Of a stretch of DNA of 64,000 nt, positions 1 to 64,000 are shown one piece after another. The DNA comes from Parcubacteria group bacterium M6-OD1-3 (GTDB lineage Bacteria; Patescibacteriota; Minisyncoccia; Moranbacterales; UBA9337). Location of the stretch: positions 70,408 through 134,407 of the forward strand of contig LSNR01000014.1 in the NCBI GenBank assembly GCA_003056165.1, written 5' to 3'. The number at the start of each line of letters is the position of its first letter. Within the stretch, counting starts at the first letter, position 1. The translations under genes and the position numbers were made by a program. The notes beneath the pieces are model-generated. The model searched no databases. It was given only the letters and a program-made list of their open reading frames with translations, and was not told where the DNA came from.

Positions 1-251
1 CGTGCCAATTCCAGCGCTTCGCCTGTTGCCGTTAGTCTGATTAAACGACTAATACGAAACAGATGAAATGCATTGGCACCAATAATTGCAAAACCCAAGA
101 TTACAATAAAATTGTGGAAATTGGGAATTGCCGCCTGAATTGCCGCTAGAAAATATCCGCCAAGGATATAAAATGACAGCACTCTGGACATTGATTTTGC
201 TTCCGTCGTTCCGGCAGTTCGTAGTGCTCGGAAGAGCACGCGAAAGGTTTC
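1..251 (-). CDS. Partial CDS (N-terminus only; runs off the window edge); hydrophobic, probably a membrane or transporter N-terminus
   Basis: The minus-strand frame opens at an ATG (251-249) placed 5 nt after GGAGGT (a strong SD) and has no stop down to position 1. Translation begins MLETFRVLFRALRTAGTTEAKSMSRVLSFYILGGYFLAAIQAAIPNFHNFIVILGFAIIGANAF... The region is GC-rich. The track omits it because it is partial; the listed 49..348(-) ORF is in a different frame and looks spurious. Confidence 0.3.
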
Positions 252-268
252 CAGCATAATAACCTCCT

Positions 269-1015
269 TTATATCGCGCGAAAAATCGCAAAAAGTTTGG
301 CAAACGGATTTGGCCACCACGACATAGACATTGCCCGTTCCCAGTCATTGTTTATTTCTTGATAATAATTCTCAACAGCAGTTGAGGCAGATTGAATGCC
401 TCGCTGAAGTTGCTCAATTTTTTCAAGAAGCAGTGGCCAACCAATTGTTTTTGCCCAGTGATTCAGTTCATCCAGCGTTCCAAAAGGGGCATCTTGCATT
501 ACTCCTGTCATCAGAATATAGGCTTCAAATTCTTGCTCGGTGGAACAAGATAAAACCATATCCTGTAGAATGGAAACTCCCGGACGAATATATTCCGGAT
601 CGGGAATTTTTTTTGCGGATACCGTTTTTGCGGAGCCGTCTTTTTTTTCAACGGTTACGAAACCGCGACCGACGGCATCCATAGCAATAATCAAGCGAAA
701 ATGCTTGATATATTCGGTGCCGTTGACAGTATCTTCATACTCCAAATCGTTAATCACTTTTTGGAGCATTTTCCATTTCGCTTTGGAGCCAACTTTTTTC
801 TCGGATGACCGATCTCCGTTTTCCCATTTGGAAATGCTGAAAATATAGGAAAAAAGATGCTCGTCGTCCAACCCCTTGGGCTTGAGTCCGGTTTTGATAA
901 ATTCTTGAACAACCTCATGACCGGCGCCACCGACAATGGCGCGCCAGGCGCGAGTTAACCAGCGAAAAAAAACACCTTCTGTGATAGCTTCTGTTAAAAA
1001 TCCACCAATAGCCAT
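269..1015 (-). CDS. Hypothetical protein (248 aa) in a GC-rich segment
   Basis: Long minus-strand ORF with balanced amino-acid composition and an AGGAGG site 7 nt upstream of the ATG (reverse complement of 1016-1030). It is co-directional with, and immediately upstream of, the partial gene at 1-251. No family was recognised. The overlapping +strand ORF 331..684 has an implausible composition. Confidence 0.45.
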   Translation of the reverse strand: MAIGGFLTEAITEGVFFRWLTRAWRAIVGGAGHEVVQEFIKTGLKPKGLDDEHLFSYIFSISKWENGDRSSEKKVGSKAKWKMLQKVINDLEYEDTVNGTEYIKHFRLIIAMDAVGRGFVTVEKKDGSAKTVSAKKIPDPEYIRPGVSILQDMVLSCSTEQEFEAYILMTGVMQDAPFGTLDELNHWAKTIGWPLLLEKIEQLQRGIQSASTAVENYYQEINNDWERAMSMSWWPNPFAKLFAIFRAI

Positions 1016-1271
1016 AATATATCCTCCTGAATAGTTTTCATTACCACATTGATAATATAAGTTTATATTGTCAAAGAGCCGGTGAGGCTCGTTATTGATT
1101 GCCTCTGTTGTTGATATGCAGTATAGATATAGGTAGCATATTAACGGCTTATATTAGTACATTATTGTTGTTTTGTCAATCCATTTGAAGCTAAGTGTCG
1201 GAGGGTGCGATGTGATATTATAGTTAATACTATACATAGTGTTATTATGAGTATTGTTAATATTTTTTTGA

Positions 1272-1299
1272 TTGACAAAGATTGTTCTTCTGTTATGAT
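1272..1299 (+). promoter_or_regulatory. Candidate sigma70-type promoter for greA (TTGACA, 16-nt spacer, TATGAT)
   Basis: TTGACA at 1272-1277 and TATGAT at 1294-1299, about 110 bp upstream of the greA ATG. Confidence 0.35.
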
Positions 1300-1411
1300 T
1301 GGTGAGGAAAGATAAAAATAACTGCCAGGGCGGTCTTTTTTATTTCTTAATTAATTCACTAGACTCCTTACAAAGTTAATTTTGCGAGAAGTCTGTTTAA
1401 ATAAAAAATAA

Positions 1412-1870
1412 ATGACTAAATTAGTTACAGAAGAAGGATTAAAAAAACTTAAAGATGAATTAGCAAATAGAAAAATAAAAATCCGTCAAGAAATAGCCGG
1501 TGCTATTAAAGAAGCAAAAGAGCAGGGTGACTTGAGTGAAAATGCTGAATATAGTGAAGCGAAACGACAACAAGCAGAAAATGAGTCAAGAATAGCTAAC
1601 TTAGAAGCAATGGTTAAAAATTATCAAGTTGTAGAAAGCAATGGTAAATCAACTGGAATAGTGGAGATCAGTTCAGATGTAAAAGTAAAATTTGATGGTA
1701 AAGAGATAACTTTTCATATTGTAGGAGCCAGCGAAGCTGATCCTTCCAGTTTTAAAATTTCCAATGAATCACCAATGGGAAAAGCTTTTATGGGAAAGAA
1801 GAGGGGTGATATTGCTGAGGTGGAAGCTCCAGGGGGAATAGTAAAATATAAAATCTTGGAAGTAAATTAA
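1412..1870 (+). CDS. greA: Transcription elongation factor GreA
   Basis: 152 aa. N-terminal coiled-coil with an acidic tip (…EAKEQGDLSENAEYSEAKRQQ…) and a C-terminal FKBP-like domain; size and motif pattern are typical of GreA. Confidence 0.88.
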   Translation: MTKLVTEEGLKKLKDELANRKIKIRQEIAGAIKEAKEQGDLSENAEYSEAKRQQAENESRIANLEAMVKNYQVVESNGKSTGIVEISSDVKVKFDGKEITFHIVGASEADPSSFKISNESPMGKAFMGKKRGDIAEVEAPGGIVKYKILEVN

Positions 1871-1904
1871 AAATTAAAAATTTCTTGGAATTTAAAATTT
1901 AAGA

Positions 1905-1931
1905 AAGACTATTTTAAGATAGTCTTTTTTT
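1905..1931 (+). terminator. Rho-independent terminator after greA
   Basis: Hairpin AAGACTAT-ttaag-ATAGTCTT followed by a T7 run. Confidence 0.5.
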
Positions 1932-2003
1932 GATTGTTTCGGTAAATATAATTTAGTTTCTGGTACGATTTTAGATAGGATTTTAAATATTAAATAATTT
2001 ACT

Positions 2004-2123
2004 TATCCACAAACTAATTCTAAAAAAGACTTTGTGAATTATTTGTGATATGATATGATACTAAGAAATAAAGTAACTTCATTTAAATTTTAAAATAAAA
2101 CATAAAAATAAAATATAAAAAAT
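2004..2123 (+). repeat. Conserved leader/promoter region, copy 1 (repeated at 5647-5760)
   Basis: TTATCCACA…AAAAAAGACTTtGTGaATTATTTGTGATATGaTA…AAAGATAAAGTAACTTCATTTAAATTTTAAAATAAAA is about 85% identical to the sequence upstream of ORF 5761. It contains a TGnTATGAT extended -10-like element and a perfect DnaA-box 9-mer, TTATCCACA. Confidence 0.7.
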
Positions 2124-3593
2124 ATGAAAAAAATAGTGATAATTGCCATTATTGCCGTTGCGACGATGTTTTCCTTCGGTGGAATAAATGTTGTTTATGG
2201 CGGAGACACATCTATTGATAGTAGTGGTAATGTAATTTACAATTATAATGACAATAGTTCGCCGAAGAAAGTCAATAGCTATGTTAAAGATCCTATTGGT
2301 TGGGGAGGGGGGATCGGTGAGGGTGATAAGGGAAAAACCGGTGTTAATTGTTTTGATTATTATAGATTTCAAAGCGTTCAAGTAAATGTCGGTTCGGATG
2401 CTGATAGTTATAATGCTGGAGATGAAGTTAAGTTTATCGGTAATCTTGTAAATGAAAATAATCAACCGATTGTTAATGGAAATGTTTTTGTTCGTATTTC
2501 TCGAAAAAATAATGAGCATCCGGAAGACTGGGGTTATATAGTAGATGAATTTTTTGCTTTAGATAATATTGTTTTAAAAGCAAACGAAAGAAAAGAGGTG
2601 AGTTTCAGCTGGCATATTCCCAAGGGCACGACAGCTGGTAATTATCGGGCAAATTATTTTTTCACAGTTGGTAAAAAATTTAATTTAGGGGGATTATCTT
2701 TTTCTAATGAAGTTATTATCGGTTCCTCAAGTTTTGTTATTGAATCTCAAAACCATAATTATGTTCAGTTTGACAGATCAAAGACTAAGATTAATGAAAA
2801 AAAATATTTGCATGTAGGCAGTTTGCCGATTATAGATAAGGGTCAGTCTCCTGTACTTACCCAGATGATTGACAATACTTTCAGTGAGAATAAAGATGTA
2901 AAAATGACTTATGATTTATATTATTGGGATGGATTGAATGATGAAAATAAAATTGATTCTAAGACTGAGAATATAAATCTTTCGGCAAATTCAAAAAAGG
3001 AAATAAAATACACTTTCCCCTCAATGAATGTCAGTGTATACTTTCTAAGAGTTACTGCTGAGTATGATAATCAAAAATCAATTATAAATATTCGTTTAGC
3101 GAGCAAACAAGAGCGTCCAAGGCTCAATTATCCGGCGATTGTTTCTTTTCCGATTAAAAAAGGAGATAAGGAGATATTATATAGCTGTTTTCATAATACA
3201 TCAAATGTAAATACACAAGGAAAAGTTATTGTTACTTTAATTGACGAAGAGGGAAAAAAAGTGGCGCAGATTAATCATGAAGGAGAAATTCCTTCAGCAA
3301 TGTCAGCTGATAAAGTTGAATTTATTGCCAAAAAAAATTATCAAAAATTAAATTTGAAAGCAGAGGTTTATGATAAAAATGATAAGTTGGTCGATAGTTA
3401 TCAGACAACTTATGATTGCGCTGATTTTGATGCTTGCGACAATAAGAACAATAAAAACAATAATTCTGCTATCAACAGAATGAGAGATAGTTCCGTAAAA
3501 GTATGGTTGATTTTGTTAGTGATATTATTTGTAGTCATATCAGTTAGCACTCTTATTGTAGTTATCATTAAGAATAAAAATAAAAAGCGATAA
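2124..3593 (+). CDS. Secreted, C-terminally membrane-anchored surface protein (module A, copy 1)
   Basis: N-terminal signal peptide (MKKIVIIAIIAVATMFSFGG…) and a C-terminal TM helix plus basic tail (…VWLILLVILFVVISVSTLIVVIIKNKNKKR). Same architecture as the N-terminal half of ORF 5761. Confidence 0.7.
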   Translation: MKKIVIIAIIAVATMFSFGGINVVYGGDTSIDSSGNVIYNYNDNSSPKKVNSYVKDPIGWGGGIGEGDKGKTGVNCFDYYRFQSVQVNVGSDADSYNAGDEVKFIGNLVNENNQPIVNGNVFVRISRKNNEHPEDWGYIVDEFFALDNIVLKANERKEVSFSWHIPKGTTAGNYRANYFFTVGKKFNLGGLSFSNEVIIGSSSFVIESQNHNYVQFDRSKTKINEKKYLHVGSLPIIDKGQSPVLTQMIDNTFSENKDVKMTYDLYYWDGLNDENKIDSKTENINLSANSKKEIKYTFPSMNVSVYFLRVTAEYDNQKSIINIRLASKQERPRLNYPAIVSFPIKKGDKEILYSCFHNTSNVNTQGKVIVTLIDEEGKKVAQINHEGEIPSAMSADKVEFIAKKNYQKLNLKAEVYDKNDKLVDSYQTTYDCADFDACDNKNNKNNNSAINRMRDSSVKVWLILLVILFVVISVSTLIVVIIKNKNKKR

Positions 3594-3832
3594 TTGATAA
3601 AGTGATAAAAGCAGTATTGAGTGAATTTGAAAGTATATTATTTTTTTGAGGAGGATTTTGTCTCAAGTGAATTTGCAGAGAACGATTATTTATTAAATTA
3701 AAAATTGCTTAGATTTTAATTGATGAGAGTTAGTATATGTGAACAAAGAGTTTTATAAGATAAATATGTTTTGGATTAAACAAAAGAAATTGTTTTTGAG
3801 ATTAAAAAATAAATAATTCACTAATAAAAAAT

Positions 3833-5566
3833 ATGATAAAAAAATATTACAAAAAAATTTTGTTAAGCGTTGCAACGATAGCATTTTTAAGCGCATTAAG
3901 CGTTCCGAGCGCTATGGCGGTTTCTTCGTCTTGCAGTTATGTGCATAATCAGACATGTTGTGGGAATGGAGCAAAAACATTGGCAACCGGAACAGTTACT
4001 ATTAACCATGATATTTCTATACATGGTGGAAATAAGACTAATTTTTCTGTAGGAGATATTATCGTATTTGATTATTCTTGGGATGGAAGTTTCACAGCTA
4101 CAGGTGGATATTGGGACACCCCAACAGTTTTTAAATGTTCAACATGGAACGGTTGCTTTTCTTCATTTGTTGGCGCGACTAAGTCTAATCATTATACTCA
4201 AAAAATAGTAGATGATAACGGCCGGATAGGATATGTTCAATGGCAAGCGGACGAGCATAGTAATGCGGGAATTTCGGCTTCTTCATCTGACAATAGTGTA
4301 GTAGCTTGCACCGGAGTAATTTGCGCTGTCCTGGGAAACGGAAATGCAACAATAACTGTGACCGCATCTTCAGTGTGGGTAAGGCTTTTTTCTGAGATTT
4401 TTAGCGATGTTTCTCCATCTGGATGGTATGCATCTTTAGCGCCGGAAGGCTTTATAGATGTTCCTGGAAAAGGATATATTATCGGAAATAGTAAGCTTGA
4501 TGATGGATGCATTATAAGAAATATGAAAAGCCCATATACTACACTTTCGAATACTGGTAATTACAAAGGTTTAAGAATTCCAAGCAAGAGTGAAATGTTT
4601 ACGGTTAATACCCCTTCCACCCCCCTTCCCAAAACTAAACCGTCAACCACAATCACTGCACCAACTAAATTTGCTCCAACTGATCCTTACGATCTCATTT
4701 CTCTAGAAGGTCAAAATATTGACTTCAAAGGGACAAATACTGTAGGAAGCGGAGGAGGATCTACAGATAGATATGTTTGGGTAGATATAGACTTAAATAA
4801 AACAAATAGTCCCTCATATTTAGGTACAGATTGTCGAGCAGTGGATGGAGTAGATACAAATGGAGATGGTACTGTTGATATTAACGATTTATTACGCTTT
4901 GATTATATATATCCTAATTTCTCCACTAGTAGTCTATCACTCGGTGATCATAAAATATGCTTTAGTGTTAGACAAAAATATGCCGATGGAACAGTTGCTT
5001 GGGCTAATCCCATTGATAATGTTGATATAAAAATTACTTCTGCTACGCCCCCTCCAACCGTCGACTTAAAAATAAACGGAAGTGATAATCCAATCTCGGT
5101 CTCAAATGGTAGTGATTTAAACCTTACTTGGACAACAAGTGATGCCACATCTTGCTCAGTAATAAATGGTATTGGCTGGAATAATCCTAGCCCAAATATT
5201 CCAAATGGAAATAATAAGGTTACAGCTTCAACAGATTCAGCTTATACACTTTCTTGTATTGGGCCAGGAGGAACTGGAAATGATAGTGTATCGGTTCAAG
5301 TAACTTCTTCTTGTACTCCAAATTATACATATTCATGCATATCGACTAATAGTGTTGATTGTAATAAACCTAGTAATTGTGGATTAAGCAACACTCCAAC
5401 GAATTCTTGTCTAGCCTCTGATACTAATGGCTGTGTGCCTCCAGCAAACAAGCCACTTTCTGATTGTGAAACTGCCAATGGTGTTGGTACCTGTCCAGCA
5501 ACCGGAACAACAGTTGCTTGTCCAGCTTGTGCTAATGAATCTAATTGGGTAGAAGTAAATCCTTAG
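3833..5566 (+). CDS. Secreted Cys-rich protein with a conserved C-terminal domain (module B, copy 1)
   Basis: Signal peptide (…ALSVPSAMA). The C-terminal ~300 aa are clearly homologous to the C-terminus of ORF 5761: …AWANPIDNVDIKIT…VDLKINGS…YTLSC.GPGGTG…CPACANESNW. The tail is Cys-rich. Confidence 0.7.
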   Translation: MIKKYYKKILLSVATIAFLSALSVPSAMAVSSSCSYVHNQTCCGNGAKTLATGTVTINHDISIHGGNKTNFSVGDIIVFDYSWDGSFTATGGYWDTPTVFKCSTWNGCFSSFVGATKSNHYTQKIVDDNGRIGYVQWQADEHSNAGISASSSDNSVVACTGVICAVLGNGNATITVTASSVWVRLFSEIFSDVSPSGWYASLAPEGFIDVPGKGYIIGNSKLDDGCIIRNMKSPYTTLSNTGNYKGLRIPSKSEMFTVNTPSTPLPKTKPSTTITAPTKFAPTDPYDLISLEGQNIDFKGTNTVGSGGGSTDRYVWVDIDLNKTNSPSYLGTDCRAVDGVDTNGDGTVDINDLLRFDYIYPNFSTSSLSLGDHKICFSVRQKYADGTVAWANPIDNVDIKITSATPPPTVDLKINGSDNPISVSNGSDLNLTWTTSDATSCSVINGIGWNNPSPNIPNGNNKVTASTDSAYTLSCIGPGGTGNDSVSVQVTSSCTPNYTYSCISTNSVDCNKPSNCGLSNTPTNSCLASDTNGCVPPANKPLSDCETANGVGTCPATGTTVACPACANESNWVEVNP

Positions 5567-5646
5567 TTTTGAGTGAATTTAAATACAAATAAAATAACCG
5601 CAATAAAAACAACTTTAAATAAGTTGTTTTTATTGTAAAAAATATT

Positions 5647-5760
5647 TTATCCACAGATAACTTTTAAAAAAGACTTGGTGCATTATTTGTGATATGGTAA
5701 TATATTAAAAGATAAAGTAACTTCATTTAAATTTTAAAATAAAATATAAAAAATAAAAAT
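5647..5760 (+). repeat. Conserved leader/promoter region, copy 2
   Basis: See 2004-2123. Includes TTATCCACA at 5647-5655 and TGgTAATAT as an extended -10 candidate. Confidence 0.7.
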
Positions 5761-8496
5761 ATGAACAAAATAAAACAAGGTGCACTTATTGTATTTGGAA
5801 TGCTTTTTGTTATGGTTCCGTTAGTTAATTTGGTTTATGCACAAACAAATGAGGATATTGTTGGTTCAACTGTTGGAATGGATCAAGAGAATAGTCCTGT
5901 TGATGAAGACATAACGGTTAATAATGAAAACATAATTATACTAGCAAATGTAAATATCTGGGATGCGAAGATAAGCAATCAAGATGGAAATAAATTAACA
6001 ATAGACCTCGATATTAATAATGGTATTGGAAAATCTCAACCTAATATTAGATACGCAATTCAATTATTTGATAAAGGTAATGAGTCAAGAAAATTAGTTT
6101 CGGAAAAAGTATTTTCAGATGTTGTTAATGTTCCAGAAAATACCACTATACATAAAACAGTTAGCTATGTAGCTCCAGAATATCTCAAAGGAGATTTTGA
6201 TGTAGATATAATAAGTGAAAGTAGCGGAGGACTTCCATTGGGTGGCACTACTGCTGGGAGTATAACTCTTGATGGGTCTGGCGAGTACATCGATATTCAA
6301 AATGAGAGTTGTTTCTTAACTATCAAAAATAGTTCTGATAAAAAGAAGTATACTCTTCAGGACAGTATATCTATTGAGAAAAATCAAGAAGCTGTTATCT
6401 CTTGCGATATTAAAAGTAATTTTAAGAAAAATGAAAAAGTTATCCCATATATAAATATCTATCAAAGAGATTATTTTGGAAAAAAAATAAGAGAAGAAAA
6501 AGGAGAAGCTATAGAATTAGCACCTGGCAAAACAAAAACAGCGATATTTAACTTATCTGGAGTAGATAAGCCCCAAAGTTATGATGTAGTTGTTATGTTT
6601 AAAAAAGATGGTGATGTGGTAAATACCTCTGATGACACAAATAATATAATCTCTAACAAAATATTCTTTAGATATATTGTAGCTGGGATGGGTGCTAGTA
6701 TTCAAAATATTAGATTATCAAAAGATTACTATCAAAAGGGAGATTCCGCTGTAGTAGTATTAAATTGGTTGAAAAATGTGAATAAGCTTTCTGGGCCTGA
6801 AATAACTACAACCGAAGAACCTTCAATTATAGCAGAGGTAAATATTAAATCCTCTGATGGTAAAAAATGTGCTGAAGCAGTGAGAGAAAAAATGAATGAG
6901 ACAAGTCAAATGAAAAATGTGGCTGTAGTTATTCCAATAGTAAATGATTGTCTCAATCCTAGCGGAACTGTTAAACTGGTAGCAGAGGACGGAACGATTT
7001 TTGATCAGCAAGAATTTCAAATTAAAAGTAATTCTACATTCCAACCAAAAAAAGATTTTGAAAAAAATAATGAAAAAAAATTATCAATCCAAAAAATAAT
7101 GGCGATAGGTGTAACTATATTAGGAATAATAGTTATAGTTGGATTAATTGTTATTGTTATCAGACGGAATAAAAAAAGTGGTGGTATGATGAGCTTGTTG
7201 TTAATTTTATTAACAGCTGGTATTGTTTTTTCAACGAAAAATGTTGAGGCTACGACATTTAGCGCCTCAGTTCCTGGATTGGGTTTTGGTATTCCTATTA
7301 CTGTACAAATGAATAAAAGTGTCTATAGACCGAGAGAAAATGCTACTTTATCAATGCGTGTTAATGGTTCCGTCGTAGGCACAGCTATGTTTCTCAAGCA
7401 TTCTAGATATAATTTTTCTGCTAGTTTTAATGGTCATAGTTTAAGCAGACCAGGGAGCGTCAGTGGTTCAGTAGAAAGTAGATCAGGTAGATATAATGCT
7501 GGCGTCAGTGCATATGAGTCAATATGTAGACTTACCTGGTTAAATACATGTAATTGGGGGTCATCATCAAGAATTTTTAGCGGAAGTGTTCCCTATACGG
7601 TCAGAAGCGTACCAAGACCGCCGGCTAAAACCAATCCGAGAGCGATAATTGATGTTCCATCTAATAATTCCACATTTCAGCAAGGACAACGGATAACTTT
7701 TGCTGGACATGGTGTATTAGGAACTGGAGGAGGTAGAATTGATGAATATTTTTGGGCTGATGTACGACCAGGAACACCATCGTATAGAGGCACGAGATGT
7801 GCTTGTGCTGATGGCTTTGGAAATAGATGTTTAATAACTAGCGGATCAACATCCACTTACAGAACTACTGGACTTACCGTAGGAAATCATAGGATTTGTT
7901 TTAATGTTAGACAAAGATATACCGATAGAACAGTTGCTTGGGCTAATCCCATTGATAATGTCGATATAAAAATTACAACTCCTCCTCCAATCGTTGACTT
8001 AAAAATCAACGGTAGTGGCGGTCCAATTTCAAATGTTTCATCTGGTGGTGATTTGAGGATTGCTTGGACTGTACAAAATGCCACATCTTGCTTAGTAACA
8101 AGTGGTGATGGATGGACGGGCTCAAAAAATTCATCCCGTGGAAATGATAATGTCTTAGCTTCAACAACTTCAACTTATACACTTTCTTGCACTGGTCCAG
8201 GAGGAACTGGAAGTGATAGTGTTAGAGTGTATATTTGTGTCCCAAATCTTAATTATTCATGTCAGAAAACTAATGATAAGACAAGCTATTGTGCTAATCA
8301 TTGTGGAGAAATATTTACTCAAAAAAATAGATGCTTTGTTTCTGATGGAAATAGTTGTAGTCCACCAGCATCAACAGTAGGTATTAAACGGGCTTCTGTT
8401 TGCGCAAATCATAATACAACTTGTTCAGCAACTGAGCCAGGTGTTTCTTGTCCAGCTTGCGCTAATGAATCTAATTGGATTGAAATAAAGCCTTAG
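5761..8496 (+). CDS. Fused module A2-B2: signal peptide, surface domain, TM anchor (…IVIVIRRNKK), then a second signal-peptide-like segment (MMSLLLILLTAGIVFS…) and a Cys-rich B-type domain
   Basis: 911 aa. The internal TM helix plus RRNKK at about 7100-7176 matches the end of ORF 2124. An in-frame ATGATG at 7186 is followed by a signal-peptide-like segment and then a region homologous to ORF 3833, ending CPACANESNWIEIKP. There is no stop codon between the two halves. Confidence 0.65.
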   Translation: MNKIKQGALIVFGMLFVMVPLVNLVYAQTNEDIVGSTVGMDQENSPVDEDITVNNENIIILANVNIWDAKISNQDGNKLTIDLDINNGIGKSQPNIRYAIQLFDKGNESRKLVSEKVFSDVVNVPENTTIHKTVSYVAPEYLKGDFDVDIISESSGGLPLGGTTAGSITLDGSGEYIDIQNESCFLTIKNSSDKKKYTLQDSISIEKNQEAVISCDIKSNFKKNEKVIPYINIYQRDYFGKKIREEKGEAIELAPGKTKTAIFNLSGVDKPQSYDVVVMFKKDGDVVNTSDDTNNIISNKIFFRYIVAGMGASIQNIRLSKDYYQKGDSAVVVLNWLKNVNKLSGPEITTTEEPSIIAEVNIKSSDGKKCAEAVREKMNETSQMKNVAVVIPIVNDCLNPSGTVKLVAEDGTIFDQQEFQIKSNSTFQPKKDFEKNNEKKLSIQKIMAIGVTILGIIVIVGLIVIVIRRNKKSGGMMSLLLILLTAGIVFSTKNVEATTFSASVPGLGFGIPITVQMNKSVYRPRENATLSMRVNGSVVGTAMFLKHSRYNFSASFNGHSLSRPGSVSGSVESRSGRYNAGVSAYESICRLTWLNTCNWGSSSRIFSGSVPYTVRSVPRPPAKTNPRAIIDVPSNNSTFQQGQRITFAGHGVLGTGGGRIDEYFWADVRPGTPSYRGTRCACADGFGNRCLITSGSTSTYRTTGLTVGNHRICFNVRQRYTDRTVAWANPIDNVDIKITTPPPIVDLKINGSGGPISNVSSGGDLRIAWTVQNATSCLVTSGDGWTGSKNSSRGNDNVLASTTSTYTLSCTGPGGTGSDSVRVYICVPNLNYSCQKTNDKTSYCANHCGEIFTQKNRCFVSDGNSCSPPASTVGIKRASVCANHNTTCSATEPGVSCPACANESNWIEIKP

Positions 8497-8548
8497 TTTT
8501 GAGTGATTGATATTAGATATAATAATTGAAACTTGACTCAAAAAGAAG

Positions 8549-8589
8549 AGACAGTTTAAATAATATTGAAGCTGTCTTTTTTTTGAAAA
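8549..8589 (+). terminator. Putative terminator after the surface-protein modules
   Basis: AGACAG…CTGTCT hairpin followed by a T10 run. Confidence 0.4.
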
Positions 8590-8663
8590 TGTAGTATAAT
8601 AAAGTTAGAATCAAAAAAGTTTTATTGATAATGATTTAATAAAAATAAAATAAAAATAAATAT

Positions 8664-9779
8664 ATGTTTAAGCTCTCCGGATTTAAAAAAAATTATTTTC
8701 TAGGCATTGATTTTGGTACTTCGTCAATTAAAATAGTGGAATTGGTTTATAAAAAAAGTGGTGTATATCTATCTAACTACGGTTGGGTTAACTTACCTGC
8801 AAATAACAAAGTTTCTAAATCTACTATGACGCAGGATGAAAGAGACAGGGAAGTTGAAAAAAATTTAAAAAAACTAATTGATAAAATGAGTATTGAGAGT
8901 AATTCAGCACATATTTCGATGGGTGCTTTCAAAGGTTTATCAACTTTAGTAGAAGTTTTCGGAGCGACGGAGGATAATATGGGAGATATTGTTAAAGCAG
9001 AGGCCAATAAATATATCCCAGTATCTTTGGATGAGGTTTATTTAAGCTGGGATATAGTATCTAAGCAAAAAAAGAAAAGTGTTTTAACAAAAATAAAAGA
9101 AAGTGAATCTGATAGATTAGAGCAGAAGAATAAATCCAGTCAAGTTTTGCTTGTTGCAGCACCAAAAGAAGATGTTCGCAGGTATGAAAAAATAGTTGAT
9201 AATGTAGGGCTGGAGGTGGATTCGTTAGAGTTGGATATATTTTCGGTGGTGAGATCATTGATTGGTGATGACTTAGGAACATTTTTGATAATTGATATGG
9301 GTGCAAAGATAACTAATATTATATTGGTCAAGAGAGGGATAATTACTATTAATAGGAATATTAATGTTGGCGGAGATGAAATAACTAAAAATATAATGTC
9401 TAATTTAAATGTTTCATGGTCTCGTGCAGAAGATTTTAAAAAAAGAAATGATTATCTTTCCGGTGAAGGAAAAATGATGATTGATCCAGTAGTAAATATT
9501 GTAACAAAAGAAGCTAAGCGGATTATAGAACTGGGTATCAATAATAATGAAAAAAACAAAATTGATAGTATCCTGATTACTGGAGGTGGAGTTGATATTG
9601 TTGGGATAAGTAATATTTTTTCTGACAAATTGGGCATTAAAGCGACAATGAGTGATCCTTGGAAAAAAATTATAATTGAAAATAATAAATTGAAAAATAA
9701 AAATACAAATATTTTAGCTATGTTATCTGTGGCTACGGGATTAGCACTTAAAGGTGTCGGAAGTTATAAGCGTAATTAA
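8664..9779 (+). CDS. pilM: Type IV pilus assembly protein PilM (actin-like ATPase fold)
   Basis: FLGIDFGTSSIKIVEL at the N-terminus, a 371-aa length typical of PilM, and pilN/O-like genes immediately downstream. Confidence 0.8.
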   Translation: MFKLSGFKKNYFLGIDFGTSSIKIVELVYKKSGVYLSNYGWVNLPANNKVSKSTMTQDERDREVEKNLKKLIDKMSIESNSAHISMGAFKGLSTLVEVFGATEDNMGDIVKAEANKYIPVSLDEVYLSWDIVSKQKKKSVLTKIKESESDRLEQKNKSSQVLLVAAPKEDVRRYEKIVDNVGLEVDSLELDIFSVVRSLIGDDLGTFLIIDMGAKITNIILVKRGIITINRNINVGGDEITKNIMSNLNVSWSRAEDFKKRNDYLSGEGKMMIDPVVNIVTKEAKRIIELGINNNEKNKIDSILITGGGVDIVGISNIFSDKLGIKATMSDPWKKIIIENNKLKNKNTNILAMLSVATGLALKGVGSYKRN

Positions 9780-9866
9780 TTTTGTGTTAAAATAAATTTG
9801 TGCTATAATTTAATGAGTTATCAGGTAATAAAATTTTTCATATAAATAACAATAAAAATAAAAAAA

Positions 9867-10421
9867 ATGATTGATATAAATCTTCATAAAGCATCAGAAA
9901 ATGACTTAAAAATAAGTCGAAGAAAAAGTATTTTTAGAAGTGGATTTTTCCTATCAGTTGCTCTGCTAGCCGTTGTTTCGGTTATTTTCGGGATAACTAA
10001 ATTGTATCAGAACAATTTAATAAACAAAAAGAATTCATTGGTTCAACTGAGAGCGGATAAGTTGAATTCCTTTGATAATAATACTGTTAATAATTTGGTT
10101 AACTTTAAAAGAAGATTAGATGGAGTTTCATTTAATTTGCAAAATAAAGATAATCCTGGTGAGGTATTAAATAGCGTGGAAAACCTAATAGTTAAGGGTG
10201 CCTCTCTTAATGATTTAGACTATGACATTATGAATAATAGTCTAAAAATGGAAGTTGTTGCAGATAGTTTTAGGTTAGCTTCAAATCAAATGCTTAGTTT
10301 GAAGAAAAGTGACTTATTCAGGGATGTTTTAATTGACGATTCTTATAGAAATGAGGCTGGACAGGCTGTCTTTACTCTAACGGGTGTACTAAAAAATGAA
10401 ACAAAAATAAATAAAAGATAA
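9867..10421 (+). CDS. pilN: PilN-like pilus assembly protein (single N-terminal TM)
   Basis: 184 aa with a basic N-terminus and one TM helix (FFLSVALLAVVSVIFGI). Its position after pilM supports the call. Confidence 0.5.
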   Translation: MIDINLHKASENDLKISRRKSIFRSGFFLSVALLAVVSVIFGITKLYQNNLINKKNSLVQLRADKLNSFDNNTVNNLVNFKRRLDGVSFNLQNKDNPGEVLNSVENLIVKGASLNDLDYDIMNNSLKMEVVADSFRLASNQMLSLKKSDLFRDVLIDDSYRNEAGQAVFTLTGVLKNETKINKR

Positions 10422-10469
10422 TAAATATAAAAAGACTTTTTTATAAAAGTCCTAAAAATAATTAAAAAT

Positions 10470-11321
10470 ATGAAATTAAAATTTTTATTGATGCCTATTG
10501 CAGTGATATCTTCTATAATAATTATTATTTGGTATATTTGGCCAATGTGGTTTGATGATAAGCTAGATGATAGTATTACTTCCATAAACAAAAATATTAA
10601 ATCAGTTCAGGCTGAGATTAATAAAATAGAACAAAGAAAAACAAATATTATATCTCTTGACGAATCTTTGCAAAGTCAAGGAGAGGATAAAAACTTAGTA
10701 GAGAATTATTATCCAGAAATACGCAAGGAGGAGGATGTTATAAATAAAATAAATCAGATTGCTTTTTCTACTGGGGTATATATATCTGAAATGAATATTG
10801 ATTATGGTGACGATATTTCTAAAGAAAAAATGAATAAATTCTTAGCTATACCTAAGTATGTGCCTATTCCAGAAATAGTTCCAAAAAATTCAACAAAAAC
10901 TGCGTCAAGTACACCAGCGAGCATATCTGCTAAGAAAGATGTTTTGTCGAAGCTGGTAGCTGTTAATTTGAAGATATATGGAAATTATGATCAAATAAAA
11001 AGTTTTCTTAATACGCTTTACCCGATTGGGTTATTGAGCAATATAGAATCATTTGAAATCAAGAAGGACGCTAATGAGCAGAAGAAGGCGGAAGGTGATA
11101 GTGATAAAAATTCATCAACTTTATTAACTAGTAATATAACCATAAATTTTGGTTATTTAAAAAAAGGAAATTCCAAACTTGCTGAATTATTAGAATCACC
11201 AACAATGGAAGTTAAACAATTCGATTTTAATATTATTGATAAATTTAGAGATTTATTACTTGAGAAATATTCTAATAGTGAAATAGGTGAAACGGGAGAA
11301 TCTAATCCATTTTTTCCATAG
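10470..11321 (+). CDS. pilO: PilO-like pilus assembly protein (TM plus coiled coil)
   Basis: N-terminal TM helix followed by a coiled-coil (IKSVQAEINKIEQRK…), sitting between pilN and pilB. Confidence 0.45.
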   Translation: MKLKFLLMPIAVISSIIIIIWYIWPMWFDDKLDDSITSINKNIKSVQAEINKIEQRKTNIISLDESLQSQGEDKNLVENYYPEIRKEEDVINKINQIAFSTGVYISEMNIDYGDDISKEKMNKFLAIPKYVPIPEIVPKNSTKTASSTPASISAKKDVLSKLVAVNLKIYGNYDQIKSFLNTLYPIGLLSNIESFEIKKDANEQKKAEGDSDKNSSTLLTSNITINFGYLKKGNSKLAELLESPTMEVKQFDFNIIDKFRDLLLEKYSNSEIGETGESNPFFP

Positions 11322-11565
11322 AGAGTAACTTAGTTTGTAGTAATGATTGGTCTACTTTTTGAATGTCAAAAAAATGTTTTATTTGTAATAAAAGTGAAAT
11401 AGACTATGTATTTTCAAAAAATATTTTTTAATTCTCGGAGAGATATATATTAAATTAACATAGTATATTATGTAATATTTTCTAAATCCGTTTTAATTTT
11501 TCTGCGATTCAAAATAATAAATAGTTATAAAAGTAGGGACTTAAATTGGCTATCAATACAAAAAA

Positions 11566-13242
11566 ATGCCTGAAAATAAAAATCAAAAATCAAAAAATCA
11601 ATTAATAAAAGTTGCAAAGAAATTGGGAATAAAAGCTTTAGGAAGTGCTCCAAAGAACATAGATAAGAAAAGTATTGAAATTATTCCAGAAAAAATAGGA
11701 TTGAAATATAAAATGTTAGCATTCGATAAATCTGGTAAAACTGTTAGCGTCGCAATGACTGATCCACAAGATATAGAAGCAAGAAATGTTCTAACTTTTT
11801 TGGCAGAAAGAAATAAAGTAACATTTGATATTTATATTACTTCGGAAGCTGTGATGAGAGAGATTATTAGCAAATATCATTCTGCCGAAAAGGCGGTAAA
11901 AGAAGTGATGGCTTCTTTTGAAGATACTACAAATAAGGCAAACAAAACAGAAAGTAAGAAAAAAAGACAGGCTAGGCAAATGATGATTCAAGATGCTCCT
12001 GTTTCTAAATTGGTTCAAGTTATTATCAATCATGCTATTGAGGGTGGTGCCAGTGATATTCATATTGAGCCGATGGGTGATGAATACAGAGTTAGGTTTA
12101 GAGTTGATGGATTATTGCATGCATCACTAGTATTGCCAAAGAGTGTTGGAATGGCAACAATCTCACATATTAAAATATTATCTAACTTAAAAATAGATGA
12201 GACTAGAAAACCTCAAGATGGTAGGTTTAAAAGTGAGCGGGGAAAAATTATCACAAAGGAAGATGTCGATTTTCGAGTGTCGACATTACCAGTAATATCT
12301 GGCGAAAAGGTGGTGATGCGAGTATTGACTAAGGATGATAGAGTTTTTAATTTAAAAAAATTAGGTTTGTTAGGGAAGAATTACGATATTTTAAATAAAA
12401 AAATAAAAGAAACTAGCGGTATAATTTTATTGACTGGTCCTACTGGATCAGGAAAATCAACAACACTATATTCTTTTCTAAAAATTATCAATATTGAAGA
12501 GAGAAATATTGTTACGCTTGAAGACCCAGTGGAATATTCTTTAGATGGAATAAATCAAAGCCAAATAAATCCAGCGATAGGTTATACTTTTGCCAATGGT
12601 TTGCGTTCTATCCTCAGACAAGATCCAAATGTTATAATGATTGGGGAGATTCGTGATGGGGAAACTGCTGAATTAGCAATTCATGCTGCTTTGACTGGAC
12701 ATCTTGTTTTTTCTACTCTGCATACAAATAGCGCTATTAGTGCTATCCCAAGATTGATTGATATGGGATTGGAGCCATTTCTATTATCTTCTTCCTTGAA
12801 CGCAGTAGCTGCGCAGAGATTAGTAAGAAGATTATGTGATAGTTGTAAAACAGAAATTAAATTACCAGATGCCATTTATGAAGAAATAAAAAATTCTCTC
12901 AAAAATGTGAGCGAAGAAGAAATAAAAAAATATGGTTTAAAATCACTAGATTTGGAAAATATGAAATTCTATAAAAGTGTTGGCTGTGAGGAATGTGGCG
13001 GGGTTGGATATAAAGGAAGAGTCGCAATATATGAGTGTGTTGATGTTAATAATGATTTACGAGAAGTAATCATAGAAAAAGATGAACTGTTGCTGAAGAG
13101 GACTGCCAATAAACAACATTTATTAAATATGCGACAAGATGGCTTATTAAAATCTTTGCTAGGGTTAACTTCAGTATCTGAGGTAGAAAGAATGACGGAA
13201 GGAAGTTTGACTGTGGGTGAATTAGATGATGACAAAGGATAA
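11566..13242 (+). CDS. pilB: Type IV pilus assembly (extension) ATPase PilB/GspE family
   Basis: Walker A GPTGSGKST, a tetracysteine Zn motif (CDSCK…CEECGGVGYKGR), and a GspE N-domain. Length 558 aa. Confidence 0.9.
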   Translation: MPENKNQKSKNQLIKVAKKLGIKALGSAPKNIDKKSIEIIPEKIGLKYKMLAFDKSGKTVSVAMTDPQDIEARNVLTFLAERNKVTFDIYITSEAVMREIISKYHSAEKAVKEVMASFEDTTNKANKTESKKKRQARQMMIQDAPVSKLVQVIINHAIEGGASDIHIEPMGDEYRVRFRVDGLLHASLVLPKSVGMATISHIKILSNLKIDETRKPQDGRFKSERGKIITKEDVDFRVSTLPVISGEKVVMRVLTKDDRVFNLKKLGLLGKNYDILNKKIKETSGIILLTGPTGSGKSTTLYSFLKIINIEERNIVTLEDPVEYSLDGINQSQINPAIGYTFANGLRSILRQDPNVIMIGEIRDGETAELAIHAALTGHLVFSTLHTNSAISAIPRLIDMGLEPFLLSSSLNAVAAQRLVRRLCDSCKTEIKLPDAIYEEIKNSLKNVSEEEIKKYGLKSLDLENMKFYKSVGCEECGGVGYKGRVAIYECVDVNNDLREVIIEKDELLLKRTANKQHLLNMRQDGLLKSLLGLTSVSEVERMTEGSLTVGELDDDKG

Positions 13243-13307
13243 TATAAATAATCTGTTGGAATATAATAAATATAATAAATAAATATAATAAATATTTAGA
13301 TAAATAT

Positions 13308-13787
13308 ATGAGTGAAATTAAAGTCAATATTGAAAATGAGGATGAAGACAATAAATCTAATGAATTTAGTAATAGCGATAAAGATAGTAGAAATAATTCG
13401 GAAAAAAATAAAGTAACTATCTTATTAGCAGAAGATGATGAATTCATTAGAGATATTTATAATCGTATTTTTAAGATGAATGGGTATGAAGTTGTGTTAG
13501 CAACCAATGGCTTGGAAGCAATGAAGAAAATGGAAAAAATAACGCCTGATTTAATATTATTGGATGTTATGATGCCTTATCAAAATGGTAAAGAAGTTTT
13601 TAAAAAAATTAAAAAAGATGATCGATTAAAAAATATTCCCGTAGTTTTTTTGACGAATGTTTCCGCCGAAGATGATATAGAAAAAGAATTGCTGGAGCAG
13701 GCCGATAAATATTTAATTAAAGCGCATTTTACGCCCAAAGAAGTTGTGGCGGAAGTTGCTCTTTTGTTGAAAAATAAAAATGAATAA
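13308..13787 (+). CDS. Single-domain response regulator (CheY-like receiver, PilH/PilG-like) with an acidic N-terminal extension
   Basis: VTILLAEDDEFIRD…LILLDVMMPYQNGKEV…KNIPVVFLTNVS matches the receiver-domain signature, with D and K at the expected positions. It lies between pilB and pilT and overlaps the pilT start by 8 nt. Confidence 0.85.
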   Translation: MSEIKVNIENEDEDNKSNEFSNSDKDSRNNSEKNKVTILLAEDDEFIRDIYNRIFKMNGYEVVLATNGLEAMKKMEKITPDLILLDVMMPYQNGKEVFKKIKKDDRLKNIPVVFLTNVSAEDDIEKELLEQADKYLIKAHFTPKEVVAEVALLLKNKNE

Positions 13788-14862
13788 TACATTGCGCGTC
13801 GGACAAAAATTAAAAAGTTATCTGTTAATAGTGGCTCAACAAAATGCTTCGGATTTACATCTAGTTGTAGGTCGACATCCTACCATTAGAGTTGATGGAA
13901 GACTAATTCCCCTTGCTGAAGAAGAGATTTTAACTCCAGAAAAAACGAAAGAATTTAGTAAAATATTGTTAACAGAAAACAATGAGCGAGAAATGTTGGA
14001 AAAGGGACAAATAAATTTTTCTTATGATTTTGAAGGTAAAGCCAGATTTAGAACTAGTGTTTATTTTCAGCAAGGAAACTTGAGTATAGCAATGCGATTG
14101 ATTCAAAATAAAATAAGAACTCTCGAGGAATTGGATGTTACTACGAACTTGTATGATTTTGCAAAATATTCGCAGGGACTTGTTTTAATTACTGGACCAG
14201 TTGGACATGGAAAATCAACAACTTTAGCTGCAATAGTAGAACACATTAATCACAATTATGATAAGCATATACTTACTATCGAAGACCCTATTGAATATGT
14301 CTACCAACAAGATCGTTGTATTATTAACCAGAGAGAGATCGGTCGAGATGTCAAAAGCTTCCCTTCTGCATTAAGGGGTGTCTTCAGAGAAGATGTGAAT
14401 GTTGTTCTTATCGGAGAAATGCGAGACTTAGATACAATTAGTACAACAATGACTGCAGCTGAAACCGGACATTTAATTTTTGCTACATTGCATACTAATA
14501 ATAGCGCACAAACAGTAGACAGAATTGTTGATGTTTTCCCATCACATCAGCAAAATCAAATTAGGTCTCAACTAGCGAATGTTTTATTAGGAGTTTTGTC
14601 TCAAAGGTTGGTTCCGCGGATAGGTGGAGGAAGGGTTCCAGCAGTAGAGATTATGTTAAAAAATCATGCTGTAGGAAATCTCATTAGAGATAATAGATCT
14701 TATCAGATAGATTCAGTGATAGAGACGAGTCTTAAAGAGGGGATGGTTTCTCTAGACAGATCATTGGGGGAATTGGTAAAAAATGGTATAATTTCTATAG
14801 ATGATGCCTTTGCTTACACTGGTAACAAAGAATATTTGAAGACAATAATAAAAAATAAATAA
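13780..14862 (+). CDS. pilT: Twitching-motility (retraction) ATPase PilT
   Basis: Walker A GPVGHGKST and a 360-aa length; PilT/PilU family pattern. Confidence 0.9.
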   Translation: MNNTLRVGQKLKSYLLIVAQQNASDLHLVVGRHPTIRVDGRLIPLAEEEILTPEKTKEFSKILLTENNEREMLEKGQINFSYDFEGKARFRTSVYFQQGNLSIAMRLIQNKIRTLEELDVTTNLYDFAKYSQGLVLITGPVGHGKSTTLAAIVEHINHNYDKHILTIEDPIEYVYQQDRCIINQREIGRDVKSFPSALRGVFREDVNVVLIGEMRDLDTISTTMTAAETGHLIFATLHTNNSAQTVDRIVDVFPSHQQNQIRSQLANVLLGVLSQRLVPRIGGGRVPAVEIMLKNHAVGNLIRDNRSYQIDSVIETSLKEGMVSLDRSLGELVKNGIISIDDAFAYTGNKEYLKTIIKNK

Positions 14863-14897
14863 ATTAATAGATAACGGTAAATAGTTATAATAATATT

Positions 14898-16106
14898 ATG
14901 AGATTCAAATTTAAGGCAAAAGATAAAAAAAATAAAATACAAAGTGGCGTAGTAGATGCAATAAGTAAAGAATTAGCTGTCCAAGTCTTACAAGAAAATG
15001 ATTTGAATGCTATCCTAATTGAAAGAGAAACAGGCGATTCTCCGTTGAGTCAATATTTGCATAAGTCTTGGGAAAAGGTAGGTAAAAAAGATTTGTTAGT
15101 ATTTTTTCGACAATTTCATGCTTTAATATCTTCTAAAGTGCCTGTTGTTTATTCTCTTCGGGCAATTGGTGACCAAACTGAACACAAATATTTAAGTAGT
15201 CTAATTAAGGATATTGCTAATGATGTTGAGGATGGTACAACTTTTTCAGAAGCATTGGGAAGATATCCAGATGTTTTTCCTAAAGTTGTAACTAGCGTTA
15301 TTAATGCTGGAGAGGTTTCTGGTAATTTAGAGGAGGCTATCAAACATGTTGCAGAAAGTACAGAAAAAAATTATCGCATTACTGCTAAGATAAGGGGAGC
15401 GTTGATTTATCCGGCTTTTATTCTGACAGCAGCTTTGATTGTCGGGTTTTTGAGTGTTGTAATTATTGTGCCAAAATTAACTTTGATCATTAAAGATCTG
15501 AATGCAGAAGTTCCATGGTATACGCATATGGTGATAGGCATCGGAGATTTTATGCAGGCTTATTGGTGGGCAGTATTAGTGGTAATTTTTGGTTTTATAA
15601 TTGCTGTTGCTTATTATGTTAAAACAGAAGCTGGTCATAAGGAATGGGATAAAATACAATTAGAATTGCCAATTATTGGAAAATTGTTTCGGTATCTTTA
15701 TTTGACAAAATTTGCTAATAACTTTGTAGTGATTTTAGATGGTGGTGTGCCAATAGTTCAATCACTTAATATCGTTGCAGAAGTAGTTAATAATAGTATT
15801 TATCAAGGAATAATACTTCGTTGTGCTGATGAAGTTAAAACCGGAGGAAATATTAGTACAGTGCTTGCTCAATCAGATTATATTCCTGGCATTGTTACGA
15901 AAATGGTAATAGTAGGTGAGAAAACTGGAAAAATTAGTGAATCATTAGGTAGTGTGGGAAATTTTTATGAACAAGAAATGGATGAGATGATTAAAAATTT
16001 ATCGGTTTTAATTGAGCCAGTTTTAATTGTTGGATTGGGATTAGGTGTGGCGTTTTTAGCATTTTCGATTATTTTGCCGATTTATAATGTAGTGCAGAAT
16101 TTCTAA
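14898..16106 (+). CDS. pilC: Type IV pilus inner-membrane platform protein PilC/GspF
   Basis: 402 aa with two GspF repeats and three TM segments. Confidence 0.88.
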   Translation: MRFKFKAKDKKNKIQSGVVDAISKELAVQVLQENDLNAILIERETGDSPLSQYLHKSWEKVGKKDLLVFFRQFHALISSKVPVVYSLRAIGDQTEHKYLSSLIKDIANDVEDGTTFSEALGRYPDVFPKVVTSVINAGEVSGNLEEAIKHVAESTEKNYRITAKIRGALIYPAFILTAALIVGFLSVVIIVPKLTLIIKDLNAEVPWYTHMVIGIGDFMQAYWWAVLVVIFGFIIAVAYYVKTEAGHKEWDKIQLELPIIGKLFRYLYLTKFANNFVVILDGGVPIVQSLNIVAEVVNNSIYQGIILRCADEVKTGGNISTVLAQSDYIPGIVTKMVIVGEKTGKISESLGSVGNFYEQEMDEMIKNLSVLIEPVLIVGLGLGVAFLAFSIILPIYNVVQNF

Positions 16107-16259
16107 TTGTGTATAATGTTGATTGGCAATAACGTATTTTTCTGTCATAATTGAGTTGTTAAAGATAGCCGAAAGAATATTAGGAGTAATGTTTTGAATT
16201 TAATAAAAAGAAGTAAATATGAAAATGAAAAATAAAAAAGAGAAGGGGGGTGAAATGGA

Positions 16260-16661
16260 ATGAAAAAATCAAATAAGAAATTGTCCGGTTTCACCTTGAT
16301 TGAGCTTTTGATTGTTATTGCAATCATTGGTATTCTAGCCTCCATTGTATTGGTGAGTTTGAATAGTGCAAGACAGAAAGCGAAAGATTCTGGTGTTATG
16401 GCATCTGTTAGTTCTACCGTACCTGCTGCTGTAATTTGTATGGACGATGGAATTGCATTAACTTCTCCCGCAGGAACTGGAGCAACACCTGTTTGTACAG
16501 GATCAGATAGCAACTGGCCTGACATTACCAATTCTGACGCAAGTGCATCATGGGGCGGTTGTTCTAATGACTTGACGACTAGTGATGGAACATTTCAATA
16601 TTGTGCAACTGATGGATCAAGTAATGTTATAACCTGTACCCAAAATGGCTGTACTAAATAA
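16260..16661 (+). CDS. Type IV (major) pilin, prepilin with class III signal peptide
   Basis: …KKLSG|[20 protein letters not shown]… shows a canonical G/FTLIE cleavage-site motif with E at +5. The C-terminus is Cys-containing. Confidence 0.85.
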
Positions 16662-16841
16662 TATTTCAGAATTTTCTTTGGAGCTTGCTAATTTTGTTTT
16701 TGTATAATAATTTAAAATTGGCAAGCAAATAGAGAGTTTTATTTTTCGTGGTGCAATGTTTTATTTTTAATAATAACTAAAGTAAGGCAACAGATTGATT
16801 TGCAATATAGCTTAATTATTTACTGAATGAATGCAGTTTTT

Positions 16842-17261
16842 ATGTTAAAAATACAAAAAAACAACTCAGGATTTACATTAATTGAGCTTTTAATTGTTAT
16901 TGCGATTATTGGTATCTTAGCCTCGATTGTATTAATTAGTTTGAATAGTGCGAGACAAAAGGCAAAGGATGCTAATTTTAAAAGTTTGGCGTCTTCACTG
17001 AATTCCGCCATTATGATGTGTTGTAATTCTGGGGGGAATATCCAAACACTTGTTAGTGGGGCTATTTGTAATCCCTCTAGTGCTGGAGAAAATTATCCAA
17101 ATAGTGAAAATATAAACAGCATTGATATTAGTACTGGAACGAATAGTCAATGTAATAATCAAAATTATCAAGTAACAATTACTCCCGGAACGAAAAATCA
17201 TGGAAATTGTACTAATATTACACTTAATCAAACGGGAATTATTAATTATACCGGATGCTAA
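16842..17261 (+). CDS. Type IV pilin paralog (start most likely at [10 protein letters not shown]|FTLIELL; the track start at 16827 is also possible)
   Basis: The N-terminal ~35 residues are nearly identical to pilin 16260 ([34 protein letters not shown]), with synonymous DNA differences. The C-terminal domain is divergent and Cys-rich. Confidence 0.8.
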
Positions 17262-17292
17262 ATATTAATAAATAAATTTCAAAGTAACTAAT

Positions 17293-18099
17293 TTGTTTAA
17301 ATATATGACACTAATATTTTTTATAGCAGGATTGATTATCGGAAGTTTTTTGAATGTAGTGGTCTATCGATTGCGATTGACTGAGACTATTTTAGGTCGT
17401 TCACATTGTCCACACTGTAAGGCAAAAATTAAATGGTATGATAATATTCCATTGCTTAGTTTTGTCTTACTTCGAGCAAAATGTCGAACTTGCAATGGTG
17501 TAATTTCTTGGCGATATCCATTGGTAGAACTTTTTACCGGAATTATTTTTGCTCTTGTCGGAAAATATTTTTTCGTTCTAGGGAATAACTTCTCTTATTG
17601 GCAAACTGGTTTTTATTTATTAATATTTTCTTTATTTTTAGTTTTATTGTCTTATGACTGGCAATTTATGGAGATGCCAGTGATAATCTTTTGGATTTTA
17701 TTGGGGGTTAGTGTGACTTATCTGATTTTTATCAGCCTTAATGAATATCTTATAGGGGTGGATTTTTATAGACTGAGTTTATTTTCTGGATTAATTGGTG
17801 GTGTTATATCTTGGACCTTTTTCTTTTTATTAGTATTTTTTTCTAAGGAAAAATGGATGGGTTGGGGAGATGTTTATGTAGGATTCTTAGCTGGTCTAAT
17901 TCTAGGTTGGCAGAATATTATGCTTGGATTATTATTATCATTTATGATTGGTTCAATCTGTGCTATAATAATTGTAGTACTCAAAAAGGGAACGATGAAA
18001 AGTCAAATTCCGTTCATTCCTTTTTTAGTTATGGGGACAATTATAACTGTGTTTATTAATCAAGCTTTTCCGGAAATAATTCGGTATTTGTATTTCTAA
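17293..18099 (+). CDS. pilD: Prepilin peptidase PilD (A24 family)
   Basis: Zn-binding CPHCKAKI…CRTCNG motif near the N-terminus and multiple TM helices. Confidence 0.85.
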   Translation: MFKYMTLIFFIAGLIIGSFLNVVVYRLRLTETILGRSHCPHCKAKIKWYDNIPLLSFVLLRAKCRTCNGVISWRYPLVELFTGIIFALVGKYFFVLGNNFSYWQTGFYLLIFSLFLVLLSYDWQFMEMPVIIFWILLGVSVTYLIFISLNEYLIGVDFYRLSLFSGLIGGVISWTFFFLLVFFSKEKWMGWGDVYVGFLAGLILGWQNIMLGLLLSFMIGSICAIIIVVLKKGTMKSQIPFIPFLVMGTIITVFINQAFPEIIRYLYF

Positions 18100-18100
18100 G

Positions 18101-18589
18101 ATGCTTAAAATTAAAAAAAAAATAAAATTAAAAAAAGGATTTACCCTAATGGAAGTGTTATTGGTTCTGGCAATTATTAGCATTATGACAGGTGCAGTCT
18201 TGTCTTATGTTGGTCAAAGTAATCATAATACAGAATTAGAAACAGTCGCTAATGAGATTGTAGCTTCTATTAGAAAAATTCAAAATTATTCTTTATCGGG
18301 CAAAGAAGTTACTCCTGGTTGTGCGAAATACAGATTTATTGCAGTTAGTGGAACAAATAGTTTTACAATTGATAATGGTGGCGGTGCGACTTGTTCTTTT
18401 AATGAAGTTCATCAACTTAAGAATGCTGTTACTTTTAGTAGTAATGTCAATTTAGAATTTAATGTTCCATTTGGTAATAGAAGTATAACTAATCCAGTTG
18501 ATATTACAATAACAAAAAATAGCAATAATAATTATCATATTTGTGTGACTGGTGTTGGAGTTATAACAATGCAAAAAGCATCCTGCTAA
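18101..18589 (+). CDS. Minor pilin / pseudopilin
   Basis: KKG|FTLMEVLLVLAIISIM prepilin N-terminus. Confidence 0.7.
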   Translation: MLKIKKKIKLKKGFTLMEVLLVLAIISIMTGAVLSYVGQSNHNTELETVANEIVASIRKIQNYSLSGKEVTPGCAKYRFIAVSGTNSFTIDNGGGATCSFNEVHQLKNAVTFSSNVNLEFNVPFGNRSITNPVDITITKNSNNNYHICVTGVGVITMQKASC

Positions 18590-18612
18590 GATTTTTTAAG
18601 ATATATAATAAA

Positions 18613-19170
18613 ATGATTAATCTACAAAATAATAAAAAAGAAAAAGGTTTTTCAATGGGTGAAGTGCTGATCTCAGTTTTTATTCTAGGAGTGACGATGG
18701 TAACTATTTTGCAGTTATTTGTTACTAGTTTAAAAAATTTTGCAGAAACAAGAGATAGTATTATTGCCTCAATGTTGGCTCAGGAGGGAATAGAATTGGT
18801 TAAAAATATTAGAGATAATAACTGGGTAAATGGGAATCTTACTTTTAATAACATAGAAAAAACGGACAATTATGCTTGTGCTATTGATATTGACAATATT
18901 TCTTGCGGGTCAGTAAACAGAGTTGATTGCAGATTTCCTGCTACAGCAGAGACTAATTGTTCATTGTATTTCAATAATAATAAATATACATATGCACATA
19001 ATACTGGAACAAAAACAAAATTCAAAAGAGAGGTAGAAATTAAGAGTAATCCTAGGATTATAACTAGTAAAGTTAGTTGGGCCCCTGGTAAAGTGCCAGG
19101 TACTTCAAACTGCAATATTACTAATAAATGTGTATTTTCGAGAACAATTTTGACAAAATGGGGAGAATAA
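18613..19170 (+). CDS. Minor pilin (PilV-like); start at the internal Met MINLQ…
   Basis: EKG|FSMGEVLISVFILGV prepilin motif. The track ORF 18541 begins upstream and overlaps the previous gene. Confidence 0.65.
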   Translation: MINLQNNKKEKGFSMGEVLISVFILGVTMVTILQLFVTSLKNFAETRDSIIASMLAQEGIELVKNIRDNNWVNGNLTFNNIEKTDNYACAIDIDNISCGSVNRVDCRFPATAETNCSLYFNNNKYTYAHNTGTKTKFKREVEIKSNPRIITSKVSWAPGKVPGTSNCNITNKCVFSRTILTKWGE

Positions 19171-19176
19171 AAACAT

Positions 19177-19752
19177 ATGAAAAATTTAATGCGAATACAA
19201 AAAGAAAAAAATAAATACACTAAGCGAAAAGCTTTTACGCTTGTAGAAGTTATTGTGGCGATGTTTATATTTGTTTTAGTCATATCTGGGTCAACAATTG
19301 TTTTTGCTAACACATTCAAAGCTTATCAATCTTCCAAACATATGCAAGAAAGTTTGGAAAATGCACAGTATGCATTAAGTTTATTGTCAAAAACATTTAG
19401 GACAAGTTCCGTAGTTGATGTCGCTGGAGATAAATCTAGCGTAACAGTATTTAATTATTCTCGTAATGAATGTGTGAAGTATAGTTTTTCTGGGGGAACT
19501 TTGCAGCAGGAGACGAGCGGAGCACTCGGAATATCTGCCTGTGCTGGGATGACATTTACCACAAACGATGTTATGACTAGTGGAAATGTAACTGGGAAAT
19601 TTTATGCTAGTAAAAGCGTCAAAAAAGGATCACCTGGTGCTAAGGTTGGTATGATAACTGTGACTATGACTATTATTTCAGGTAATAGTAAAATCAATAT
19701 TCAAACATCATCTTCACTTAGGGATTATGGTGTATCGGATATTACATTATAA
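19177..19752 (+). CDS. Minor pilin (PilW/GspJ-like)
   Basis: KRKA|FTLVEVIVAMFIFVL prepilin motif. Confidence 0.65.
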   Translation: MKNLMRIQKEKNKYTKRKAFTLVEVIVAMFIFVLVISGSTIVFANTFKAYQSSKHMQESLENAQYALSLLSKTFRTSSVVDVAGDKSSVTVFNYSRNECVKYSFSGGTLQQETSGALGISACAGMTFTTNDVMTSGNVTGKFYASKSVKKGSPGAKVGMITVTMTIISGNSKINIQTSSSLRDYGVSDITL

Positions 19753-19768
19753 ATAATATCGAAAATTT

Positions 19769-20215
19769 ATGTTATATAATTTTAAAATTAAAAAACACAG
19801 CAAAAAAGGTTCTGTTCTCATTTTTACATTGTTTATAATGATGATTAGCTTGGTTGCCGGAATTGGTATCATTTCCGTTTCCAACTTTGATAGACAGAGT
19901 TCTCTCTCTACAACAAAAACAGTTAATTCATTTCAAATTGCTGATATGGGGCTGGAAAGAGCATTGAATGCAATTAAAAATGAATCGCCAGCGAAAAGAA
20001 TAAATCAGATAGTATTTTTTAAAGATGATTGTAGCTCCGGCGAGGTAGCAAAGGATGCTTTTGGTGGTTTTGGAACTTATATAATAACATTCTATGATAG
20101 TGCGGATACTCAATTACAATGTGATGATACAATCGGTGACATTAAAAGTATAAAATCTGTTGGAAAATATAAAGGAACTAATCGTGCCGTGGAAGTAGTC
20201 TTACCTTCGCCTTAG
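19769..20215 (+). CDS. PilX-like minor pilin (non-canonical, no E at +5)
   Basis: KKG|SVLIFTLFIMMISLVAGIG hydrophobic N-terminus; last gene of the pilus operon. Confidence 0.5.
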   Translation: MLYNFKIKKHSKKGSVLIFTLFIMMISLVAGIGIISVSNFDRQSSLSTTKTVNSFQIADMGLERALNAIKNESPAKRINQIVFFKDDCSSGEVAKDAFGGFGTYIITFYDSADTQLQCDDTIGDIKSIKSVGKYKGTNRAVEVVLPSP

Positions 20216-20278
20216 TAATTTTGAAATCTGTAAGTTAATTGATGAATATAACCGTTGAATAAAAATCCTTCTTTTTAG

Positions 20279-22552
<2,274 letters not shown>

Positions 22553-22736
22553 TTTTTGAAATAGACTTCTTTGGAAAGTAATGTCGTTATGAAAATTTTT
22601 AGTTTTGAGTAAAATTTAATGAATACTTTTCGAAAGCCTAACCTTAGCTAAGCTGAGAAAAGTTGAGATAAATTTTGTCAAAAATAATTATTTGTGATAG
22701 AAAATACTTTCTAAGGAAGTCTAGTATATTAAAAAT

Positions 22737-23030
22737 ATGTCAATAACAAAAGAAGAAATAAAACATATTGCCACTTTGGCGAGAATTGGTTTAAGAGAAG
22801 AAGAAATAAACAAGAGCCAGAAAGAACTTTCTGTTGTTTTGGATTATTTTAAAAAATTGAAAAAAGTGGATACGAAAAAAATTAATTCAGTCGGGCATAT
22901 TACTCGAGTGAATAGTGTCTATAGAAATGATAATATTGAAGAATGTTCGGAAAATGTTCATAAGCAAATTATGAAAAATGTTCCGCAACTTAAAGATAAT
23001 CAAATCAAAGTAAGGTCTGTTTTAAAATAA
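22737..23030 (+). CDS. gatC: Glu/Asp-tRNA amidotransferase subunit C
   Basis: 97 aa. MSITKEEIKHIATLARIGL…EEEI… is the typical GatC N-terminus, and gatA follows. Confidence 0.8.
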   Translation: MSITKEEIKHIATLARIGLREEEINKSQKELSVVLDYFKKLKKVDTKKINSVGHITRVNSVYRNDNIEECSENVHKQIMKNVPQLKDNQIKVRSVLK

Positions 23031-23172
23031 TAAAGTTAAAATTTACATATTCAAATAGAGTGCGAAGTAAAGTTTGGACTTGAGGAGGAGCGGAGCGACG
23101 GGAAAGACTGAATTTTGCGGAGCATAAAAGTGAAGATAATAAATTTAAAACTTACACATTTTCCATAAAATA

Positions 23173-24630
23173 ATGATTAAAAAATTACATAAACAATTAA
23201 AAAATGGTGAAATTACTTCTACAGAGTTAACTCTGAAGTATTTTTCTAAAATTGAAAAAAAGGACAGTGATATTCTGGCTTTTTTAACATTGACTAAAGA
23301 TTTAGCGGTGAAGCAAGCGCAAGCGGTTGATGAAAAAATTAAAAAGGGCGAGGAGATTGATTTGTTGGCGGGAATTCCAATGGCAATTAAGGACAATATG
23401 TGTGTTAGTGGAGAAAGAACTACTGCTGCTTCAAAAATTTTAGATAATTATATTGCACCTTATGATGCGACGGTTATAAAAAGACTTAAGAAATCTGGGG
23501 CTGTCATTTTAGGAAAAACAAATCTGGACGAATTTGCTATGGGAGCATCGACGGAAAATAGTGCTTATCAAAAAACAAAAAACCCGATTGATATTTCAAG
23601 AGTTCCTGGCGGTTCCTCTGGCGGTTCAGTGGCGTCTGTTGCTGGGAAAATGGCAGTATATGCTTTGGGCTCTGATACGGGGGGTTCCATTCGTCAGCCC
23701 TCGGCGTTTTGCGGAACGGTCGGATTAAAACCGACTTATGGACGAGTTTCTCGGCACGGATTATTGGCGATGGCATCAAGTTTAGATCAAATCGGTCCGA
23801 TTACCGAGACTGTGGAAGACTCAGCAATTGTCCTTTCACGAATTGCCGGCAGAGATAAAATGGATGCTACCTCAGCAAAAAGCGGAGGGAAATCTTATGA
23901 AGATTTTTTGACCGGAGATATTTCCGGAGTGACAATCGGTGTGCCAAAAGAATATTTCGGCGATGATTTGGATGATAAGATTAGAGCTATCGCAATGAAA
24001 GCGATTGATAAATTTAAAAAATTGGGAGCTAAAATAAAAGAGATTAGCATTCCGCACAGCGAGTATGCCTTACCAGTTTATTATATTATTGTTCCATCGG
24101 AAGTCAGCTCCAATATGGCAAGATTTGACGGAATAAGGTATGGCTTGAGCATTGACAATGAAGAAAAGTCAATCTTGAATGATGGAACTTTGTTGGAAAC
24201 TTATTTGGATACGCGAGAAATAGGTTTGGGTGATGAAGTGAAGAAAAGAATGATGCTGGGAACTTATACTTTATCCGCTGGATATTACGACGCTTATTAC
24301 AAAAAGGCGCAAAAAGTTCGGGAACTTTTGTATCAAGATTTTCAAAAGATTTTTAATCCATCAGGAGACGGAGTTGATTTGATTTTTTCTCCGACAGCTC
24401 CTGAACCAGCTTTTAAGTTTGGTGAGAAAATGAATGACCCGTTGAAAATGTATTTAACGGATATTTATACCGTGACGGCGAATTTAGTTGGTGTTCCGGC
24501 AATTTCATTTCCGATTGGAACAGTTAAAGAAGATGGAAAAGACCTCCCTATTGGCGGGCAATTAATGGGCAAATGGTTTGGTGAAGAAGAATTATTAAAT
24601 GTTGCGCATACTTTTGAAATTACAAAATAA
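23173..24630 (+). CDS. gatA: Glu/Asp-tRNA amidotransferase subunit A (amidase signature family)
   Basis: GIPMAIKDNMCVSGERTTAASKIL… amidase signature with the Ser-cisSer-Lys triad region. Length 485 aa. Confidence 0.9.
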   Translation: MIKKLHKQLKNGEITSTELTLKYFSKIEKKDSDILAFLTLTKDLAVKQAQAVDEKIKKGEEIDLLAGIPMAIKDNMCVSGERTTAASKILDNYIAPYDATVIKRLKKSGAVILGKTNLDEFAMGASTENSAYQKTKNPIDISRVPGGSSGGSVASVAGKMAVYALGSDTGGSIRQPSAFCGTVGLKPTYGRVSRHGLLAMASSLDQIGPITETVEDSAIVLSRIAGRDKMDATSAKSGGKSYEDFLTGDISGVTIGVPKEYFGDDLDDKIRAIAMKAIDKFKKLGAKIKEISIPHSEYALPVYYIIVPSEVSSNMARFDGIRYGLSIDNEEKSILNDGTLLETYLDTREIGLGDEVKKRMMLGTYTLSAGYYDAYYKKAQKVRELLYQDFQKIFNPSGDGVDLIFSPTAPEPAFKFGEKMNDPLKMYLTDIYTVTANLVGVPAISFPIGTVKEDGKDLPIGGQLMGKWFGEEELLNVAHTFEITK

Positions 24631-24756
24631 TTCCGGGTTATATTATTTGAAAATTTATGTACGAAAGAAATACAATTAAACAATGATATTTTAAATAGCG
24701 AGATTTCCACTAATCCGCAAGGAGGTAAAAACCTTATTGTCATAAAAAATAAAAAA

Positions 24757-25281
24757 ATGGAAATTATTATTCCCGTTATCAATCAAATTATAATGAGCTT
24801 CAATTCCTTTTTGGATTCAGGTTTTTTTGCTTTTATAAAATTTTTGATAGCCATTTATGTAATAGTTCTGTTCGTAGACCTAATTTTACTTTTGGTAGTT
24901 CGCGGACTAGGCGGTGATTTGGAAAAAACTATCAAAGGAACAACGATGCCAATTGCTTCGCGAAAGAGAATGCGTAAGATGTGGGATAAAATAGAGGAGC
25001 GACTTGAGACCGGAAGTTTATCGCAATACAAGGTGGCGATTTTGGAAGCGGATAATTTGGTGGACGAAATATTGTTAAAAATTGGTTATCAAGGAAATAA
25101 TATGGGCGAGAGATTAGAGAATGTTGATTCAAAACAAATTGAAGAATTTGATGATTTAAAAAAAGCTCATCAAATTAGAAATAAAATAATTTATGATAAA
25201 AATTTTGTAATAAATAAACAAGAGGCTCAAAAGGCTATTAATCCATATAGAGAATTTTTAGAGAATTTTGAAATAATTTAA
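24757..25281 (+). CDS. Hypothetical membrane protein
   Basis: N-terminal TM helix (FFAFIKFLIAIYVIVLFVDLILLLVV) followed by a charged soluble domain. Confidence 0.5.
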   Translation: MEIIIPVINQIIMSFNSFLDSGFFAFIKFLIAIYVIVLFVDLILLLVVRGLGGDLEKTIKGTTMPIASRKRMRKMWDKIEERLETGSLSQYKVAILEADNLVDEILLKIGYQGNNMGERLENVDSKQIEEFDDLKKAHQIRNKIIYDKNFVINKQEAQKAINPYREFLENFEII

Positions 25282-25307
25282 AATAAATAAATTTTTAAAA
25301 TAAAAAT

Positions 25308-26219
25308 ATGATATACGATTTAATTATTATTGGTGCTGGTCCAGCTGGATTAGGAGCATCAATTTACGCATCTCGTTATAAGCTAAATCATTTGGTTATT
25401 GGCGAGGAAGTGGGTGGACAAGTGGTAGAAGCATCTAAAATTGAAAATTATGCCGGCTTTGAATCAATTTCTGGGAAAGAATTGATGAATAAGTTTCGTA
25501 AACAAACGGAAGATTTAGGAGCTAAAATTATTCAAGCTTCCGTTTCGAGAGTTGAGAAAAAAGAAAACGAATTTGAAGTGTTAACAAAAGACGGAAAAAA
25601 ATATTTAGCTAAAACTTTAATTTTGGCATTGGGAATGAAACCGAGAAGAATGAATATTGCCGGAGAGAATGAATTTATCGGTAAGGGAATTTCTTATTGT
25701 GCTACTTGCGACGCGATGTTCTTTAGGGATAAAACTGTAGTGGTTGTCGGTGGTGGCGATGCGGCGGCGATGGCTGCACAACATTTAGTGGAATTTGCTG
25801 ACAAAGTTTATGTTTTACATCGACAAGAAACAACTTGGAATCCAGCAAGAGAAGATAGTTTAAAGGAAAATAAAAAAATTGAATTGATTTGTTGTGCGGA
25901 CATTACAGAAATTAAAGGAAATAAAGTTGTCGAAGAAATTATTTACAAAAAAGATGATAAAGAATTTAATTTGGCGGTGCAGGGAGTTTTTATTGAAATT
26001 GGTTCAGTTCCGGGAATAGATATTATAAAAAAATTAAATGTAAAAACTGATGATAAGGAATATATCATTGTTAATCAAATGCAAGAGACTAACATTGATG
26101 GAGTTTGGGCGTCTGGTGATGTAACGACAGGATCGAATAAATTTCGTCAAATTATTACCGCTGTTGCTGAGGGTGCTGTTGCTTCCGGAAGTGTTTATAA
26201 AGAATTAAAATTAAAATAA
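25308..26219 (+). CDS. trxB: Thioredoxin reductase
   Basis: FAD motif GAGPAGLGASIY, a redox-active CATCD, and an NADPH motif GGGDAAAM. Confidence 0.9.
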   Translation: MIYDLIIIGAGPAGLGASIYASRYKLNHLVIGEEVGGQVVEASKIENYAGFESISGKELMNKFRKQTEDLGAKIIQASVSRVEKKENEFEVLTKDGKKYLAKTLILALGMKPRRMNIAGENEFIGKGISYCATCDAMFFRDKTVVVVGGGDAAAMAAQHLVEFADKVYVLHRQETTWNPAREDSLKENKKIELICCADITEIKGNKVVEEIIYKKDDKEFNLAVQGVFIEIGSVPGIDIIKKLNVKTDDKEYIIVNQMQETNIDGVWASGDVTTGSNKFRQIITAVAEGAVASGSVYKELKLK

Positions 26220-26229
26220 TGCAATGTTT

Positions 26230-26263
26230 TGTGTATCTTTAAAGATATCTTTAAAGATACACA
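26230..26263. promoter_or_regulatory. 34-bp perfect palindrome (TGTGTATCTTTAAAGAT|ATCTTTAAAGATACACA); candidate operator and/or trxB terminator
   Basis: Exact dyad symmetry, read directly. It lies 11 bp upstream of the AbrB-like gene start. Confidence 0.5.
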
Positions 26264-26274
26264 TCGAATTTTTT

Positions 26275-26466
26275 ATGAGAAGAGATTTAAAAAATAAAAA
26301 TATCAGAAAGATATATAAAAGATCGGGAAGTTACGCGCTAACAATTCCAATGGAAATAATTAAAGCACTTGGTATTAGAAATAAACAAAAAGTTGTTGTT
26401 GAAAAAAGAGGTGATGAAATAATAATTAAAGATTGGAAACCTGCCTGTCGAGTAGGCGGGAAATAA
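26275..26466 (+). CDS. AbrB/SpoVT-MazE-like small DNA-binding protein (swapped-hairpin type), paralog of 45032
   Basis: MRRDLKNKNIRKIYKRSGSYALTIPMEIIKALGI…IIIKDWKP is about 60% identical to ORF 45032. The track ORF 26224 begins upstream, inside the palindrome. Confidence 0.55.
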   Translation: MRRDLKNKNIRKIYKRSGSYALTIPMEIIKALGIRNKQKVVVEKRGDEIIIKDWKPACRVGGK

Positions 26467-26471
26467 TAATT

Positions 26472-26879
26472 ATGGATGCAATACAATTATCGAAGAAAAT
26501 GATTGAAATAAAAACGGACAAAGCTCCGCAGGCGGTTGGTCCATATTCACAAGCGATTGAATCCAACGGTCTTATCTTTGTTTCCGGACAAATAGCTATT
26601 GATTATAAGACGGGATTATTTGAAGAAAATAACGATATTGAAAAGCAATCAGAAATGGTTTTAAATAATATAAAAAATATTCTTGAAAAATGTAAGCTGA
26701 ATTTGGATGATGTTGTTAAAGTGGAAATTTTCTTGAGTAATATAAAAGATTTTAAAATGGTCAATAAAATTTATGGAAAATATTTTGTAAATAATCCTAA
26801 ACCCGCTCGGCAAACTGTGGAAGTTTCAAAATTGCCACTGAATGCTAAAATTGAAATATCATGTATAGCAAAAAAATAA
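26472..26879 (+). CDS. ridA: RidA/YjgF-family reactive enamine/imine deaminase
   Basis: KAPQAVGPYSQAIESNGLIFVSGQIAID… is the RidA signature, and it sits directly upstream of ilvA. Start taken at the Met of MDAIQLSKK. Confidence 0.8.
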   Translation: MDAIQLSKKMIEIKTDKAPQAVGPYSQAIESNGLIFVSGQIAIDYKTGLFEENNDIEKQSEMVLNNIKNILEKCKLNLDDVVKVEIFLSNIKDFKMVNKIYGKYFVNNPKPARQTVEVSKLPLNAKIEISCIAKK

Positions 26880-28090
26880 ATGCTCAAGAAATAGAAAAAG
26901 CTAAAGAAAAATTTTCTGAAATTGTCAAAGAAACCCCCTTACAATATTCTGCCAGATTATCAAAAAAATATGGATGTAGTTTTTTCCTTAAGAGAGAAGA
27001 TTTGCAAGTTATTAGATCTTATAAGATAAGAGGTGCTTTTAATGCTATTAGTAATTTGGAAGAAAAAAATAGGGTTAAAGGTGTGGTGTGCGCCAGTGCT
27101 GGAAATCATGCTCAAGGTGTGGCGGTTGCATGTAAATTTTTTAAGGCAACTGGCTTTATATTTATGCCGAAAACAACACCATTACAAAAAATTGAAAGAA
27201 CAAAAAAATTCGGAGGAAGATATGTGCAAGTTATTTTAGAGGGAGATAGCTTTGATGATGCTCAAAAGAAAGCTTTAGAATTTTCAAGCAGAAAAAAAAT
27301 AAGCTATATCGCTCCATTTGACAATGAAAATACAATTATAGGAAATGGAACTATTGGTTTAGAAATTTTGAAGCAAATGGGTGATAAAAAAATAGATGCG
27401 GTAGTTGTGCCAATTGGTGGCGGTGGTTTGATAAGTGGTATTGGTAGTTATATTAAAGAAAAAAGTCCAAACACTAAAATAATTGGTGTTGAAGCAAATG
27501 GGAGCGCTAGTATGAAGGAAGCTTTCAAAAAAGGAAGACCAGTAGAGTTAAAAAAAGTTGAGACGTTTGCTGATGGAGTGGCCGTGAAAAAAATTGGTGA
27601 TATAAATTTTAAAATTGCCAAAAAGGTTGTTGATGAGCTTATGACTGTCCCTGAAAATAGAGTTTGTGCAACTATTTTGAAATTACTTAAGGAAGAAGGA
27701 ATAATTTTGGAGCCAGCGGGGGCTTTATCTATAAATGCCGTTAGAGATTTTTCAAAGAAAGAATTAAAAAATAAAAATATAGTTTGTATTTTGAGCGGTG
27801 GAAATCTTGATTTTAACAGATTACCAAATATTAAAGAACGCTATTTGAGTTATAAAGGATTGAAAAAATATTTGATAGTTAATTTCCCACAAAGACCAAA
27901 AGCTTTGAGAGAATTTGTAGATTGTCTTGGCGATGAGGATAACGTTGTGGATATTTATTATTCAGAAGCTGAAGGGCAATGGGGAGAGGCAAGGATTAAC
28001 ATTCAAACAACTAAAAAGAAAAACTTTGAAAAACTATATAAAAAATTAAATAAAGCTAATATTAAATTTAGAGAAAATGGTGGTTTTTAA
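26861..28090 (+). CDS. ilvA: Threonine ammonia-lyase (biosynthetic type with a single C-terminal ACT-like domain)
   Basis: PLP lysine motif SYKIRGAF and a glycine-rich loop GGGGL. Length 409 aa. Confidence 0.85.
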   Translation: MYSKKINAQEIEKAKEKFSEIVKETPLQYSARLSKKYGCSFFLKREDLQVIRSYKIRGAFNAISNLEEKNRVKGVVCASAGNHAQGVAVACKFFKATGFIFMPKTTPLQKIERTKKFGGRYVQVILEGDSFDDAQKKALEFSSRKKISYIAPFDNENTIIGNGTIGLEILKQMGDKKIDAVVVPIGGGGLISGIGSYIKEKSPNTKIIGVEANGSASMKEAFKKGRPVELKKVETFADGVAVKKIGDINFKIAKKVVDELMTVPENRVCATILKLLKEEGIILEPAGALSINAVRDFSKKELKNKNIVCILSGGNLDFNRLPNIKERYLSYKGLKKYLIVNFPQRPKALREFVDCLGDEDNVVDIYYSEAEGQWGEARINIQTTKKKNFEKLYKKLNKANIKFRENGGF

Positions 28091-28112
28091 AAATTAAAAT
28101 TAAAATAATAAT

Positions 28113-29231
28113 ATGAATGCAATACAATTATCGAAGAAGATAGGGGGAAAAATTGAAGTTAAATCTAAAAAGAAATTAACTAAAGAAAATTTGGCAGTAC
28201 TTTATACTCCGGGAGTGGCGGATGTTTCTCGAGCGATAGCAAAAAATAAAAAGCTTTCTTTTGAGTACACTATTCGCAAAAATATGGTAGCAGTTGTTTC
28301 GGACGGAAGTGCTGTTTTAGGATTAGGTAATATTGGACCAGAGGGAGCTTTGCCAGTGATGGAAGGCAAAGCACTTTTATTTAAAGAATTGGCGGGAATA
28401 GATGCTTTTCCAATAGTTTTAGATACTCAAGATACTGATAAGATTGTGAGATTAGTAAAAAATATTGCACCAACATTTGGCGGAATAAATTTGGAAGACA
28501 TTTCTGCTCCGCGATGCTTTGAGATTGAAGAGAGGCTGAAAAAGGAGTTGGACATTCCTGTTTTCCACGATGACCAGCACGGAACAGCAATCGTAGTTTT
28601 GGCTGGATTAATTAATGCTTGTCAAGTTGTAAAAAAAGATATAAAAAAGGTTGAAGTTGTGATTTCTGGAGCAGGTGCGGCGGGAATGGCGATTGCAAAA
28701 TTACTCTTAAAATATGGAATTAAAAATATTAAATTAGTTGATAGTCGAGGGATAATTTATGTTGGACGAAAAGAGGGAATGAATTGGATTAAAGATGAAA
28801 TGGCAAAACTTACCAATTTGGAGAAAAGGAAAGGCGGGCTAGTCGATGCCTTGAAGAGTGCGGATGTTTTTATTGGAGTTTCTGCTCCTGGAATTTTAAA
28901 AGCAAAAGATATCGCTGTAATGAATAATAATGCAATTGTTTTTGCAATGAGTAATCCTTTGCCAGAAATTATGCCTGAAGAAGCTAAAGAAGGTGGGGCA
29001 AAAATTGTCGCTACTGGTCGCTCGGATTATCCGAATCAAATAAATAATGTGCTTGTTTTTCCTGGTATTTTTAAGGGAGCCTTAACTAAAAGAGTAAAAA
29101 ATATAACAGATAATCATAAAATAAAAGTAGCAAAAGCTATTGCTAATATGATTAAAAATCCTACTGCTAAAAAAATAATCCCTAGTGCATTGAATAAACA
29201 AGTGATTAAGAAGATAGTAGAGGTGTTTTAA
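28113..29231 (+). CDS. NAD(P)-dependent malic enzyme (short form)
   Basis: LAVLYTPGVADVS… and VSDGSAVLGLGNIGP…ALPVMEGKALLFK are malic-enzyme motifs. Length 372 aa. Confidence 0.85.
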   Translation: MNAIQLSKKIGGKIEVKSKKKLTKENLAVLYTPGVADVSRAIAKNKKLSFEYTIRKNMVAVVSDGSAVLGLGNIGPEGALPVMEGKALLFKELAGIDAFPIVLDTQDTDKIVRLVKNIAPTFGGINLEDISAPRCFEIEERLKKELDIPVFHDDQHGTAIVVLAGLINACQVVKKDIKKVEVVISGAGAAGMAIAKLLLKYGIKNIKLVDSRGIIYVGRKEGMNWIKDEMAKLTNLEKRKGGLVDALKSADVFIGVSAPGILKAKDIAVMNNNAIVFAMSNPLPEIMPEEAKEGGAKIVATGRSDYPNQINNVLVFPGIFKGALTKRVKNITDNHKIKVAKAIANMIKNPTAKKIIPSALNKQVIKKIVEVF

Positions 29232-29401
29232 ATTTCCTCAAAAACTCACATTTAATTAGAACATAGGTCTTCTTTTAAAGGGAGAAATTTTTTATAGAAG
29301 TTCCTTTTTTCAAGAAAATAGTGTACAATATGAACAGAGAGATGACTTGTTGCTAAAACAAAAAGTAGAATTTAAAAATTCTAAAAAAATAAAAAAAGAG
29401 G

Positions 29402-30799
29402 ATGCTATTAAAGCAAATAAAAATAAATAATAGAATCTGGCAGAGGAATAAAAAGGGAACGTCTTTGATTGAAGCCCTAGTTTTAATATTTGTTTTTTCG
29501 GTGGCAGTACTCTCATTTTACTCTGTATTTAGTTTAAGTGTACGCTATATTACGCAGTCAAAAGATAGAACGGTGGCTATATCATTAGCGAATGAAAGAA
29601 TGGAATTGTTGCGTAATTTGAGTTATGATGATGTGGCTATTATTGGTGGTATTCCAAATGGAAATGTTAATCCAGATGAAACAGTTACTGTTGGGAATAA
29701 AAGCTTTCATATTATTACTGATATTAAATATTATGATGACCCCGATGATGGAATATTTGGAGGTTCTCCTAGTGATATAATCCCGACTGACTACAAAACA
29801 GCATTGATTGTTGTTGCCTGGGGTGGAGAAAGCTCTTCGGAAAAAGTGTCATTGTCATCACGATTTGTACCTCCGGGAGTAGAAACTAATGTTGGCGGAG
29901 GGACATTGTCATTAAATGCAATCGATTTTTCTGGCACTCCAGTTGCTAATGTTTCGGTAAATTTGGTTAATACCAGCCTTTCTCCAAATGTTAATTATAA
30001 TACTAATATGGACTCCAATGGAAATATTTTATTACAAGGAGTTCCTGCAGATAGTAATCAGAACTATCAGATAACACTTTCTAAAAGCGGTTACGAAACT
30101 GTAAAAACATATCCACCAGTGGGAGCGGGATTTATTCCAAAAGATACACATATGTCAATTGTGGAAGGTGTTTTGAATAGTGAAACTTTGGAAATAAATT
30201 TGCTGGCAACCTTAAAAATAAAAAGTGTTGACCCTTTTGGTATGGAAATTAGTAATGCAACTTTTGATTTGACAGGGGGTAGAAGACTGGATGATGGAAC
30301 GGCTACCGCTGTATATAGTTATAATGATTCGGAGTCAACTAATAGTGATGGAGATTTTTCGTTAGATGATGAAAGTCCAGGTGAGTATATAGTTGATATT
30401 ACTGGAACCACTGATACGGATTATACCTTTTGGAAGCTTAGTCCTGGAACTGATTCTGACAATAAAAAAGTTAATTTATCTCCGGGAGCTACACAAAGTT
30501 CAGATATGATTTTAATGGATAAAAATTTAGATTCGGCATTTATTACTGCTACAAATGGAGCTACAGGAGATTTCGTAGAAGGAGCTCATATAAACCTAAA
30601 GAATAATACACTTAGCTATGATGTCACTCTAGATACTGATAAATATGGAACGGTTTATTTCCCCGAAACGCTTGATGTTCCTTTACAAAATGGGGAAACA
30701 TATGATTTAAAAATTACCGCTGATGGTTATGATGATTTAACTGATACGATTACAATCAATAAATATACCAATAAAGATGTAACATTAACTGCACAATAA
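29402..30799 (+). CDS. Large pseudopilin/minor pilin (465 aa) with a prepilin-type N-terminus
   Basis: KKG|TSLIEALVLIFVFSVAVL has E at +5 and is followed by a large extracellular domain. Confidence 0.6.
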   Translation: MLLKQIKINNRIWQRNKKGTSLIEALVLIFVFSVAVLSFYSVFSLSVRYITQSKDRTVAISLANERMELLRNLSYDDVAIIGGIPNGNVNPDETVTVGNKSFHIITDIKYYDDPDDGIFGGSPSDIIPTDYKTALIVVAWGGESSSEKVSLSSRFVPPGVETNVGGGTLSLNAIDFSGTPVANVSVNLVNTSLSPNVNYNTNMDSNGNILLQGVPADSNQNYQITLSKSGYETVKTYPPVGAGFIPKDTHMSIVEGVLNSETLEINLLATLKIKSVDPFGMEISNATFDLTGGRRLDDGTATAVYSYNDSESTNSDGDFSLDDESPGEYIVDITGTTDTDYTFWKLSPGTDSDNKKVNLSPGATQSSDMILMDKNLDSAFITATNGATGDFVEGAHINLKNNTLSYDVTLDTDKYGTVYFPETLDVPLQNGETYDLKITADGYDDLTDTITINKYTNKDVTLTAQ

Positions 30800-30813
30800 T
30801 CTTATTTTGCTTT

Positions 30814-31434
30814 GTGAATAAATTAAATAAAAATAAAATTTTGACTAGAAAGGGTATGAGCTTCGTGGAGATGATTATTGCTATAGGAATATTTTCCTTA
30901 ATGATGATTGGAATTACTATGTTTTTCATTAAGTCTTGGAATAATTATAATTATGTTATGGATACAAATTCAAGTTCCATTTCTGCAAGTCAGGGGATTA
31001 GTAAGATTGTTAATAATATTCGTAAGGCAAGAAGTGCTGATAATGGAGCTTATCCTATTAAATCTGTAAACGATTTTGATTTAGTTATTTTTAGTGATTA
31101 TGATAGAGATGGAGTTACTGAGAAAATGCACTATTATTTAAATAGTGGAAATTTGATGCTTGGAATAAGTGAGCCAAATGGCGTGCCACCAACTTATCCA
31201 AACGGAGATACAACAACAAGCACGGTCGTACTCAATGTAATAAATGATGCTTCTCATCCGATTTTCTATTATTATGATAGTACTAATAATGTCATTAATA
31301 ATCCAACTGCAAATCTAGCAAGTATTAGAATGATTAAAATTAGCTTAACAGTTCAAGGAAATTCAGCTAATGATGTTAACACAGAATCTTTTGCATCGTT
31401 ACGCAACTTAAATGAAAATGATACTATACAATAA
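30814..31434 (+). CDS. Pseudopilin/minor pilin
   Basis: TRKG|MSFVEMIIAIGIFSLMM prepilin motif. Confidence 0.65.
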   Translation: MNKLNKNKILTRKGMSFVEMIIAIGIFSLMMIGITMFFIKSWNNYNYVMDTNSSSISASQGISKIVNNIRKARSADNGAYPIKSVNDFDLVIFSDYDRDGVTEKMHYYLNSGNLMLGISEPNGVPPTYPNGDTTTSTVVLNVINDASHPIFYYYDSTNNVINNPTANLASIRMIKISLTVQGNSANDVNTESFASLRNLNENDTIQ

Positions 31435-31440
31435 AAAATT

Positions 31441-32937
31441 ATGAAATATTATTCTAAAAATAAAAAAGGTTCAATGTTAGCATATGCTCTCATCGTGATT
31501 TCAATTGTCAGTATTCTTTTAACATCCTCGATGAAAATAGTCGTGTCGCATATGAAGTATGGGCTAACAAGAGCTTCACAGGAAGAATCTTTGCAGATTG
31601 CTGAAGCAGGAATTTATTTTTATCGTTGGTACTTGGCACATAAGGTTGAGGGTTTAACAAAAAAACAAGTCCGAGTATTTTGGTCATCGGGAAATGCTTA
31701 TGGAGTGGATAGTGCTTATGAGGATGATTTCAATGGAGTAGGAAAATATAGTATTACTGTTACGCCACCAGAAGCAAACTCGACTATTGTTGTAGTTAAA
31801 TCTGTTGGTTGGAGTTATAAATATCCAAATATCAAAAGGACAGTACAAGTTCGTTTTCGACAACCTTCCTGGAGTGAATTTTCTGTTTTATGCGATTCCA
31901 ATATTCGTTTTGGAGCGGGAACTGAAGTCAATGGACCAATTCATAGTAATGGCGGAATTAGATTTGACGGTTTAGCTCATAATATTATAAGTAGTTCTGT
32001 GCAAAGTTATAATGACACAGATTCTGACGCTTGCAATGGAAATAATGAATTCGGTGTGCACACTTGTTTGCCTACTGCTGATCCAGCTTACCCAAATCCT
32101 GTCCCGAGTAGACCAGATGTTTTTGAGGCCGGAAGAACATTTCCAACTGTGGAAAAAGATTTTGATGGGGTTTTAGCTGATATTGCCGATATGAAAAATG
32201 AAGCCGGATGTTCTAATGTAGGTAGCTATTGTAGTAGTGATCATATTGTTGCTACAAACGGGATTTATTTTAATAATAGTGGTGTCGGTAGACATATTCA
32301 ATTGCAAGCTGATGGGAATTTTAGGATACGAACTATTCAATCGTATAATACTATCTTTAACAATATTGTTAATTATTCTGGTTCATGGCAAACATTTGCC
32401 ATCCCTGATGGGGGAATAATATTCGTAGAGGATAATGTTTGGGTAGAAGGAAAAATTAATAATAAAAGTGTAACAATTGTTTCGGCAGATCTTTCTGGAG
32501 GCTCAGATAGAAATATTTTTTTGCAAAATGATTTAGAATACACTAATTATGACGGGAGTGATATAATAGGATTGATTGCACAAGGTGATGTTGAAGTTAT
32601 TAAAGATAGTGAAAATGATTTGAGAATTGATGCCGCACTATTAGCTCAAAACGGGAGAGTGGGGCGAGAATATTATTCGCTGGTGTCATGGGGCTGGTTT
32701 GGCTGGGGAACATGTCCTTGTAATTGGTCATGGTGTGAAGATCATAAAGATACCATTACAGTTTATGGATCAATTGCTACTAAAAAAAGATATGGTTTTG
32801 CTTGGGGCGATGGTTGTCCAAGAAGCACTGGCTACACTAATAGAATTTTAATATATGATAATAATTTGCTATATTATCCTCCACCATATTTTCCGACAGG
32901 AACAAATTACGCCATTGATCTTTGGAATGAATTATAA
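31441..32937 (+). CDS. Large PilX-like pseudopilin (498 aa)
   Basis: KKG|SMLAYALIVISIVSILL hydrophobic N-terminus with no E at +5, and a large Cys-containing extracellular domain. Confidence 0.5.
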   Translation: MKYYSKNKKGSMLAYALIVISIVSILLTSSMKIVVSHMKYGLTRASQEESLQIAEAGIYFYRWYLAHKVEGLTKKQVRVFWSSGNAYGVDSAYEDDFNGVGKYSITVTPPEANSTIVVVKSVGWSYKYPNIKRTVQVRFRQPSWSEFSVLCDSNIRFGAGTEVNGPIHSNGGIRFDGLAHNIISSSVQSYNDTDSDACNGNNEFGVHTCLPTADPAYPNPVPSRPDVFEAGRTFPTVEKDFDGVLADIADMKNEAGCSNVGSYCSSDHIVATNGIYFNNSGVGRHIQLQADGNFRIRTIQSYNTIFNNIVNYSGSWQTFAIPDGGIIFVEDNVWVEGKINNKSVTIVSADLSGGSDRNIFLQNDLEYTNYDGSDIIGLIAQGDVEVIKDSENDLRIDAALLAQNGRVGREYYSLVSWGWFGWGTCPCNWSWCEDHKDTITVYGSIATKKRYGFAWGDGCPRSTGYTNRILIYDNNLLYYPPPYFPTGTNYAIDLWNEL

Positions 32938-32955
32938 AAATAAAAAATATTAAAT

Positions 32956-34020
32956 ATGAGTTTTTTAAGTAAAAAAGTAGTAAGTTTTTCTGATGATGTT
33001 ATTGGATTGGACATAGGTGCAACATCTGTAAAAGCTATCCATCTAGAAGATGGAGTAATTAAAAATTATGGATTTAGAGACATCCCCAATAGTGTCATTG
33101 TAAATGGAAAAATTATTAATGAAAAAAAATTGTCTGAAATAGTGAATATTGTTATCAATGAAGCAAAACCTAACAAAATGAAAACTAAAAAAGTTATTTG
33201 TTCAATTTCAGAGTCAAAATCATTTTTGCGCTTAATTTCTGTGCCAACAATGAATCAAGATGAATTAAGTGAAGCTGTAAAATGGGAAATAGAAGCAAAT
33301 ATTCCACTTTCGGTAGATCAAGTATATTATGATTGGAAAGTTATTGATGATATTTTTCCTAAAGATGACGGAAGGGTACATATTCTAGTTTTAGCAGCTG
33401 CTAAAAAAGTTGTTAAGCAAGTTTTAAATATCGTTGATAATGCTGGACTTGAGACTATTGGAATTGAATCTGAATCTACTGCATTGGTGCGAGCTTTGTC
33501 GGATGATAAGAATAAAAAAACAGTTTTAATTATTGAGTTGGGAAGAAATAAAACAACTTTTGTTTTTGCTATTAAAAATGTTCCTTGTTTTACCTCAAGC
33601 ATACCAGTTTCTGAACAAATGATTGTGAGTCAAATAGCTAAAAAGTTTAATGTTTCTAATGAAAAGGCAAGAAAACTTGAAGAGAAAAATGGAATAAATT
33701 CATTTTTTGAAGATGAATATCTTTTTTCTTCGATAGAGCCAGCCCTAAAAAATCTTGTTAGTGAAATAGAAAAAACTATAGATTTCTATCTAGAAGGTTT
33801 GAGATATTCAGAGGCAGTTGATGAAATAATTGTTTGTGGAAAAATGTCAAAAGAAAAAAATGTTATTACATATTTGTCAAAAAAATTAAAGAGAGAAATT
33901 AAGGTTGGAAATATATTAGCTGGGCTAAATTCTGATAAAAAAGTATTACCAATTATAAAAAGAGAGGTTGCGATACAATACGCAACAGCAATTGGACTAA
34001 CATTAGATTGCAATGAATAA
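32956..34020 (+). CDS. PilM paralog (second copy)
   Basis: VIGLDIGATSVKAIHLEDG actin-like N-terminus. Length 354 aa. Confidence 0.75.
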   Translation: MSFLSKKVVSFSDDVIGLDIGATSVKAIHLEDGVIKNYGFRDIPNSVIVNGKIINEKKLSEIVNIVINEAKPNKMKTKKVICSISESKSFLRLISVPTMNQDELSEAVKWEIEANIPLSVDQVYYDWKVIDDIFPKDDGRVHILVLAAAKKVVKQVLNIVDNAGLETIGIESESTALVRALSDDKNKKTVLIIELGRNKTTFVFAIKNVPCFTSSIPVSEQMIVSQIAKKFNVSNEKARKLEEKNGINSFFEDEYLFSSIEPALKNLVSEIEKTIDFYLEGLRYSEAVDEIIVCGKMSKEKNVITYLSKKLKREIKVGNILAGLNSDKKVLPIIKREVAIQYATAIGLTLDCNE

Positions 34021-34052
34021 ATATTAAAATTTTATTATAGATAAAAAGTAAA

Positions 34053-34613
34053 ATGAAAATAAAATTAAATCTTTTGCCCGAGAAAAGAGTAAAAGAGATG
34101 AAAAAAAAGAATATCTTGAGATTTGTAATCTGGCAAGAAATAGTGGTTATTTTTATGGTGGGAATGTTTCTTGTTATGATTAAGAGTGCTGATGTTGTAA
34201 TAAATTTGCGATTAAGTAGCTTAGATCAACAACTTTCATCCCTGAAGCTAGGAAGTGATTTTAAAAAAATAGATAAATATGAAAGTAATTTTCGCGGTGT
34301 AAATAAAAAACTTTTTTTAGTTGAGAAAGTGCAACGAGATAATATTGATTGGTTGAATATTTTTAATGATATAAATGACGCCGTTCCTGATGGTATAACA
34401 ATTGATTCGCTAGAGAATAACAATCATACAGTATCGATGACGGGAATAGCAACAACAAGGGATCGTTTAATAGTATTAAAAGGCAACCTTGATAAAATAG
34501 ACTGTTTTACAAAAGTTAATGTACCATTAAATGATATTGTTTTAAAAAAAAATATTGATTTTCAAATAGATTTTAAAGTAATCAATAAATGTTTATCAGA
34601 TTATGAAAAATAA
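34053..34613 (+). CDS. PilN-like paralog
   Basis: Basic N-terminus plus one TM helix (VVIFMVGMFLVMI), positioned after the PilM paralog. Confidence 0.5.
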   Translation: MKIKLNLLPEKRVKEMKKKNILRFVIWQEIVVIFMVGMFLVMIKSADVVINLRLSSLDQQLSSLKLGSDFKKIDKYESNFRGVNKKLFLVEKVQRDNIDWLNIFNDINDAVPDGITIDSLENNNHTVSMTGIATTRDRLIVLKGNLDKIDCFTKVNVPLNDIVLKKNIDFQIDFKVINKCLSDYEK

Positions 34614-35295
34614 AAATTTATTTATACAATATAAAATATATTTTATTGGAGGTGGATTGCTAATTTTAATCGTGGCTATGGTTTTTTTAGTCGTTAAACC
34701 AGCATTTAACAAGCTCAATAATGATAGCGATGCCGTACAAAAAAAAGCTTTAGATATGCAAATTGAGAAAAGTAAATTATCCAAATTATCGGAGCTTAGG
34801 CAAAAATTTAGCATTATTGAATCCGAGCAGGATAAATTAGATATTTTATTTACTGATGATAAAATTGTTGATTTAGTCCAAGAATTGGAATATGTAGCTG
34901 ACAAAACGAATAATGATATTTCGATTAAAATTGAAGAATTAGTCAAGAAGAAAAAGAATGGGCAGTTAAAAAATACGCTAGAAGATGATTCACTTACTAA
35001 TTTTAAAGATGAAGATTATTTTGAAATGGAAATAAGTTTAACAGGAAATTACGAAAATTTATTACGATTTATCCATAAACTCGATAATATGCCATATTAT
35101 AATAGTTTGTTAAAATTCAATATTACTGTTACCGAAATTGATGTTAAAAATGATAAAAAAACAATTATGCCAAATAATATTAGTATTAATTTATTCAACG
35201 GAAACAAAATTAACAATAGCAGTCAAGATGTCCCAGAAAATAAGAAAAAAGTCTTACAGTCTAAATTAAGTGTAATTTTTTATTTAAATAAATGA
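34603..35295 (+). CDS. PilO-like paralog
   Basis: TM helix (IGGGLLILIVAMVFLVV) followed by a coiled coil. Confidence 0.45.
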   Translation: MKNKNLFIQYKIYFIGGGLLILIVAMVFLVVKPAFNKLNNDSDAVQKKALDMQIEKSKLSKLSELRQKFSIIESEQDKLDILFTDDKIVDLVQELEYVADKTNNDISIKIEELVKKKKNGQLKNTLEDDSLTNFKDEDYFEMEISLTGNYENLLRFIHKLDNMPYYNSLLKFNITVTEIDVKNDKKTIMPNNISINLFNGNKINNSSQDVPENKKKVLQSKLSVIFYLNK

Positions 35296-35633
35296 GTACT
35301 CAAAAAACAAAAAATAATATAGCTAGTCTTTTCAAATTAGCTAAATTGAAAATTACAAAATCATTGTGGAATTATTTGTTTAGAAAATCTGGATCGATCG
35401 TGATGACTTTGTTTATTGTAATTTCAATTGTTAGCGGTTTTCTTATCTATAAATATCTTTATTCTTCTGGATGGAACGACACCAAAAAACATAACTATTT
35501 AAAAGAGGCGAGCAAAAATGATGTTGACTTTAATATGAAAAAATTCGAAAAAGTTATTAAAAATATAGAAAAGAGAACTAATAATTATAAAAAAACAGAG
35601 CCATCGGAAGTAAAAGATATTTTTCGGTTTTAA
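35292..35633 (+). CDS. Small single-TM protein, last gene of the second pilus-like operon
   Basis: 113 aa with one TM helix; translationally coupled to the upstream gene. Confidence 0.4.
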   Translation: MSTQKTKNNIASLFKLAKLKITKSLWNYLFRKSGSIVMTLFIVISIVSGFLIYKYLYSSGWNDTKKHNYLKEASKNDVDFNMKKFEKVIKNIEKRTNNYKKTEPSEVKDIFRF

Positions 35634-35640
35634 AAATAAA

Positions 35641-35670
35641 AAACGACTTGAATTAAGTCGTTTTTTATTT
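35641..35670. terminator. Bidirectional hairpin terminator between the second pilus-like operon and the tRNA genes
   Basis: AAACGACTT-gaatt-AAGTCGTTTTTT. Confidence 0.55.
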
Positions 35671-35685
35671 TTGCCTATATTGATG

Positions 35686-35757
35686 TGCCCTCGCCAGGAC
35701 TCGAACCTGGAACGCTTGGTCCGAAGCCAAGTGTGATATCCATTTCACCACGGGGGC
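35686..35757 (-). tRNA. tRNA-Arg (anticodon UCG)
   Basis: The reverse complement folds as a cloverleaf with anticodon arm CTTGG-CTTCGGA-CCAAG and a GTTCGAGT T-loop. No encoded CCA. Confidence 0.8.
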
Positions 35758-35764
35758 GTTTTCT

Positions 35765-35838
35765 TGGGCGACTACTGGGAATTGAACCCAGGTTCTCGGT
35801 ACCACAAACCGATGTCCTACCATTGGACGATAGCCGCC
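35765..35838 (-). tRNA. tRNA-His (anticodon GUG) with an encoded G-1
   Basis: The reverse complement reads G-GCGGCTA…TCGGT-TTGTGGT-ACCGA…GGGTTCAATTCCC…TAGTCGC-C. G-1 pairs with C73. Confidence 0.8.
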
Positions 35839-36060
35839 ATAAATAATATCGTACCTTAAAAGATTATCATAAATAATTAAAAATATCAACACCATATGAT
35901 ATTCGGTATCCTTTTTTACAGAATTGCAGTAATTTTGTTTACAAAAAAATATTTATTTGATATAATTATTGTGAAGAAAATTTATTTAAAAATTTTGTTA
36001 AACTGAGTACTTAAATTTAAAAAGGCAATTTTAGATAAATTATAAAAATTATAAAATCCT

Positions 36061-36263
36061 TTGACGATAGCTATCACTATTGGACTGCCGTTTGTGTAGG
36101 GGATATGAGAAGAAATTTGCAATAGCAAAAAATAGAACTCATCGGGTATGCCCGTAACAGCTGTTAACGAGAGCTTTTTATTGGTTATGTGTCAAAAAGC
36201 TAAATTAAGGTGGTACCACGATTTTATTCGTCCTTAAACATTTTGTGTTTAAGGTTTTTTTGT
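36061..36263 (+). promoter_or_regulatory. T-box leader (tRNA-sensing riboswitch) with terminator, upstream of ileS
   Basis: AAAUUAAGGUGGUACCACG (36201-36220) matches the T-box consensus AAUUAGGGUGGNACCGCG. It is followed by the hairpin CCTTAAACA-ttttg-TGTTTAAGG and a T7 run at 36228-36263. Confidence 0.6.
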
Positions 36264-36287
36264 ATAAAAATTTAAAAGATTAAAGCT

Positions 36288-39200
36288 ATGTTTAAAAAAG
36301 TAGACTCAAGAAAAAAATATTCCGAAATGGAGGAGGAAATTTTAAAGTTTTGGGAAGAAAATAAAATTTTTGAAAAGTCAGTGGAAAACAGAGATAAAAA
36401 CAACACTTATGTTTTTTACGATGGGCCACCGTTTGCAACAGGGCTACCTCATTATGGACATATTGTCGGAACGGTTTTAAAAGATGTTATTCCAAGATAT
36501 TGGACAATGAAAGGAAAGCGAGTAGAGCGTCGTTGGGGTTGGGATTGTCACGGTTTGCCAATTGAAAATATTGTTGAAAAAGAACTAGGAAGCAAAACAA
36601 AAAAAGAAATTGAGGAATTGGGCGTAGATAAATTTAATAAACTTTGTCGAAGCAAAGTATTGGAATATGCTGGCGAGTGGGAAAAAATTATTCCACGCTT
36701 AGGTCGTTGGGTTGATATGAAAAATGCTTATCGGACAATGGATAAGGATTTTATGGAAAGTGTTTGGTGGACTTTTAAGCAGTTATGGGATAAAGATTTA
36801 ATTTATTATAGTTATCGTTCAATGCATATTTGTCCACGATGCGAAACAACATTGTCACAGTCAGAAGTTAGCGAGGGATACAAAGATGTGAAGGATTTGT
36901 CGGTGATTGCGAAGTTTGAGATTGAATCTGCAAGCAATAATAATGACATAAAAACCTATATTCTAGCATGGACTACAACTCCTTGGACACTTCCAGGAAA
37001 TGTTGCCTTGGCGGTGGGAAAAGATATTGATTATGTAAAAATTGAGAATAAAAGTGCAAGCTCTGCTGGAGCGGTAAAACATGCACCTGGAGAAAAGCTA
37101 ACTGACAAAATGCAGTTACCAGGGTTTTATATTATGTCTAAAAAAGCATTTTTGAATAATTTCGGTAATATTTGGGGTCTTATTATCGGAATTGATGCAG
37201 ATATGTCGTTGGTATTTTCAGAAAAGAAAACTGAGCAGGAAATTTTTAAAAAGTATAATATTGAGGAGCTAAAAGGTGCTGATTTAGTTGAATTAAAAAA
37301 ATATAAACCGCTTTGGGATATTTATGCTGATGATAAAAAATTGGAAAATAGAGAGAATGGATGGAAAATTTATGATGCTGATTTTGTGACGACCGACGAA
37401 GGAACTGGTGTGGTTCATATTGCTCCGGCGTTTGGTGAAGATGATATGAAGTTAGGCAAAGAGAAAAATTTACCATTTGTTCAGCATGTTGGAATGAACG
37501 GTGTGGTTGATAAAAAAGTAGAAGCAATCGGCGGTCTGAATGTTAAACCAATTGATAATCCACAAGCAACTGATATTGAAGTAATTAAATATTTAGCAAG
37601 CAAAGAAACATTGTTTCACAAAGAAAAATTTGAACACAGTTATCCACATTGCTGGCGTTGTGATACTCCACTTATCAATTATGCCACTGGTTCATGGTTT
37701 GTTGCTGTTACAAAAATTAAGGAACAACTATTGAAGGATGCTAAAGGTATTAACTGGACACCAGAACATATTAAAAAAGGTCGTTTTGGGAAATGGTTGG
37801 AAGGTGCGCGTGATTGGTCAATTTCTCGTCAACGATTTTGGGCAAGCGTAATGCCAATCTGGGTTTGCAATAAATGTGATCACAAAAAAGTTTTTGGTAA
37901 TGTTGTTGATTTAGAAAAAATTAGTGGAGAAAAAATTGATGATTTACACAAGCATAGCGTGGACAAAATTACTTTTAAATGTGATTCGCCAACTGGCGAA
38001 TGTAATGGAACAATGCATCGTGTGCCAGATGTTTTGGACACTTGGTTTGATAGCGGTTCAATGCCTTATGGTCAAACTCATTATCCTTTTGAAAATAAAG
38101 AGAAATTTGAAAAAAGCTTTCCAGCGGATTTTATTGCTGAAGGAATTGATCAAACACGAGCTTGGTTTTATTATCTACATATTATTGCTGGCGGAATTTT
38201 TAATCAAAAAGCTTTTAAAAATGTAATTGTTAATGGAATTGTTTTAGCGGAAGACGGACAAAAAATGGCCAAGAAGTTGCAGAATTATCCAGATCCGATG
38301 AGTATGGTAAATGAATATGGAGCAGATTCTTTGCGATTTTATTTAGCTCAATCGCCAGTAGTTAATGCCAATGATTTAAATTTCAATAAAAAAGATTTGG
38401 AAGAAATTTCTCGGGGAACTTTTCGAATGTTATGGCAGAGTTATAGCTTTTTTGTGATGTATGCCAATATTGATAAGTATAAAGTAGAAAATAATGAGTA
38501 TAAGGTAAGTGAAAATATTTTAGATAAGTGGCTTGTTTCTGAATTACATCAACTAATCAAAAATGTCGATGAACGATTAGAGAATTATGAGTTAATGCAA
38601 GCAACTAGATTATTTGCTCCATTTATTGATAATCTTTCTAATTGGTATATTCGTCGTAGTCGGAAAAGATTTTGGAAAAGTGAAAATGATAATGATAAAA
38701 ATAAGGCTTATGAAACTTTGCATTATGTGCTAGTAGAATTATCTAAAGTTATTGCTCCTTTTGCGCCGTTTATTGCTGACGAAATTTATCGTAATTTGGT
38801 TAGTGGTGCTCAGCCAGCAGTTCGCAGTGAAAACAAGGATATTTCTGTTCATTTGCAAGATTATCCTGTAGCTGATAAAAATTTGATTGATAAAGAGTTA
38901 AACAAAAAAATGAAAAAAATACGAGAAATTATTACTGTTGGTTTACAATTGCGAGCTAGAAATCAAGTAAAAGTTAGACAACCTTTGTCACAATTAAAGA
39001 TTGCAACAACACAGACTAATGCAAACTTAACGCGGACTGACACAAGCGAGCTACTAAATGATGAGTTTACTGAAATTATTAAAGAAGAATTGAATATTAA
39101 AAGTGTGGTGCAAGAGAATTTTAAATTTGATGATGTGGCAAAAGATATGGAGGAAGTTGGTGATATTAAAATTTTATTAGATACGGAAATTACCCCAGAG

Positions 39201-39467
39201 TTAAAATTGGAAGGAGAGGCAAGGGAGGTTATTCGGGCTATTCAGCAGATGCGTAAAGAAGCAGATTATCAACTTGACGACCGCATAAAAATATGCTATA
39301 GTGGAATGTCTGAGGTTTTTGAAAATTATAGCGACCTAGTCGCTAAAGAAACTTTAGCAATTGAAATAGAACCTTTACAAAATAATTTAGATCAAAAATT
39401 CGATTTGAAAAAAGAGTTTGAATTTGATAAAGAAAACTTAAGTTTGGCAATAAAAATCGCAGAATAA
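36288..39467 (+). CDS. ileS: Isoleucyl-tRNA synthetase
   Basis: HIGH motif (PPFATGLPHYGHI), KMSKS-like KMAKKL, a CP1 editing domain and Zn motifs. Length 1059 aa. Confidence 0.93.
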   Translation: MFKKVDSRKKYSEMEEEILKFWEENKIFEKSVENRDKNNTYVFYDGPPFATGLPHYGHIVGTVLKDVIPRYWTMKGKRVERRWGWDCHGLPIENIVEKELGSKTKKEIEELGVDKFNKLCRSKVLEYAGEWEKIIPRLGRWVDMKNAYRTMDKDFMESVWWTFKQLWDKDLIYYSYRSMHICPRCETTLSQSEVSEGYKDVKDLSVIAKFEIESASNNNDIKTYILAWTTTPWTLPGNVALAVGKDIDYVKIENKSASSAGAVKHAPGEKLTDKMQLPGFYIMSKKAFLNNFGNIWGLIIGIDADMSLVFSEKKTEQEIFKKYNIEELKGADLVELKKYKPLWDIYADDKKLENRENGWKIYDADFVTTDEGTGVVHIAPAFGEDDMKLGKEKNLPFVQHVGMNGVVDKKVEAIGGLNVKPIDNPQATDIEVIKYLASKETLFHKEKFEHSYPHCWRCDTPLINYATGSWFVAVTKIKEQLLKDAKGINWTPEHIKKGRFGKWLEGARDWSISRQRFWASVMPIWVCNKCDHKKVFGNVVDLEKISGEKIDDLHKHSVDKITFKCDSPTGECNGTMHRVPDVLDTWFDSGSMPYGQTHYPFENKEKFEKSFPADFIAEGIDQTRAWFYYLHIIAGGIFNQKAFKNVIVNGIVLAEDGQKMAKKLQNYPDPMSMVNEYGADSLRFYLAQSPVVNANDLNFNKKDLEEISRGTFRMLWQSYSFFVMYANIDKYKVENNEYKVSENILDKWLVSELHQLIKNVDERLENYELMQATRLFAPFIDNLSNWYIRRSRKRFWKSENDNDKNKAYETLHYVLVELSKVIAPFAPFIADEIYRNLVSGAQPAVRSENKDISVHLQDYPVADKNLIDKELNKKMKKIREIITVGLQLRARNQVKVRQPLSQLKIATTQTNANLTRTDTSELLNDEFTEIIKEELNIKSVVQENFKFDDVAKDMEEVGDIKILLDTEITPELKLEGEAREVIRAIQQMRKEADYQLDDRIKICYSGMSEVFENYSDLVAKETLAIEIEPLQNNLDQKFDLKKEFEFDKENLSLAIKIAE

Positions 39468-39576
39468 CTTTACCTCAAAAAGCACCATCACTGCAAATGT
39501 TTGTAAAAATTTATAAATATTTGTGGTGATGGTGAAGAAATAAAAAAAAAGCGGAAATTGTCCGCGAGGAGGGGAT

Positions 39577-39966
39577 ATGAAATATATTGTGATATGGATG
39601 ATGATGTATGTCATCATTCAGATGTTTTTGTTTTCTGCTGATAAAATTTCTCCGTCTGGTGGAGACAAAGTTAAAAGGGAGAAAAAAATGACGGAAATTT
39701 ACCTAGAAATGTGGGCAAGTACAGTAGCTTTGTTTTTGGCGACTGAAGTTGTCCGCAATTTTTCTTTTGTGAAACTGAAAAGTTTCGCGAAAAAAATTTG
39801 GAATGATTTCTTGTGGTTTATTGAAAATCACGAGGAGTGTCCGGAATGTGGAAGTCAGGAGTACTCAATTGTAGTACTACCAGAACTTCCACATCCGATG
39901 TATTGGGATAGCAGTTATATTCCAATGGCACGAAAAAAATGTAAAAAATGCGGAACGATTTATTGA
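39577..39966 (+). CDS. Hypothetical protein with a C-terminal CxxC…CxxC zinc ribbon
   Basis: Strong SD (GAGGAGGGG), then a hydrophobic N-terminus and ECPECG…CKKCG. Confidence 0.45.
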   Translation: MKYIVIWMMMYVIIQMFLFSADKISPSGGDKVKREKKMTEIYLEMWASTVALFLATEVVRNFSFVKLKSFAKKIWNDFLWFIENHEECPECGSQEYSIVVLPELPHPMYWDSSYIPMARKKCKKCGTIY

Positions 39967-40129
39967 GGCTAAATCGTTCCGCAAAAAACCGAGGACAACC
40001 ATTGTGTTGTACTCGGTTTTAAATTTGTTTAATAAATACTCCGGTTTTTTTACCTCGAAAATTAGAAATCTTGCAATGCTTGTCTGGTGGGCAGGAATGA
40101 CTTTCTAAAACAGTCTATTGATTAGCCTG

Positions 40130-40151
40130 GTAACGTACCATGGTACGTTAC
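40130..40151. promoter_or_regulatory. 22-bp perfect palindrome GTAACGTACCATGGTACGTTAC, upstream of proS
   Basis: Exact dyad centred on CCATGG, about 140 bp upstream of the proS ATG. Confidence 0.4.
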
Positions 40152-40291
40152 TTAGTCTTTGCAGTGGAATTTGTTTTTGAACAATATCTAATCTTTTTAA
40201 CTGATGGTTTGACTTAAAACCTCTTTTGAAATATTATTAGGTTAAATAGATAGAAAATTTTACAATCGTTATCAAAAAATAATAAATTTAT

Positions 40292-41557
40292 ATGAAGCAA
40301 TCAAAATTATTTACTAAAACGCAAAAATTTGCTCCGAAAGATGAAATTTCAAAAAATGCACAACTTTTGATTCGTGCTGGCTTTGCACATAAAGAGATGG
40401 CGGGAGTTTATTCATTTTTACCTCTAGGTTTACGCGTGATTGAAAAAATTTCTGAAATTATTAAAGTAGAAATGGACGCTATAGGTGGAATGCAAATGAA
40501 AAATTCTGCTTTGCAAGTACAAAATGTTTGGGAAAAAACAAATCGTTGGGATGATGCTGTAGTAGATAATTGGTTTAAAACGGAATTGAAAAACGGAACA
40601 AAAGTTGGGCTTGCTTTTACTCACGAAGAAGCAATGACCAATTTAATGAAAAATTTTGTTTCTTCTTATAAAGATTTACCAGCTTATCCTTATGATATTC
40701 GAACAATGTTTCGCAATGAAACACGAGCTAAGTCTGGATTGATGCGAGGACGAGAATTTTATTGGAAAGCTCTATACTCTTTTTCTATTGATGAAGCACA
40801 ACATAATGAATTTTATGAGCGAGCTAAAAAATCTTATCAAAAAATTTATAAGAATGTTGGTTTAGGTGCTAAAACTTATTTAACTTTTGCTAGCGGTGGA
40901 ACATTTTCTAAATATTCTCATGAATTTCAAACTATTTCCGAAGCAGGAGAGGATATAATTTATGTTGATGAAGAAAAAAATATAGCAATCAACAAAGAAG
41001 TTTTGACCGACGAAGTTTTGTCTGATTTGAATGTCAATAAGGATAATTTAAAAGAAACTAAAGCAATTGAAGTTGGCAATATTTTTTCACTAGGTACAAA
41101 ATTTTCTGAGCCGATTGGTTTAACTTATAAAAATAAAGATGGAAAAGAGAAAAAGGTTTTTATGGGCAGTTATGGAATTGGTATTGGACGCTTAATGGGG
41201 ACTATTGTAGAAGTGTTTGCTGATGATAAGGGCATTGTTTGGCCGGAAAGTGTAGCGCCGTTTAAAATACACTTATTAGTACTCGGTACTCAGTCGGTAG
41301 TTCGCAGTCAGGCTGATGAACTTTATAGGAAGTTACAGGAGGCTGGGGTGGAAGTATTATATGACGAAAGAGATATTCAACCGGGGCAAAAATTTGCTGA
41401 TTCAGATTTGATTGGTATTCCATATCGAGTGGTAATTTCTGAGCGTTCATTGAAAGATGGTGGTGTAGAATTAAAAAAACGAAATGAAGAAAAAGGTAAA
41501 ATTGTTAAAATAAAAAATTTATTAGAAAATAAAAAATATGCAAGAAATAATAATTAG
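40292..41557 (+). CDS. proS: Prolyl-tRNA synthetase (short form lacking the INS editing domain)
   Basis: QLLIRAGF…GVYSFLPLGLRVI is the class II ProRS N-terminus. At 421 aa it is much shorter than the bacterial ProRS that carry the INS editing domain. Confidence 0.88.
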   Translation: MKQSKLFTKTQKFAPKDEISKNAQLLIRAGFAHKEMAGVYSFLPLGLRVIEKISEIIKVEMDAIGGMQMKNSALQVQNVWEKTNRWDDAVVDNWFKTELKNGTKVGLAFTHEEAMTNLMKNFVSSYKDLPAYPYDIRTMFRNETRAKSGLMRGREFYWKALYSFSIDEAQHNEFYERAKKSYQKIYKNVGLGAKTYLTFASGGTFSKYSHEFQTISEAGEDIIYVDEEKNIAINKEVLTDEVLSDLNVNKDNLKETKAIEVGNIFSLGTKFSEPIGLTYKNKDGKEKKVFMGSYGIGIGRLMGTIVEVFADDKGIVWPESVAPFKIHLLVLGTQSVVRSQADELYRKLQEAGVEVLYDERDIQPGQKFADSDLIGIPYRVVISERSLKDGGVELKKRNEEKGKIVKIKNLLENKKYARNNN

Positions 41558-42032
41558 TTGGCTCACAGGAATGCCAAGGGAACTAGCGACTTTTTTAATG
41601 GCGATGTTACCAGTAACGGAATTGCGAGCTTCTATTCCTGTGGCAATTTTGAAATATCATTTATCTCCAATGTCGGCGTTTTTCTGGTCGGTATTAGGAA
41701 ATTCATTCTTGGGAGTAATAGTTTTATTATTGATTGAGCCTATCGTAAAAAGCATAATAGAGCGGTTCGATTTTTTAAATAATATTTGGCAAAAATATAT
41801 TGGCAGATTGCGAGAAAAAAACAAAGAAAAATTTGCTAAATGGGAAGCATGGGCGTTAATTTCTTTCGTAGCGATACCTTTGCCGATGACCGGAGCGTTT
41901 AGCGGAGCGGTTGCTGCTTCCATTTTTCAAATTAAGGCAAGAAAAGCAATTCCGTTAATAATTTTAGGTTGTGCAATTTCCGGAACAATAGTGACAGCAT
42001 TAACTATATTTAGTAAAAATTTTGTGCATTAA
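41538..42032 (+). CDS. Small integral membrane protein (possibly COG2426-like)
   Basis: Four predicted TM helices. Confidence 0.45.
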   Translation: MQEIIISWLTGMPRELATFLMAMLPVTELRASIPVAILKYHLSPMSAFFWSVLGNSFLGVIVLLLIEPIVKSIIERFDFLNNIWQKYIGRLREKNKEKFAKWEAWALISFVAIPLPMTGAFSGAVAASIFQIKARKAIPLIILGCAISGTIVTALTIFSKNFVH

Positions 42033-42046
42033 AATTTTATAAAATT

Positions 42047-42811
42047 ATGGAAAAATTAATAATTGGAAATTTAAAAATGAATATTGTTTCTGATGTCGAA
42101 CGAGAAAACTATTTTAAAAGTTTTAAAAAAAGTATTAGAAATAAAAAACTTAAGCAGACAAAAATAATACTTTGTCCGCCGACAATTCACTTGGAAACAT
42201 TTACTAAAAAAATTAAAAATAAAAACGTTTCTTTCGGTGCACAAAATGTTTATTACGAAAACAAAGGTTCTTATACTGGAGAAATTTCTCCTGCAATGGT
42301 AAAAAATTTTGGTGGGGAATATGTTATCATTGGACACAGTGAAAGACGAAAATATTTTAACGAAACTGATAAAACTGTAAATCAAAAAATTAAGCTGTCA
42401 CTTAAAGAAAAATTACAACCGATTTTTTGTTTGGGAGAAACTTCTGAGGAAAGAAAAAGTGGGGAATTAAAAAATATTATTAGCAAACAATTAAAAAAAG
42501 GATTAGCAGATATTCCTAAAAATAAAATTTTCAAAGTAATCATTGCCTACGAGCCGATTTGGGCGATAGGGACCGGTGACATACCGACATCTGAAAATAT
42601 TATGGAGGTACAAATTTTAATTAAGAAAATTTTAGTAGATAATTTTTCTTTAAATATTAACAAGTTACCGAAAATATTATACGGTGGTTCAGTGAATTAT
42701 CGGAATGCCAAAAATCTTTGTTTAGATGTTGGAATGGATGGAGTATTAGTTGGTGGAGAATCTTTGCATCCCGTTGATTTTTTGAAAATAGTTGAAGTTT
42801 TGGATAAATAA
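42047..42811 (+). CDS. tpiA: Triosephosphate isomerase
   Basis: IIGHSERR and AYEPIWAIGTG motifs. Confidence 0.9.
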   Translation: MEKLIIGNLKMNIVSDVERENYFKSFKKSIRNKKLKQTKIILCPPTIHLETFTKKIKNKNVSFGAQNVYYENKGSYTGEISPAMVKNFGGEYVIIGHSERRKYFNETDKTVNQKIKLSLKEKLQPIFCLGETSEERKSGELKNIISKQLKKGLADIPKNKIFKVIIAYEPIWAIGTGDIPTSENIMEVQILIKKILVDNFSLNINKLPKILYGGSVNYRNAKNLCLDVGMDGVLVGGESLHPVDFLKIVEVLDK

Positions 42812-42861
42812 TTAAATTAAAAACTTTATATAATATTTTATTTTATAAAGTCAAAATAAAT

Positions 42862-43728
42862 ATGTTAGAGTATGTAAAAGATATCTTAGTCGAAGCTAAG
42901 GAAAATAATTATGCCGTAGGAGCATTCAATACTACAAATCTGGAAACCACACAAGCTATTTTAGAAGCGGCACAAGAAAAAAAATCTCCTGTAATTATTC
43001 AAGTAACGGAAAAAACGATGGATTATGCTGGCGGAAGAAATATTTTTCAAATAATTAAAAATACAGCTGAGTATTATTACCCAGAAATTCCAGTTGGTAT
43101 TCATTTAGATCATGGAAAAAGTTTCGAAGTAATTCAGCGCGCAATAGAAATCGGTTTTACTTCAGTGATGTACGATGGTTCTAGAGGAAAATATGAAGAT
43201 AATTTAATGACCACAAAAAGAATTTCTGAATATTGTCACAAAAAAAATATTAATATTCAAGCGGAGTTAGGGAATGTTCCTTATTTGAAAGAAGTTGGAA
43301 TTATAGATGTTGATTGGGATAAATATATGACTGATCCGGAACAGGCGGAAAAATTTGTAACTGAGACAAGTATCGATGCTTTAGCTGTAGCAGTCGGTAA
43401 TGCCCATGGTTTTGCCAAAGAGCGATCTAAACCAGACTACGAGAGATTGGATAATATCAGCAAACGATTAGATGTTCCTTTAATTATGCATGGTGCCTCA
43501 GATTGGGAAGAAGAGAAAGTTAGGAATGCTATTGAAAGAGGTATTAGTTGTTTTAATGTTGATACTGCCTCAAGGGTAGCTTTTATTACTAGTTTGGTTA
43601 AAACTATCAGCGAAACAAAAGAACTTTCATATGACATTAGAACTCATTTGGGAAAGGCTAGGAAAGCGATAAAAGAAACTGTTATGCATAAGATGGATAT
43701 TTTTAAAAGTGCTGGAAAAATTAAGTAG
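42862..43728 (+). CDS. fba: Class II fructose-bisphosphate aldolase
   Basis: AVGAFNTTNLE…, an HLDHG metal site, and a 288-aa length. Confidence 0.85.
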   Translation: MLEYVKDILVEAKENNYAVGAFNTTNLETTQAILEAAQEKKSPVIIQVTEKTMDYAGGRNIFQIIKNTAEYYYPEIPVGIHLDHGKSFEVIQRAIEIGFTSVMYDGSRGKYEDNLMTTKRISEYCHKKNINIQAELGNVPYLKEVGIIDVDWDKYMTDPEQAEKFVTETSIDALAVAVGNAHGFAKERSKPDYERLDNISKRLDVPLIMHGASDWEEEKVRNAIERGISCFNVDTASRVAFITSLVKTISETKELSYDIRTHLGKARKAIKETVMHKMDIFKSAGKIK

Positions 43729-43746
43729 TAATTATGAATATAAGAA

Positions 43747-44928
43747 ATGAGTGAGATAAATAAAGTGCTGGTCGTAGCTCCGGTACCGTTTTTTGTTGAC
43801 AGAGGAACTCCGATGCGTATTTTGGAAGAGTCTTTAGCATTGGAAAGAAAGGGTCTGAAGGTTGATATCGTTACCTATCATTTGGGTCGAGATATTAAAG
43901 ATTTGGCACCGGAAAGTAAAATTAAAATACATCGCGTCGTTAGGTTTTTGTTTTGGTATAATAAAAAAGAATCGGGACCAAGCTGGCAAAAAATAATCTT
44001 GGATATGTTATTGATTGTCAAAGTTTTACGGGTCTACTTCAAAATCAAGCCGGATGTTATTCATGCTCATTTACACGAAGGCGTTTTAATTGGTTGGCTT
44101 GTTCAAAAAATTATTTTTTGGAAAAAAATAAAACTAGTAGCTGATTTTCATGGAGAATTAGTTAATGAAATGACCTCACACGGCTATTTAAACGGAGGCT
44201 GGCTCAAAAAAATTTTTCATTTTCTGGAAAAAGTAATTTTTTCAATGGGTGATTGGACAATTGCCAGTTCCGGAGAATTAAAGACAATAATTTATAAATC
44301 AAAAAAAGATAATAGAGTGGATATTGTTTTGGATGGCGTAAATTTAGAAAGATATAATTTAAAAAATAAAGACGCTCATACCAACACAAACAATACTTTG
44401 CTAACAATTATTTATTCTGGAGCATTCGTCCAGAATAAAGGAATCGATTTGTTATTGGAGGCTATTTTAAAAATTTCGCAAAAAAATATTAAGGATGTAT
44501 CATTTATTTTGGCGGGAGGTCCAATTGAAAATATAAAAGACTTTATTAAAAAAAATAATTTGAAAAAAATAGTTAAAATTATTAGTCCGTTGGACTATAA
44601 GGATTTGCCAGAAGTTAATATATTGGGAGACATTGCGATTGATCCGAAAACTTCACAAGTCGGGCAAGCAAGTGGAAAAATTTTACAATATATGGCAGCA
44701 GGTTTACCGGTAATTTGTTTCGACAGAAAAAATAATAGAAAATATCTGAAGGAAGCAGGATATTATGTGACAGATTTTTCCGCTGACGGATTAGTCACGG
44801 CAATTTTATATTTCAAAAAAAATCCGGACAAAATAAAAACAATGTCCGCAACTTCTCGAGAAATGGCTAAACAATTCTCTTGGGACAAATCCGCCAAAAA
44901 AATAACTGAAGTTTATCAAAAAATTTAA
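43747..44928 (+). CDS. Glycosyltransferase family 1 (GT4-like)
   Basis: Characteristic C-terminal domain pattern (…QASGKILQYMAAGLPVICFD…). Confidence 0.75.
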   Translation: MSEINKVLVVAPVPFFVDRGTPMRILEESLALERKGLKVDIVTYHLGRDIKDLAPESKIKIHRVVRFLFWYNKKESGPSWQKIILDMLLIVKVLRVYFKIKPDVIHAHLHEGVLIGWLVQKIIFWKKIKLVADFHGELVNEMTSHGYLNGGWLKKIFHFLEKVIFSMGDWTIASSGELKTIIYKSKKDNRVDIVLDGVNLERYNLKNKDAHTNTNNTLLTIIYSGAFVQNKGIDLLLEAILKISQKNIKDVSFILAGGPIENIKDFIKKNNLKKIVKIISPLDYKDLPEVNILGDIAIDPKTSQVGQASGKILQYMAAGLPVICFDRKNNRKYLKEAGYYVTDFSADGLVTAILYFKKNPDKIKTMSATSREMAKQFSWDKSAKKITEVYQKI

Positions 44929-44964
44929 TAAAGAACCTATTTTTTCTGTCTAAGAAGGGAAGTA

Positions 44965-45018
44965 TCCATTTAAATAACCATTTAAATAACCATTTAAATA
45001 TCCATTTAAATAACCATT
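44965..45018 (+). repeat. Tandem array (4-5x) of a 12-13-bp unit (A)TCCATTTAAATAA containing the palindromic core ATTTAAAT; candidate operator array or island boundary
   Basis: Read directly: atccatttaaataa ccatttaaataa ccatttaaata tccatttaaataa ccatt. It lies immediately upstream of the AbrB-like gene 45032. Confidence 0.7.
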
Positions 45019-45031
45019 AAAAAATAAAAAT

Positions 45032-45214
45032 ATGAGAAGAAAACTTGAAGATCGTAGTATAAGAAAAATTTCTAAGCGTGGTTCTGGTAGTTACGGCGTA
45101 ACTATTCCAATTGAACTCGTTCGTCAATTAAAATGGCGAACAAAACAAAAAGTTATCATCAAAAAATCTGGAAACAAACTAATTATTGAAGATTGGAAAC
45201 CTACTAGACGATAG
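45032..45214 (+). CDS. AbrB/SpoVT-MazE-like small DNA-binding protein, paralog of 26275
   Basis: MRRKLEDRSIRKISKRGSGSYGVTIPIELV…LIIEDWKP. Confidence 0.55.
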   Translation: MRRKLEDRSIRKISKRGSGSYGVTIPIELVRQLKWRTKQKVIIKKSGNKLIIEDWKPTRR

Positions 45215-45280
45215 ATGGGAAATAAAGCAACTAACAAAAAAGCAAAGAATTATTTGAAAAATCTAGGATATTAAAATAAA

Positions 45281-46120
45281 ATGAAAAAAGAATTAAAAAA
45301 CAATAAAGACATTGCTGTTTTTGAACGAGGGGAAGTAAGAAAAGTTTGGAAAAAAGAAAAATGGTATTTTTCAGTGATTGATATTGTAGCTGTGCTGACT
45401 AATCAAAGTGATTTTAAAAAAGCAAAGACTTACTGGACTACATTAAAAAATCGTCTTAAAAATGAGGGAAGTGAGTTGGTCACAAAATGTGACCAACTGA
45501 AAATGCAATCGATTGATGGCAAGTTTTATAAAACAGATGTCGCTGATGTTGAAACAATTTTACGATTGGTGCAATCTATACCGAGTAAAAAAGCCGAACC
45601 CTTTAAATTGTGGTTAGCAAAAGTAGGGAAGGAAAGAATTGACGAAATCGCTGACCCAGAACTTGCAGTGAATAGGGCAAAAGAAATTTATGAGAAAAAA
45701 GGATATCCAAAAGATTGGATAGACAAAAGAATGCGAGGCATTGCAGTAAGAAATACTTTAACTGATGAATAGAAAAGAAGAGAAATAAAAAAGGGTTATG
45801 AATTTGGAATTTTAACCAATGAGATTTATAAAAATACTTTTAATGAAGATTATAAATCTTTGATGAAAATAAAAAACTTAGACAAGAAGAACAAAGATAA
45901 TTTGCGAGATCATATGGGAGATATTGAGTTGATATTAACAATGTTAGCCGAAGTAACTTCCACGGATATTTCTAAAGCAAAAAATTCAAAAGGATTAAAA
46001 GAAATAAAAACTGATATTAAAAAAGGCGGAAAAATCGCTGGAGAAGCAAGACAAAAAATCGAAAAAGAAACCAACAAAAAAGTTATTACTGGTGAAAATT
46101 TTAAAAAACTAAATAATTGA
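45281..46120 (+). pseudogene. DinD-like / Bro-N-domain gene interrupted by a single in-frame TAG (45770-45772)
   Basis: ORFs 45281-45772 and 45860-46120 are in the same frame. The N-terminus has a Bro-N-like motif (GEVRKVWKKEKWYFSVIDIVAVL), and the C-terminal segment (…RDHMGDIELILTMLAEVTSTD…GGKIAGEARQKIEKETNKKVIT) resembles the E. coli DinD C-terminus. Confidence 0.55.
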
Positions 46121-46172
46121 CGAATGCTGATATGAGTAGTAAGATTAGGGAAAAGATAGAGTAATTTTTTAA

Positions 46173-47210
46173 ATGTGTTTATTTATGGAAAATAAAAATA
46201 TAATTGAAAAAATAGAAAAACTTAGAAATTCACGAGTTATAACCTATATAACTAGCGACCGACAAGGTCCAGTCAATGCTAAAATTGCTGGAGATATTAT
46301 TCCAATTATCAGTAATCAATTAAGAAAAATTGGCAAAACTGATAAAATTGATTTGTTTTTGTATAGTGCTGGTGGTGATACTATGGTTCCTTGGCGTATG
46401 GTTTCGATGATTAGGGAATATTGTAAGGAATTTTCTGTGTTAATTCCGTATAAGGCACATAGTTCTGCTACTATGATTTCTTTGGGTGCAGATAAAATTG
46501 TTATGAGTGATTTATCAGAGTTATCACCGATTGATCCTTCAACCGCTAATGTTTTTAACCCAGTTGACCCGCAAAATCCACAAAGTCGAATTCCAATTTC
46601 AGTTGAGGATGTTATGGCGTATTTTGATCTAGCGAAAAATAAATTTGGTATAAAAAATGATGAAGATCTAACTAAAATTTTTAACAAGTTTATAGACTCT
46701 AATCCGCAAATTCATCCTTTAGCACTTGGTAATGTAAATCGTACGCATAATTTAATTAGAATTTTAGCAAAACGATTATTAAAAAGTCATCAAGAGCCAA
46801 TGAAAGATGATGTTATTGATAAAATTGTTGATAATTTTACAGAGAAATTATATTCACACCAATATTATATTGGTCGCAAAGAAGCCAAGGAAGACTTAGG
46901 AATTGAATCGGTTAAATATGCGGAGGATGACTTGGCTAATGCAATGACTGAACTATATGAAGCGTATAAAAAAGAAATGGAATTAGATGTTATTTTTAAT
47001 TCAGAAAATGAATTAGGTGAAAATGTTTCTGTAAATAAAAAGGAATATAAAATAGCATTTGCAGAAAGTGCAAGTTTATCAAATTATTTTAACCTATCAA
47101 TTGAATTTAAAAAACAACAAATAACCACGACACAACAAACTCCACAAGGACCAATGCAAATCCCGCAAGAACAAGTTGGCTTTAAGATTATTGGACAAGG
47201 GTGGAAGTAA
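46173..47210 (+). CDS. ClpP/S49-fold 'SDH' (serine dehydrogenase proteinase)-family serine protease-like protein with an unknown C-terminal extension
   Basis: …LYSAGGDTMVPWRMVSMIREY…VLIPYKAHSSATMISLGADKIVMSDLSELSPIDP… resembles the SDH/S49 pattern SPGG…AMSGGTLIALAADEIIM…GPVDP. First gene of a tight three-gene operon. Confidence 0.5.
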   Translation: MCLFMENKNIIEKIEKLRNSRVITYITSDRQGPVNAKIAGDIIPIISNQLRKIGKTDKIDLFLYSAGGDTMVPWRMVSMIREYCKEFSVLIPYKAHSSATMISLGADKIVMSDLSELSPIDPSTANVFNPVDPQNPQSRIPISVEDVMAYFDLAKNKFGIKNDEDLTKIFNKFIDSNPQIHPLALGNVNRTHNLIRILAKRLLKSHQEPMKDDVIDKIVDNFTEKLYSHQYYIGRKEAKEDLGIESVKYAEDDLANAMTELYEAYKKEMELDVIFNSENELGENVSVNKKEYKIAFAESASLSNYFNLSIEFKKQQITTTQQTPQGPMQIPQEQVGFKIIGQGWK

Positions 47211-47232
47211 TAAATAATTAAAAAATAAAAAT

Positions 47233-47865
47233 ATGGAAAATAAATTAAATAAGTACGATTCAATATTGGCTGCTGTTGAATTTGCTGATCCAATGATTGA
47301 GGTGCAAAAAGCGCTGGATGATAGCCAGTTATTAAAAGATAAAAAATATAGTTTAGGATTGTCAGAGGCTAGTATTAAAAAAATAAACCCTCAAAATCCT
47401 TCTGAGGTCTTAGTCTCTCTAAATAGGATACAACTTCAAGAATCTGAGTTTTTAGTTGAAAAAAGTAATGAAATTATAAATATTATTCAGTCGCTTAATG
47501 AAGCTAGGAGCGCTGTAGTGAATAATTCTGTTAATAAAATTAAATTTTGTGGTGCAATTTTTACCATAAAACACTTAATTGATGACAAAGAAATTGGCAC
47601 AATAGAAAAAATCTTTAATTTAAAAAATGTAAATAAAGAAACAAGAAGTTTTAATTTTAAATCAGATGATAGTAAATATAATTATAATATTGTTACGGAA
47701 TTTGATTATAAAGTAAAAAAGCATTTAAAGATAATTTTTGATGTAAATAATATACACCAAACGGAAGAAAAAAAAATTGAACAACTGGAAGATATTATAA
47801 ATGAAATAAAAAATAAAATAGATAAAAAGAAAAACTTTTTTAATTTTATTGAAACTTTATTATAA
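47233..47865 (+). CDS. Hypothetical protein (210 aa), middle gene of the protease operon
   Basis: Follows the upstream gene after a 22-bp gap. No family was recognised. Confidence 0.5.
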   Translation: MENKLNKYDSILAAVEFADPMIEVQKALDDSQLLKDKKYSLGLSEASIKKINPQNPSEVLVSLNRIQLQESEFLVEKSNEIINIIQSLNEARSAVVNNSVNKIKFCGAIFTIKHLIDDKEIGTIEKIFNLKNVNKETRSFNFKSDDSKYNYNIVTEFDYKVKKHLKIIFDVNNIHQTEEKKIEQLEDIINEIKNKIDKKKNFFNFIETLL

Positions 47866-47871
47866 ACAAAT

Positions 47872-48468
47872 ATGCTTTCACAGGACAATAAAACAATTGA
47901 AGATGATATAGAATTTTTTGAAGAGCCCACTACTCCAAAAAAAATAGAGAGAAGTGTAACTTTTGATGACTTAAATCCATTAAGAGAAGCTATTATTAAT
48001 TTGGATAATAAGGCTAATAAAATAAGTAGTAAGTACGAGAAAATAGAAAAAGGTATCAAGAATCAAGAAGCAGAACTTAAAAAGCAAAAGAAAAACTTTA
48101 ACAACCAGAAAGAAATTATTAATGATCAAAAAAATGACATTAAAGCAATAAAGGCGGATCTCGAAAATCAAACCAATAGAATCCCTGAAATAGTTGGTTT
48201 GTTTTCTGCGATAATAGCAATTGTATTAATAGATGTTAGTGTGATTAAATCTGCTCAGAGTTTTCTTGGAGCCATATTGTTAATAATATCGTTGACATGT
48301 TCTATTGCTATATTTGCTGTGTTAATACACTCCTTTTTTTCGCCAGATGATAAATCTGAGTTTGGTAAATCATTTTGGGTGCCAATAAGCATCCTCATAA
48401 TTTTTGTAATTATAGGAGGCGCAACTTATTTCACAGGTAATGATTTGTACAAATTTTTGGAAAAATAA
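47872..48468 (+). CDS. Coiled-coil protein with three C-terminal TM helices
   Basis: N-terminal charged coiled-coil (…KKQKKNFNNQKEIINDQKNDIKAIKADLENQ…) and then three hydrophobic helices. Follows the previous gene after a 6-bp gap. Confidence 0.5.
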   Translation: MLSQDNKTIEDDIEFFEEPTTPKKIERSVTFDDLNPLREAIINLDNKANKISSKYEKIEKGIKNQEAELKKQKKNFNNQKEIINDQKNDIKAIKADLENQTNRIPEIVGLFSAIIAIVLIDVSVIKSAQSFLGAILLIISLTCSIAIFAVLIHSFFSPDDKSEFGKSFWVPISILIIFVIIGGATYFTGNDLYKFLEK

Positions 48469-48543
48469 AAGTGATACAGGGAAATCGTGTAATGAAAAAA
48501 TAAATTTATTGAAAATAAAAGCAAGGACTAACTTAAAATAAAT

Positions 48544-49554
48544 ATGGTGGTAAAACAAAAGAAAAAGGTTATAGTTAAAACACTTTTTTCTGAAAACAAA
48601 AAGAATACCAAAAAGAATATAAAATTTACATTCATAGATTTATTTGCAGGGATTGGTGGTATTAGATTAGGCTTTGAAAAAGTTGGAGGAGAATGTGTTT
48701 TTACTTCTGAGTGGGATAAATTTGCAGCCGAAACATATCGAGAAAATTTTGAGGAACTTCCTTACGGAGATATAACAAAAATTATTCCAGAAGAAATCCC
48801 GCCTTTTAATATTTTGCTAGCTGGTTTTCCATGCCAGCCATTTTCAAACGCAGGATTAAAAAAAGGTTTTGATGACACCAGAGGAACTCTATTTTTTGAT
48901 ATAGCAAGAATTATTAAACATCATAAGCCAGAGGTTGTTTTTCTTGAAAATGTAAAAGGTTTCAGGGGGCATGATAAGGGAAACACCTTTAAAACTATAA
49001 AAAGGAAATTAGAAAGTTTAGGATACAAAGTATTTGACAAAGTGTTAAATGCAAGAGACTTCGGTGTACCACAAAATAGAGAGCGTATTTATATAATTGC
49101 ATTTTTAGATAAAAATATTAATTTTGAATATCCTGTTGAAAATAAAAAAACAAAACTTGGGAACATATTAGAGCAGTTTGTTGATGAAAAGTATACTCTT
49201 TCAGACAAGCTTTGGGAAGGACATCAAAGAAGAAAAAAAGAACACAAAGCAAAAGGCAATGGATTTGGATATTCTATATTTGATAAGGATTCTAAATACA
49301 CAAGCACGATGAGTGCTAGATATTACAAAGACGGTTCTGAAATTTTAATTAAACAAAATGGAAAAAATCCAAGAAAACTTACTCCTAGAGAAGCGTTGCG
49401 CTTGCAAGGATATCCAGATACATATAAAATTATAGTTAGTGATACACAAATGTATAAGCAATGTGGTAATAGTGTAGCAGTGCCTGTAATAAAAGCGTTG
49501 GCGAAAAAAATCATGGAGACAGATGTAAAATTTAAGAAACATAATTTTAAATAA
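48544..49554 (+). CDS. DNA (cytosine-5)-methyltransferase, closest by motifs to M.HhaI
   Basis: Motifs I (FIDLFAGIGG), IV (GFPCQPFSNAG), VI (ENVKG), VIII (QNRERIYII) and X (QCGNSVAVPVI), with M.HhaI-like flanking residues (RGTLFFDIARI). Confidence 0.9.
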   Translation: MVVKQKKKVIVKTLFSENKKNTKKNIKFTFIDLFAGIGGIRLGFEKVGGECVFTSEWDKFAAETYRENFEELPYGDITKIIPEEIPPFNILLAGFPCQPFSNAGLKKGFDDTRGTLFFDIARIIKHHKPEVVFLENVKGFRGHDKGNTFKTIKRKLESLGYKVFDKVLNARDFGVPQNRERIYIIAFLDKNINFEYPVENKKTKLGNILEQFVDEKYTLSDKLWEGHQRRKKEHKAKGNGFGYSIFDKDSKYTSTMSARYYKDGSEILIKQNGKNPRKLTPREALRLQGYPDTYKIIVSDTQMYKQCGNSVAVPVIKALAKKIMETDVKFKKHNFK

Positions 49555-49555
49555 T

Positions 49556-50578
49556 ATGAAAATTAACAAGCTTAAAATAGAAAGAAGAGTGTTTAATATT
49601 AATTTAAAATTTTATTTTTTCTTAAAACACTTGGTAAAAATTAAATTATCAGATATTCAAGCGAGTAAGCTTTTTAAAGTATATACTTTAAATCAAAAAA
49701 TAGGATACAAAAGAAATATTACAAAATTAGTAAAATTTACAGAAGCTGAGCTAAAAAGTGGGAGCGATAAACAGAATTTTTTATTTGATATATTAGATGA
49801 GATAGATAGTAGTGTTGATTTAAAATTGTTTATTTTTAGTTTAAATTTGTACATGATTAAAGATTTGCTTTTGCAAGAAGCAAAGCTTAAAGATTTATTA
49901 GATACATCAAATCTTGATAATTTAGATCCGTTATCCTTAGAATATGATAAAATAACCTTGTATAGTCCATATTCGACGAGGGTAAATGGTGCTTTATTAT
50001 CATTGATATTTTTTGATAAATTGGAAAAACAAGAGGCTAATTTTATTTCAAGGGATGCTGACAATTTTGTGAAAAAATTGTCAAAAATTGCGATAGATTT
50101 AAAAAATAAAGGATTGGAGCCAAATCAGATATTTATGTTGATGTTTAGCGAAAGCATAAATCAGTCTATAATAAGTGATAGTGGGTCAAATTATGAAGAT
50201 AGAATTTTAGTAGTTCTAACTTCCATAGGGATTGATGAAGCTAAAATAAAAAAAACTCATGATAAGAATGACGCCTCAACTGAGTTTGATTTTTTCTTTG
50301 AGTTAAATAATAAAACCTATGGAATAGGGGCAAAAAGGACATTAAGAGAAAGATACAAGCAATTCATTAAAACTGCTCAAATGAGTCAAATTGATATAAT
50401 GATAGAAATTACACTAGGTTTAGATTTAAACGAGGAAAAAGCAAAAAATATTCTTAAGCACGGTATTTATATTTTTTTGTCTGATGAAGTTTATCAGTCG
50501 AGAGATTTTTTGAAAAAAATGGAAGGTGTTTTTTCTGTGAAAGAGCTGACATTAAAAACATTAAAATATCTAGAATAA
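49556..50578 (+). CDS. Putative cognate type II restriction endonuclease (unknown family)
   Basis: Its start overlaps the methyltransferase stop (TAATATG), and it is 340 aa. The only support is the typical R-M gene arrangement. Confidence 0.4.
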   Translation: MKINKLKIERRVFNINLKFYFFLKHLVKIKLSDIQASKLFKVYTLNQKIGYKRNITKLVKFTEAELKSGSDKQNFLFDILDEIDSSVDLKLFIFSLNLYMIKDLLLQEAKLKDLLDTSNLDNLDPLSLEYDKITLYSPYSTRVNGALLSLIFFDKLEKQEANFISRDADNFVKKLSKIAIDLKNKGLEPNQIFMLMFSESINQSIISDSGSNYEDRILVVLTSIGIDEAKIKKTHDKNDASTEFDFFFELNNKTYGIGAKRTLRERYKQFIKTAQMSQIDIMIEITLGLDLNEEKAKNILKHGIYIFLSDEVYQSRDFLKKMEGVFSVKELTLKTLKYLE

Positions 50579-50589
50579 AGTTTTGTTTT

Positions 50590-50850
50590 CTAGCTACTCA
50601 TCTTTAATTTTATTTCTTCGTCTTGCAATGATTGAATGACATCGTCTAAATCACCAGCAAGAGTATTTTCTAAACCGCTCTAAGATTTTTTAATACGATG
50701 ATTAGTGACGCGGTCTTGCGGAAAATTACAAATACGAATTTTTTCACTATGGTCACCTATTCCAATTTGTTCTTTGCGTTATTCGCCTAGCTCTTGCACG
50801 TGCTTGTCTTCTTTCATTTGCAATAGACGAGAACGCAAAAATTTTATTTG
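50590..50850 (-). pseudogene. Fragment of a class I peptide chain release factor (C-terminal ~85 aa) with two in-frame stops
   Basis: The minus-strand translation …[72 protein letters not shown]… matches the RF1/RF2 C-terminus (…[26 protein letters not shown]…LDEV..GDLDE.I…). There is no upstream GGQ domain. Confidence 0.6.
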
Positions 50851-50864
50851 CAATTTACAAAAAA

Positions 50865-51335
50865 GTGATCAATAATAAAAGTGTAAAGATTATTTTTTTG
50901 TTCACTATGAAAATAAGTAAAGATTTAGCTATTAAAATTTTAAAGTATTTGGATCAGCATAAAAGTTTTTATTTTCCTTTTTTAGTGATGTGCAAAGAAT
51001 ATACGGAAGAGGATAATGATTTTGTAGAAATTGAGCCAGAAGAATGGAAAAATATCGCAGAAAATGATATATATCAAACATTTGAGTTGTGGGAGAATTT
51101 ACAAAATTTAGATGAAGAAACATTAGAATTAATGTCGAAAGGATTTATAGAAAAGATTGAAAGTAGAAATGTAATAGATGAAATTTCAAAATTAGCGAAA
51201 GAATATAGAAAGAAATGGAAGGTGGAGTTATGGGAATCTGAAGATATTGAAGAATTTGGGATGAATGAATATTATGGTGGCAAAGCTGAAGGACTTGAGG
51301 AAGCACTCGAAATATTACAAGAAGTGAAATTATAG
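50865..51335 (+). CDS. Hypothetical acidic protein (start may be the internal Met MKISKD…)
   Basis: ORF of 156 aa, strongly acidic. Confidence 0.4.
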   Translation: MINNKSVKIIFLFTMKISKDLAIKILKYLDQHKSFYFPFLVMCKEYTEEDNDFVEIEPEEWKNIAENDIYQTFELWENLQNLDEETLELMSKGFIEKIESRNVIDEISKLAKEYRKKWKVELWESEDIEEFGMNEYYGGKAEGLEEALEILQEVKL

Positions 51336-51599
51336 GCAACTGGATTTTGGGTAAAGAAGTCAAAAGATTATAATTTTCTTTTAATTATGCACGAGCATTT
51401 GTTTGTATTTCAGAAATAAAAGTAAAAAGAAGAATAGTGGATATGAAAATGAAAACAAGAATTAAAACAAAGAAAAACAAAAGTATGACATTTCTAAATG
51501 TAATTGACAAAAACAAAAAATCTCTTGATTTTTTTGTTAAAATAGGTTAGCTTGAAGTTAGTATTTTTGAAAAATTAAATAAAAACAGGGGGGCGAAGA

Positions 51600-52226
51600 A
51601 TGAAAAAATTAATAGAAGAACTTAAAATAAGGTCTATCGAGGATGCTTTATTTTTTGGCTCGATGACGATTTTGGCTGTTCTAAAGAAAAGAATAGCTCA
51701 ACAAGAATTATTCGCGAATAAATTGAGGGAGCTATTAAAAGTTCCTAGCACAAGTGATATTGAGCTAAAGTCTACTAATAAGAATTTGGTAGTAATTAAC
51801 AAAGAAATTAAAGCACTTAATTCATTAATTCTTGAAGCCAGATGCAAGCCACCTTTAGTTCCTTACCGCGAGGATTGGTTTACAATGAATGAGGAAGTTA
51901 TTTGCTTTATTGATGGAGAATTTGTGCCGGCGAAAATTTATAATAATAGAGATACATACAAAGATGGTACGGTTGCTCTGGCTGTTGTTTACGGCAGGCG
52001 AGTCAGACCGGATGGTTTTTTCAGCGGGTACGGAGATATGTATTCTATCTCCGACCCGCGAATTATGAAAAAATGGGAATATGAATATTTTTGCCAACAT
52101 TTTCGCTTTGCAAAAAAGTGGGCAATAATGGCAGAAGAAAAGGACTCAGGATTTAACTCTTTTGAATTCATGACCAAGATATTTGCCATTTCATGTGCCA
52201 AAGGGTATATGAAATGGAAAATATAA
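51600..52226 (+). CDS. Hypothetical protein; the 3' half has elevated GC
   Basis: 208-aa ORF with a GGGG-containing RBS-like stretch upstream (acagggggg cgaag-aATG). Confidence 0.45.
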   Translation: MKKLIEELKIRSIEDALFFGSMTILAVLKKRIAQQELFANKLRELLKVPSTSDIELKSTNKNLVVINKEIKALNSLILEARCKPPLVPYREDWFTMNEEVICFIDGEFVPAKIYNNRDTYKDGTVALAVVYGRRVRPDGFFSGYGDMYSISDPRIMKKWEYEYFCQHFRFAKKWAIMAEEKDSGFNSFEFMTKIFAISCAKGYMKWKI

Positions 52227-52272
52227 TATATTGGCATAGTTTTTTATTAAAAATCAAGATGGAGAAAAAAAG

Positions 52273-52485
52273 ATGGAAATCCCAACGGTTATTAATGGTC
52301 GAAGTGTTAGAATTTCAGTTCCCGAAGGAGCAGTGCTTGGTGATTTAGCACAGCTTACTCAAATGGAAATGCAAATTTCCCCTGATCAGGAATTGGTTGT
52401 AGCTAAAAATGGAAAGCCTTGTGTTGTTAGTCAGGACCATATACTGTGTCCCGACGATGTTGCTGTTTGGCGACAGAAGGATTAA
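52273..52485 (+). CDS. Small (70 aa) possibly beta-grasp (ThiS/MoaD-like) protein lacking a C-terminal GG
   Basis: VINGRSVRISVPEGAVLGDL…ELVVAKNGKPCVV…D.L.PDDVAV resembles the ThiS pattern. GC is elevated. Confidence 0.35.
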   Translation: MEIPTVINGRSVRISVPEGAVLGDLAQLTQMEMQISPDQELVVAKNGKPCVVSQDHILCPDDVAVWRQKD

Positions 52486-52858
52486 ATAAGATTTTATCTT
52501 CTCTTGACGAGGGAAGCTGAGTACTTGGAAATTTTTCCTGGTACTCTTTTTATTTTAATAAAAATTTACGCCGACTTACATACAACTTCTCACAAAATAA
52601 CTTCCTACTGCAATTTCTCAAAACTAAAAATTTTTGTAACGAAACTTATTTTGCAAGAAATCTATAATTTTCATTTGTCTATAAGAAGAGTCTGACAGTT
52701 TTCGCTTATAAAGTGGAGTATATTTTTGTTTTTGCAGTGAAATAGAAAGGAATTTTTAAAAAGTTTGGATGTTTAGGTGGAAGTGTGATAAAATTAAATT
52801 GTGTTTTTAGAAAAAATAAATTAGTGTTAATTATTAAAATATTCTAGATAAAATAAAA

Positions 52859-54241
52859 ATGAGCAAAAAAAATAAAATAATTTTAGGGAGTATTGGTATA
52901 GTCGTGATAATGATGGGGATAATAGGGTTTTATAGTTTTAAAAAGACGAGTAAGATTTCAATCCTTTCGAATTCAATTTCCATAGCGAAAAGTGTTATCA
53001 ATTTATTGCCAATTAAAGAAGACGCTAAAAAAGAGATGCAAACGATAGATGCTTTATCCAAAGAATTTATTAAACAAGACGGGCGAGAGAGGCGCTATTT
53101 GATTTTATTGCAAAATAATATGGAATTGCGACCAGGTGGCGGTTTTTTGGGGCAATATGCAGTAATGAAAATAAAAAATGGAGAAATCAGTAAATTGTAT
53201 TTCGAGGATGCAAATTTATTAGACCAACGAATTCGAGCGAAAATTCCTGCTCCATATCCATTTAAGAGAATGATGAGTATAAAAAAATGGAAATTTCGCG
53301 ATTCTAATTTTTCACCCGATTTTCCAACGAATGTGGAGAAGGCAAAATATTTCTATCGACTTTCTGGACGAAATAATAATTTTGACGGTGTAATTGCTCT
53401 TAATGCAGATACTTTTAATCATATTTTTGACTTAACAGGACCGTTAACTGTACCCGGTTACGGAGTGAAATTGGACAGTAAAAACGCTACTTTAAAATTG
53501 GAAGAAATTGTTGAAAAAAAATATATTTTAGATGATAGTATTGATACGCAAAACAGAAAAGCAATTATGAAAAGTTTGATGCATTTAATCGCGGATAAAC
53601 TTAATGGCATTGGCAATGTTCCAAAAATTTCAAAGTTTGTTTTAAATGAGTTGCGGAATAAAGATGTAATGCTTAATTTTAAAGATGCGAAATTACAAAA
53701 AATGGTGGAGGATGTTCATTGGGGCGGTAAAGTATCGGAAGATTGGGCTGGTGACTATTTAATGTTGTCCGATGCTAATATGGGAGCTTTGAAAACAAAT
53801 TATTATGTAACGCGGGAAATTAATTATAATGTTGATTTAACTGGCGAGAAGCCAATTGCCGACTTGGAAGTTCTCTACAAAAACAGTGCTACTTACGGAG
53901 ATTGGCGAACTAGTGATTATCATTCGTATTTCAGAGTTTATGTTCCCAAAGGTTCAAATTTGTTAGAAAGAAAAATGGTTAGTTATCCACTTGTGCAAGA
54001 AGATTTTGGCAAAACATATTTTGGATTTTTATTGCATGTTTTGATGAATAGGCAAACTGATATTAAACTTAAATATGAACTTCCGGAAAGTGTTAGAAAT
54101 GGCGATTATAAATTACTTATTCAAAAGCAATCCGGAATGGGAGATGTGCCAGTGAAAATTCATATCAAAACTAAAGATGGAGAATTTAATCGAGAAGCAA
54201 TTCTCAAGAAAGACTTAAAATTTGAAGTAAAAGAGCAGTAG
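52859..54241 (+). CDS. DUF4012-like envelope-associated protein (N-terminal TM)
   Basis: …RRYLILLQNNMELRPGGGFLGQYAVMKIKNG… resembles the DUF4012 core. Confidence 0.55.
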   Translation: MSKKNKIILGSIGIVVIMMGIIGFYSFKKTSKISILSNSISIAKSVINLLPIKEDAKKEMQTIDALSKEFIKQDGRERRYLILLQNNMELRPGGGFLGQYAVMKIKNGEISKLYFEDANLLDQRIRAKIPAPYPFKRMMSIKKWKFRDSNFSPDFPTNVEKAKYFYRLSGRNNNFDGVIALNADTFNHIFDLTGPLTVPGYGVKLDSKNATLKLEEIVEKKYILDDSIDTQNRKAIMKSLMHLIADKLNGIGNVPKISKFVLNELRNKDVMLNFKDAKLQKMVEDVHWGGKVSEDWAGDYLMLSDANMGALKTNYYVTREINYNVDLTGEKPIADLEVLYKNSATYGDWRTSDYHSYFRVYVPKGSNLLERKMVSYPLVQEDFGKTYFGFLLHVLMNRQTDIKLKYELPESVRNGDYKLLIQKQSGMGDVPVKIHIKTKDGEFNREAILKKDLKFEVKEQ

Positions 54242-54329
54242 AATGTTTTGGCACTACCAATAAATGTGCAGTCTATCTCAAAAAACAATGAAACTTATTT
54301 TAATAAAATTTGGGAAGGCATGGATGACT

Positions 54330-55501
54330 ATTCGGAAAAATGGTTTGATTAAGGGCGGAAGAAGGGTGCTGGAATATTTATTTGTTTTTTTGAAAGCATT
54401 CTTTAGCGCTAGAAGAGGAGATATTTTATTCATTACTGGAGGAGTGGGAGATAGTGCTCATTATCGTTCGTATAATGTGGCGGAAGAATTAAAAAAATAC
54501 GGCTTCAAATGTTCGGTGATGATTCAAGATAACCCATTTTTATATCGCTATGCAACAGGTTTTAAAATTTTTATTTTTCAAAAAACAATTACTACGCCAA
54601 CTTTAAATAAATTAATTAAAGAAATTAAAAACAAGAAAAAGAAATTATTTTTGAAGCTGATGATTTGATTTTTGATGAAAAATATTTACAGCAGATGGAT
54701 TATTGGAAACAGATGGATAACTTTACTAAAAAACAATATGCTGGTGGGCAGGGTAGTGAAATTCTGAATGATGATTATGTAAAAGTCTGTACAACAACAA
54801 CGACTTTTTTAAAAAAGAAATTGGAAGAGTATGGTAAAAAAGTTTTTTTGGTACCAAATAGAGTTTGTGATGCGGAGTTGACAATAGCGAATAGATTGTG
54901 GGAAGAAAAATTGGAAAATAAAAATCCTTCTTTTCCAGTTACTCCCTTGAAAAGTGATGAGGAGATACGAATCGGTTATTTTAGTGGAACGATTTCGCAC
55001 AATAAAGATTTTGCTACAGTAACAGATGTCCTAATGAGAATTATTGAGAAATACAAAAAAGTAAAATTGGTTTTAGTTGGACCACTAGATATTGAAAATA
55101 AATTAAATAAGTTTGCGGATAGAATAGAACAATTGCCGATGGTTTCGCGTCAAAAACATTATGCTAATGTGGCGAGTGTAGATATAAACATTTCTCCCTT
55201 GGAAATAAACAATGAATTCTGTCAATCAAAATCAGAGTTGAAATTTTTTGAAGCGGGAATTGTTGGTGTTCCGACAGTGGCGACGGCGACGCAAACTTTT
55301 CAAGAAGCAATAAATGATGGAATAGATGGTTTTGTGGCAAAAGACGAGAATGAGTGGTTTGAAAAGTTGGAAAAACTTATTGCGAATAATAATTTTCGTG
55401 TTAAAATGGGAAAAGAAGCCAGAAAAACAGTCTTGAAAAAATATACTGTTAAAAATAGTAATAATGAGGTTTATTATAAATATTTAAGAAAAATTATTTA
55501 G
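54330..55501 (+). pseudogene. Glycosyltransferase (GT1-type C-terminal domain) split by a frameshift in an A-rich run near 54626-54650
   Basis: The frame-0 ORF ends …KNKKKKLFLKLMI*. Frame 2, read back from 54665, gives …KQEKEIIFEADDLIFDEKY…, a typical GT junction. The downstream part carries a GT1 motif (ELKFFEAGIVGVPTVAT…). Confidence 0.5.
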
Positions 55502-55709
55502 TAGTGACTTGGTCACTACTAACATTGTTGATGAAATTATGAGAAGATTTAGAAAAAAAGTGCGAATTATTTGGATAATCATTTCTTTACTGGCGGTTAT
55601 TTCAATGGTTGGATTTTTGATTGCTCCGGCTTTTATGGGATATTAAAAGTAGTTAAATAAATTCGTATAATATATTAATAATTTTAATTAATTTAATTTT
55701 TAAATAGCA

Positions 55710-56102
55710 ATGCGTTTGTTTGTGATTATCTTTTTCGTGTTTGCAATAGCAGGTGTTACAATTTTTTTATCCGCTCCGGCGATTAAAGAATTTCGTCGCT
55801 CTAAAGCAATTGATAAAGAGATTAGTGAATTGCAAGCAGAGGCTGAAAAAATAAATACTGATAATAATTTTTTAAGGGAAAAGATTAAATATTTAAAATC
55901 TGATGATTACAAGGAACGTGTAGCCAAAGATAGACTTAATTTGCGAAATCCCGGCGAAAAAATCATTGTCGTGCAACCTGGTATTGGTCAAGAAAACAAT
56001 CAAAATGAAAATTCAAACCAACAAAATAACATCAATAGCTCTGCTGAAAATGAGTCCTTATCCAATGTTCAAAAATGGTATAAATTTTTATTTGGAAAAT
56101 AG
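55710..56102 (+). CDS. ftsB: Septum formation initiator FtsB/DivIC family
   Basis: N-terminal TM helix, a coiled coil, and …YLKSDDYKERVAKDRLNLRNPGEKIIVV. Confidence 0.7.
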   Translation: MRLFVIIFFVFAIAGVTIFLSAPAIKEFRRSKAIDKEISELQAEAEKINTDNNFLREKIKYLKSDDYKERVAKDRLNLRNPGEKIIVVQPGIGQENNQNENSNQQNNINSSAENESLSNVQKWYKFLFGK

Positions 56103-56197
56103 CTCTTGCAGTTATGGTAATTAGGTTACCGTAATTACAAGATGTTGTTTTTTGTTGATAAAAGTTGTATAATTTAAGCGACATTAAATTAAAAATT

Positions 56198-57373
56198 ATG
56201 CGCATTGGAATTGACGCAAGAACAATTTTAAATCCAAAGAAAGGTGATGCGATTGGTGTCGGTCATTATACTTATCAATTGATAAGTCATATTTTGGATA
56301 TTGATAAAGAAAATGAGTATGTTATTTTCTTTGACTTTAAAGTGAGAGAAAAAGATATTAGAAAATTTACTCGTTCAAATTCTACTATAAGATTTTATCC
56401 ATTTTCAGATTACAGAAAATATCTTCCTGGTGCCTATAACGAAATTCTGACTGCTGGAACTTTGCGTAAAGAAAATCTAGATGTCTTGCATTCAACTTCT
56501 CCAACGAGTAGAATTCCTATGAGCTACACTGGGAAAACAATGGTTACTTTTCATGATATGGCGATGTACAAAATTCCCGAATGTTTTCCTAGAACTAAAA
56601 TGGCACGAGAAAAAATTTCTTATAAGCTAATGGCAAACAAGGTCGATAAAATTATTGCCGTTTCCGAGTCAATAAAAAACGACATTGAAAATATTTTCAA
56701 TGTCGGCTCAAAAACGGAAGTAATTCATAGTGGGCTAGATAAGCGCTTTTTTGAGAATTTTTGTGCAGGATCAGAGAGAGTTTTGGGAGAGTTTGGAATT
56801 AAAAAAAAATATATTCTTTTTTTAGGAACCATTGAGCCGAGTAAAAATATCACCAGACTTTTGCAGGCCTTCTCAGAATTCAAAAAGAAATTTATTCAAG
56901 AAAAATTTAAAATTAGTGGAAGAAAAAGGTTTGACTATCAACTTGTTTTAGCAGGTAAGAGAGGTTGGTTGGCAAAAGAATATATTCAAATCATTAAAGA
57001 TCTTGGTTTAAAAAAAGATGTAATTTTTACTGGCTATATAATTGGTGATGAACTTTGTCCATTATTTAGAAAATCAGAATTTTTTATATTACCATCATTA
57101 TATGAAGGATTTGGAATGACAGTTTTGGAGGCTTTTGCTACGGAAACGCCGGCAATAATTTCGCAAACTGAATCACTGAAAGAAATTGCTGGTAATTCTG
57201 CTTATTATGTAAATCCACTGGATGTAAATGAGATAGCTGAAGCTATTATGAAATTTTCCAAAGATGAACAGCTTCGAGATGAATACAGGAAAAAGGGTCT
57301 GGAACGAGTCCGCAAATTTGATTGGGATGATGTTGCGCGAAAAACTATTAATATTTATAAAAGCCTCAAATAA
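56198..57373 (+). CDS. Glycosyltransferase family 1 (GT4)
   Basis: MRIGIDARTI… at the N-terminus and …EGFGMTVLEAFATETPAIIS… (E-x7-E region) at the C-terminus. Confidence 0.8.
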   Translation: MRIGIDARTILNPKKGDAIGVGHYTYQLISHILDIDKENEYVIFFDFKVREKDIRKFTRSNSTIRFYPFSDYRKYLPGAYNEILTAGTLRKENLDVLHSTSPTSRIPMSYTGKTMVTFHDMAMYKIPECFPRTKMAREKISYKLMANKVDKIIAVSESIKNDIENIFNVGSKTEVIHSGLDKRFFENFCAGSERVLGEFGIKKKYILFLGTIEPSKNITRLLQAFSEFKKKFIQEKFKISGRKRFDYQLVLAGKRGWLAKEYIQIIKDLGLKKDVIFTGYIIGDELCPLFRKSEFFILPSLYEGFGMTVLEAFATETPAIISQTESLKEIAGNSAYYVNPLDVNEIAEAIMKFSKDEQLRDEYRKKGLERVRKFDWDDVARKTINIYKSLK

Positions 57374-57462
57374 ATACCAAAGGATATTGACTTTTATTTA
57401 AGAATCGTTATAATAAATTCTGTTGTCTTTTATTTTATTTAAATAAAATAAAATAAAAATTT

Positions 57463-57479
57463 GCGCCGTTAGCTCAGTT
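57463..57479 (+). other. 17-nt duplicate of the tRNA-Lys 5' end (GCGCCGTTAGCTCAGTT); a tRNA fragment or scar
   Basis: Identical to the first 17 nt of the tRNA at 57561. It is followed by unrelated sequence with a CCCGCC…GGCGG hairpin. Confidence 0.4.
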
Positions 57480-57560
57480 CCCGCCAAAAGGAAAGGCGGA
57501 CAGGGTCCAAGAAACAGCCATGAATTATGTTGGTTGATTAAAATTTAAAAATATGTGCTT

Positions 57561-57633
57561 GCGCCGTTAGCTCAGTTGGTAGAGCAACAGCCTTTTAAGC
57601 TGATGGTCGGGGGTTCAAATCCCTCACGGCGCA
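57561..57633 (+). tRNA. tRNA-Lys (anticodon UUU)
   Basis: GCGCCGT-TA-GCTC-AGTTGGTA-GAGC-A-ACAGC-CTTTTAA-GCTGA-TGGTC-GGGGG-TTCAAAT-CCCTC-ACGGCGC-A. Confidence 0.85.
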
Positions 57634-57634
57634 C

Positions 57635-58014
57635 AACTAAATTTAGCTAAAACTAAGAAAGATGTTAAAGGGTTCATCTGGCATTCGCCAGATGCCCAGC
57701 GAATGCAGGGCAAATCCCTCACGGCGCACAACTAAATTTAGCTAAAACTAAGAAAGATGTTAAAGGGTTCATCTGGCATTCGCCAGATGCCCAGCGAATG
57801 CAGGGCAAATCCCTCACGGCGCACAACTAAATTTAGCTAAAACTAAGAAAGATGTTAAAGGGTTCATCTGGCATTCGCCAGATGCCCAGCGAATGCAGGG
57901 CAAATCCCTCACGGCGCACAACTAAATTTAGCTAAAACTAAGAAAGATGTTAAAGGGTTCATCTGGCATTCGCCAGATGCCCAGCGAATGCAGGGCAAAT
58001 CCCTCACGGCGCAC
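57635..58014 (+). repeat. Four identical tandem copies of a 95-bp unit, each ending with the last ~19 nt of tRNA-Lys (AAATCCCTCACGGCGCAC)
   Basis: Copies start at 57635, 57730, 57825 and 57920. Each unit is aactaaatttagctaaaactaagaaagatgttaaagggttcatctggcattcgccagatgcccagcgaatgcagggcaaatccctcacggcgcac and contains the internal hairpin CATCTGGC-attc-GCCAGATG. Confidence 0.9.
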
Positions 58015-58062
58015 AACTAAAACTTCTTACAATTAATAACTAGTTAATAATCAGTAGTTAAC

Positions 58063-58110
58063 GCCGACGCTTAGTTGGTAGAGCTGATAGTAACTAACTT
58101 ACTATCAGGG
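58063..58110 (+). other. Degenerate tRNA-like 5' half (acceptor plus a D-arm similar to tRNA-Lys, no T-arm)
   Basis: GCCGACGCTTAGTTGGTAGAGC… resembles the tRNA D-arm region GCTCAGTTGGTAGAGC. Confidence 0.3.
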
Positions 58111-58116
58111 TTTTTA

Positions 58117-58166
58117 AATTAAATGGATATTTAAATATCCATTTAAATATCCATTTAAATAATTTT
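58117..58166 (+). repeat. Second ATCCATTTAAAT-type repeat cluster, including the 16-bp palindrome GGATATTTAAATATCC
   Basis: ggatatttaaatatcc atttaaatatcc atttaaataa. The motif is shared with the array at 44965-45018 and lies about 120 bp upstream of glyA. Confidence 0.6.
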
Positions 58167-58281
58167 AATAACACTATTAAAAACTTAATCAATATATAAT
58201 ATTGATTTTTTTGTTTTTTAAATGGTATAATACGAGTGTAATTTTTGATGATAAATCAGAGGAGATAATTTAAAAAAACAG

Positions 58282-59517
58282 ATGAAAAATTTAAAAAAAA
58301 CAGATCAAAAAATTTATAAGGCTATCCAAGGTGAGCAAAAAAGACAAGAGGAAGGTTTGGAAATGATTGCTTCGGAAAATTATGTTTCCAAAGCGGTTTT
58401 AGAAACATTGGGAACGGTTTTCACTAACAAATATTCCGAGGGTTATCCAGGGAAAAGATATTATGGTGGGCAAGAATTTACCGATGTAGTTGAAAGTTTG
58501 GCGATTGACAGGGCTCAGAAGCTTTTTAAAGCTCAACATATTAATGTGCAACCTCTTTCAGGTGCTCCAGCCAATATGATAGCTTATAGTGCTGTTTTAA
58601 AACCTGGAGATAAAATTTTAGGAATGGATCTTTCACACGGTGGACATTTAACACATGGACACCCTGTTACTTTATCAGCCCAAATTTATAATTTCATCGG
58701 ATATAAGACAGAAAAAGACGGTCAGATAGATTATGTTGCTTTGGAAAAAATGGCAATTAAAGAAAAACCAAAAATGATTTTGGCGGGATTTTCCGCTTAT
58801 AGTAGAAACTTAAATTATCGTAAATTTAGACAAATTGCCAATAAAATAAATGCGATTCTAATGATTGATATTGCTCACATTGCCGGACTAATCGCCGGAA
58901 AAGCAATTTCCAATCCTGTTCCTTATTTTGATATTGTCACAACAACCACGCATAAAACTTTGCGTGGTCCGCGTGGCGGAATGATAATGTGCAAAAAAAA
59001 ATATGCACAAGCAATTGATAAAGCTACTTTTCCTGGGTTTCAAGGTGGACCGCATATGAATAATATTGCTGCCAAAGCGGTAGCTTTCGGCGAAGCATTA
59101 AGACCATCTTTCAAAAAATATGCTAAGCAAATTATATTAAATGCCAAAGTTTTGGAAAAAGAATTGAAGCAATATGATTTTAAAATAATGTTTGGCGGAA
59201 CAGATAATCATATGCTCCTGATTGATGTTTTTGGCAGTAAAAATGTAAGTGGAAAAGAAGCTGAAATTGCTTTGGATAAAATTGGTATAACTATTAACAA
59301 AAATGTCATACCGGATGATTCAAGAAGCCCAATGGATCCAAGTGGAATTAGAATTGGCACTCCGGCTATCACAACTCGCGGAATGAAAGAAAGAGAAGTA
59401 AGACAAATTGCCGTTTGGATAAACATTGCTATTGAAAATCATAATAACGAAAAAGTTTTAAGGAAATTACATAAAGAGGTAAAACAACTTTGTAAAAAAT
59501 TTCCTTTGTATAAATAA
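58282..59517 (+). CDS. glyA: Serine hydroxymethyltransferase
   Basis: …MIASENYVSKAVLE…, the PLP-lysine region TTTTHKTLRGPRGG, and a 411-aa length. Confidence 0.93.
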   Translation: MKNLKKTDQKIYKAIQGEQKRQEEGLEMIASENYVSKAVLETLGTVFTNKYSEGYPGKRYYGGQEFTDVVESLAIDRAQKLFKAQHINVQPLSGAPANMIAYSAVLKPGDKILGMDLSHGGHLTHGHPVTLSAQIYNFIGYKTEKDGQIDYVALEKMAIKEKPKMILAGFSAYSRNLNYRKFRQIANKINAILMIDIAHIAGLIAGKAISNPVPYFDIVTTTTHKTLRGPRGGMIMCKKKYAQAIDKATFPGFQGGPHMNNIAAKAVAFGEALRPSFKKYAKQIILNAKVLEKELKQYDFKIMFGGTDNHMLLIDVFGSKNVSGKEAEIALDKIGITINKNVIPDDSRSPMDPSGIRIGTPAITTRGMKEREVRQIAVWINIAIENHNNEKVLRKLHKEVKQLCKKFPLYK

Positions 59518-59529
59518 TTTTTAAAAAAT

Positions 59530-60351
59530 ATGAATAATCACAAAAAAATGAAAGGGATAATTTTGGCGGGAGGAAACGCCACTAGACTTTATCCAAATAC
59601 TTCGCAAATATCAAAACAGATGTTGCCGATTTATAATGTTCCGATGATTTTCTACCCGTTAAATATTTTAATTAAGGCCGGCATTAAAGATATTCTGGTA
59701 ATAGTTTCTCCGGCACATAGTGGCAGGTTTACCAATTTGCTGGAGCCGATGTTTCGTGATGTTGGTGTTAGAATTCTTTCTACTGTTCAGGAAGTCCCCG
59801 GAGGAATTGCCGAGGCTTTTATCTTGGGAGAGGGCTTTATTGGAAATGATAATGCAACTTTAATTTTGGGAGACAATATTTTTGAGGATGCTGAAACTAT
59901 CGCCAATGCCATTAAAAATTTCAAATCGGGCGGACATATTTTTGTTAAAGAAGTTTCCGATCCGGAAAGATTTGGTGTGGCAACGGTAAATAAATCTGGG
60001 ATAGTTACAGCTATCGCGGAAAAACCAGAGAAGCCGGAAAGCAATTTGGCGGTGACGGGAGCATATATTTACGACAACAAAGTTGTTGAAACAGCTAATA
60101 ATATTAAGCCTTCTAATAGAGGTGAACTAGAGATTACCGACATAAATAATGTTTATCTGCAGAAAGGAGAATTAAAGATGAGTAAAATCAACGGCGAATG
60201 GTTGGATGCGGGAACTCCAGATGCGTATTTGGACGCTTGTATTTTGGCTAAGGAGAAAAAGTTGTATGAGAAATTTGACTCGCTAATATTAAAGGCGGTT
60301 GAAATCGGTCGTGAAAAATTTAAGACTCAAGCAAAGAAAATGTTAAAGTAA
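59530..60351 (+). CDS. rfbA: Glucose-1-phosphate thymidylyltransferase-like sugar nucleotidyltransferase
   Basis: MKGIILAGGNATRLYP…SKQMLPIYNVPMIFYPL… closely matches the RmlA N-terminus. Confidence 0.72.
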   Translation: MNNHKKMKGIILAGGNATRLYPNTSQISKQMLPIYNVPMIFYPLNILIKAGIKDILVIVSPAHSGRFTNLLEPMFRDVGVRILSTVQEVPGGIAEAFILGEGFIGNDNATLILGDNIFEDAETIANAIKNFKSGGHIFVKEVSDPERFGVATVNKSGIVTAIAEKPEKPESNLAVTGAYIYDNKVVETANNIKPSNRGELEITDINNVYLQKGELKMSKINGEWLDAGTPDAYLDACILAKEKKLYEKFDSLILKAVEIGREKFKTQAKKMLK

Positions 60352-60381
60352 TTTAAAAAATAATCTAATGATTTTAAAAAT

Positions 60382-61248
60382 ATGAAAATAAAAAAAGCAA
60401 TTTTACCGGTGGCTGGATTTGGAACAAGATTTTTGCCAGCAACAAAAGCACAACCAAAAGAAATGTTACCTATAGTTGATAAGCCGGTTATCCAATATTT
60501 AGTTGAGGAAGCTGTTGATTCTGGAATAGAAGAAATAATATTTGTAACAGGAAGAGGAAAACGAGCCATAGAAGATCATTTCGACATGTCATTTGAATTA
60601 GAACATAATTTGGTGGAAAAACATAAAAAAGAGTTATTGGACGCTGTAAAAAAAATCCCTAAATTGGCAAAGTTTTCTTATGTACGACAACCGGAACCAT
60701 TGGGTGATGGACATGCAATTCTGCAAGCTAGTCATCTCGTAGGAAATGAACCCGTGTTAGTTATTTTTGGTGATTGTCTTTACGATAGTAAAGTTCCTGC
60801 CAGTACTCAAATAATTGAAACTTTTGAAAAATATGGCGATCCCGTAATCGGTTTAAGTTCTGTTGATAAAAAAGAAGTTTCTAAATTCGGAGTTATAGAT
60901 GGAATTAAACTCGATAATTCTACTTGGGAAATAAAAAAAATAGTTGAAAAACCAACAGAAAAGAAAGCCCCGTCAAATTTAGTGGCAGTTGGAAAGTATA
61001 TTATTACTCCTACGGTATTTGAAATTTTGGCGAAGATGAAATCAGGCAAATCAGGCGAAATTAGATTGGCGGACGCTTTTGAAATAATGCTTAAAAAAAA
61101 TAAACCGATTTACGGAAAAGTATTGAGTGGTGAGTGGCTGGACACGGGAAATAAATTAAATTTTATGAAAGCGTCAATTCATCTTGGTCTAAAAAATCCA
61201 GAAATTAAAAAAGATTTGAAAAAATATCTAAAAGGCTTAAATCTGTAA
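60382..61248 (+). CDS. galU: UTP--glucose-1-phosphate uridylyltransferase
   Basis: KAILPVAGFGTRFLPATKAQPKEMLPIVDKPVIQY… is the GalU signature. Confidence 0.85.
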   Translation: MKIKKAILPVAGFGTRFLPATKAQPKEMLPIVDKPVIQYLVEEAVDSGIEEIIFVTGRGKRAIEDHFDMSFELEHNLVEKHKKELLDAVKKIPKLAKFSYVRQPEPLGDGHAILQASHLVGNEPVLVIFGDCLYDSKVPASTQIIETFEKYGDPVIGLSSVDKKEVSKFGVIDGIKLDNSTWEIKKIVEKPTEKKAPSNLVAVGKYIITPTVFEILAKMKSGKSGEIRLADAFEIMLKKNKPIYGKVLSGEWLDTGNKLNFMKASIHLGLKNPEIKKDLKKYLKGLNL

Positions 61249-61259
61249 ACTAAAAAATA

Positions 61260-61976
61260 ATGGTTGCTTTATCGGGTATAAAAATTGATAATCTTTCAAA
61301 ACAAGAAGTCATATCTAAAATTGAACAATTTTTGAGTGAAAATATTTTCAGACAAATTGCCACAGTCAATCCAGAGTTTATTTTAAAAGCGGAAAAGGAT
61401 AAATCATTTAAAAAAATTCTAAATAATTGCGACTTGAATATTGCTGATGGAATTGGTATAAGATTTGCTTTCTGGCGTTTTGGGAAAAATTTAAAATGTC
61501 GTTTTTCCGGAATTGATTTGATGTGGCAAATTTTACAAATAGCCGATAAAAAAAAGCTAAAAGTTTTTTTGATTGCCAACAGAAATGGTCTAAGTACTTG
61601 GCAAGAAACGGCGGATGCGATTAATAAAAAATATCCAAAGTTATTAATTGAGGGGATAGATACAATATTTCAGAATTTACAAAATTCAAAATACCAAATA
61701 TTAGATGACAGATGTCAGTTGGTTTTTTGCAATTTCGGTGCTCCATATCAAGAAAAATTTATCGCTAAACTAAAAAAGGAAAATACCGATATTAAATTGG
61801 CAATGGGAGTAGGGGGAAGTTTTGATTTTATTTCCGACAAAATAAAACGCGCGCCAAAATGGATAAGATTTTTGGGATTGGAATGGTTTTGGCGGTTACT
61901 TCAACAACCGCATCGTCTAAAAAGAATTTTTAAGGCGGTCATAATTTTTCCAGTTAAAGTCATCTTAAATAAATGA
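61260..61976 (+). CDS. WecB/TagA/CpsF-family (GT26) glycosyltransferase
   Basis: …QIATVNPEFILKA…DGIGI…FLIANRNG…FCNFGAPYQEKFI…. Confidence 0.78.
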   Translation: MVALSGIKIDNLSKQEVISKIEQFLSENIFRQIATVNPEFILKAEKDKSFKKILNNCDLNIADGIGIRFAFWRFGKNLKCRFSGIDLMWQILQIADKKKLKVFLIANRNGLSTWQETADAINKKYPKLLIEGIDTIFQNLQNSKYQILDDRCQLVFCNFGAPYQEKFIAKLKKENTDIKLAMGVGGSFDFISDKIKRAPKWIRFLGLEWFWRLLQQPHRLKRIFKAVIIFPVKVILNK

Positions 61977-62110
61977 TAAGATTTCTAAGCGAAGTATCGC
62001 TTCAGTGGCTGTTTTATTTTTGGGATAAATATTAAAATTAATTTGAAAGAAATTTTGGTAAAATGCGTATTATTTAATACAGGTAATACGAGAGTTTGGA
62101 AAATAAATAA

Positions 62111-62704
62111 ATGATACATAAAGAAGATTGTAGTGATAAAGATGCGGATAATGATCTAGTTAAATTATCTTTAAAAAATCAAGATTATTTTTATTGTTTA
62201 ATTTTGAGATATGAAGACAAGCTTTTGCGATATATTAGAAGAATTTCTTCATCTTCCAGAGAGGATGCTGAAGATATTTTGCAAGAAGTTTTTATTAGTG
62301 TTTATAAGAATCTTAATGATTTTGACAATAAATTAAAATTCTCTTCATGGATTTACAGAATTGCTCACAATCAAACCATTAGTCATTGGCGAAAGATTCA
62401 ATCAAGACCGAAGACAATATCTGGGGACAATGAAGATAATAACCTGTTTGACTTTATTGCTGGAGATGATGATATACTAAAAAGTTTGGAACGGAAATGT
62501 TCGGCAGAACAGATCAGGGAAATAATTTTTAGCTTGGATGATAAATATAGAGATGTTTTGGTGTTGAAATTTTTAGAGGACAAAGATTATAAAGAAATTT
62601 CTGATATTTTAAAGAAGCCGATGGGAACTGTTGCAACTTTAATAAATAGAGCTAAAAAAAAGTTATTGAAGAGTTTAAAAAGTAGAGGATTTAATAATTT
62701 ATAA
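62111..62704 (+). CDS. ECF-type RNA polymerase sigma-70 factor
   Basis: Region 2 (…AEDILQEVFISVYKNLNDFD…FSSWIYRIAHNQTISHWRK) and region 4 (YRDVLVLKFLEDKDYKEISDILKKPMGTVATLINRAKKKL). Confidence 0.8.
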   Translation: MIHKEDCSDKDADNDLVKLSLKNQDYFYCLILRYEDKLLRYIRRISSSSREDAEDILQEVFISVYKNLNDFDNKLKFSSWIYRIAHNQTISHWRKIQSRPKTISGDNEDNNLFDFIAGDDDILKSLERKCSAEQIREIIFSLDDKYRDVLVLKFLEDKDYKEISDILKKPMGTVATLINRAKKKLLKSLKSRGFNNL

Positions 62705-62708
62705 TATT

Positions 62709-63443
62709 ATGAGTAAAGCAAAAAAAATCTTGAAAAGCATTAAGGATAGAAAAATAAAACCCAAATCAAAGTGGCTTTTCTTGTTGAGGAATTATTTAGT
62801 TTGGCTAATATTTGGCTTAGCCATTTTTGTTGGTGCGATAGCGACAAGCGTGATAATTTTTTCCTTAACTGATAATGATTGGGATTTATATAAAATTTTG
62901 GATAAAAGCTCAGTTTCTTATATTATAATGTCTCTTCCATATATTTGGATAGTAATTTTAATAATTTTTTCTTTATTATCTTATCTAAATTATAAACATA
63001 CCAAAACCGGCTATCGTATAGAACCAATTAAAATTATTTCTATCAGTGTATTACTTAGTGTTTTTTTTGGAAGTATTTTGTTTACTGGAGGATTCGGTGA
63101 GTTTATAGACTATAAACTATCAAAAGATATTCCTTATTACGAGAAAATGATGGCACAACGACAGTTGATTTGGAGTAATCCGGAAAAAGGTCTTTTAGCT
63201 GGAGAAGTGGTGAAAATAAACAGTAAGAATGATTTTTATATTCGTTCATTATCTGGAGAAGAATGGCATATAATTGGAGATAGTATTTTGTGGAAAGGAC
63301 GGGCTTCAGGAAGTGAAGGAAAGAAAGTAAAAATTATCGGAAGAATCTTGGGAGACAATGTTTTTATTGCCGAGGAAATTCGTCCATGGTTTAGTGGAGG
63401 AAGAGGTACTTATAGTGGCAAGCATTTAAACATAAATAGATAA
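62709..63443 (+). CDS. Putative anti-sigma factor / membrane protein
   Basis: Sits immediately downstream of the ECF sigma gene after a 4-bp gap. Short cytoplasmic N-terminus, multiple TM helices and a C-terminal soluble domain. Confidence 0.4.
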   Translation: MSKAKKILKSIKDRKIKPKSKWLFLLRNYLVWLIFGLAIFVGAIATSVIIFSLTDNDWDLYKILDKSSVSYIIMSLPYIWIVILIIFSLLSYLNYKHTKTGYRIEPIKIISISVLLSVFFGSILFTGGFGEFIDYKLSKDIPYYEKMMAQRQLIWSNPEKGLLAGEVVKINSKNDFYIRSLSGEEWHIIGDSILWKGRASGSEGKKVKIIGRILGDNVFIAEEIRPWFSGGRGTYSGKHLNINR

Positions 63444-63625
63444 TTTTATTAAGTATAATACGGTATAAAAAATCTCTTTTAAAAAGAGATTTTTTAATTT
63501 TGAAAGAAATAATGTTACTCAGCGTAATAAATGATGAAACCGGCTGTTTCAATTAATAATTTAAAATATTATACTTGATTGCGCTAATGATATTAATATT
63601 AGAGTAATTATAGTAAAAGAAAAAA

Positions 63626-64000
63626 ATGAAAACTAGCAATAAAACACTAATAGGTGCATCCGCCTTGGTAGCGGTTATATTAGCCGGAGCATATTCATTT
63701 TCAAATGCTTACCAGGGAGATTATACAAAAAAGGGACCAAATTACACAGAAGAGAGACATCAGGCTATGGAAAAGGCTTTTGAAAGCAATGATTATGATG
63801 CTTGGAAAGAGCAAATGAACGGTCGAGGAAGAGTGTCAGAGGTTATAAATAAAGATAATTTTTCTAAATTTGCGGAAGCTCATAAATTGGCAGAGGATGG
63901 AAAATATGAAGAAGCTGATGCAATAAGAAAAGACCTGGGGTTGAGAACTCGTAATGGAGAAAGAATGGGTGCTGGTTATGGAAATAAAAATGGACATGGG
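63626..64000 (+). CDS. Partial CDS (runs off the right edge); secreted or lipid-anchored hypothetical protein
   Basis: An ATG at 63626 is followed by a signal-peptide-like segment (MKTSNKTLIGASALVAVILAGAYSFS), and the frame stays open to the window end. Confidence 0.35.
   Translation, partial: MKTSNKTLIGASALVAVILAGAYSFSNAYQGDYTKKGPNYTEERHQAMEKAFESNDYDAWKEQMNGRGRVSEVINKDNFSKFAEAHKLAEDGKYEEADAIRKDLGLRTRNGERMGAGYGNKNGHG

Follow-up and report, generated by a model that had tools for sequence, protein, structure and literature searches.

A probable defence island with interchangeable cargo, including a conserved protease module, on a Patescibacteria-type chromosome

Defence islands and hotspots between core genes combine clustered defence-type genes with conserved core flanks, a site that is empty in a relative and differently filled in a near-identical strain, and the lack of a dedicated integrase. 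The locus described here, on a 64,000-nucleotide stretch of the Parcubacteria group bacterium M6-OD1-3 assembly (the window, to which all positions refer), has the same features, but differs in its ultra-small Patescibacteria-type host, its small size (6.6 kb) and a composition indistinguishable from that of the host. Because a sister species lacks the block and a sister strain has other defence genes in its place, we read it as an ordinary defence island. Judging from sequence, it is highly probable that 44926–51514 is a defence island with interchangeable cargo, at a recombination hotspot of a low-GC Patescibacteria-type chromosome. The hotspot would lie between two conserved housekeeping genes, running from the stop codon of a GT4 glycosyltransferase (GT) to the promoter that precedes a 208-aa gene. 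In the window strain the cargo consists, in order, of an AbrB regulator, PDC-S13, a three-gene protease module, a restriction-modification (R-M) pair, a prfA tail and an acidic ORF (Table 1).

Table 1. Features of the island and its right flank, in window coordinates.
Feature	Position	Strand	Description
Accessory island	44926..51514	.	6,586 bp; delimited against a related species
12-bp tandem array CCATTTAAATAA x4.8	44966..45022	.	TRF score 100; 10 nt upstream of the AbrB-like gene
SpoVT/AbrB-MazE domain protein	45032..45214	+	60 aa, pI 11.5; PF04014, E=9e-8, above Pfam cutoff
DinD/Bro-N gene, PADLOC candidate PDC-S13	45281..46120	+	279 codons; TAG at 45770-45772
SDH-type ClpP/SppA-fold serine protease	46185..47210	+	341 aa; C-terminal half helical + beta, family-specific
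Second module gene, g210	47233..47865	+	210-aa soluble protein, near-orphan
Third module gene, g198	47872..48468	+	198 aa; N-terminal coiled coil, 3 predicted transmembrane segments (hydropathy scan)
Type II DNA (cytosine-5) methyltransferase	48544..49554	+	Target-recognition domain of Dcm/M.EcoRII type
Type II restriction endonuclease, EcoRII-C (PD-(D/E)XK) family	49556..50578	+	340 aa; 1 nt past methyltransferase stop
Decayed prfA (release factor 1) 3' remnant	50593..50860	-	Last 78-90 codons; in-frame TAA + TAG
Acidic ORF	50907..51335	+	142 aa, pI 4.4; last gene of strain-variable cargo
Right-end segment of island	51352..51514	.	Common to window strain and L008; absent from the related species
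Flank gene, outside island	51600..52226	+	208 aa; helical hairpin + small beta domain
Lineage-specific indel, separate from island	52228..52717	.	~490 bp; carries 70-aa ORF 52273-52485

Contigs L113 and L114 of a related species show the site without the block. Their gene order is aaRS, Sm_multidrug_ex, TIM, FBA, GT, 208-aa homologue (66% aa identity) and DUF4012, with zero genes separating GT from the 208-aa homologue. By blastn, L113 is colinear with window positions 40207–44925 and resumes at 51515–52227, and the flanks in L113 and L114 are 83–87% identical to the window at the nucleotide level. Because the GT in L113 and L114 runs straight into the 208-aa homologue and DUF4012, 44926–51514 is an accessory insertion, and the synteny comparison that the original prediction had offered as its check clearly supports it. 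Synteny at the GT site is not universally stable: in another relative, L002, only the four genes up to the GT are in common with the window, and rpoB lies downstream.

The predicted extent of 44900–52700 holds for the accessory block but not for its right end, which falls at ~51514, as the 208-aa ORF is a conserved flank and the 70-aa ORF belongs to a separate indel. The 208-aa protein belongs to a family of 51 representatives, and its AF2 model (pLDDT 94) has no informative fold match in the PDB. Six contigs of the window species carry the indel in identical form, and L113 lacks it, having ~125 nt of unrelated sequence instead; its 70-aa ORF has no match in Pfam or PDB.

Within the window species the cargo changes. 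The sister strain L008 is 99.7% identical to the window from 51352 rightwards, and in this comparison, which covers the right junction (51352), it carries at the same site a 487-aa protein, a DpnI-like methyl-directed nuclease (PADLOC mREase_II, 2e-116) and two small ORFs. The 142-aa acidic ORF, which has no match in Pfam, NCBIfam, PADLOC, PHROGs or phage genomes, lies to the left of this breakpoint. A third junction variant, L014, departs from the window at 51483. The right-end 163 bp stay constant while the cargo changes between strains. With the site empty in L113 and L114 and different cargo in L008, the call of an accessory island with defence content was correct, and all the elements it named were located.

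For the protease module, the nearest described systems are the NfeD (1510-N)/stomatin operons and SppA, which have in common with it a ClpP/SppA/NfeD-like fold and a protease gene immediately upstream of one for a coiled-coil membrane protein. By analogy, the protease may process its partner. The systems differ in that here no SPFH domain occurs in the partner, the protease lacks a membrane segment of its own and has a unique ~210-residue C-terminal half, and partners are swapped between loci in a context of R-M and toxin-antitoxin genes. The tight three-gene operon proposed at 46173–48468 is real, its genes lying 22 and 6 nt apart, except that homologues place the protease start at ATG 46185 rather than 46173. 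An invariant motif, KAHSxATM, contains the putative nucleophile Ser93. The protease has more than 2,000 homologues (~2,250), the closest 120 at no less than 74% identity; it is 74–92% identical to copies from other lineages, some of them in MAGs labelled Omnitrophota, and no PADLOC model matches it. Its neighbour g210 has a single homologue among 5.8 billion proteins (P0248, 55% identity). This lies in L100/L101, between a protease (74% identity) and a g198 homologue (likewise 55%), so that the content and order of the three-gene module are preserved there. No match to g210 was found in Pfam, NCBIfam, PADLOC or PHROG, and it shows no detectable homology to the proteins that take its place at other loci. 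Domain searches with g198 returned only weak matches of coiled-coil type; it belongs to a neighbour family (c7) found after the protease and a 214–247-aa protein in at least nine other loci (hhalign 98.8%).

Across 80 metagenome loci the median distance from the protease stop to the next gene start is 7 nt. In 34 of 60 loci a transmembrane protein is encoded by one of the two genes that follow, and a type III Mod-like methylase lies no more than six genes away in 16 of 27. The neighbours are dominated by ResIII, N6_N4 MTase, AbiEii, Phd/YefM, NYN and other restriction enzymes. In nearly all cases the protease is closely coupled to downstream genes that vary, and the genes around it are usually of R-M and toxin-antitoxin type. 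Because it is conserved, coupled to variable genes, set in this context and matched by no PADLOC model, we regard this undescribed and highly conserved module as a candidate new defence module. It is possible, though rather doubtful, that the protease is instead a conserved enzyme with a housekeeping or quality-control role in ultra-small bacteria, which merely sits beside defence hotspots and perhaps acts on a membrane scaffold partner in the way that NfeD processes stomatin. The copy in L018, which stands alone among housekeeping genes, and the FtsZ, FtsA, TGT and MurJ genes near some other copies would fit such a role, but in the window species the protease lies within a 6.6-kb block that the sister species lacks at this site, and its neighbourhoods elsewhere abound in R-M and toxin-antitoxin genes. 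Moreover, the downstream partners carry no SPFH/Band_7 domain and are replaced wholesale between loci while the coupling stays tight, a pattern characteristic of conflict systems.

The R-M pair resembles the EcoRII/Dcm family of type II systems (EcoRII, SsoII or PspGI-type nucleases) in its target-recognition domain, in an adjacent nuclease family with an EcoRII-C catalytic domain and in tightly linked, horizontally transferred M and R genes. The methyltransferase matches PF00145 (9e-111), TIGR00675 (5.6e-106) and PADLOC MTase_II (1e-129). Its description as M.HhaI-like is right for the catalytic core: M.HhaI (GCGC) is the best full-length PDB match (2e-75), with all catalytic motifs aligned. 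It fails for target recognition, as residues 185–295 match only the Dcm-like chains 3lx6 and 3me5 (6e-17), not M.HhaI, and no HhaI- or HinP1I-like nuclease is present. The neighbouring gene is a restriction enzyme, as anticipated. The window protein matches PF09019 weakly (0.016), and its EcoRII-C assignment comes through its 1,008 homologues, distributed across Patescibacteria, Zetaproteobacteria and Campylobacterota, many of which carry a precomputed PF09019 match and one of which is named 'type II restriction endonuclease'. Unlike EcoRII, its N-terminal half is unrelated and the EcoRII N-terminal effector domain was not detected. In the window CCWGG shows no clear avoidance, the observed/expected ratios being 0.69 (CCAGG) and 1.02 (CCTGG). 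The pair is kept in Moranbacteria contigs (L110–L112) in a different context, with 75.6% nucleotide identity over window positions 48610–50579, and it appears to be a horizontally acquired two-gene cassette.

The Bro-N/DinD-like gene with an in-frame TAG was also recognised correctly at the outset. Its 5' part (45281–45772) matches PF02498 (1.8e-7) and continues in frame at 45860–46120; the two halves match PDC-S13 (1e-72 and 7e-24) at positions 3–158 and 189–270 of 286, and the nearest known proteins are PDC-S13 and the E. coli DinD-like Bro-N proteins. It differs from PDC-S13 in the nonsense codon that interrupts it in the window strain. L020, from another sample, holds an intact 279-aa allele whose codon differs solely by the G>A change at 45771, and the TAG recurs in the independent assemblies L001 and L017; intact and nonsense alleles both exist in nature. 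The gene appears to have been inactivated recently in the window strain by a single TGG>TAG mutation. PDC-S13 is itself a computational candidate only, with no mention in the literature searched.

The repeat array does open the island, as first proposed, and is a probable operator or promoter array for the AbrB-like gene behind it, whose DNA-binding domain was likewise borne out. The CCATTTAAATAA motif recurs as two exact phased copies at 58139–58161, and L113 has neither array. The protein shares with MazE/AbrB (SpoVT) antitoxins and transition-state regulators the swapped-hairpin domain, small size and basic character, here encoded behind repeated operator-like sites. It differs in having no toxin partner adjoining it (no MazF, PemK or Doc), in a paralogue at 26276–26466 that has housekeeping genes around it and a TTTAAA-core palindrome of its own in front, and in the operator motif at a second locus. 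A role as regulator seems more likely than one as antitoxin.

Could the block be ancestral, with the window in the original state and a deletion in L113 and L114? The decayed release-factor fragment on the opposite strand, correctly identified from the start, bears on this question: it lacks the GGQ region and matches residues 255–326 of 333–342 in PDB RF1 chains (E=3e-15), and it shows that an old gene either was once here or travelled with the DNA. A host-like composition and the 9 nt shared by the junctions, which fit a microhomology deletion as well as an insertion, also agree with such a history. Nevertheless, we give it little credence. Quite different genes occupy the same place in the 99.7%-identical sister strain, the R-M pair has its Moranbacteria copy in a different context, and the protease is closely matched in other lineages. 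In the junction alignment, the GT stop and the promoter of the 208-aa gene abut cleanly in L113, and in the window the right junction of the island retains a copy of the GT-end sequence seen there.

GC is 0.284 in the island and 0.323 in the rest of the window, and island tetranucleotide z-scores mostly lie within +/-0.8 of the rest of the window; the composition is not anomalous, so the windowed profile suggested as a check does not mark the island. The GC elevation ascribed to small ORFs exists but is slight: the highest values in 200-bp windows are 0.40–0.41, similar peaks occur elsewhere in the window, and the ORFs concerned (42.3% GC for the 70-aa ORF, 35.2% for the 208-aa ORF) are not in the island. 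Of the mobile- or defence-like character first proposed, the defence part stands on the MTase_II and PDC-S13 matches and on the EcoRII-C-family nuclease, and the self-mobile reading is not supported. An integrase domain was absent from every island ORF and from the other window ORFs tested, as originally noted, and the island has no recombinase, transposase, capsid, terminase or replication gene. The ends of the island have neither a tRNA nor an att-length repeat, the junctions sharing only a 9-nt A-rich repeat that makes no convincing att site. It is thus very unlikely that the block derives from an integrated mobile element (prophage, IME or ICE fragment) whose integrase was lost, even though the junctions do carry that 9-nt repeat, Bro-N domains are common in phages, the protease matches two PHROG families and 24–25% identical relatives of it occur in temperate phages, there in accessory regions. 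No close relative of the protease was found in 2.9 million viral contigs, and cargo that varies by strain beside a fixed right end of 163 bp also speaks against a remnant.

That the window is an assembly chimera joining DNA of different organisms is hardly credible: several metagenome assemblies break at 43473–43678, 44864, 51483–51661 and 52230–52330, as strain heterogeneity would produce, but L001, an independent assembly from a different sequencing run, covers 43678–51661 at 99.99% identity with one mismatch and spans both island junctions, while the sister assembly L104 overlaps the left flank until it stops at 44864 and L008 the right flank from 51352.

Returning to the defence-island reading, we picture the locus as follows. 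The R-M pair, by homology, would methylate host DNA and cut unmethylated incoming DNA. Cargo would be exchanged through homologous recombination in the conserved flanks or through illegitimate recombination, with no island-encoded integrase. Few defence systems have been described in ultra-small Patescibacteria-type genomes (PMC12366544, discussion). In this host the protease module may provide a second layer, probably of abortive-infection type, in which a conserved protease would process or control a variable, often membrane-spanning partner.

The accessory block that the original prediction placed at 44900-52700 is real, and comparison with two related-species contigs (L113 and L114) sets its right limit at 51514. 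These contigs carry, in order, aaRS, Sm_multidrug_ex, TIM, FBA, the conserved GT4 glycosyltransferase (GT), a homologue of the window's 208-aa ORF, DUF4012, GT, DivIC, GT4 and SHMT, with GT directly preceding the 208-aa homologue and the island block missing. Their flanks are 83-87% identical to the window in nucleotides (GT 77% and DUF4012 87% in amino acids). By blastn they are colinear with 40207-44925 and next with 51515-52227; because colinearity skips from 44925 to 51515, the intervening 6,586 bp are missing in an otherwise syntenic relative. The 208-aa and 70-aa ORFs, previously counted in the island, fall outside it: the former is conserved flank, with generic helical-hairpin matches alone in a fold search, and the latter, with no match in the PDB, sits in a separate indel of roughly 490 bp that is likewise missing in L113.

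The site is also variable among strains. Over 51352-56434 the sister strain L008 (GCA_003056195.1) matches the window at 99.7% identity, and upstream of 51352 it carries other cargo in place of the window genes, including a DpnI-like methyl-directed nuclease (PADLOC mREase_II, 2e-116). Its 487-aa protein, which matches nothing in Pfam, PHROG or PADLOC, may be another uncharacterised defence gene. L014 is a third junction variant, parting from the window at 51483, and the sister assembly L104, 99.6% identical, stops at 44864. An independent assembly (L001) covers 43678-51661 with one mismatch, which shows that the window's arrangement is no chimera. A scan of GTDB genomes with the GT protein returned a single close match, L002, with four genes in common and rpoB downstream. 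One lineage has the site empty and another fills it with interchangeable cargo, between conserved flanks, so it is a hotspot. Its content is defensive, as had been proposed: PADLOC recognises a methyltransferase (MTase_II, 1e-129) and PDC-S13 (1e-72), and a putative nuclease of the EcoRII-C family accompanies them. The island is thus an ordinary kind of feature, a strain-variable defence island (see table). Separately, at least six independent metagenome contigs begin or stop at 43473, 43522 or 43678, inside the FBA gene, which points to another position, immediately upstream of GT, where strains differ.

Coordinates of the island, its genes and other features discussed in the text (window positions unless a contig is named)
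Feature	Position	Details
Defence island	44926-51514	missing in L113/L114
12-bp tandem array	44966-45022	CCATTTAAATAA x4.8
AbrB-like gene		60-aa SpoVT/AbrB-MazE protein, directly after the array
Bro-N/PDC-S13 gene	45281-45772, 45860-46120	same frame; TAG at 45770-45772
Protease	46185-47210	341 aa; true start ATG 46185
g210	47233-47865	second gene of the protease module
g198	47872-48468	third gene of the protease module
m5C methyltransferase	48544-49554
Nuclease	49556-50578	340 aa
prfA remnant	about 50593-50860	minus strand
Indel with 70-aa ORF	52228-52717
AbrB/MazE-like paralogue	26276-26466	67% nt; between thioredoxin reductase and RidA
Paralogue region	26224-26466	gene preceded by TTTAAA-core palindrome GTATCTTTAAAGATATCTTTAAAGATAC
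Second array of the island's operator motif	58129-58161	ATTTAAATATCC x2.8
Segment missing in L113	58048-58179	roughly 130 bp; tRNA-like fragment and second phased array
tRNA-Lys(ttt)	57561-57634
95-bp tandem repeat	57616-58021 (and 57462-57479)	perfect, x4.3, TRF score 812
GT1-family glycosyltransferase	54264-55501	split into 134-aa and 278-aa ORFs
Inverted match	52614-52665, 22561-22612	53 nt, 83% identity
LigA gene	20309-22552
L008 alternative cargo	L008:674-3535	487-aa protein, DpnI-like nuclease, 71-aa CxxC-rich ORF, 69-aa membrane ORF
Second m5C methyltransferase (Moranbacteria)	L110:7125-8177	after the nuclease; 30% identical to the first

Composition does not mark the island. The window has a GC content of about 31-32%, strong GC skew and nearly every gene on the plus strand; it encodes IleRS, class II aaRS, TIM, FBA, several GT4 glycosyltransferases, DUF4012 and DivIC, together with SHMT, type IV pilus genes, GreA, LigA and GatA. 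Neither the windowed GC nor the tetranucleotide profile singles the island out. The raised GC noted at its right is real, with 200-bp windows reaching only 0.40-0.41 rather than the claimed 42-45%; it belongs to flank (208-aa ORF, 35.2%) or to the separate indel (70-aa ORF, 42.3%) and not to island genes. Homologues of the island genes occur mostly in MAGs of 'Patescibacteria group', Falkowbacteria, Moranbacteria, Magasanikbacteria and Parcubacteria, which points to a Patescibacteria (CPR) host. An Rfam search of the island gave no match at E<=0.1, and promoter and terminator scans gave matches at chance level.

At the right junction a copy of the ancestral GT-end and promoter sequence survives in the window (...AAAAAATCTCTTGATTTTTTTGTTAAAATAGG), and both island ends carry an A-rich repeat of 9 nt, CAAAAAAT(T/C). 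Because the genome is so AT-rich, this repeat says little in favour of one mechanism over others; a search of the flanks for att-like repeats yielded beyond it just AT-rich, chance-level matches, and the ends show no tRNA and no long repeat. A prophage, ICE, IME or other integrative mobile element is not supported: as first noticed by eye, no island ORF carries an integrase or recombinase domain (Pfam, NCBIfam, PADLOC, PHROGs), and the junctions share no repeat longer than 9 nt.

The restriction-modification pair is the best recognised part of the cargo. The methyltransferase aligns with PF00145 over profile positions 1-323 of 324 (9e-111; TIGR00675, 5.6e-106) and has the full m5C motif set. 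It had been called M.HhaI-like, which is right for the catalytic core (best match M.HhaI, 2e-75) and wrong for the target-recognition region: for residues 185-295 the sole matches are the Dcm-like structures 3lx6 and 3me5 (6e-17), with no M.HhaI match at E<=0.01, which gives no support to M.HhaI-type (GCGC) specificity. One nucleotide separates the gene from the nuclease ORF, whose own match to PF09019 is weak and below cutoff (E=0.016); many of its 67-71% identical homologues carry PF09019 (the EcoRII-C domain), one of them bearing the annotation type II restriction enzyme. The nuclease has 1,008 homologues, in Patescibacteria, Zetaproteobacteria and Campylobacterota, of which the best 120 are 66-80% identical; sequence and profile searches of the PDB gave no match. 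In three Moranbacteria contigs (L110-L112) the methylase (72% aa) is directly followed by the nuclease (79% aa) in a neighbourhood different from that of the window, and the pair aligns with 48610-50579 at 75.6% nucleotide identity over 1,984 bp, which shows that the two are inherited together. Judged by these comparisons, the two genes move horizontally as a probable type II cassette, and their specificity is likely to be EcoRII/Dcm-like. Target-site counts (observed/expected GCGC 0.75, CCWGG 0.69-1.02) are not diagnostic of the recognition sequence. The second methyltransferase in L110 has no counterpart in the window.

Across the whole window, some 4-bp palindromes are strongly avoided (observed/expected ACGT 0.16, GGCC 0.29, GATC 0.48, CATG 0.52; GCGC, 0.75), which suggests past exposure to restriction-modification systems with those targets. 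GATC is among them, and the sister strain L008 has the DpnI-like enzyme; methylated GATC is the target that DpnI cuts.

Just outside the cassette lies the predicted opposite-strand release-factor fragment, in which the final 78-90 codons of RF1 are interrupted by in-frame TAA and TAG. With so little left and two stops, a functional RF1 (full-length ORF with GGQ and PxT) was rejected; the remnant is a genuine pseudogene fragment, either a local scar or imported DNA. An acidic 142-aa ORF has no detectable relative in any library searched.

The island opens, as described, with a repeat array followed by an AbrB-like gene. A MazEF or other type II toxin-antitoxin pair was rejected: the next gene is Bro-N/PDC-S13, and no PemK, MazF, Doc or PIN domain is present in the island. 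The 12-bp motif recurs at 58139-58161 as two exact phased copies. We infer that the protein binds DNA at phased operators and regulates its own gene, rather than serving as an antitoxin. The second array lies just upstream of the SHMT gene, and L113 lacks the regulator gene and both arrays alike.

Near this second array is a perfect tandem repeat that begins within the 3' end of tRNA-Lys, with a 5' tRNA-Lys fragment upstream. Each 95-bp unit restores the tRNA's final 20 nt and adds 75 nt that include a hairpin; L113 has the tRNA and a single copy of the unit. The pattern resembles repeated duplication of an att site where a tRNA serves as an integration hotspot. Two further observations concern the right flank and beyond. 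The GT1-family gene that is split in the window is intact (412 aa) in L008, L009 and L010 (99.7-99.9% identical), so that in the window's source either the gene is frameshifted or the split comes from a sequencing error. An inverted match links the intergenic region upstream of DUF4012 with the 3' end of the LigA gene.

The Bro-N-like gene does carry the in-frame TAG attributed to it. Both halves match the PADLOC candidate PDC-S13 strongly (1e-72 and 7e-24), but in the window strain the ORF is interrupted. The TAG arises by one G>A change (TGG>TAG, position 45771); it is seen in three independent assemblies, and a metagenome contig that is 99.8% identical (L020) has an intact 279-aa allele. 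It is a real, recent nonsense polymorphism and neither recoding nor a sequencing error. Recoding or a suppressor tRNA was rejected because the only three tRNAs in the window are ordinary, the other allele has TGG at that codon, and TAG closes 10 of 51 long ORFs.

The tightly spaced three-gene operon next to it begins with an SDH/ClpP-type protease. The protein matches PF01972 (50.9 bits, cutoff 31.3) over residues 3-127 only, falls below the cutoff of the NCBIfam equivalog NF047768 (58.9 against 250), and has a ClpP/crotonase-like fold assignment; sequence and profile searches of the PDB gave no match, and literature searches on PF01972, SDH-type protease and PDC-S13 turned up nothing relevant. 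Invariant S93, D103/D109/D117 and H177/H188/H225 could supply a putative Ser-Asp-His triad. Of its 2,251 homologues, the best 120 all reach 74% identity or more. A viral origin was rejected: IMG/VR holds no close relative, and a few temperate phages encode just 24-25% identical proteins.

We surveyed the protease neighbourhood at 80 metagenome loci. One arrangement that recurs has RadC first, then the protease, one to four variable genes, and type III Mod followed by Res. The median distance from the protease stop to the next gene start is 7 nt, a transmembrane protein lies within the next two genes at 34 of 60 loci, and a Mod-like methylase lies within six genes at 16 of 27. Neighbours are mainly ResIII, N6_N4 methylases, AbiEii, Phd/YefM, NYN, DUF6941 and other restriction enzymes. 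For the same locus pairs, median identity is 82-85% for the protease against 51% for RadC, 60% for Mod and 55% for Res. In the window, g198 is a member of c7, a family of coiled-coil and transmembrane proteins; at nine or more further loci a c7 protein comes after the protease and a 214-247-aa protein. The nearly orphan g210 has a sole homologue, again between a protease and a c7 protein, on Hainich groundwater contigs (protease 74% identical to that of the window, both partners 55%); by hhalign it shows no homology to the equivalent-position families c12, c33 (TIGR04255) and c51. The arrangement differs from an NfeD-stomatin pair, whose partner needs SPFH/Band_7: g198 has only weak, coiled-coil-type Pfam matches. 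PADLOC-DB v2 gave no match for the protease, g210 or the partner families c12, c33, c48, c49, c14, c15, c51 and c5, and for g198 weak coiled-coil-type matches alone (E>=7.6e-4).

It is possible, though in our judgement less likely than not, that the protease and its swappable coupled partners form a previously unrecognised, widespread defence family, probably of abortive infection, in Patescibacteria and other ultra-small bacteria. The constant protease would be a trigger-responsive processing enzyme and the variable partner a sensor or effector, and the module would typically ride beside restriction-modification systems. Proposed partner sets are a fast-evolving soluble protein with a coiled-coil/transmembrane protein, DUF6941 with a transmembrane protein, TIGR04255 with HEPN-like proteins, and others. 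The rival that remains is a slowly evolving housekeeping enzyme that flanks hotspots by chance, as the solitary protease among housekeeping genes in L018 would suggest; however, the protease here sits inside a block missing in a sister species, and its tightly coupled partners are replaced wholesale, both of which favour the defence module over the housekeeping enzyme.

Descriptions of defence systems in Patescibacteria are very few, and most systems of model bacteria are missing (PMC12366544). This locus shows a defence hotspot of a Patescibacteria genome in clean, natural form, with an empty site and two different fillings, and it catches a candidate defence gene, PDC-S13, both intact and freshly inactivated. 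Should the protease candidate fail, a well-delimited ordinary defence island remains. The protease family itself, with more than 2,000 members, is unusually conserved, absent from PADLOC and almost always coupled to variable partners, usually in restriction-modification and toxin-antitoxin neighbourhoods, which makes it a concrete, testable candidate system.

Follow-up and report, generated by a model that had tools for sequence, protein, structure and literature searches.

The protease gene p1 is the first gene of a unit that appears to be horizontally mobile and accessory, and whose downstream genes are exchanged from locus to locus. The trio p1, p2 and p3 in our window (the whole stretch of 64,000 nucleotides that was analysed) is one rare version of this widespread unit, which is probably a conflict system, anti-phage or toxin-like, that has not been characterised before. 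Judged from sequence comparisons, we give about an even chance to the reading that the locus is a variant of a mobile modular conflict system, likely one of abortive-infection or toxin-antitoxin-like anti-phage immunity. The features of the locus are as follows.

45032 to 45214, + strand: AbrB/MazE-type small DNA-binding or antitoxin-like protein (PF04014, E 9e-8), bordering the island on its upstream side
45281 to 46120, + strand: disrupted Bro-N / PDC-S13-like gene, now two ORFs at 45281-45772 and 45860-46120
46117 to 46145, + strand: promoter-like site TTGACG-17-TAAGAT upstream of p1, a consensus match only
46185 to 47210, + strand: p1, 341 aa, SDH-type ClpP-fold serine protease (PF01972, phrog_11747, homologues)
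47233 to 47865, + strand: p2, 210 aa, soluble alpha/beta protein with no recognised family; middle gene of the rare "type A"
47872 to 48468, + strand: p3, 198 aa, coiled-coil and 3-4 TM helices, putative membrane effector
48544 to 49554, + strand: C5 cytosine DNA methyltransferase (PF00145, E 9e-111; PADLOC MTase_II, E 1e-129)
49556 to 50578, + strand: 340-aa ORF, presumed restriction endonuclease, 1 bp after the methyltransferase (EcoRII-C, E 0.016, weak)

The three genes are co-directional, with gaps of 22 bp between p1 and p2 and 6 bp between p2 and p3, and the same gene order was found in an independent read-set assembly. The sequence-only reading had placed the p1 ORF and these gaps correctly, but its start at 46173 moves to 46185. 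The p1 frame is open from 46173, where an upstream alternative ATG would give a protein of 345 aa. The ATG at 46185 is almost certainly the true start because a length of about 341 aa is shared by nearly all of the homologues listed and independent gene calls begin there. The motifs SAGGD, YKAHSSATMISLGADKIVM and SPIDP, which had been quoted for p1, are all present in its sequence. A scan for promoters and terminators did no better than its own shuffles; it placed no terminator-like site between p1, p2 and p3. The promoter-like site upstream of p1 fits the observation that gaps upstream of the protease exceed those downstream across 81 loci. Tight intergenic gaps are commonplace in such compact one-strand genomes, and this counts against a reading based on operon structure.

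The identification of p1 as an SDH-like serine protease of the ClpP/S49 fold holds. PF01972 (SDH_protease, Pfam) matches p1 with 50.9 bits against a gathering threshold of 31.3 (E 1.4e-13), over residues 3-127 only (profile positions 33-162 of 286), and phrog_11747 (PHROGs) matches over residues 8-271 (E 3e-39). NF047768 (NCBIfam) reaches 58.9 bits over positions 22-147 of 260, below its curated cut-off of 250, and p1 belongs to a subfamily that is related to this equivalog but distinct from it. A weak match to NF047641 ("FFLEELY motif") at residues 190-298 (E 8e-4) is also under its cut-off. The candidate catalytic set Ser93/Asp117/His225 is intact. Among 24 relatives down to 31% identity, the residues G63, G64, S93 and T96 of the nucleophile and oxyanion motifs are invariant, and so are D117, P118, E141, H225 and R231; we infer catalytic roles for these residues. 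The part of p1 beyond PF01972 had been described as an unknown C-terminal extension. It is instead a conserved part of the enzyme, aligning full length with relatives of 35-48% identity and carrying the family-invariant residues E141, R186, H225, R231 and W340. Hydropathy gives no TM segment, and p1 is a cytoplasmic serine protease. Its AF2 model has a ClpP/SppA-like N-domain at a weak pLDDT of 65. Foldseek of this model against the PDB gave weak SppA/ClpP matches (best E 0.03), and a PDB sequence search with p1 gave nothing meaningful.

We rejected the identification of p1 as a phage prohead (head-maturation) protease inside a prophage, which is extremely improbable. Two models of ClpP-related head-maturation proteases do give weak matches: NF045542 at 32.7 bits, where the cut-off is 120, and phrog_1684 on 70 residues only (E 4e-7). 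However, no capsid, portal, scaffold, terminase or integrase gene lies near the unit, either in the window or in those related loci that were examined, and no member of the p1 clade was found among 2.9 million viral contigs (IMG/VR). The best viral structural matches of p1 are giant-virus PF01972 proteins, not prohead proteases, and an E. coli prophage relative occupies a moron slot on the strand opposite to the late genes. Two outcomes had been named beforehand as refuting the trio as a defence module, namely genes that do not co-occur and a prohead protease within a prophage. The genes do co-occur, and neither capsid nor terminase is nearby.

The p1 clade is one tight group of 70-100% identity with more than 2000 clusters, and more than 2251 homologues of p1 were found; the wider family has 428 clusters at 50% identity with E below 1e-30. 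Members of the clade occur in Patescibacteria, Omnitrophota, Desulfobacterota, Nitrospirota and others, with several phyla represented at an identity of at least 70%. The clade is nevertheless rare, with 120 matches among 185,579 species genomes. Four genomes carry two protease copies with different modules, and relatives that are 92%, 87% and 86% identical to p1 have other partners or none. DNA similarity among the loci does not extend past the protease ORF on either side. We found no tRNAs or Rfam matches as boundaries of a mobile element, no convincing flanking repeats in the window, and no integrase, transposase or plasmid genes beside the unit in the loci examined. Across phyla the protease is about 75% identical; this is unusual for an immune component and counts against an immune reading.

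The distribution of the protease also bears on whether it serves a housekeeping role in membrane-protein processing or quality control, like SppA or the NfeD/STOPP-stomatin pair. The NfeD/STOPP protease cleaves its coiled-coil membrane partner, stomatin. The p1 unit resembles these systems in its ClpP/S49 fold and, as in NfeD-stomatin operons, in pairing a protease with a possible substrate, a coiled-coil membrane protein. SppA and ClpP are the best solved-structure matches of p1, and 12 of the 81 loci are situated within the hrcA-grpE-dnaK-dnaJ heat-shock operon. However, SppA and the NfeD/STOPP-stomatin proteins are membrane-associated, whereas p1 is soluble and has an accessory, mobile distribution. 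The gene is rare and patchy, its partners vary, its contexts are island-like, and some genomes hold several copies with different partners. In addition, Pfam searches found no Band_7/SPFH or NfeD domains at the unit. We regard a housekeeping role as very unlikely.

We rejected a fixed three-gene system: a tblastn search of 80 species loci gave p2 in none and p3 in three, and what lies downstream differs between loci. The constant element is the protease; 46 different genes follow it at the +1 position in 81 species loci, and sometimes there is none. Many of these modules contain a TM protein (c2, c9, c148, c30, c135, c149 and c15). Others contain toxin-antitoxin parts, either a PIN domain or a protein resembling the TumA antitoxin, and c17 is the only other module with a PADLOC match (PDC-M44A/TumA). 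The same-strand gap downstream of the protease has a median of 14 bp and is at most 30 bp in 47 of 67 cases, while the median gap upstream is 58 bp in the 81-locus set. Leftover protease 3' ends lie beside modules and tandem protease-module units are present, which suggests that the protease and its module form a repeating unit.

Although the set is not fixed, the combination seen in the window does recur. The p3 protein has a variable N-terminus, a charged coiled-coil-like region and a highly conserved block of 3-4 TM helices with the motif QKNRIPEIVGLFSAII...LTCS.AIFAVLIH.FF (alignment A2). An earlier description of p3 as a coiled-coil protein with three TM helices was correct as to both regions; the number of helices is three to four. 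We consider p3 a putative membrane effector. Its relatives form 14 clusters, and the order protease, middle gene of about 210-240 aa and p3 relative is found in 23 of 25 informative metagenome loci, in agreement with the claim that the three genes make up one recurring unit. Further p3-type genes follow a protease and a middle gene in L038, L061, L074, L088 and L090. The one case of a middle gene and p3 without the protease (L122/L124) lies between dnaK and dnaJ.

These linkage data can be set against the alternative that the genes are independent neighbours. The protease would then be a self-sufficient single-gene unit, whether or not it serves defence, and might for instance target a phage or host protein directly; p2 and p3 would be a separate two-gene membrane toxin or regulator module in the same island or hotspot. 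The case without the protease fits this alternative and counts against the conflict-system reading. The same is true of solo proteases amid housekeeping genes (L007 and L127) and of the stand-alone E. coli relative, two observations which indicate that the protease can work without any module. Nor does the protease change in step with the module behind it, which counts on the same side. Its sequences do not group by module, and the identity of p3-linked proteases is 0.747 within the group versus 0.754 between groups; thus there is no sign of co-adaptation between protease and module. Against independence, p3 relatives stand behind the protease in nearly all informative loci despite the rarity of the protease clade, the gaps 3' of the protease are consistently tight, and protease remnants and tandem units accompany the modules. 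We regard independent neighbours as unlikely.

The second gene had been called unrecognisable, and it still is. Pfam, NCBIfam and PHROGs give no family match for p2, and PADLOC gives only AbiEi at E 0.26. Two relatives of p2 are known to us: one cluster among 5.8 billion proteins, and the middle gene of L088 at 54% identity. The usual middle gene ("type B") is commoner than type A, and the p3 proteins linked to it, like the c9/c148 partners, show an N-terminal [ST]TG[GD] motif. Profile comparison of p2 with the type B protein found no similarity (hhalign probability at most 2%), and p2 is a rare, non-homologous alternative to it. Remote homology of p2 to the first genes of modules c25, c16, c10 and c2 was likewise rejected at hhalign probabilities of at most 2%; c25 and c16 are the only pair that hhalign relates, weakly (78%). 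The AF2 model of p2 has a pLDDT of 51 and is too poor to use. The models of both p1 (pLDDT 65) and p2 are weak and lend no structural support to a relation of protease and substrate, which counts against the conflict-system reading.

Immediately downstream of the trio lie the genes that had been described as a restriction-modification pair. The methyltransferase is solid, and the second gene, with its weak EcoRII-C match, is presumed to encode the endonuclease partner. The proximity to R-M genes is recurrent, not a coincidence: R-M or GmrSD genes lie within -4 to +5 genes of the protease in 28 of 81 loci (35%), at offsets that peak at +3 to +6 and at -2 and fall to near zero beyond +/-7. A methyltransferase is found at most five genes downstream of the protease in 17 of the 81. 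Genes for Fic, Phd and PDC-S13-like proteins are also present near protease loci. In the window, the split ORFs upstream of p1 match PDC-S13 (PADLOC) at E 1e-72 and 7e-24 over profile positions 3-158 and 189-270, and intact relatives lie immediately 3' of the protease in L008 and L019. This disrupted gene is a neighbour of the unit, and we do not claim it as a member.

The same surroundings can be read as selfish addiction, in which post-segregational killing stabilises the island and its R-M genes and the protease degrades a labile toxin inhibitor. Three observations agree with addiction: PIN or TumA-type toxin-antitoxin parts occur in modules behind the protease, the unit has spread strongly by horizontal transfer, and the R-M genes it adjoins are themselves addictive. 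However, the unit travels without integrase, transposase or plasmid genes, and DNA homology ends at the boundaries of the protease ORF. We hold addiction to be quite unlikely.

The trio matches no described system in PADLOC-DB v2.0.0, as had been claimed: p1 has no match, there is nothing meaningful for p2 or for most modules, and p3 gives coiled-coil noise only. The recurrence of the trio, its R-M context and this lack of a match agree with the earlier impression of a defence system; the defence function itself is what we infer from them. In the literature searched on PF01972, FFLEELY, DUF6941 and Clp-fold SDH proteases in defence, we found nothing except the name of one DefenseFinder system, FS_HP_SDH_sah (PMC13532340); another paper, on Tai (PMC11364771), proved unrelated. 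By name and Pfam family alone, FS_HP_SDH_sah resembles the p1 unit in joining a PF01972 protease to a partner that has not been characterised, within a mobile element or island, and it is counted as anti-phage. It was reportedly described by Fillol-Salom et al. in Cell in 2022 from phage-inducible chromosomal islands, and we take it to consist of a hypothetical protein and an SDH_sah (PF01972) protein, that is, two genes and no effector with 3-4 TM helices. Unlike FS_HP_SDH_sah, the p1 clade is found in Patescibacteria and further phyla of groundwater, and its alternative partners number in the dozens.

A second relative is the E. coli prophage "SDH family Clp fold serine proteinase" (NF047768; WP_044064371 / WP_086714419), which is 38% identical to p1 over 84% of its length. 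The two share the full-length architecture, the invariant Ser/Asp/His and an accessory position on a mobile element. They differ in that the E. coli protein is a stand-alone moron between Q and holin of lambdoid prophages, with no partner ORF. It is present in 47 of 5426 genomes, and the literature searched reports no function for it.

Based on these comparisons, we have proposed a model for how the unit might act. The protease would be the constant catalytic hub, and the module behind it would add two parts, in our window p2 as regulator or sensor and p3 as toxic effector. On infection or another such signal the protease would activate p3, either by removing its variable N-terminal and coiled-coil part or by degrading p2. 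Activated p3 would damage or depolarise the membrane, and the death or arrest of the cell would back up the neighbouring R-M system. This logic resembles that of bacterial gasdermins, in which a linked protease frees a membrane-damaging effector and abortive infection results. However, the proteases of gasdermin systems are caspase-, trypsin- or subtilisin-like and p1 has a different fold, and Pfam matches neither p2 nor p3 to the gasdermin family; p3 carries ordinary TM helices.

The position beside R-M genes has a counterpart in PrrC, a suicide module that lies directly beside the R-M system EcoprrI and acts as a second, abortive line of defence. The likeness is one of placement, and the PrrC/EcoprrI proteins have no homology to the trio. 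That the p1 unit guards its R-M system as PrrC does would be pure speculation. A bolder form of the model makes the near-invariant ClpP-fold protease a universal executioner hub, serving dozens of unrelated sensor and effector modules (membrane proteins, PIN-/TumE-type toxins), guarding the adjoining R-M system and firing once R-M is overcome. We think this form rather unlikely.

To our knowledge, few defences have been characterised in CPR/Patescibacteria. If the conflict-system reading is true, it would reveal an immune or conflict system that is widespread yet uncharted, carried by ultra-small bacteria of groundwater and by several other phyla. Its nearly invariant protease and freely swapped modules, tied by position to R-M genes, would be an unusual design and would open a way to study how membrane effectors and toxin-antitoxin modules are switched on by proteases. 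As a marker gene, the protease would make new effector modules simple to find. The reading would also suggest what the E. coli prophage "SDH family Clp fold serine proteinase" does, in a tractable host. Last, if the protease were indeed a universal hub, the unit would define a class of abortive-infection immunity that is new in its organisation, with CPR/Patescibacteria at its centre.

The three genes of the trio, p1 (an SDH-type ClpP-fold serine protease), p2 (the middle gene) and p3 (a TM/coiled-coil protein), lie co-directionally at 46173-48468 with intergenic gaps of 22 and 6 bp. ORF calls thus bore out the arrangement described by the sequence-only reading, which had proposed a novel defence module upstream of an R-M system. 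p1 most probably starts at ATG 46185, giving 341 aa, because nearly all listed homologues are 341 aa long and independent assemblies of the locus begin p1 at the same position. The nearest neighbours are as follows.

Genes flanking the trio in the window
45032-45214: AbrB/MazE-type ORF, upstream of the trio
45281-45772 and 45860-46120: Bro-N gene split in two ORFs, upstream of the trio, matching the PADLOC candidate PDC-S13
48544-49554: C5 DNA methyltransferase, after p3 (PF00145, E 9e-111)
Starting 1 bp after the methyltransferase gene: 340-aa ORF with a weak EcoRII-C match

The outer neighbours are housekeeping genes (Ile- and Pro-tRNA ligases, triose-phosphate isomerase, aldolase, glycosyltransferases), and searches of the trio region found no tRNA genes, Rfam matches or phage structural genes. 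The two Bro-N ORFs cover positions 3-158 and 189-270 of the 286-position PDC-S13 profile, and relatives of this gene lie directly 3' of the protease in two related loci (277 aa in L008, an 80-aa fragment in L019). Directly 5' of the AbrB/MazE-like ORF, five head-to-tail copies of the 12-nt unit AAATA(A/T)CCATTT (44960-45022) resemble an operator or iteron array. Three ORFs of 156, 208 and 70 aa (50865-52485), which may be further island cargo, follow the R-M pair; for the first two, Pfam, NCBIfam, PHROGs and PADLOC gave no match. GC skew is positive across the 64-kb window except in its first kilobase, and between 36 and 58 kb, the stretch inspected, every substantial ORF lies on the + strand, consistent with one replichore arm of a small CPR genome. 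The low G+C and one-strand gene layout also fit a Patescibacteria (CPR) genome.

p1 matches PF01972 (SDH_protease) above threshold at residues 3-127, PHROG 11747 (function unknown) at residues 8-271 (E 3e-39) and, partially, the NCBIfam equivalog NF047768 (58.9 bits; cut-off 250). Its C-terminal part, previously read as an unknown extension, is instead part of the core of the family: when p1 was aligned with 23 relatives of 31-46% identity, the positions conserved without exception were G63, G64, P88, S93, T96, D117 and P118, and also E141, R186, H225, R231, A234 and the C-terminal W340. The predicted catalytic set is Ser93 (motif KAHS), Asp117 and His225, and p1 is apparently an active cytoplasmic serine protease. 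The AF2 model is of middling quality (pLDDT 65), with a confident N-domain and C-terminal beta-sheet; Foldseek against the PDB returned weak SppA and ClpP matches. That the protease has a housekeeping, SppA/NfeD-like role is in our view very improbable. We also rejected the possibility, named in the sequence-only reading as one that could overturn it, that p1 is a prohead protease in a prophage: phage structural genes are absent at the locus, the p1 clade (relatives at ~70-100% identity) was not found in 2.9 million viral contigs, and the viral fold matches by Foldseek are giant-virus 'serine dehydrogenase proteinase' proteins, not prohead proteases.

The other two members of the trio differ in how widely they occur. 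p2 is nearly an orphan, with one other cluster among 5.8 billion proteins (55% identity) and a further relative in L088 (54%). p3 has 14 clusters, and its TM core is strongly conserved, with polar residues that never or hardly ever vary (E106, D121, K126 and H153). Scanning metagenomes with a p3 alignment gave 31 loci, 25 of them with enough upstream DNA; in 23 of these 25 the order was protease, a middle gene of 209-255 aa, then p3, so the co-occurrence that the sequence-only reading had set as a check was found. The proteases in the metagenome loci are 48-77% identical to p1. One locus, found in two samples, departs from this order: a middle gene and p3 lie there between dnaK and dnaJ, without the protease (L122, 3259-4510).

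The middle gene has at least two forms without detectable mutual similarity: type A (the window, L086/L094 and L088) and the commoner type B, which resembles cluster c38. In L030 the gene ahead of the p3-type protein is neither of these but DUF6941. Depending on which type of middle gene is present, p3 has a different N-terminus and the same TM core, a pattern that fits a possible interaction between the middle protein and p3. Type-B-linked p3 relatives (within L094-L124) carry an N-terminal [ST]-T-G-[GD]-like motif before the coiled-coil, as do the single-TM c9/c148 partners of other loci (L009, L018, L022, L024, L037, L043, L049 and L052); this motif is a possible site of recognition or cleavage. 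The window p3 and other type-A-linked p3 proteins have DL.P[LI]R.AIINL.N.A in its place.

To survey neighbourhoods, ORFs in the protease loci were called and clustered and duplicates were dropped, leaving 81 species. The gene directly behind the protease fell into 46 different clusters across these loci, and DNA similarity between loci ends at the boundaries of the protease ORF.

Recurrent modules behind the protease (c-numbers are protein clusters)
c2: ~200 aa with an N-terminal TM helix; 15 loci, 11 directly after the protease
c10 + c9/c148: DUF6941, then a coiled-coil single-TM protein
c25-c26-c27: ~210-aa protein, small protein, PIN-domain protein
c16-c17-c18: ~216-aa protein, TumA-antitoxin-like protein, 161-173-aa protein
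c39 + c40 (Smithella): GNAT acetyltransferase and isochorismatase
c38 + c30: ~215-aa protein, then a p3-type protein

Even the closest relatives of p1 (92, 87, 86 and 84% identity) have other partners or none. Thus, the linked genes of the trio do recur, but as a constant protease whose modules are exchangeable, p2 and p3 forming one of them. The protease seems to be the leading gene of its operon, because same-strand gaps are short on its 3' side (median 14 bp; 30 bp or less in 47 of 67) and longer on its 5' side (median 58 bp). Four loci (L009, 10585-10661; L019, 5648-5694; L028, 9181-9252; L047, 9723-9794) contain copies of the protease 3' end (47-77 nt, 88-93% identity), 0.15-1.6 kb downstream of the intact gene. 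L066 has two protease genes, modules lie directly 5' of a protease in L085, L068 and L038, and tandem protease-module units are present. These 3'-end copies downstream of modules, together with the tandem units, suggest that modules are shuffled through recombination between protease copies.

R-M or GmrSD-type genes (N6/N4 methyltransferase, ResIII, GmrSD_N+HNH, C5 methyltransferase) lie within -4 to +5 genes of the protease in 28 of the 81 loci; they peak at offsets +3 to +6 and -2, with almost none past +/-7. Fic, Phd, RadC and PDC-S13-like genes are also recurrent neighbours. In 12 of the 81 loci (for example L015, L044, L047, L061, L073 and L079) the protease unit lies inside the hrcA-grpE-dnaK-dnaJ heat-shock operon, a repeatedly used insertion site.

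p1 matches more than 2251 clusters at 90% identity, the best 120 of which are all 74-100% identical. In a 50%-identity library one representative, 75% identical to p1, stands for the whole clade; the next relatives are at most 47% identical, and the wider family comprises 428 clusters at E < 1e-30. Among 185,579 species genomes there are 120 protease loci, all at least 70% identical. Patescibacteria account for most of them, and the remainder come from Omnitrophota, Smithella/Syntrophaceae and further 'delta proteobacteria' (on contigs of 1.3-2.8 Mb), Nitrospirota and Bacteroidota. Among the 80 loci kept, four genomes have the gene twice. From this distribution and these identities, we conclude that the protease gene is rare and accessory, has spread by horizontal transfer and is under very strong purifying selection.

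No model in PADLOC-DB v2 matches p1, p2 or p3, and the literature collection searched contained no report of the SDH-type protease family in defence. A system named FS_HP_SDH_sah was reportedly described in the work on PICIs by Fillol-Salom et al. 2022. DefenseFinder lists a system of this name (PMC13532340), to which p1 may belong, judging by the name. A full-length E. coli relative, 38% identical to p1 and carrying the annotation 'SDH family Clp fold serine proteinase', sits between the Q antiterminator and the lambda-type holin of lambdoid prophages, on the opposite strand (L091, 2229-3224; L093, 5001-5996), which is a classic moron slot. It is present in 47 of 5426 complete E. coli genomes, in one case near iss, and is tractable for experiments.

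This E. coli gene stands alone, as do proteases between housekeeping genes in L007 and L127. Both observations, like the middle gene and p3 without a protease, favour the main rival explanation, that the protease is self-sufficient and its modules are mere neighbours. Co-adaptation of protease and module is likewise absent: the protease sequences do not group by module (p3-linked identity 0.747 within the group versus 0.754 between groups). We nevertheless consider this explanation unlikely. The trio has an operon-like arrangement, p3-type membrane proteins are almost obligately linked to the protease, and the contexts of the protease unit are island-like, R-M-rich and horizontally mobile.

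We propose, giving it an even chance, an abortive-infection or toxin-antitoxin-like system in which the protease would be the constant catalytic hub, p2 a regulator, sensor or inhibitor, and p3 a toxic membrane effector. The effector would be released by proteolysis of p2, or of the variable N-terminal or coiled-coil part of p3. Modules with their own antitoxin-toxin pair (TumA-like, PIN) would fit this scheme, antitoxins being classic substrates of proteases; that the protease unit serves addiction only seems decidedly unlikely to us. Protease-activated gasdermins and NfeD-stomatin pairs resemble the proposed system in logic, but the defining domains of both are absent from the trio.

In sum, the trio first noticed in the sequence is real and its interpretation as a defence module is borne out in part, although it is a protease with swappable modules rather than a fixed three-gene system. 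The locus is best filed as an SDH-type protease-based candidate defence system. Its notable undescribed features are the very strong conservation of a protease found across phyla, the dozens of interchangeable modules downstream of it, and the positional tie of the protease unit to R-M systems.
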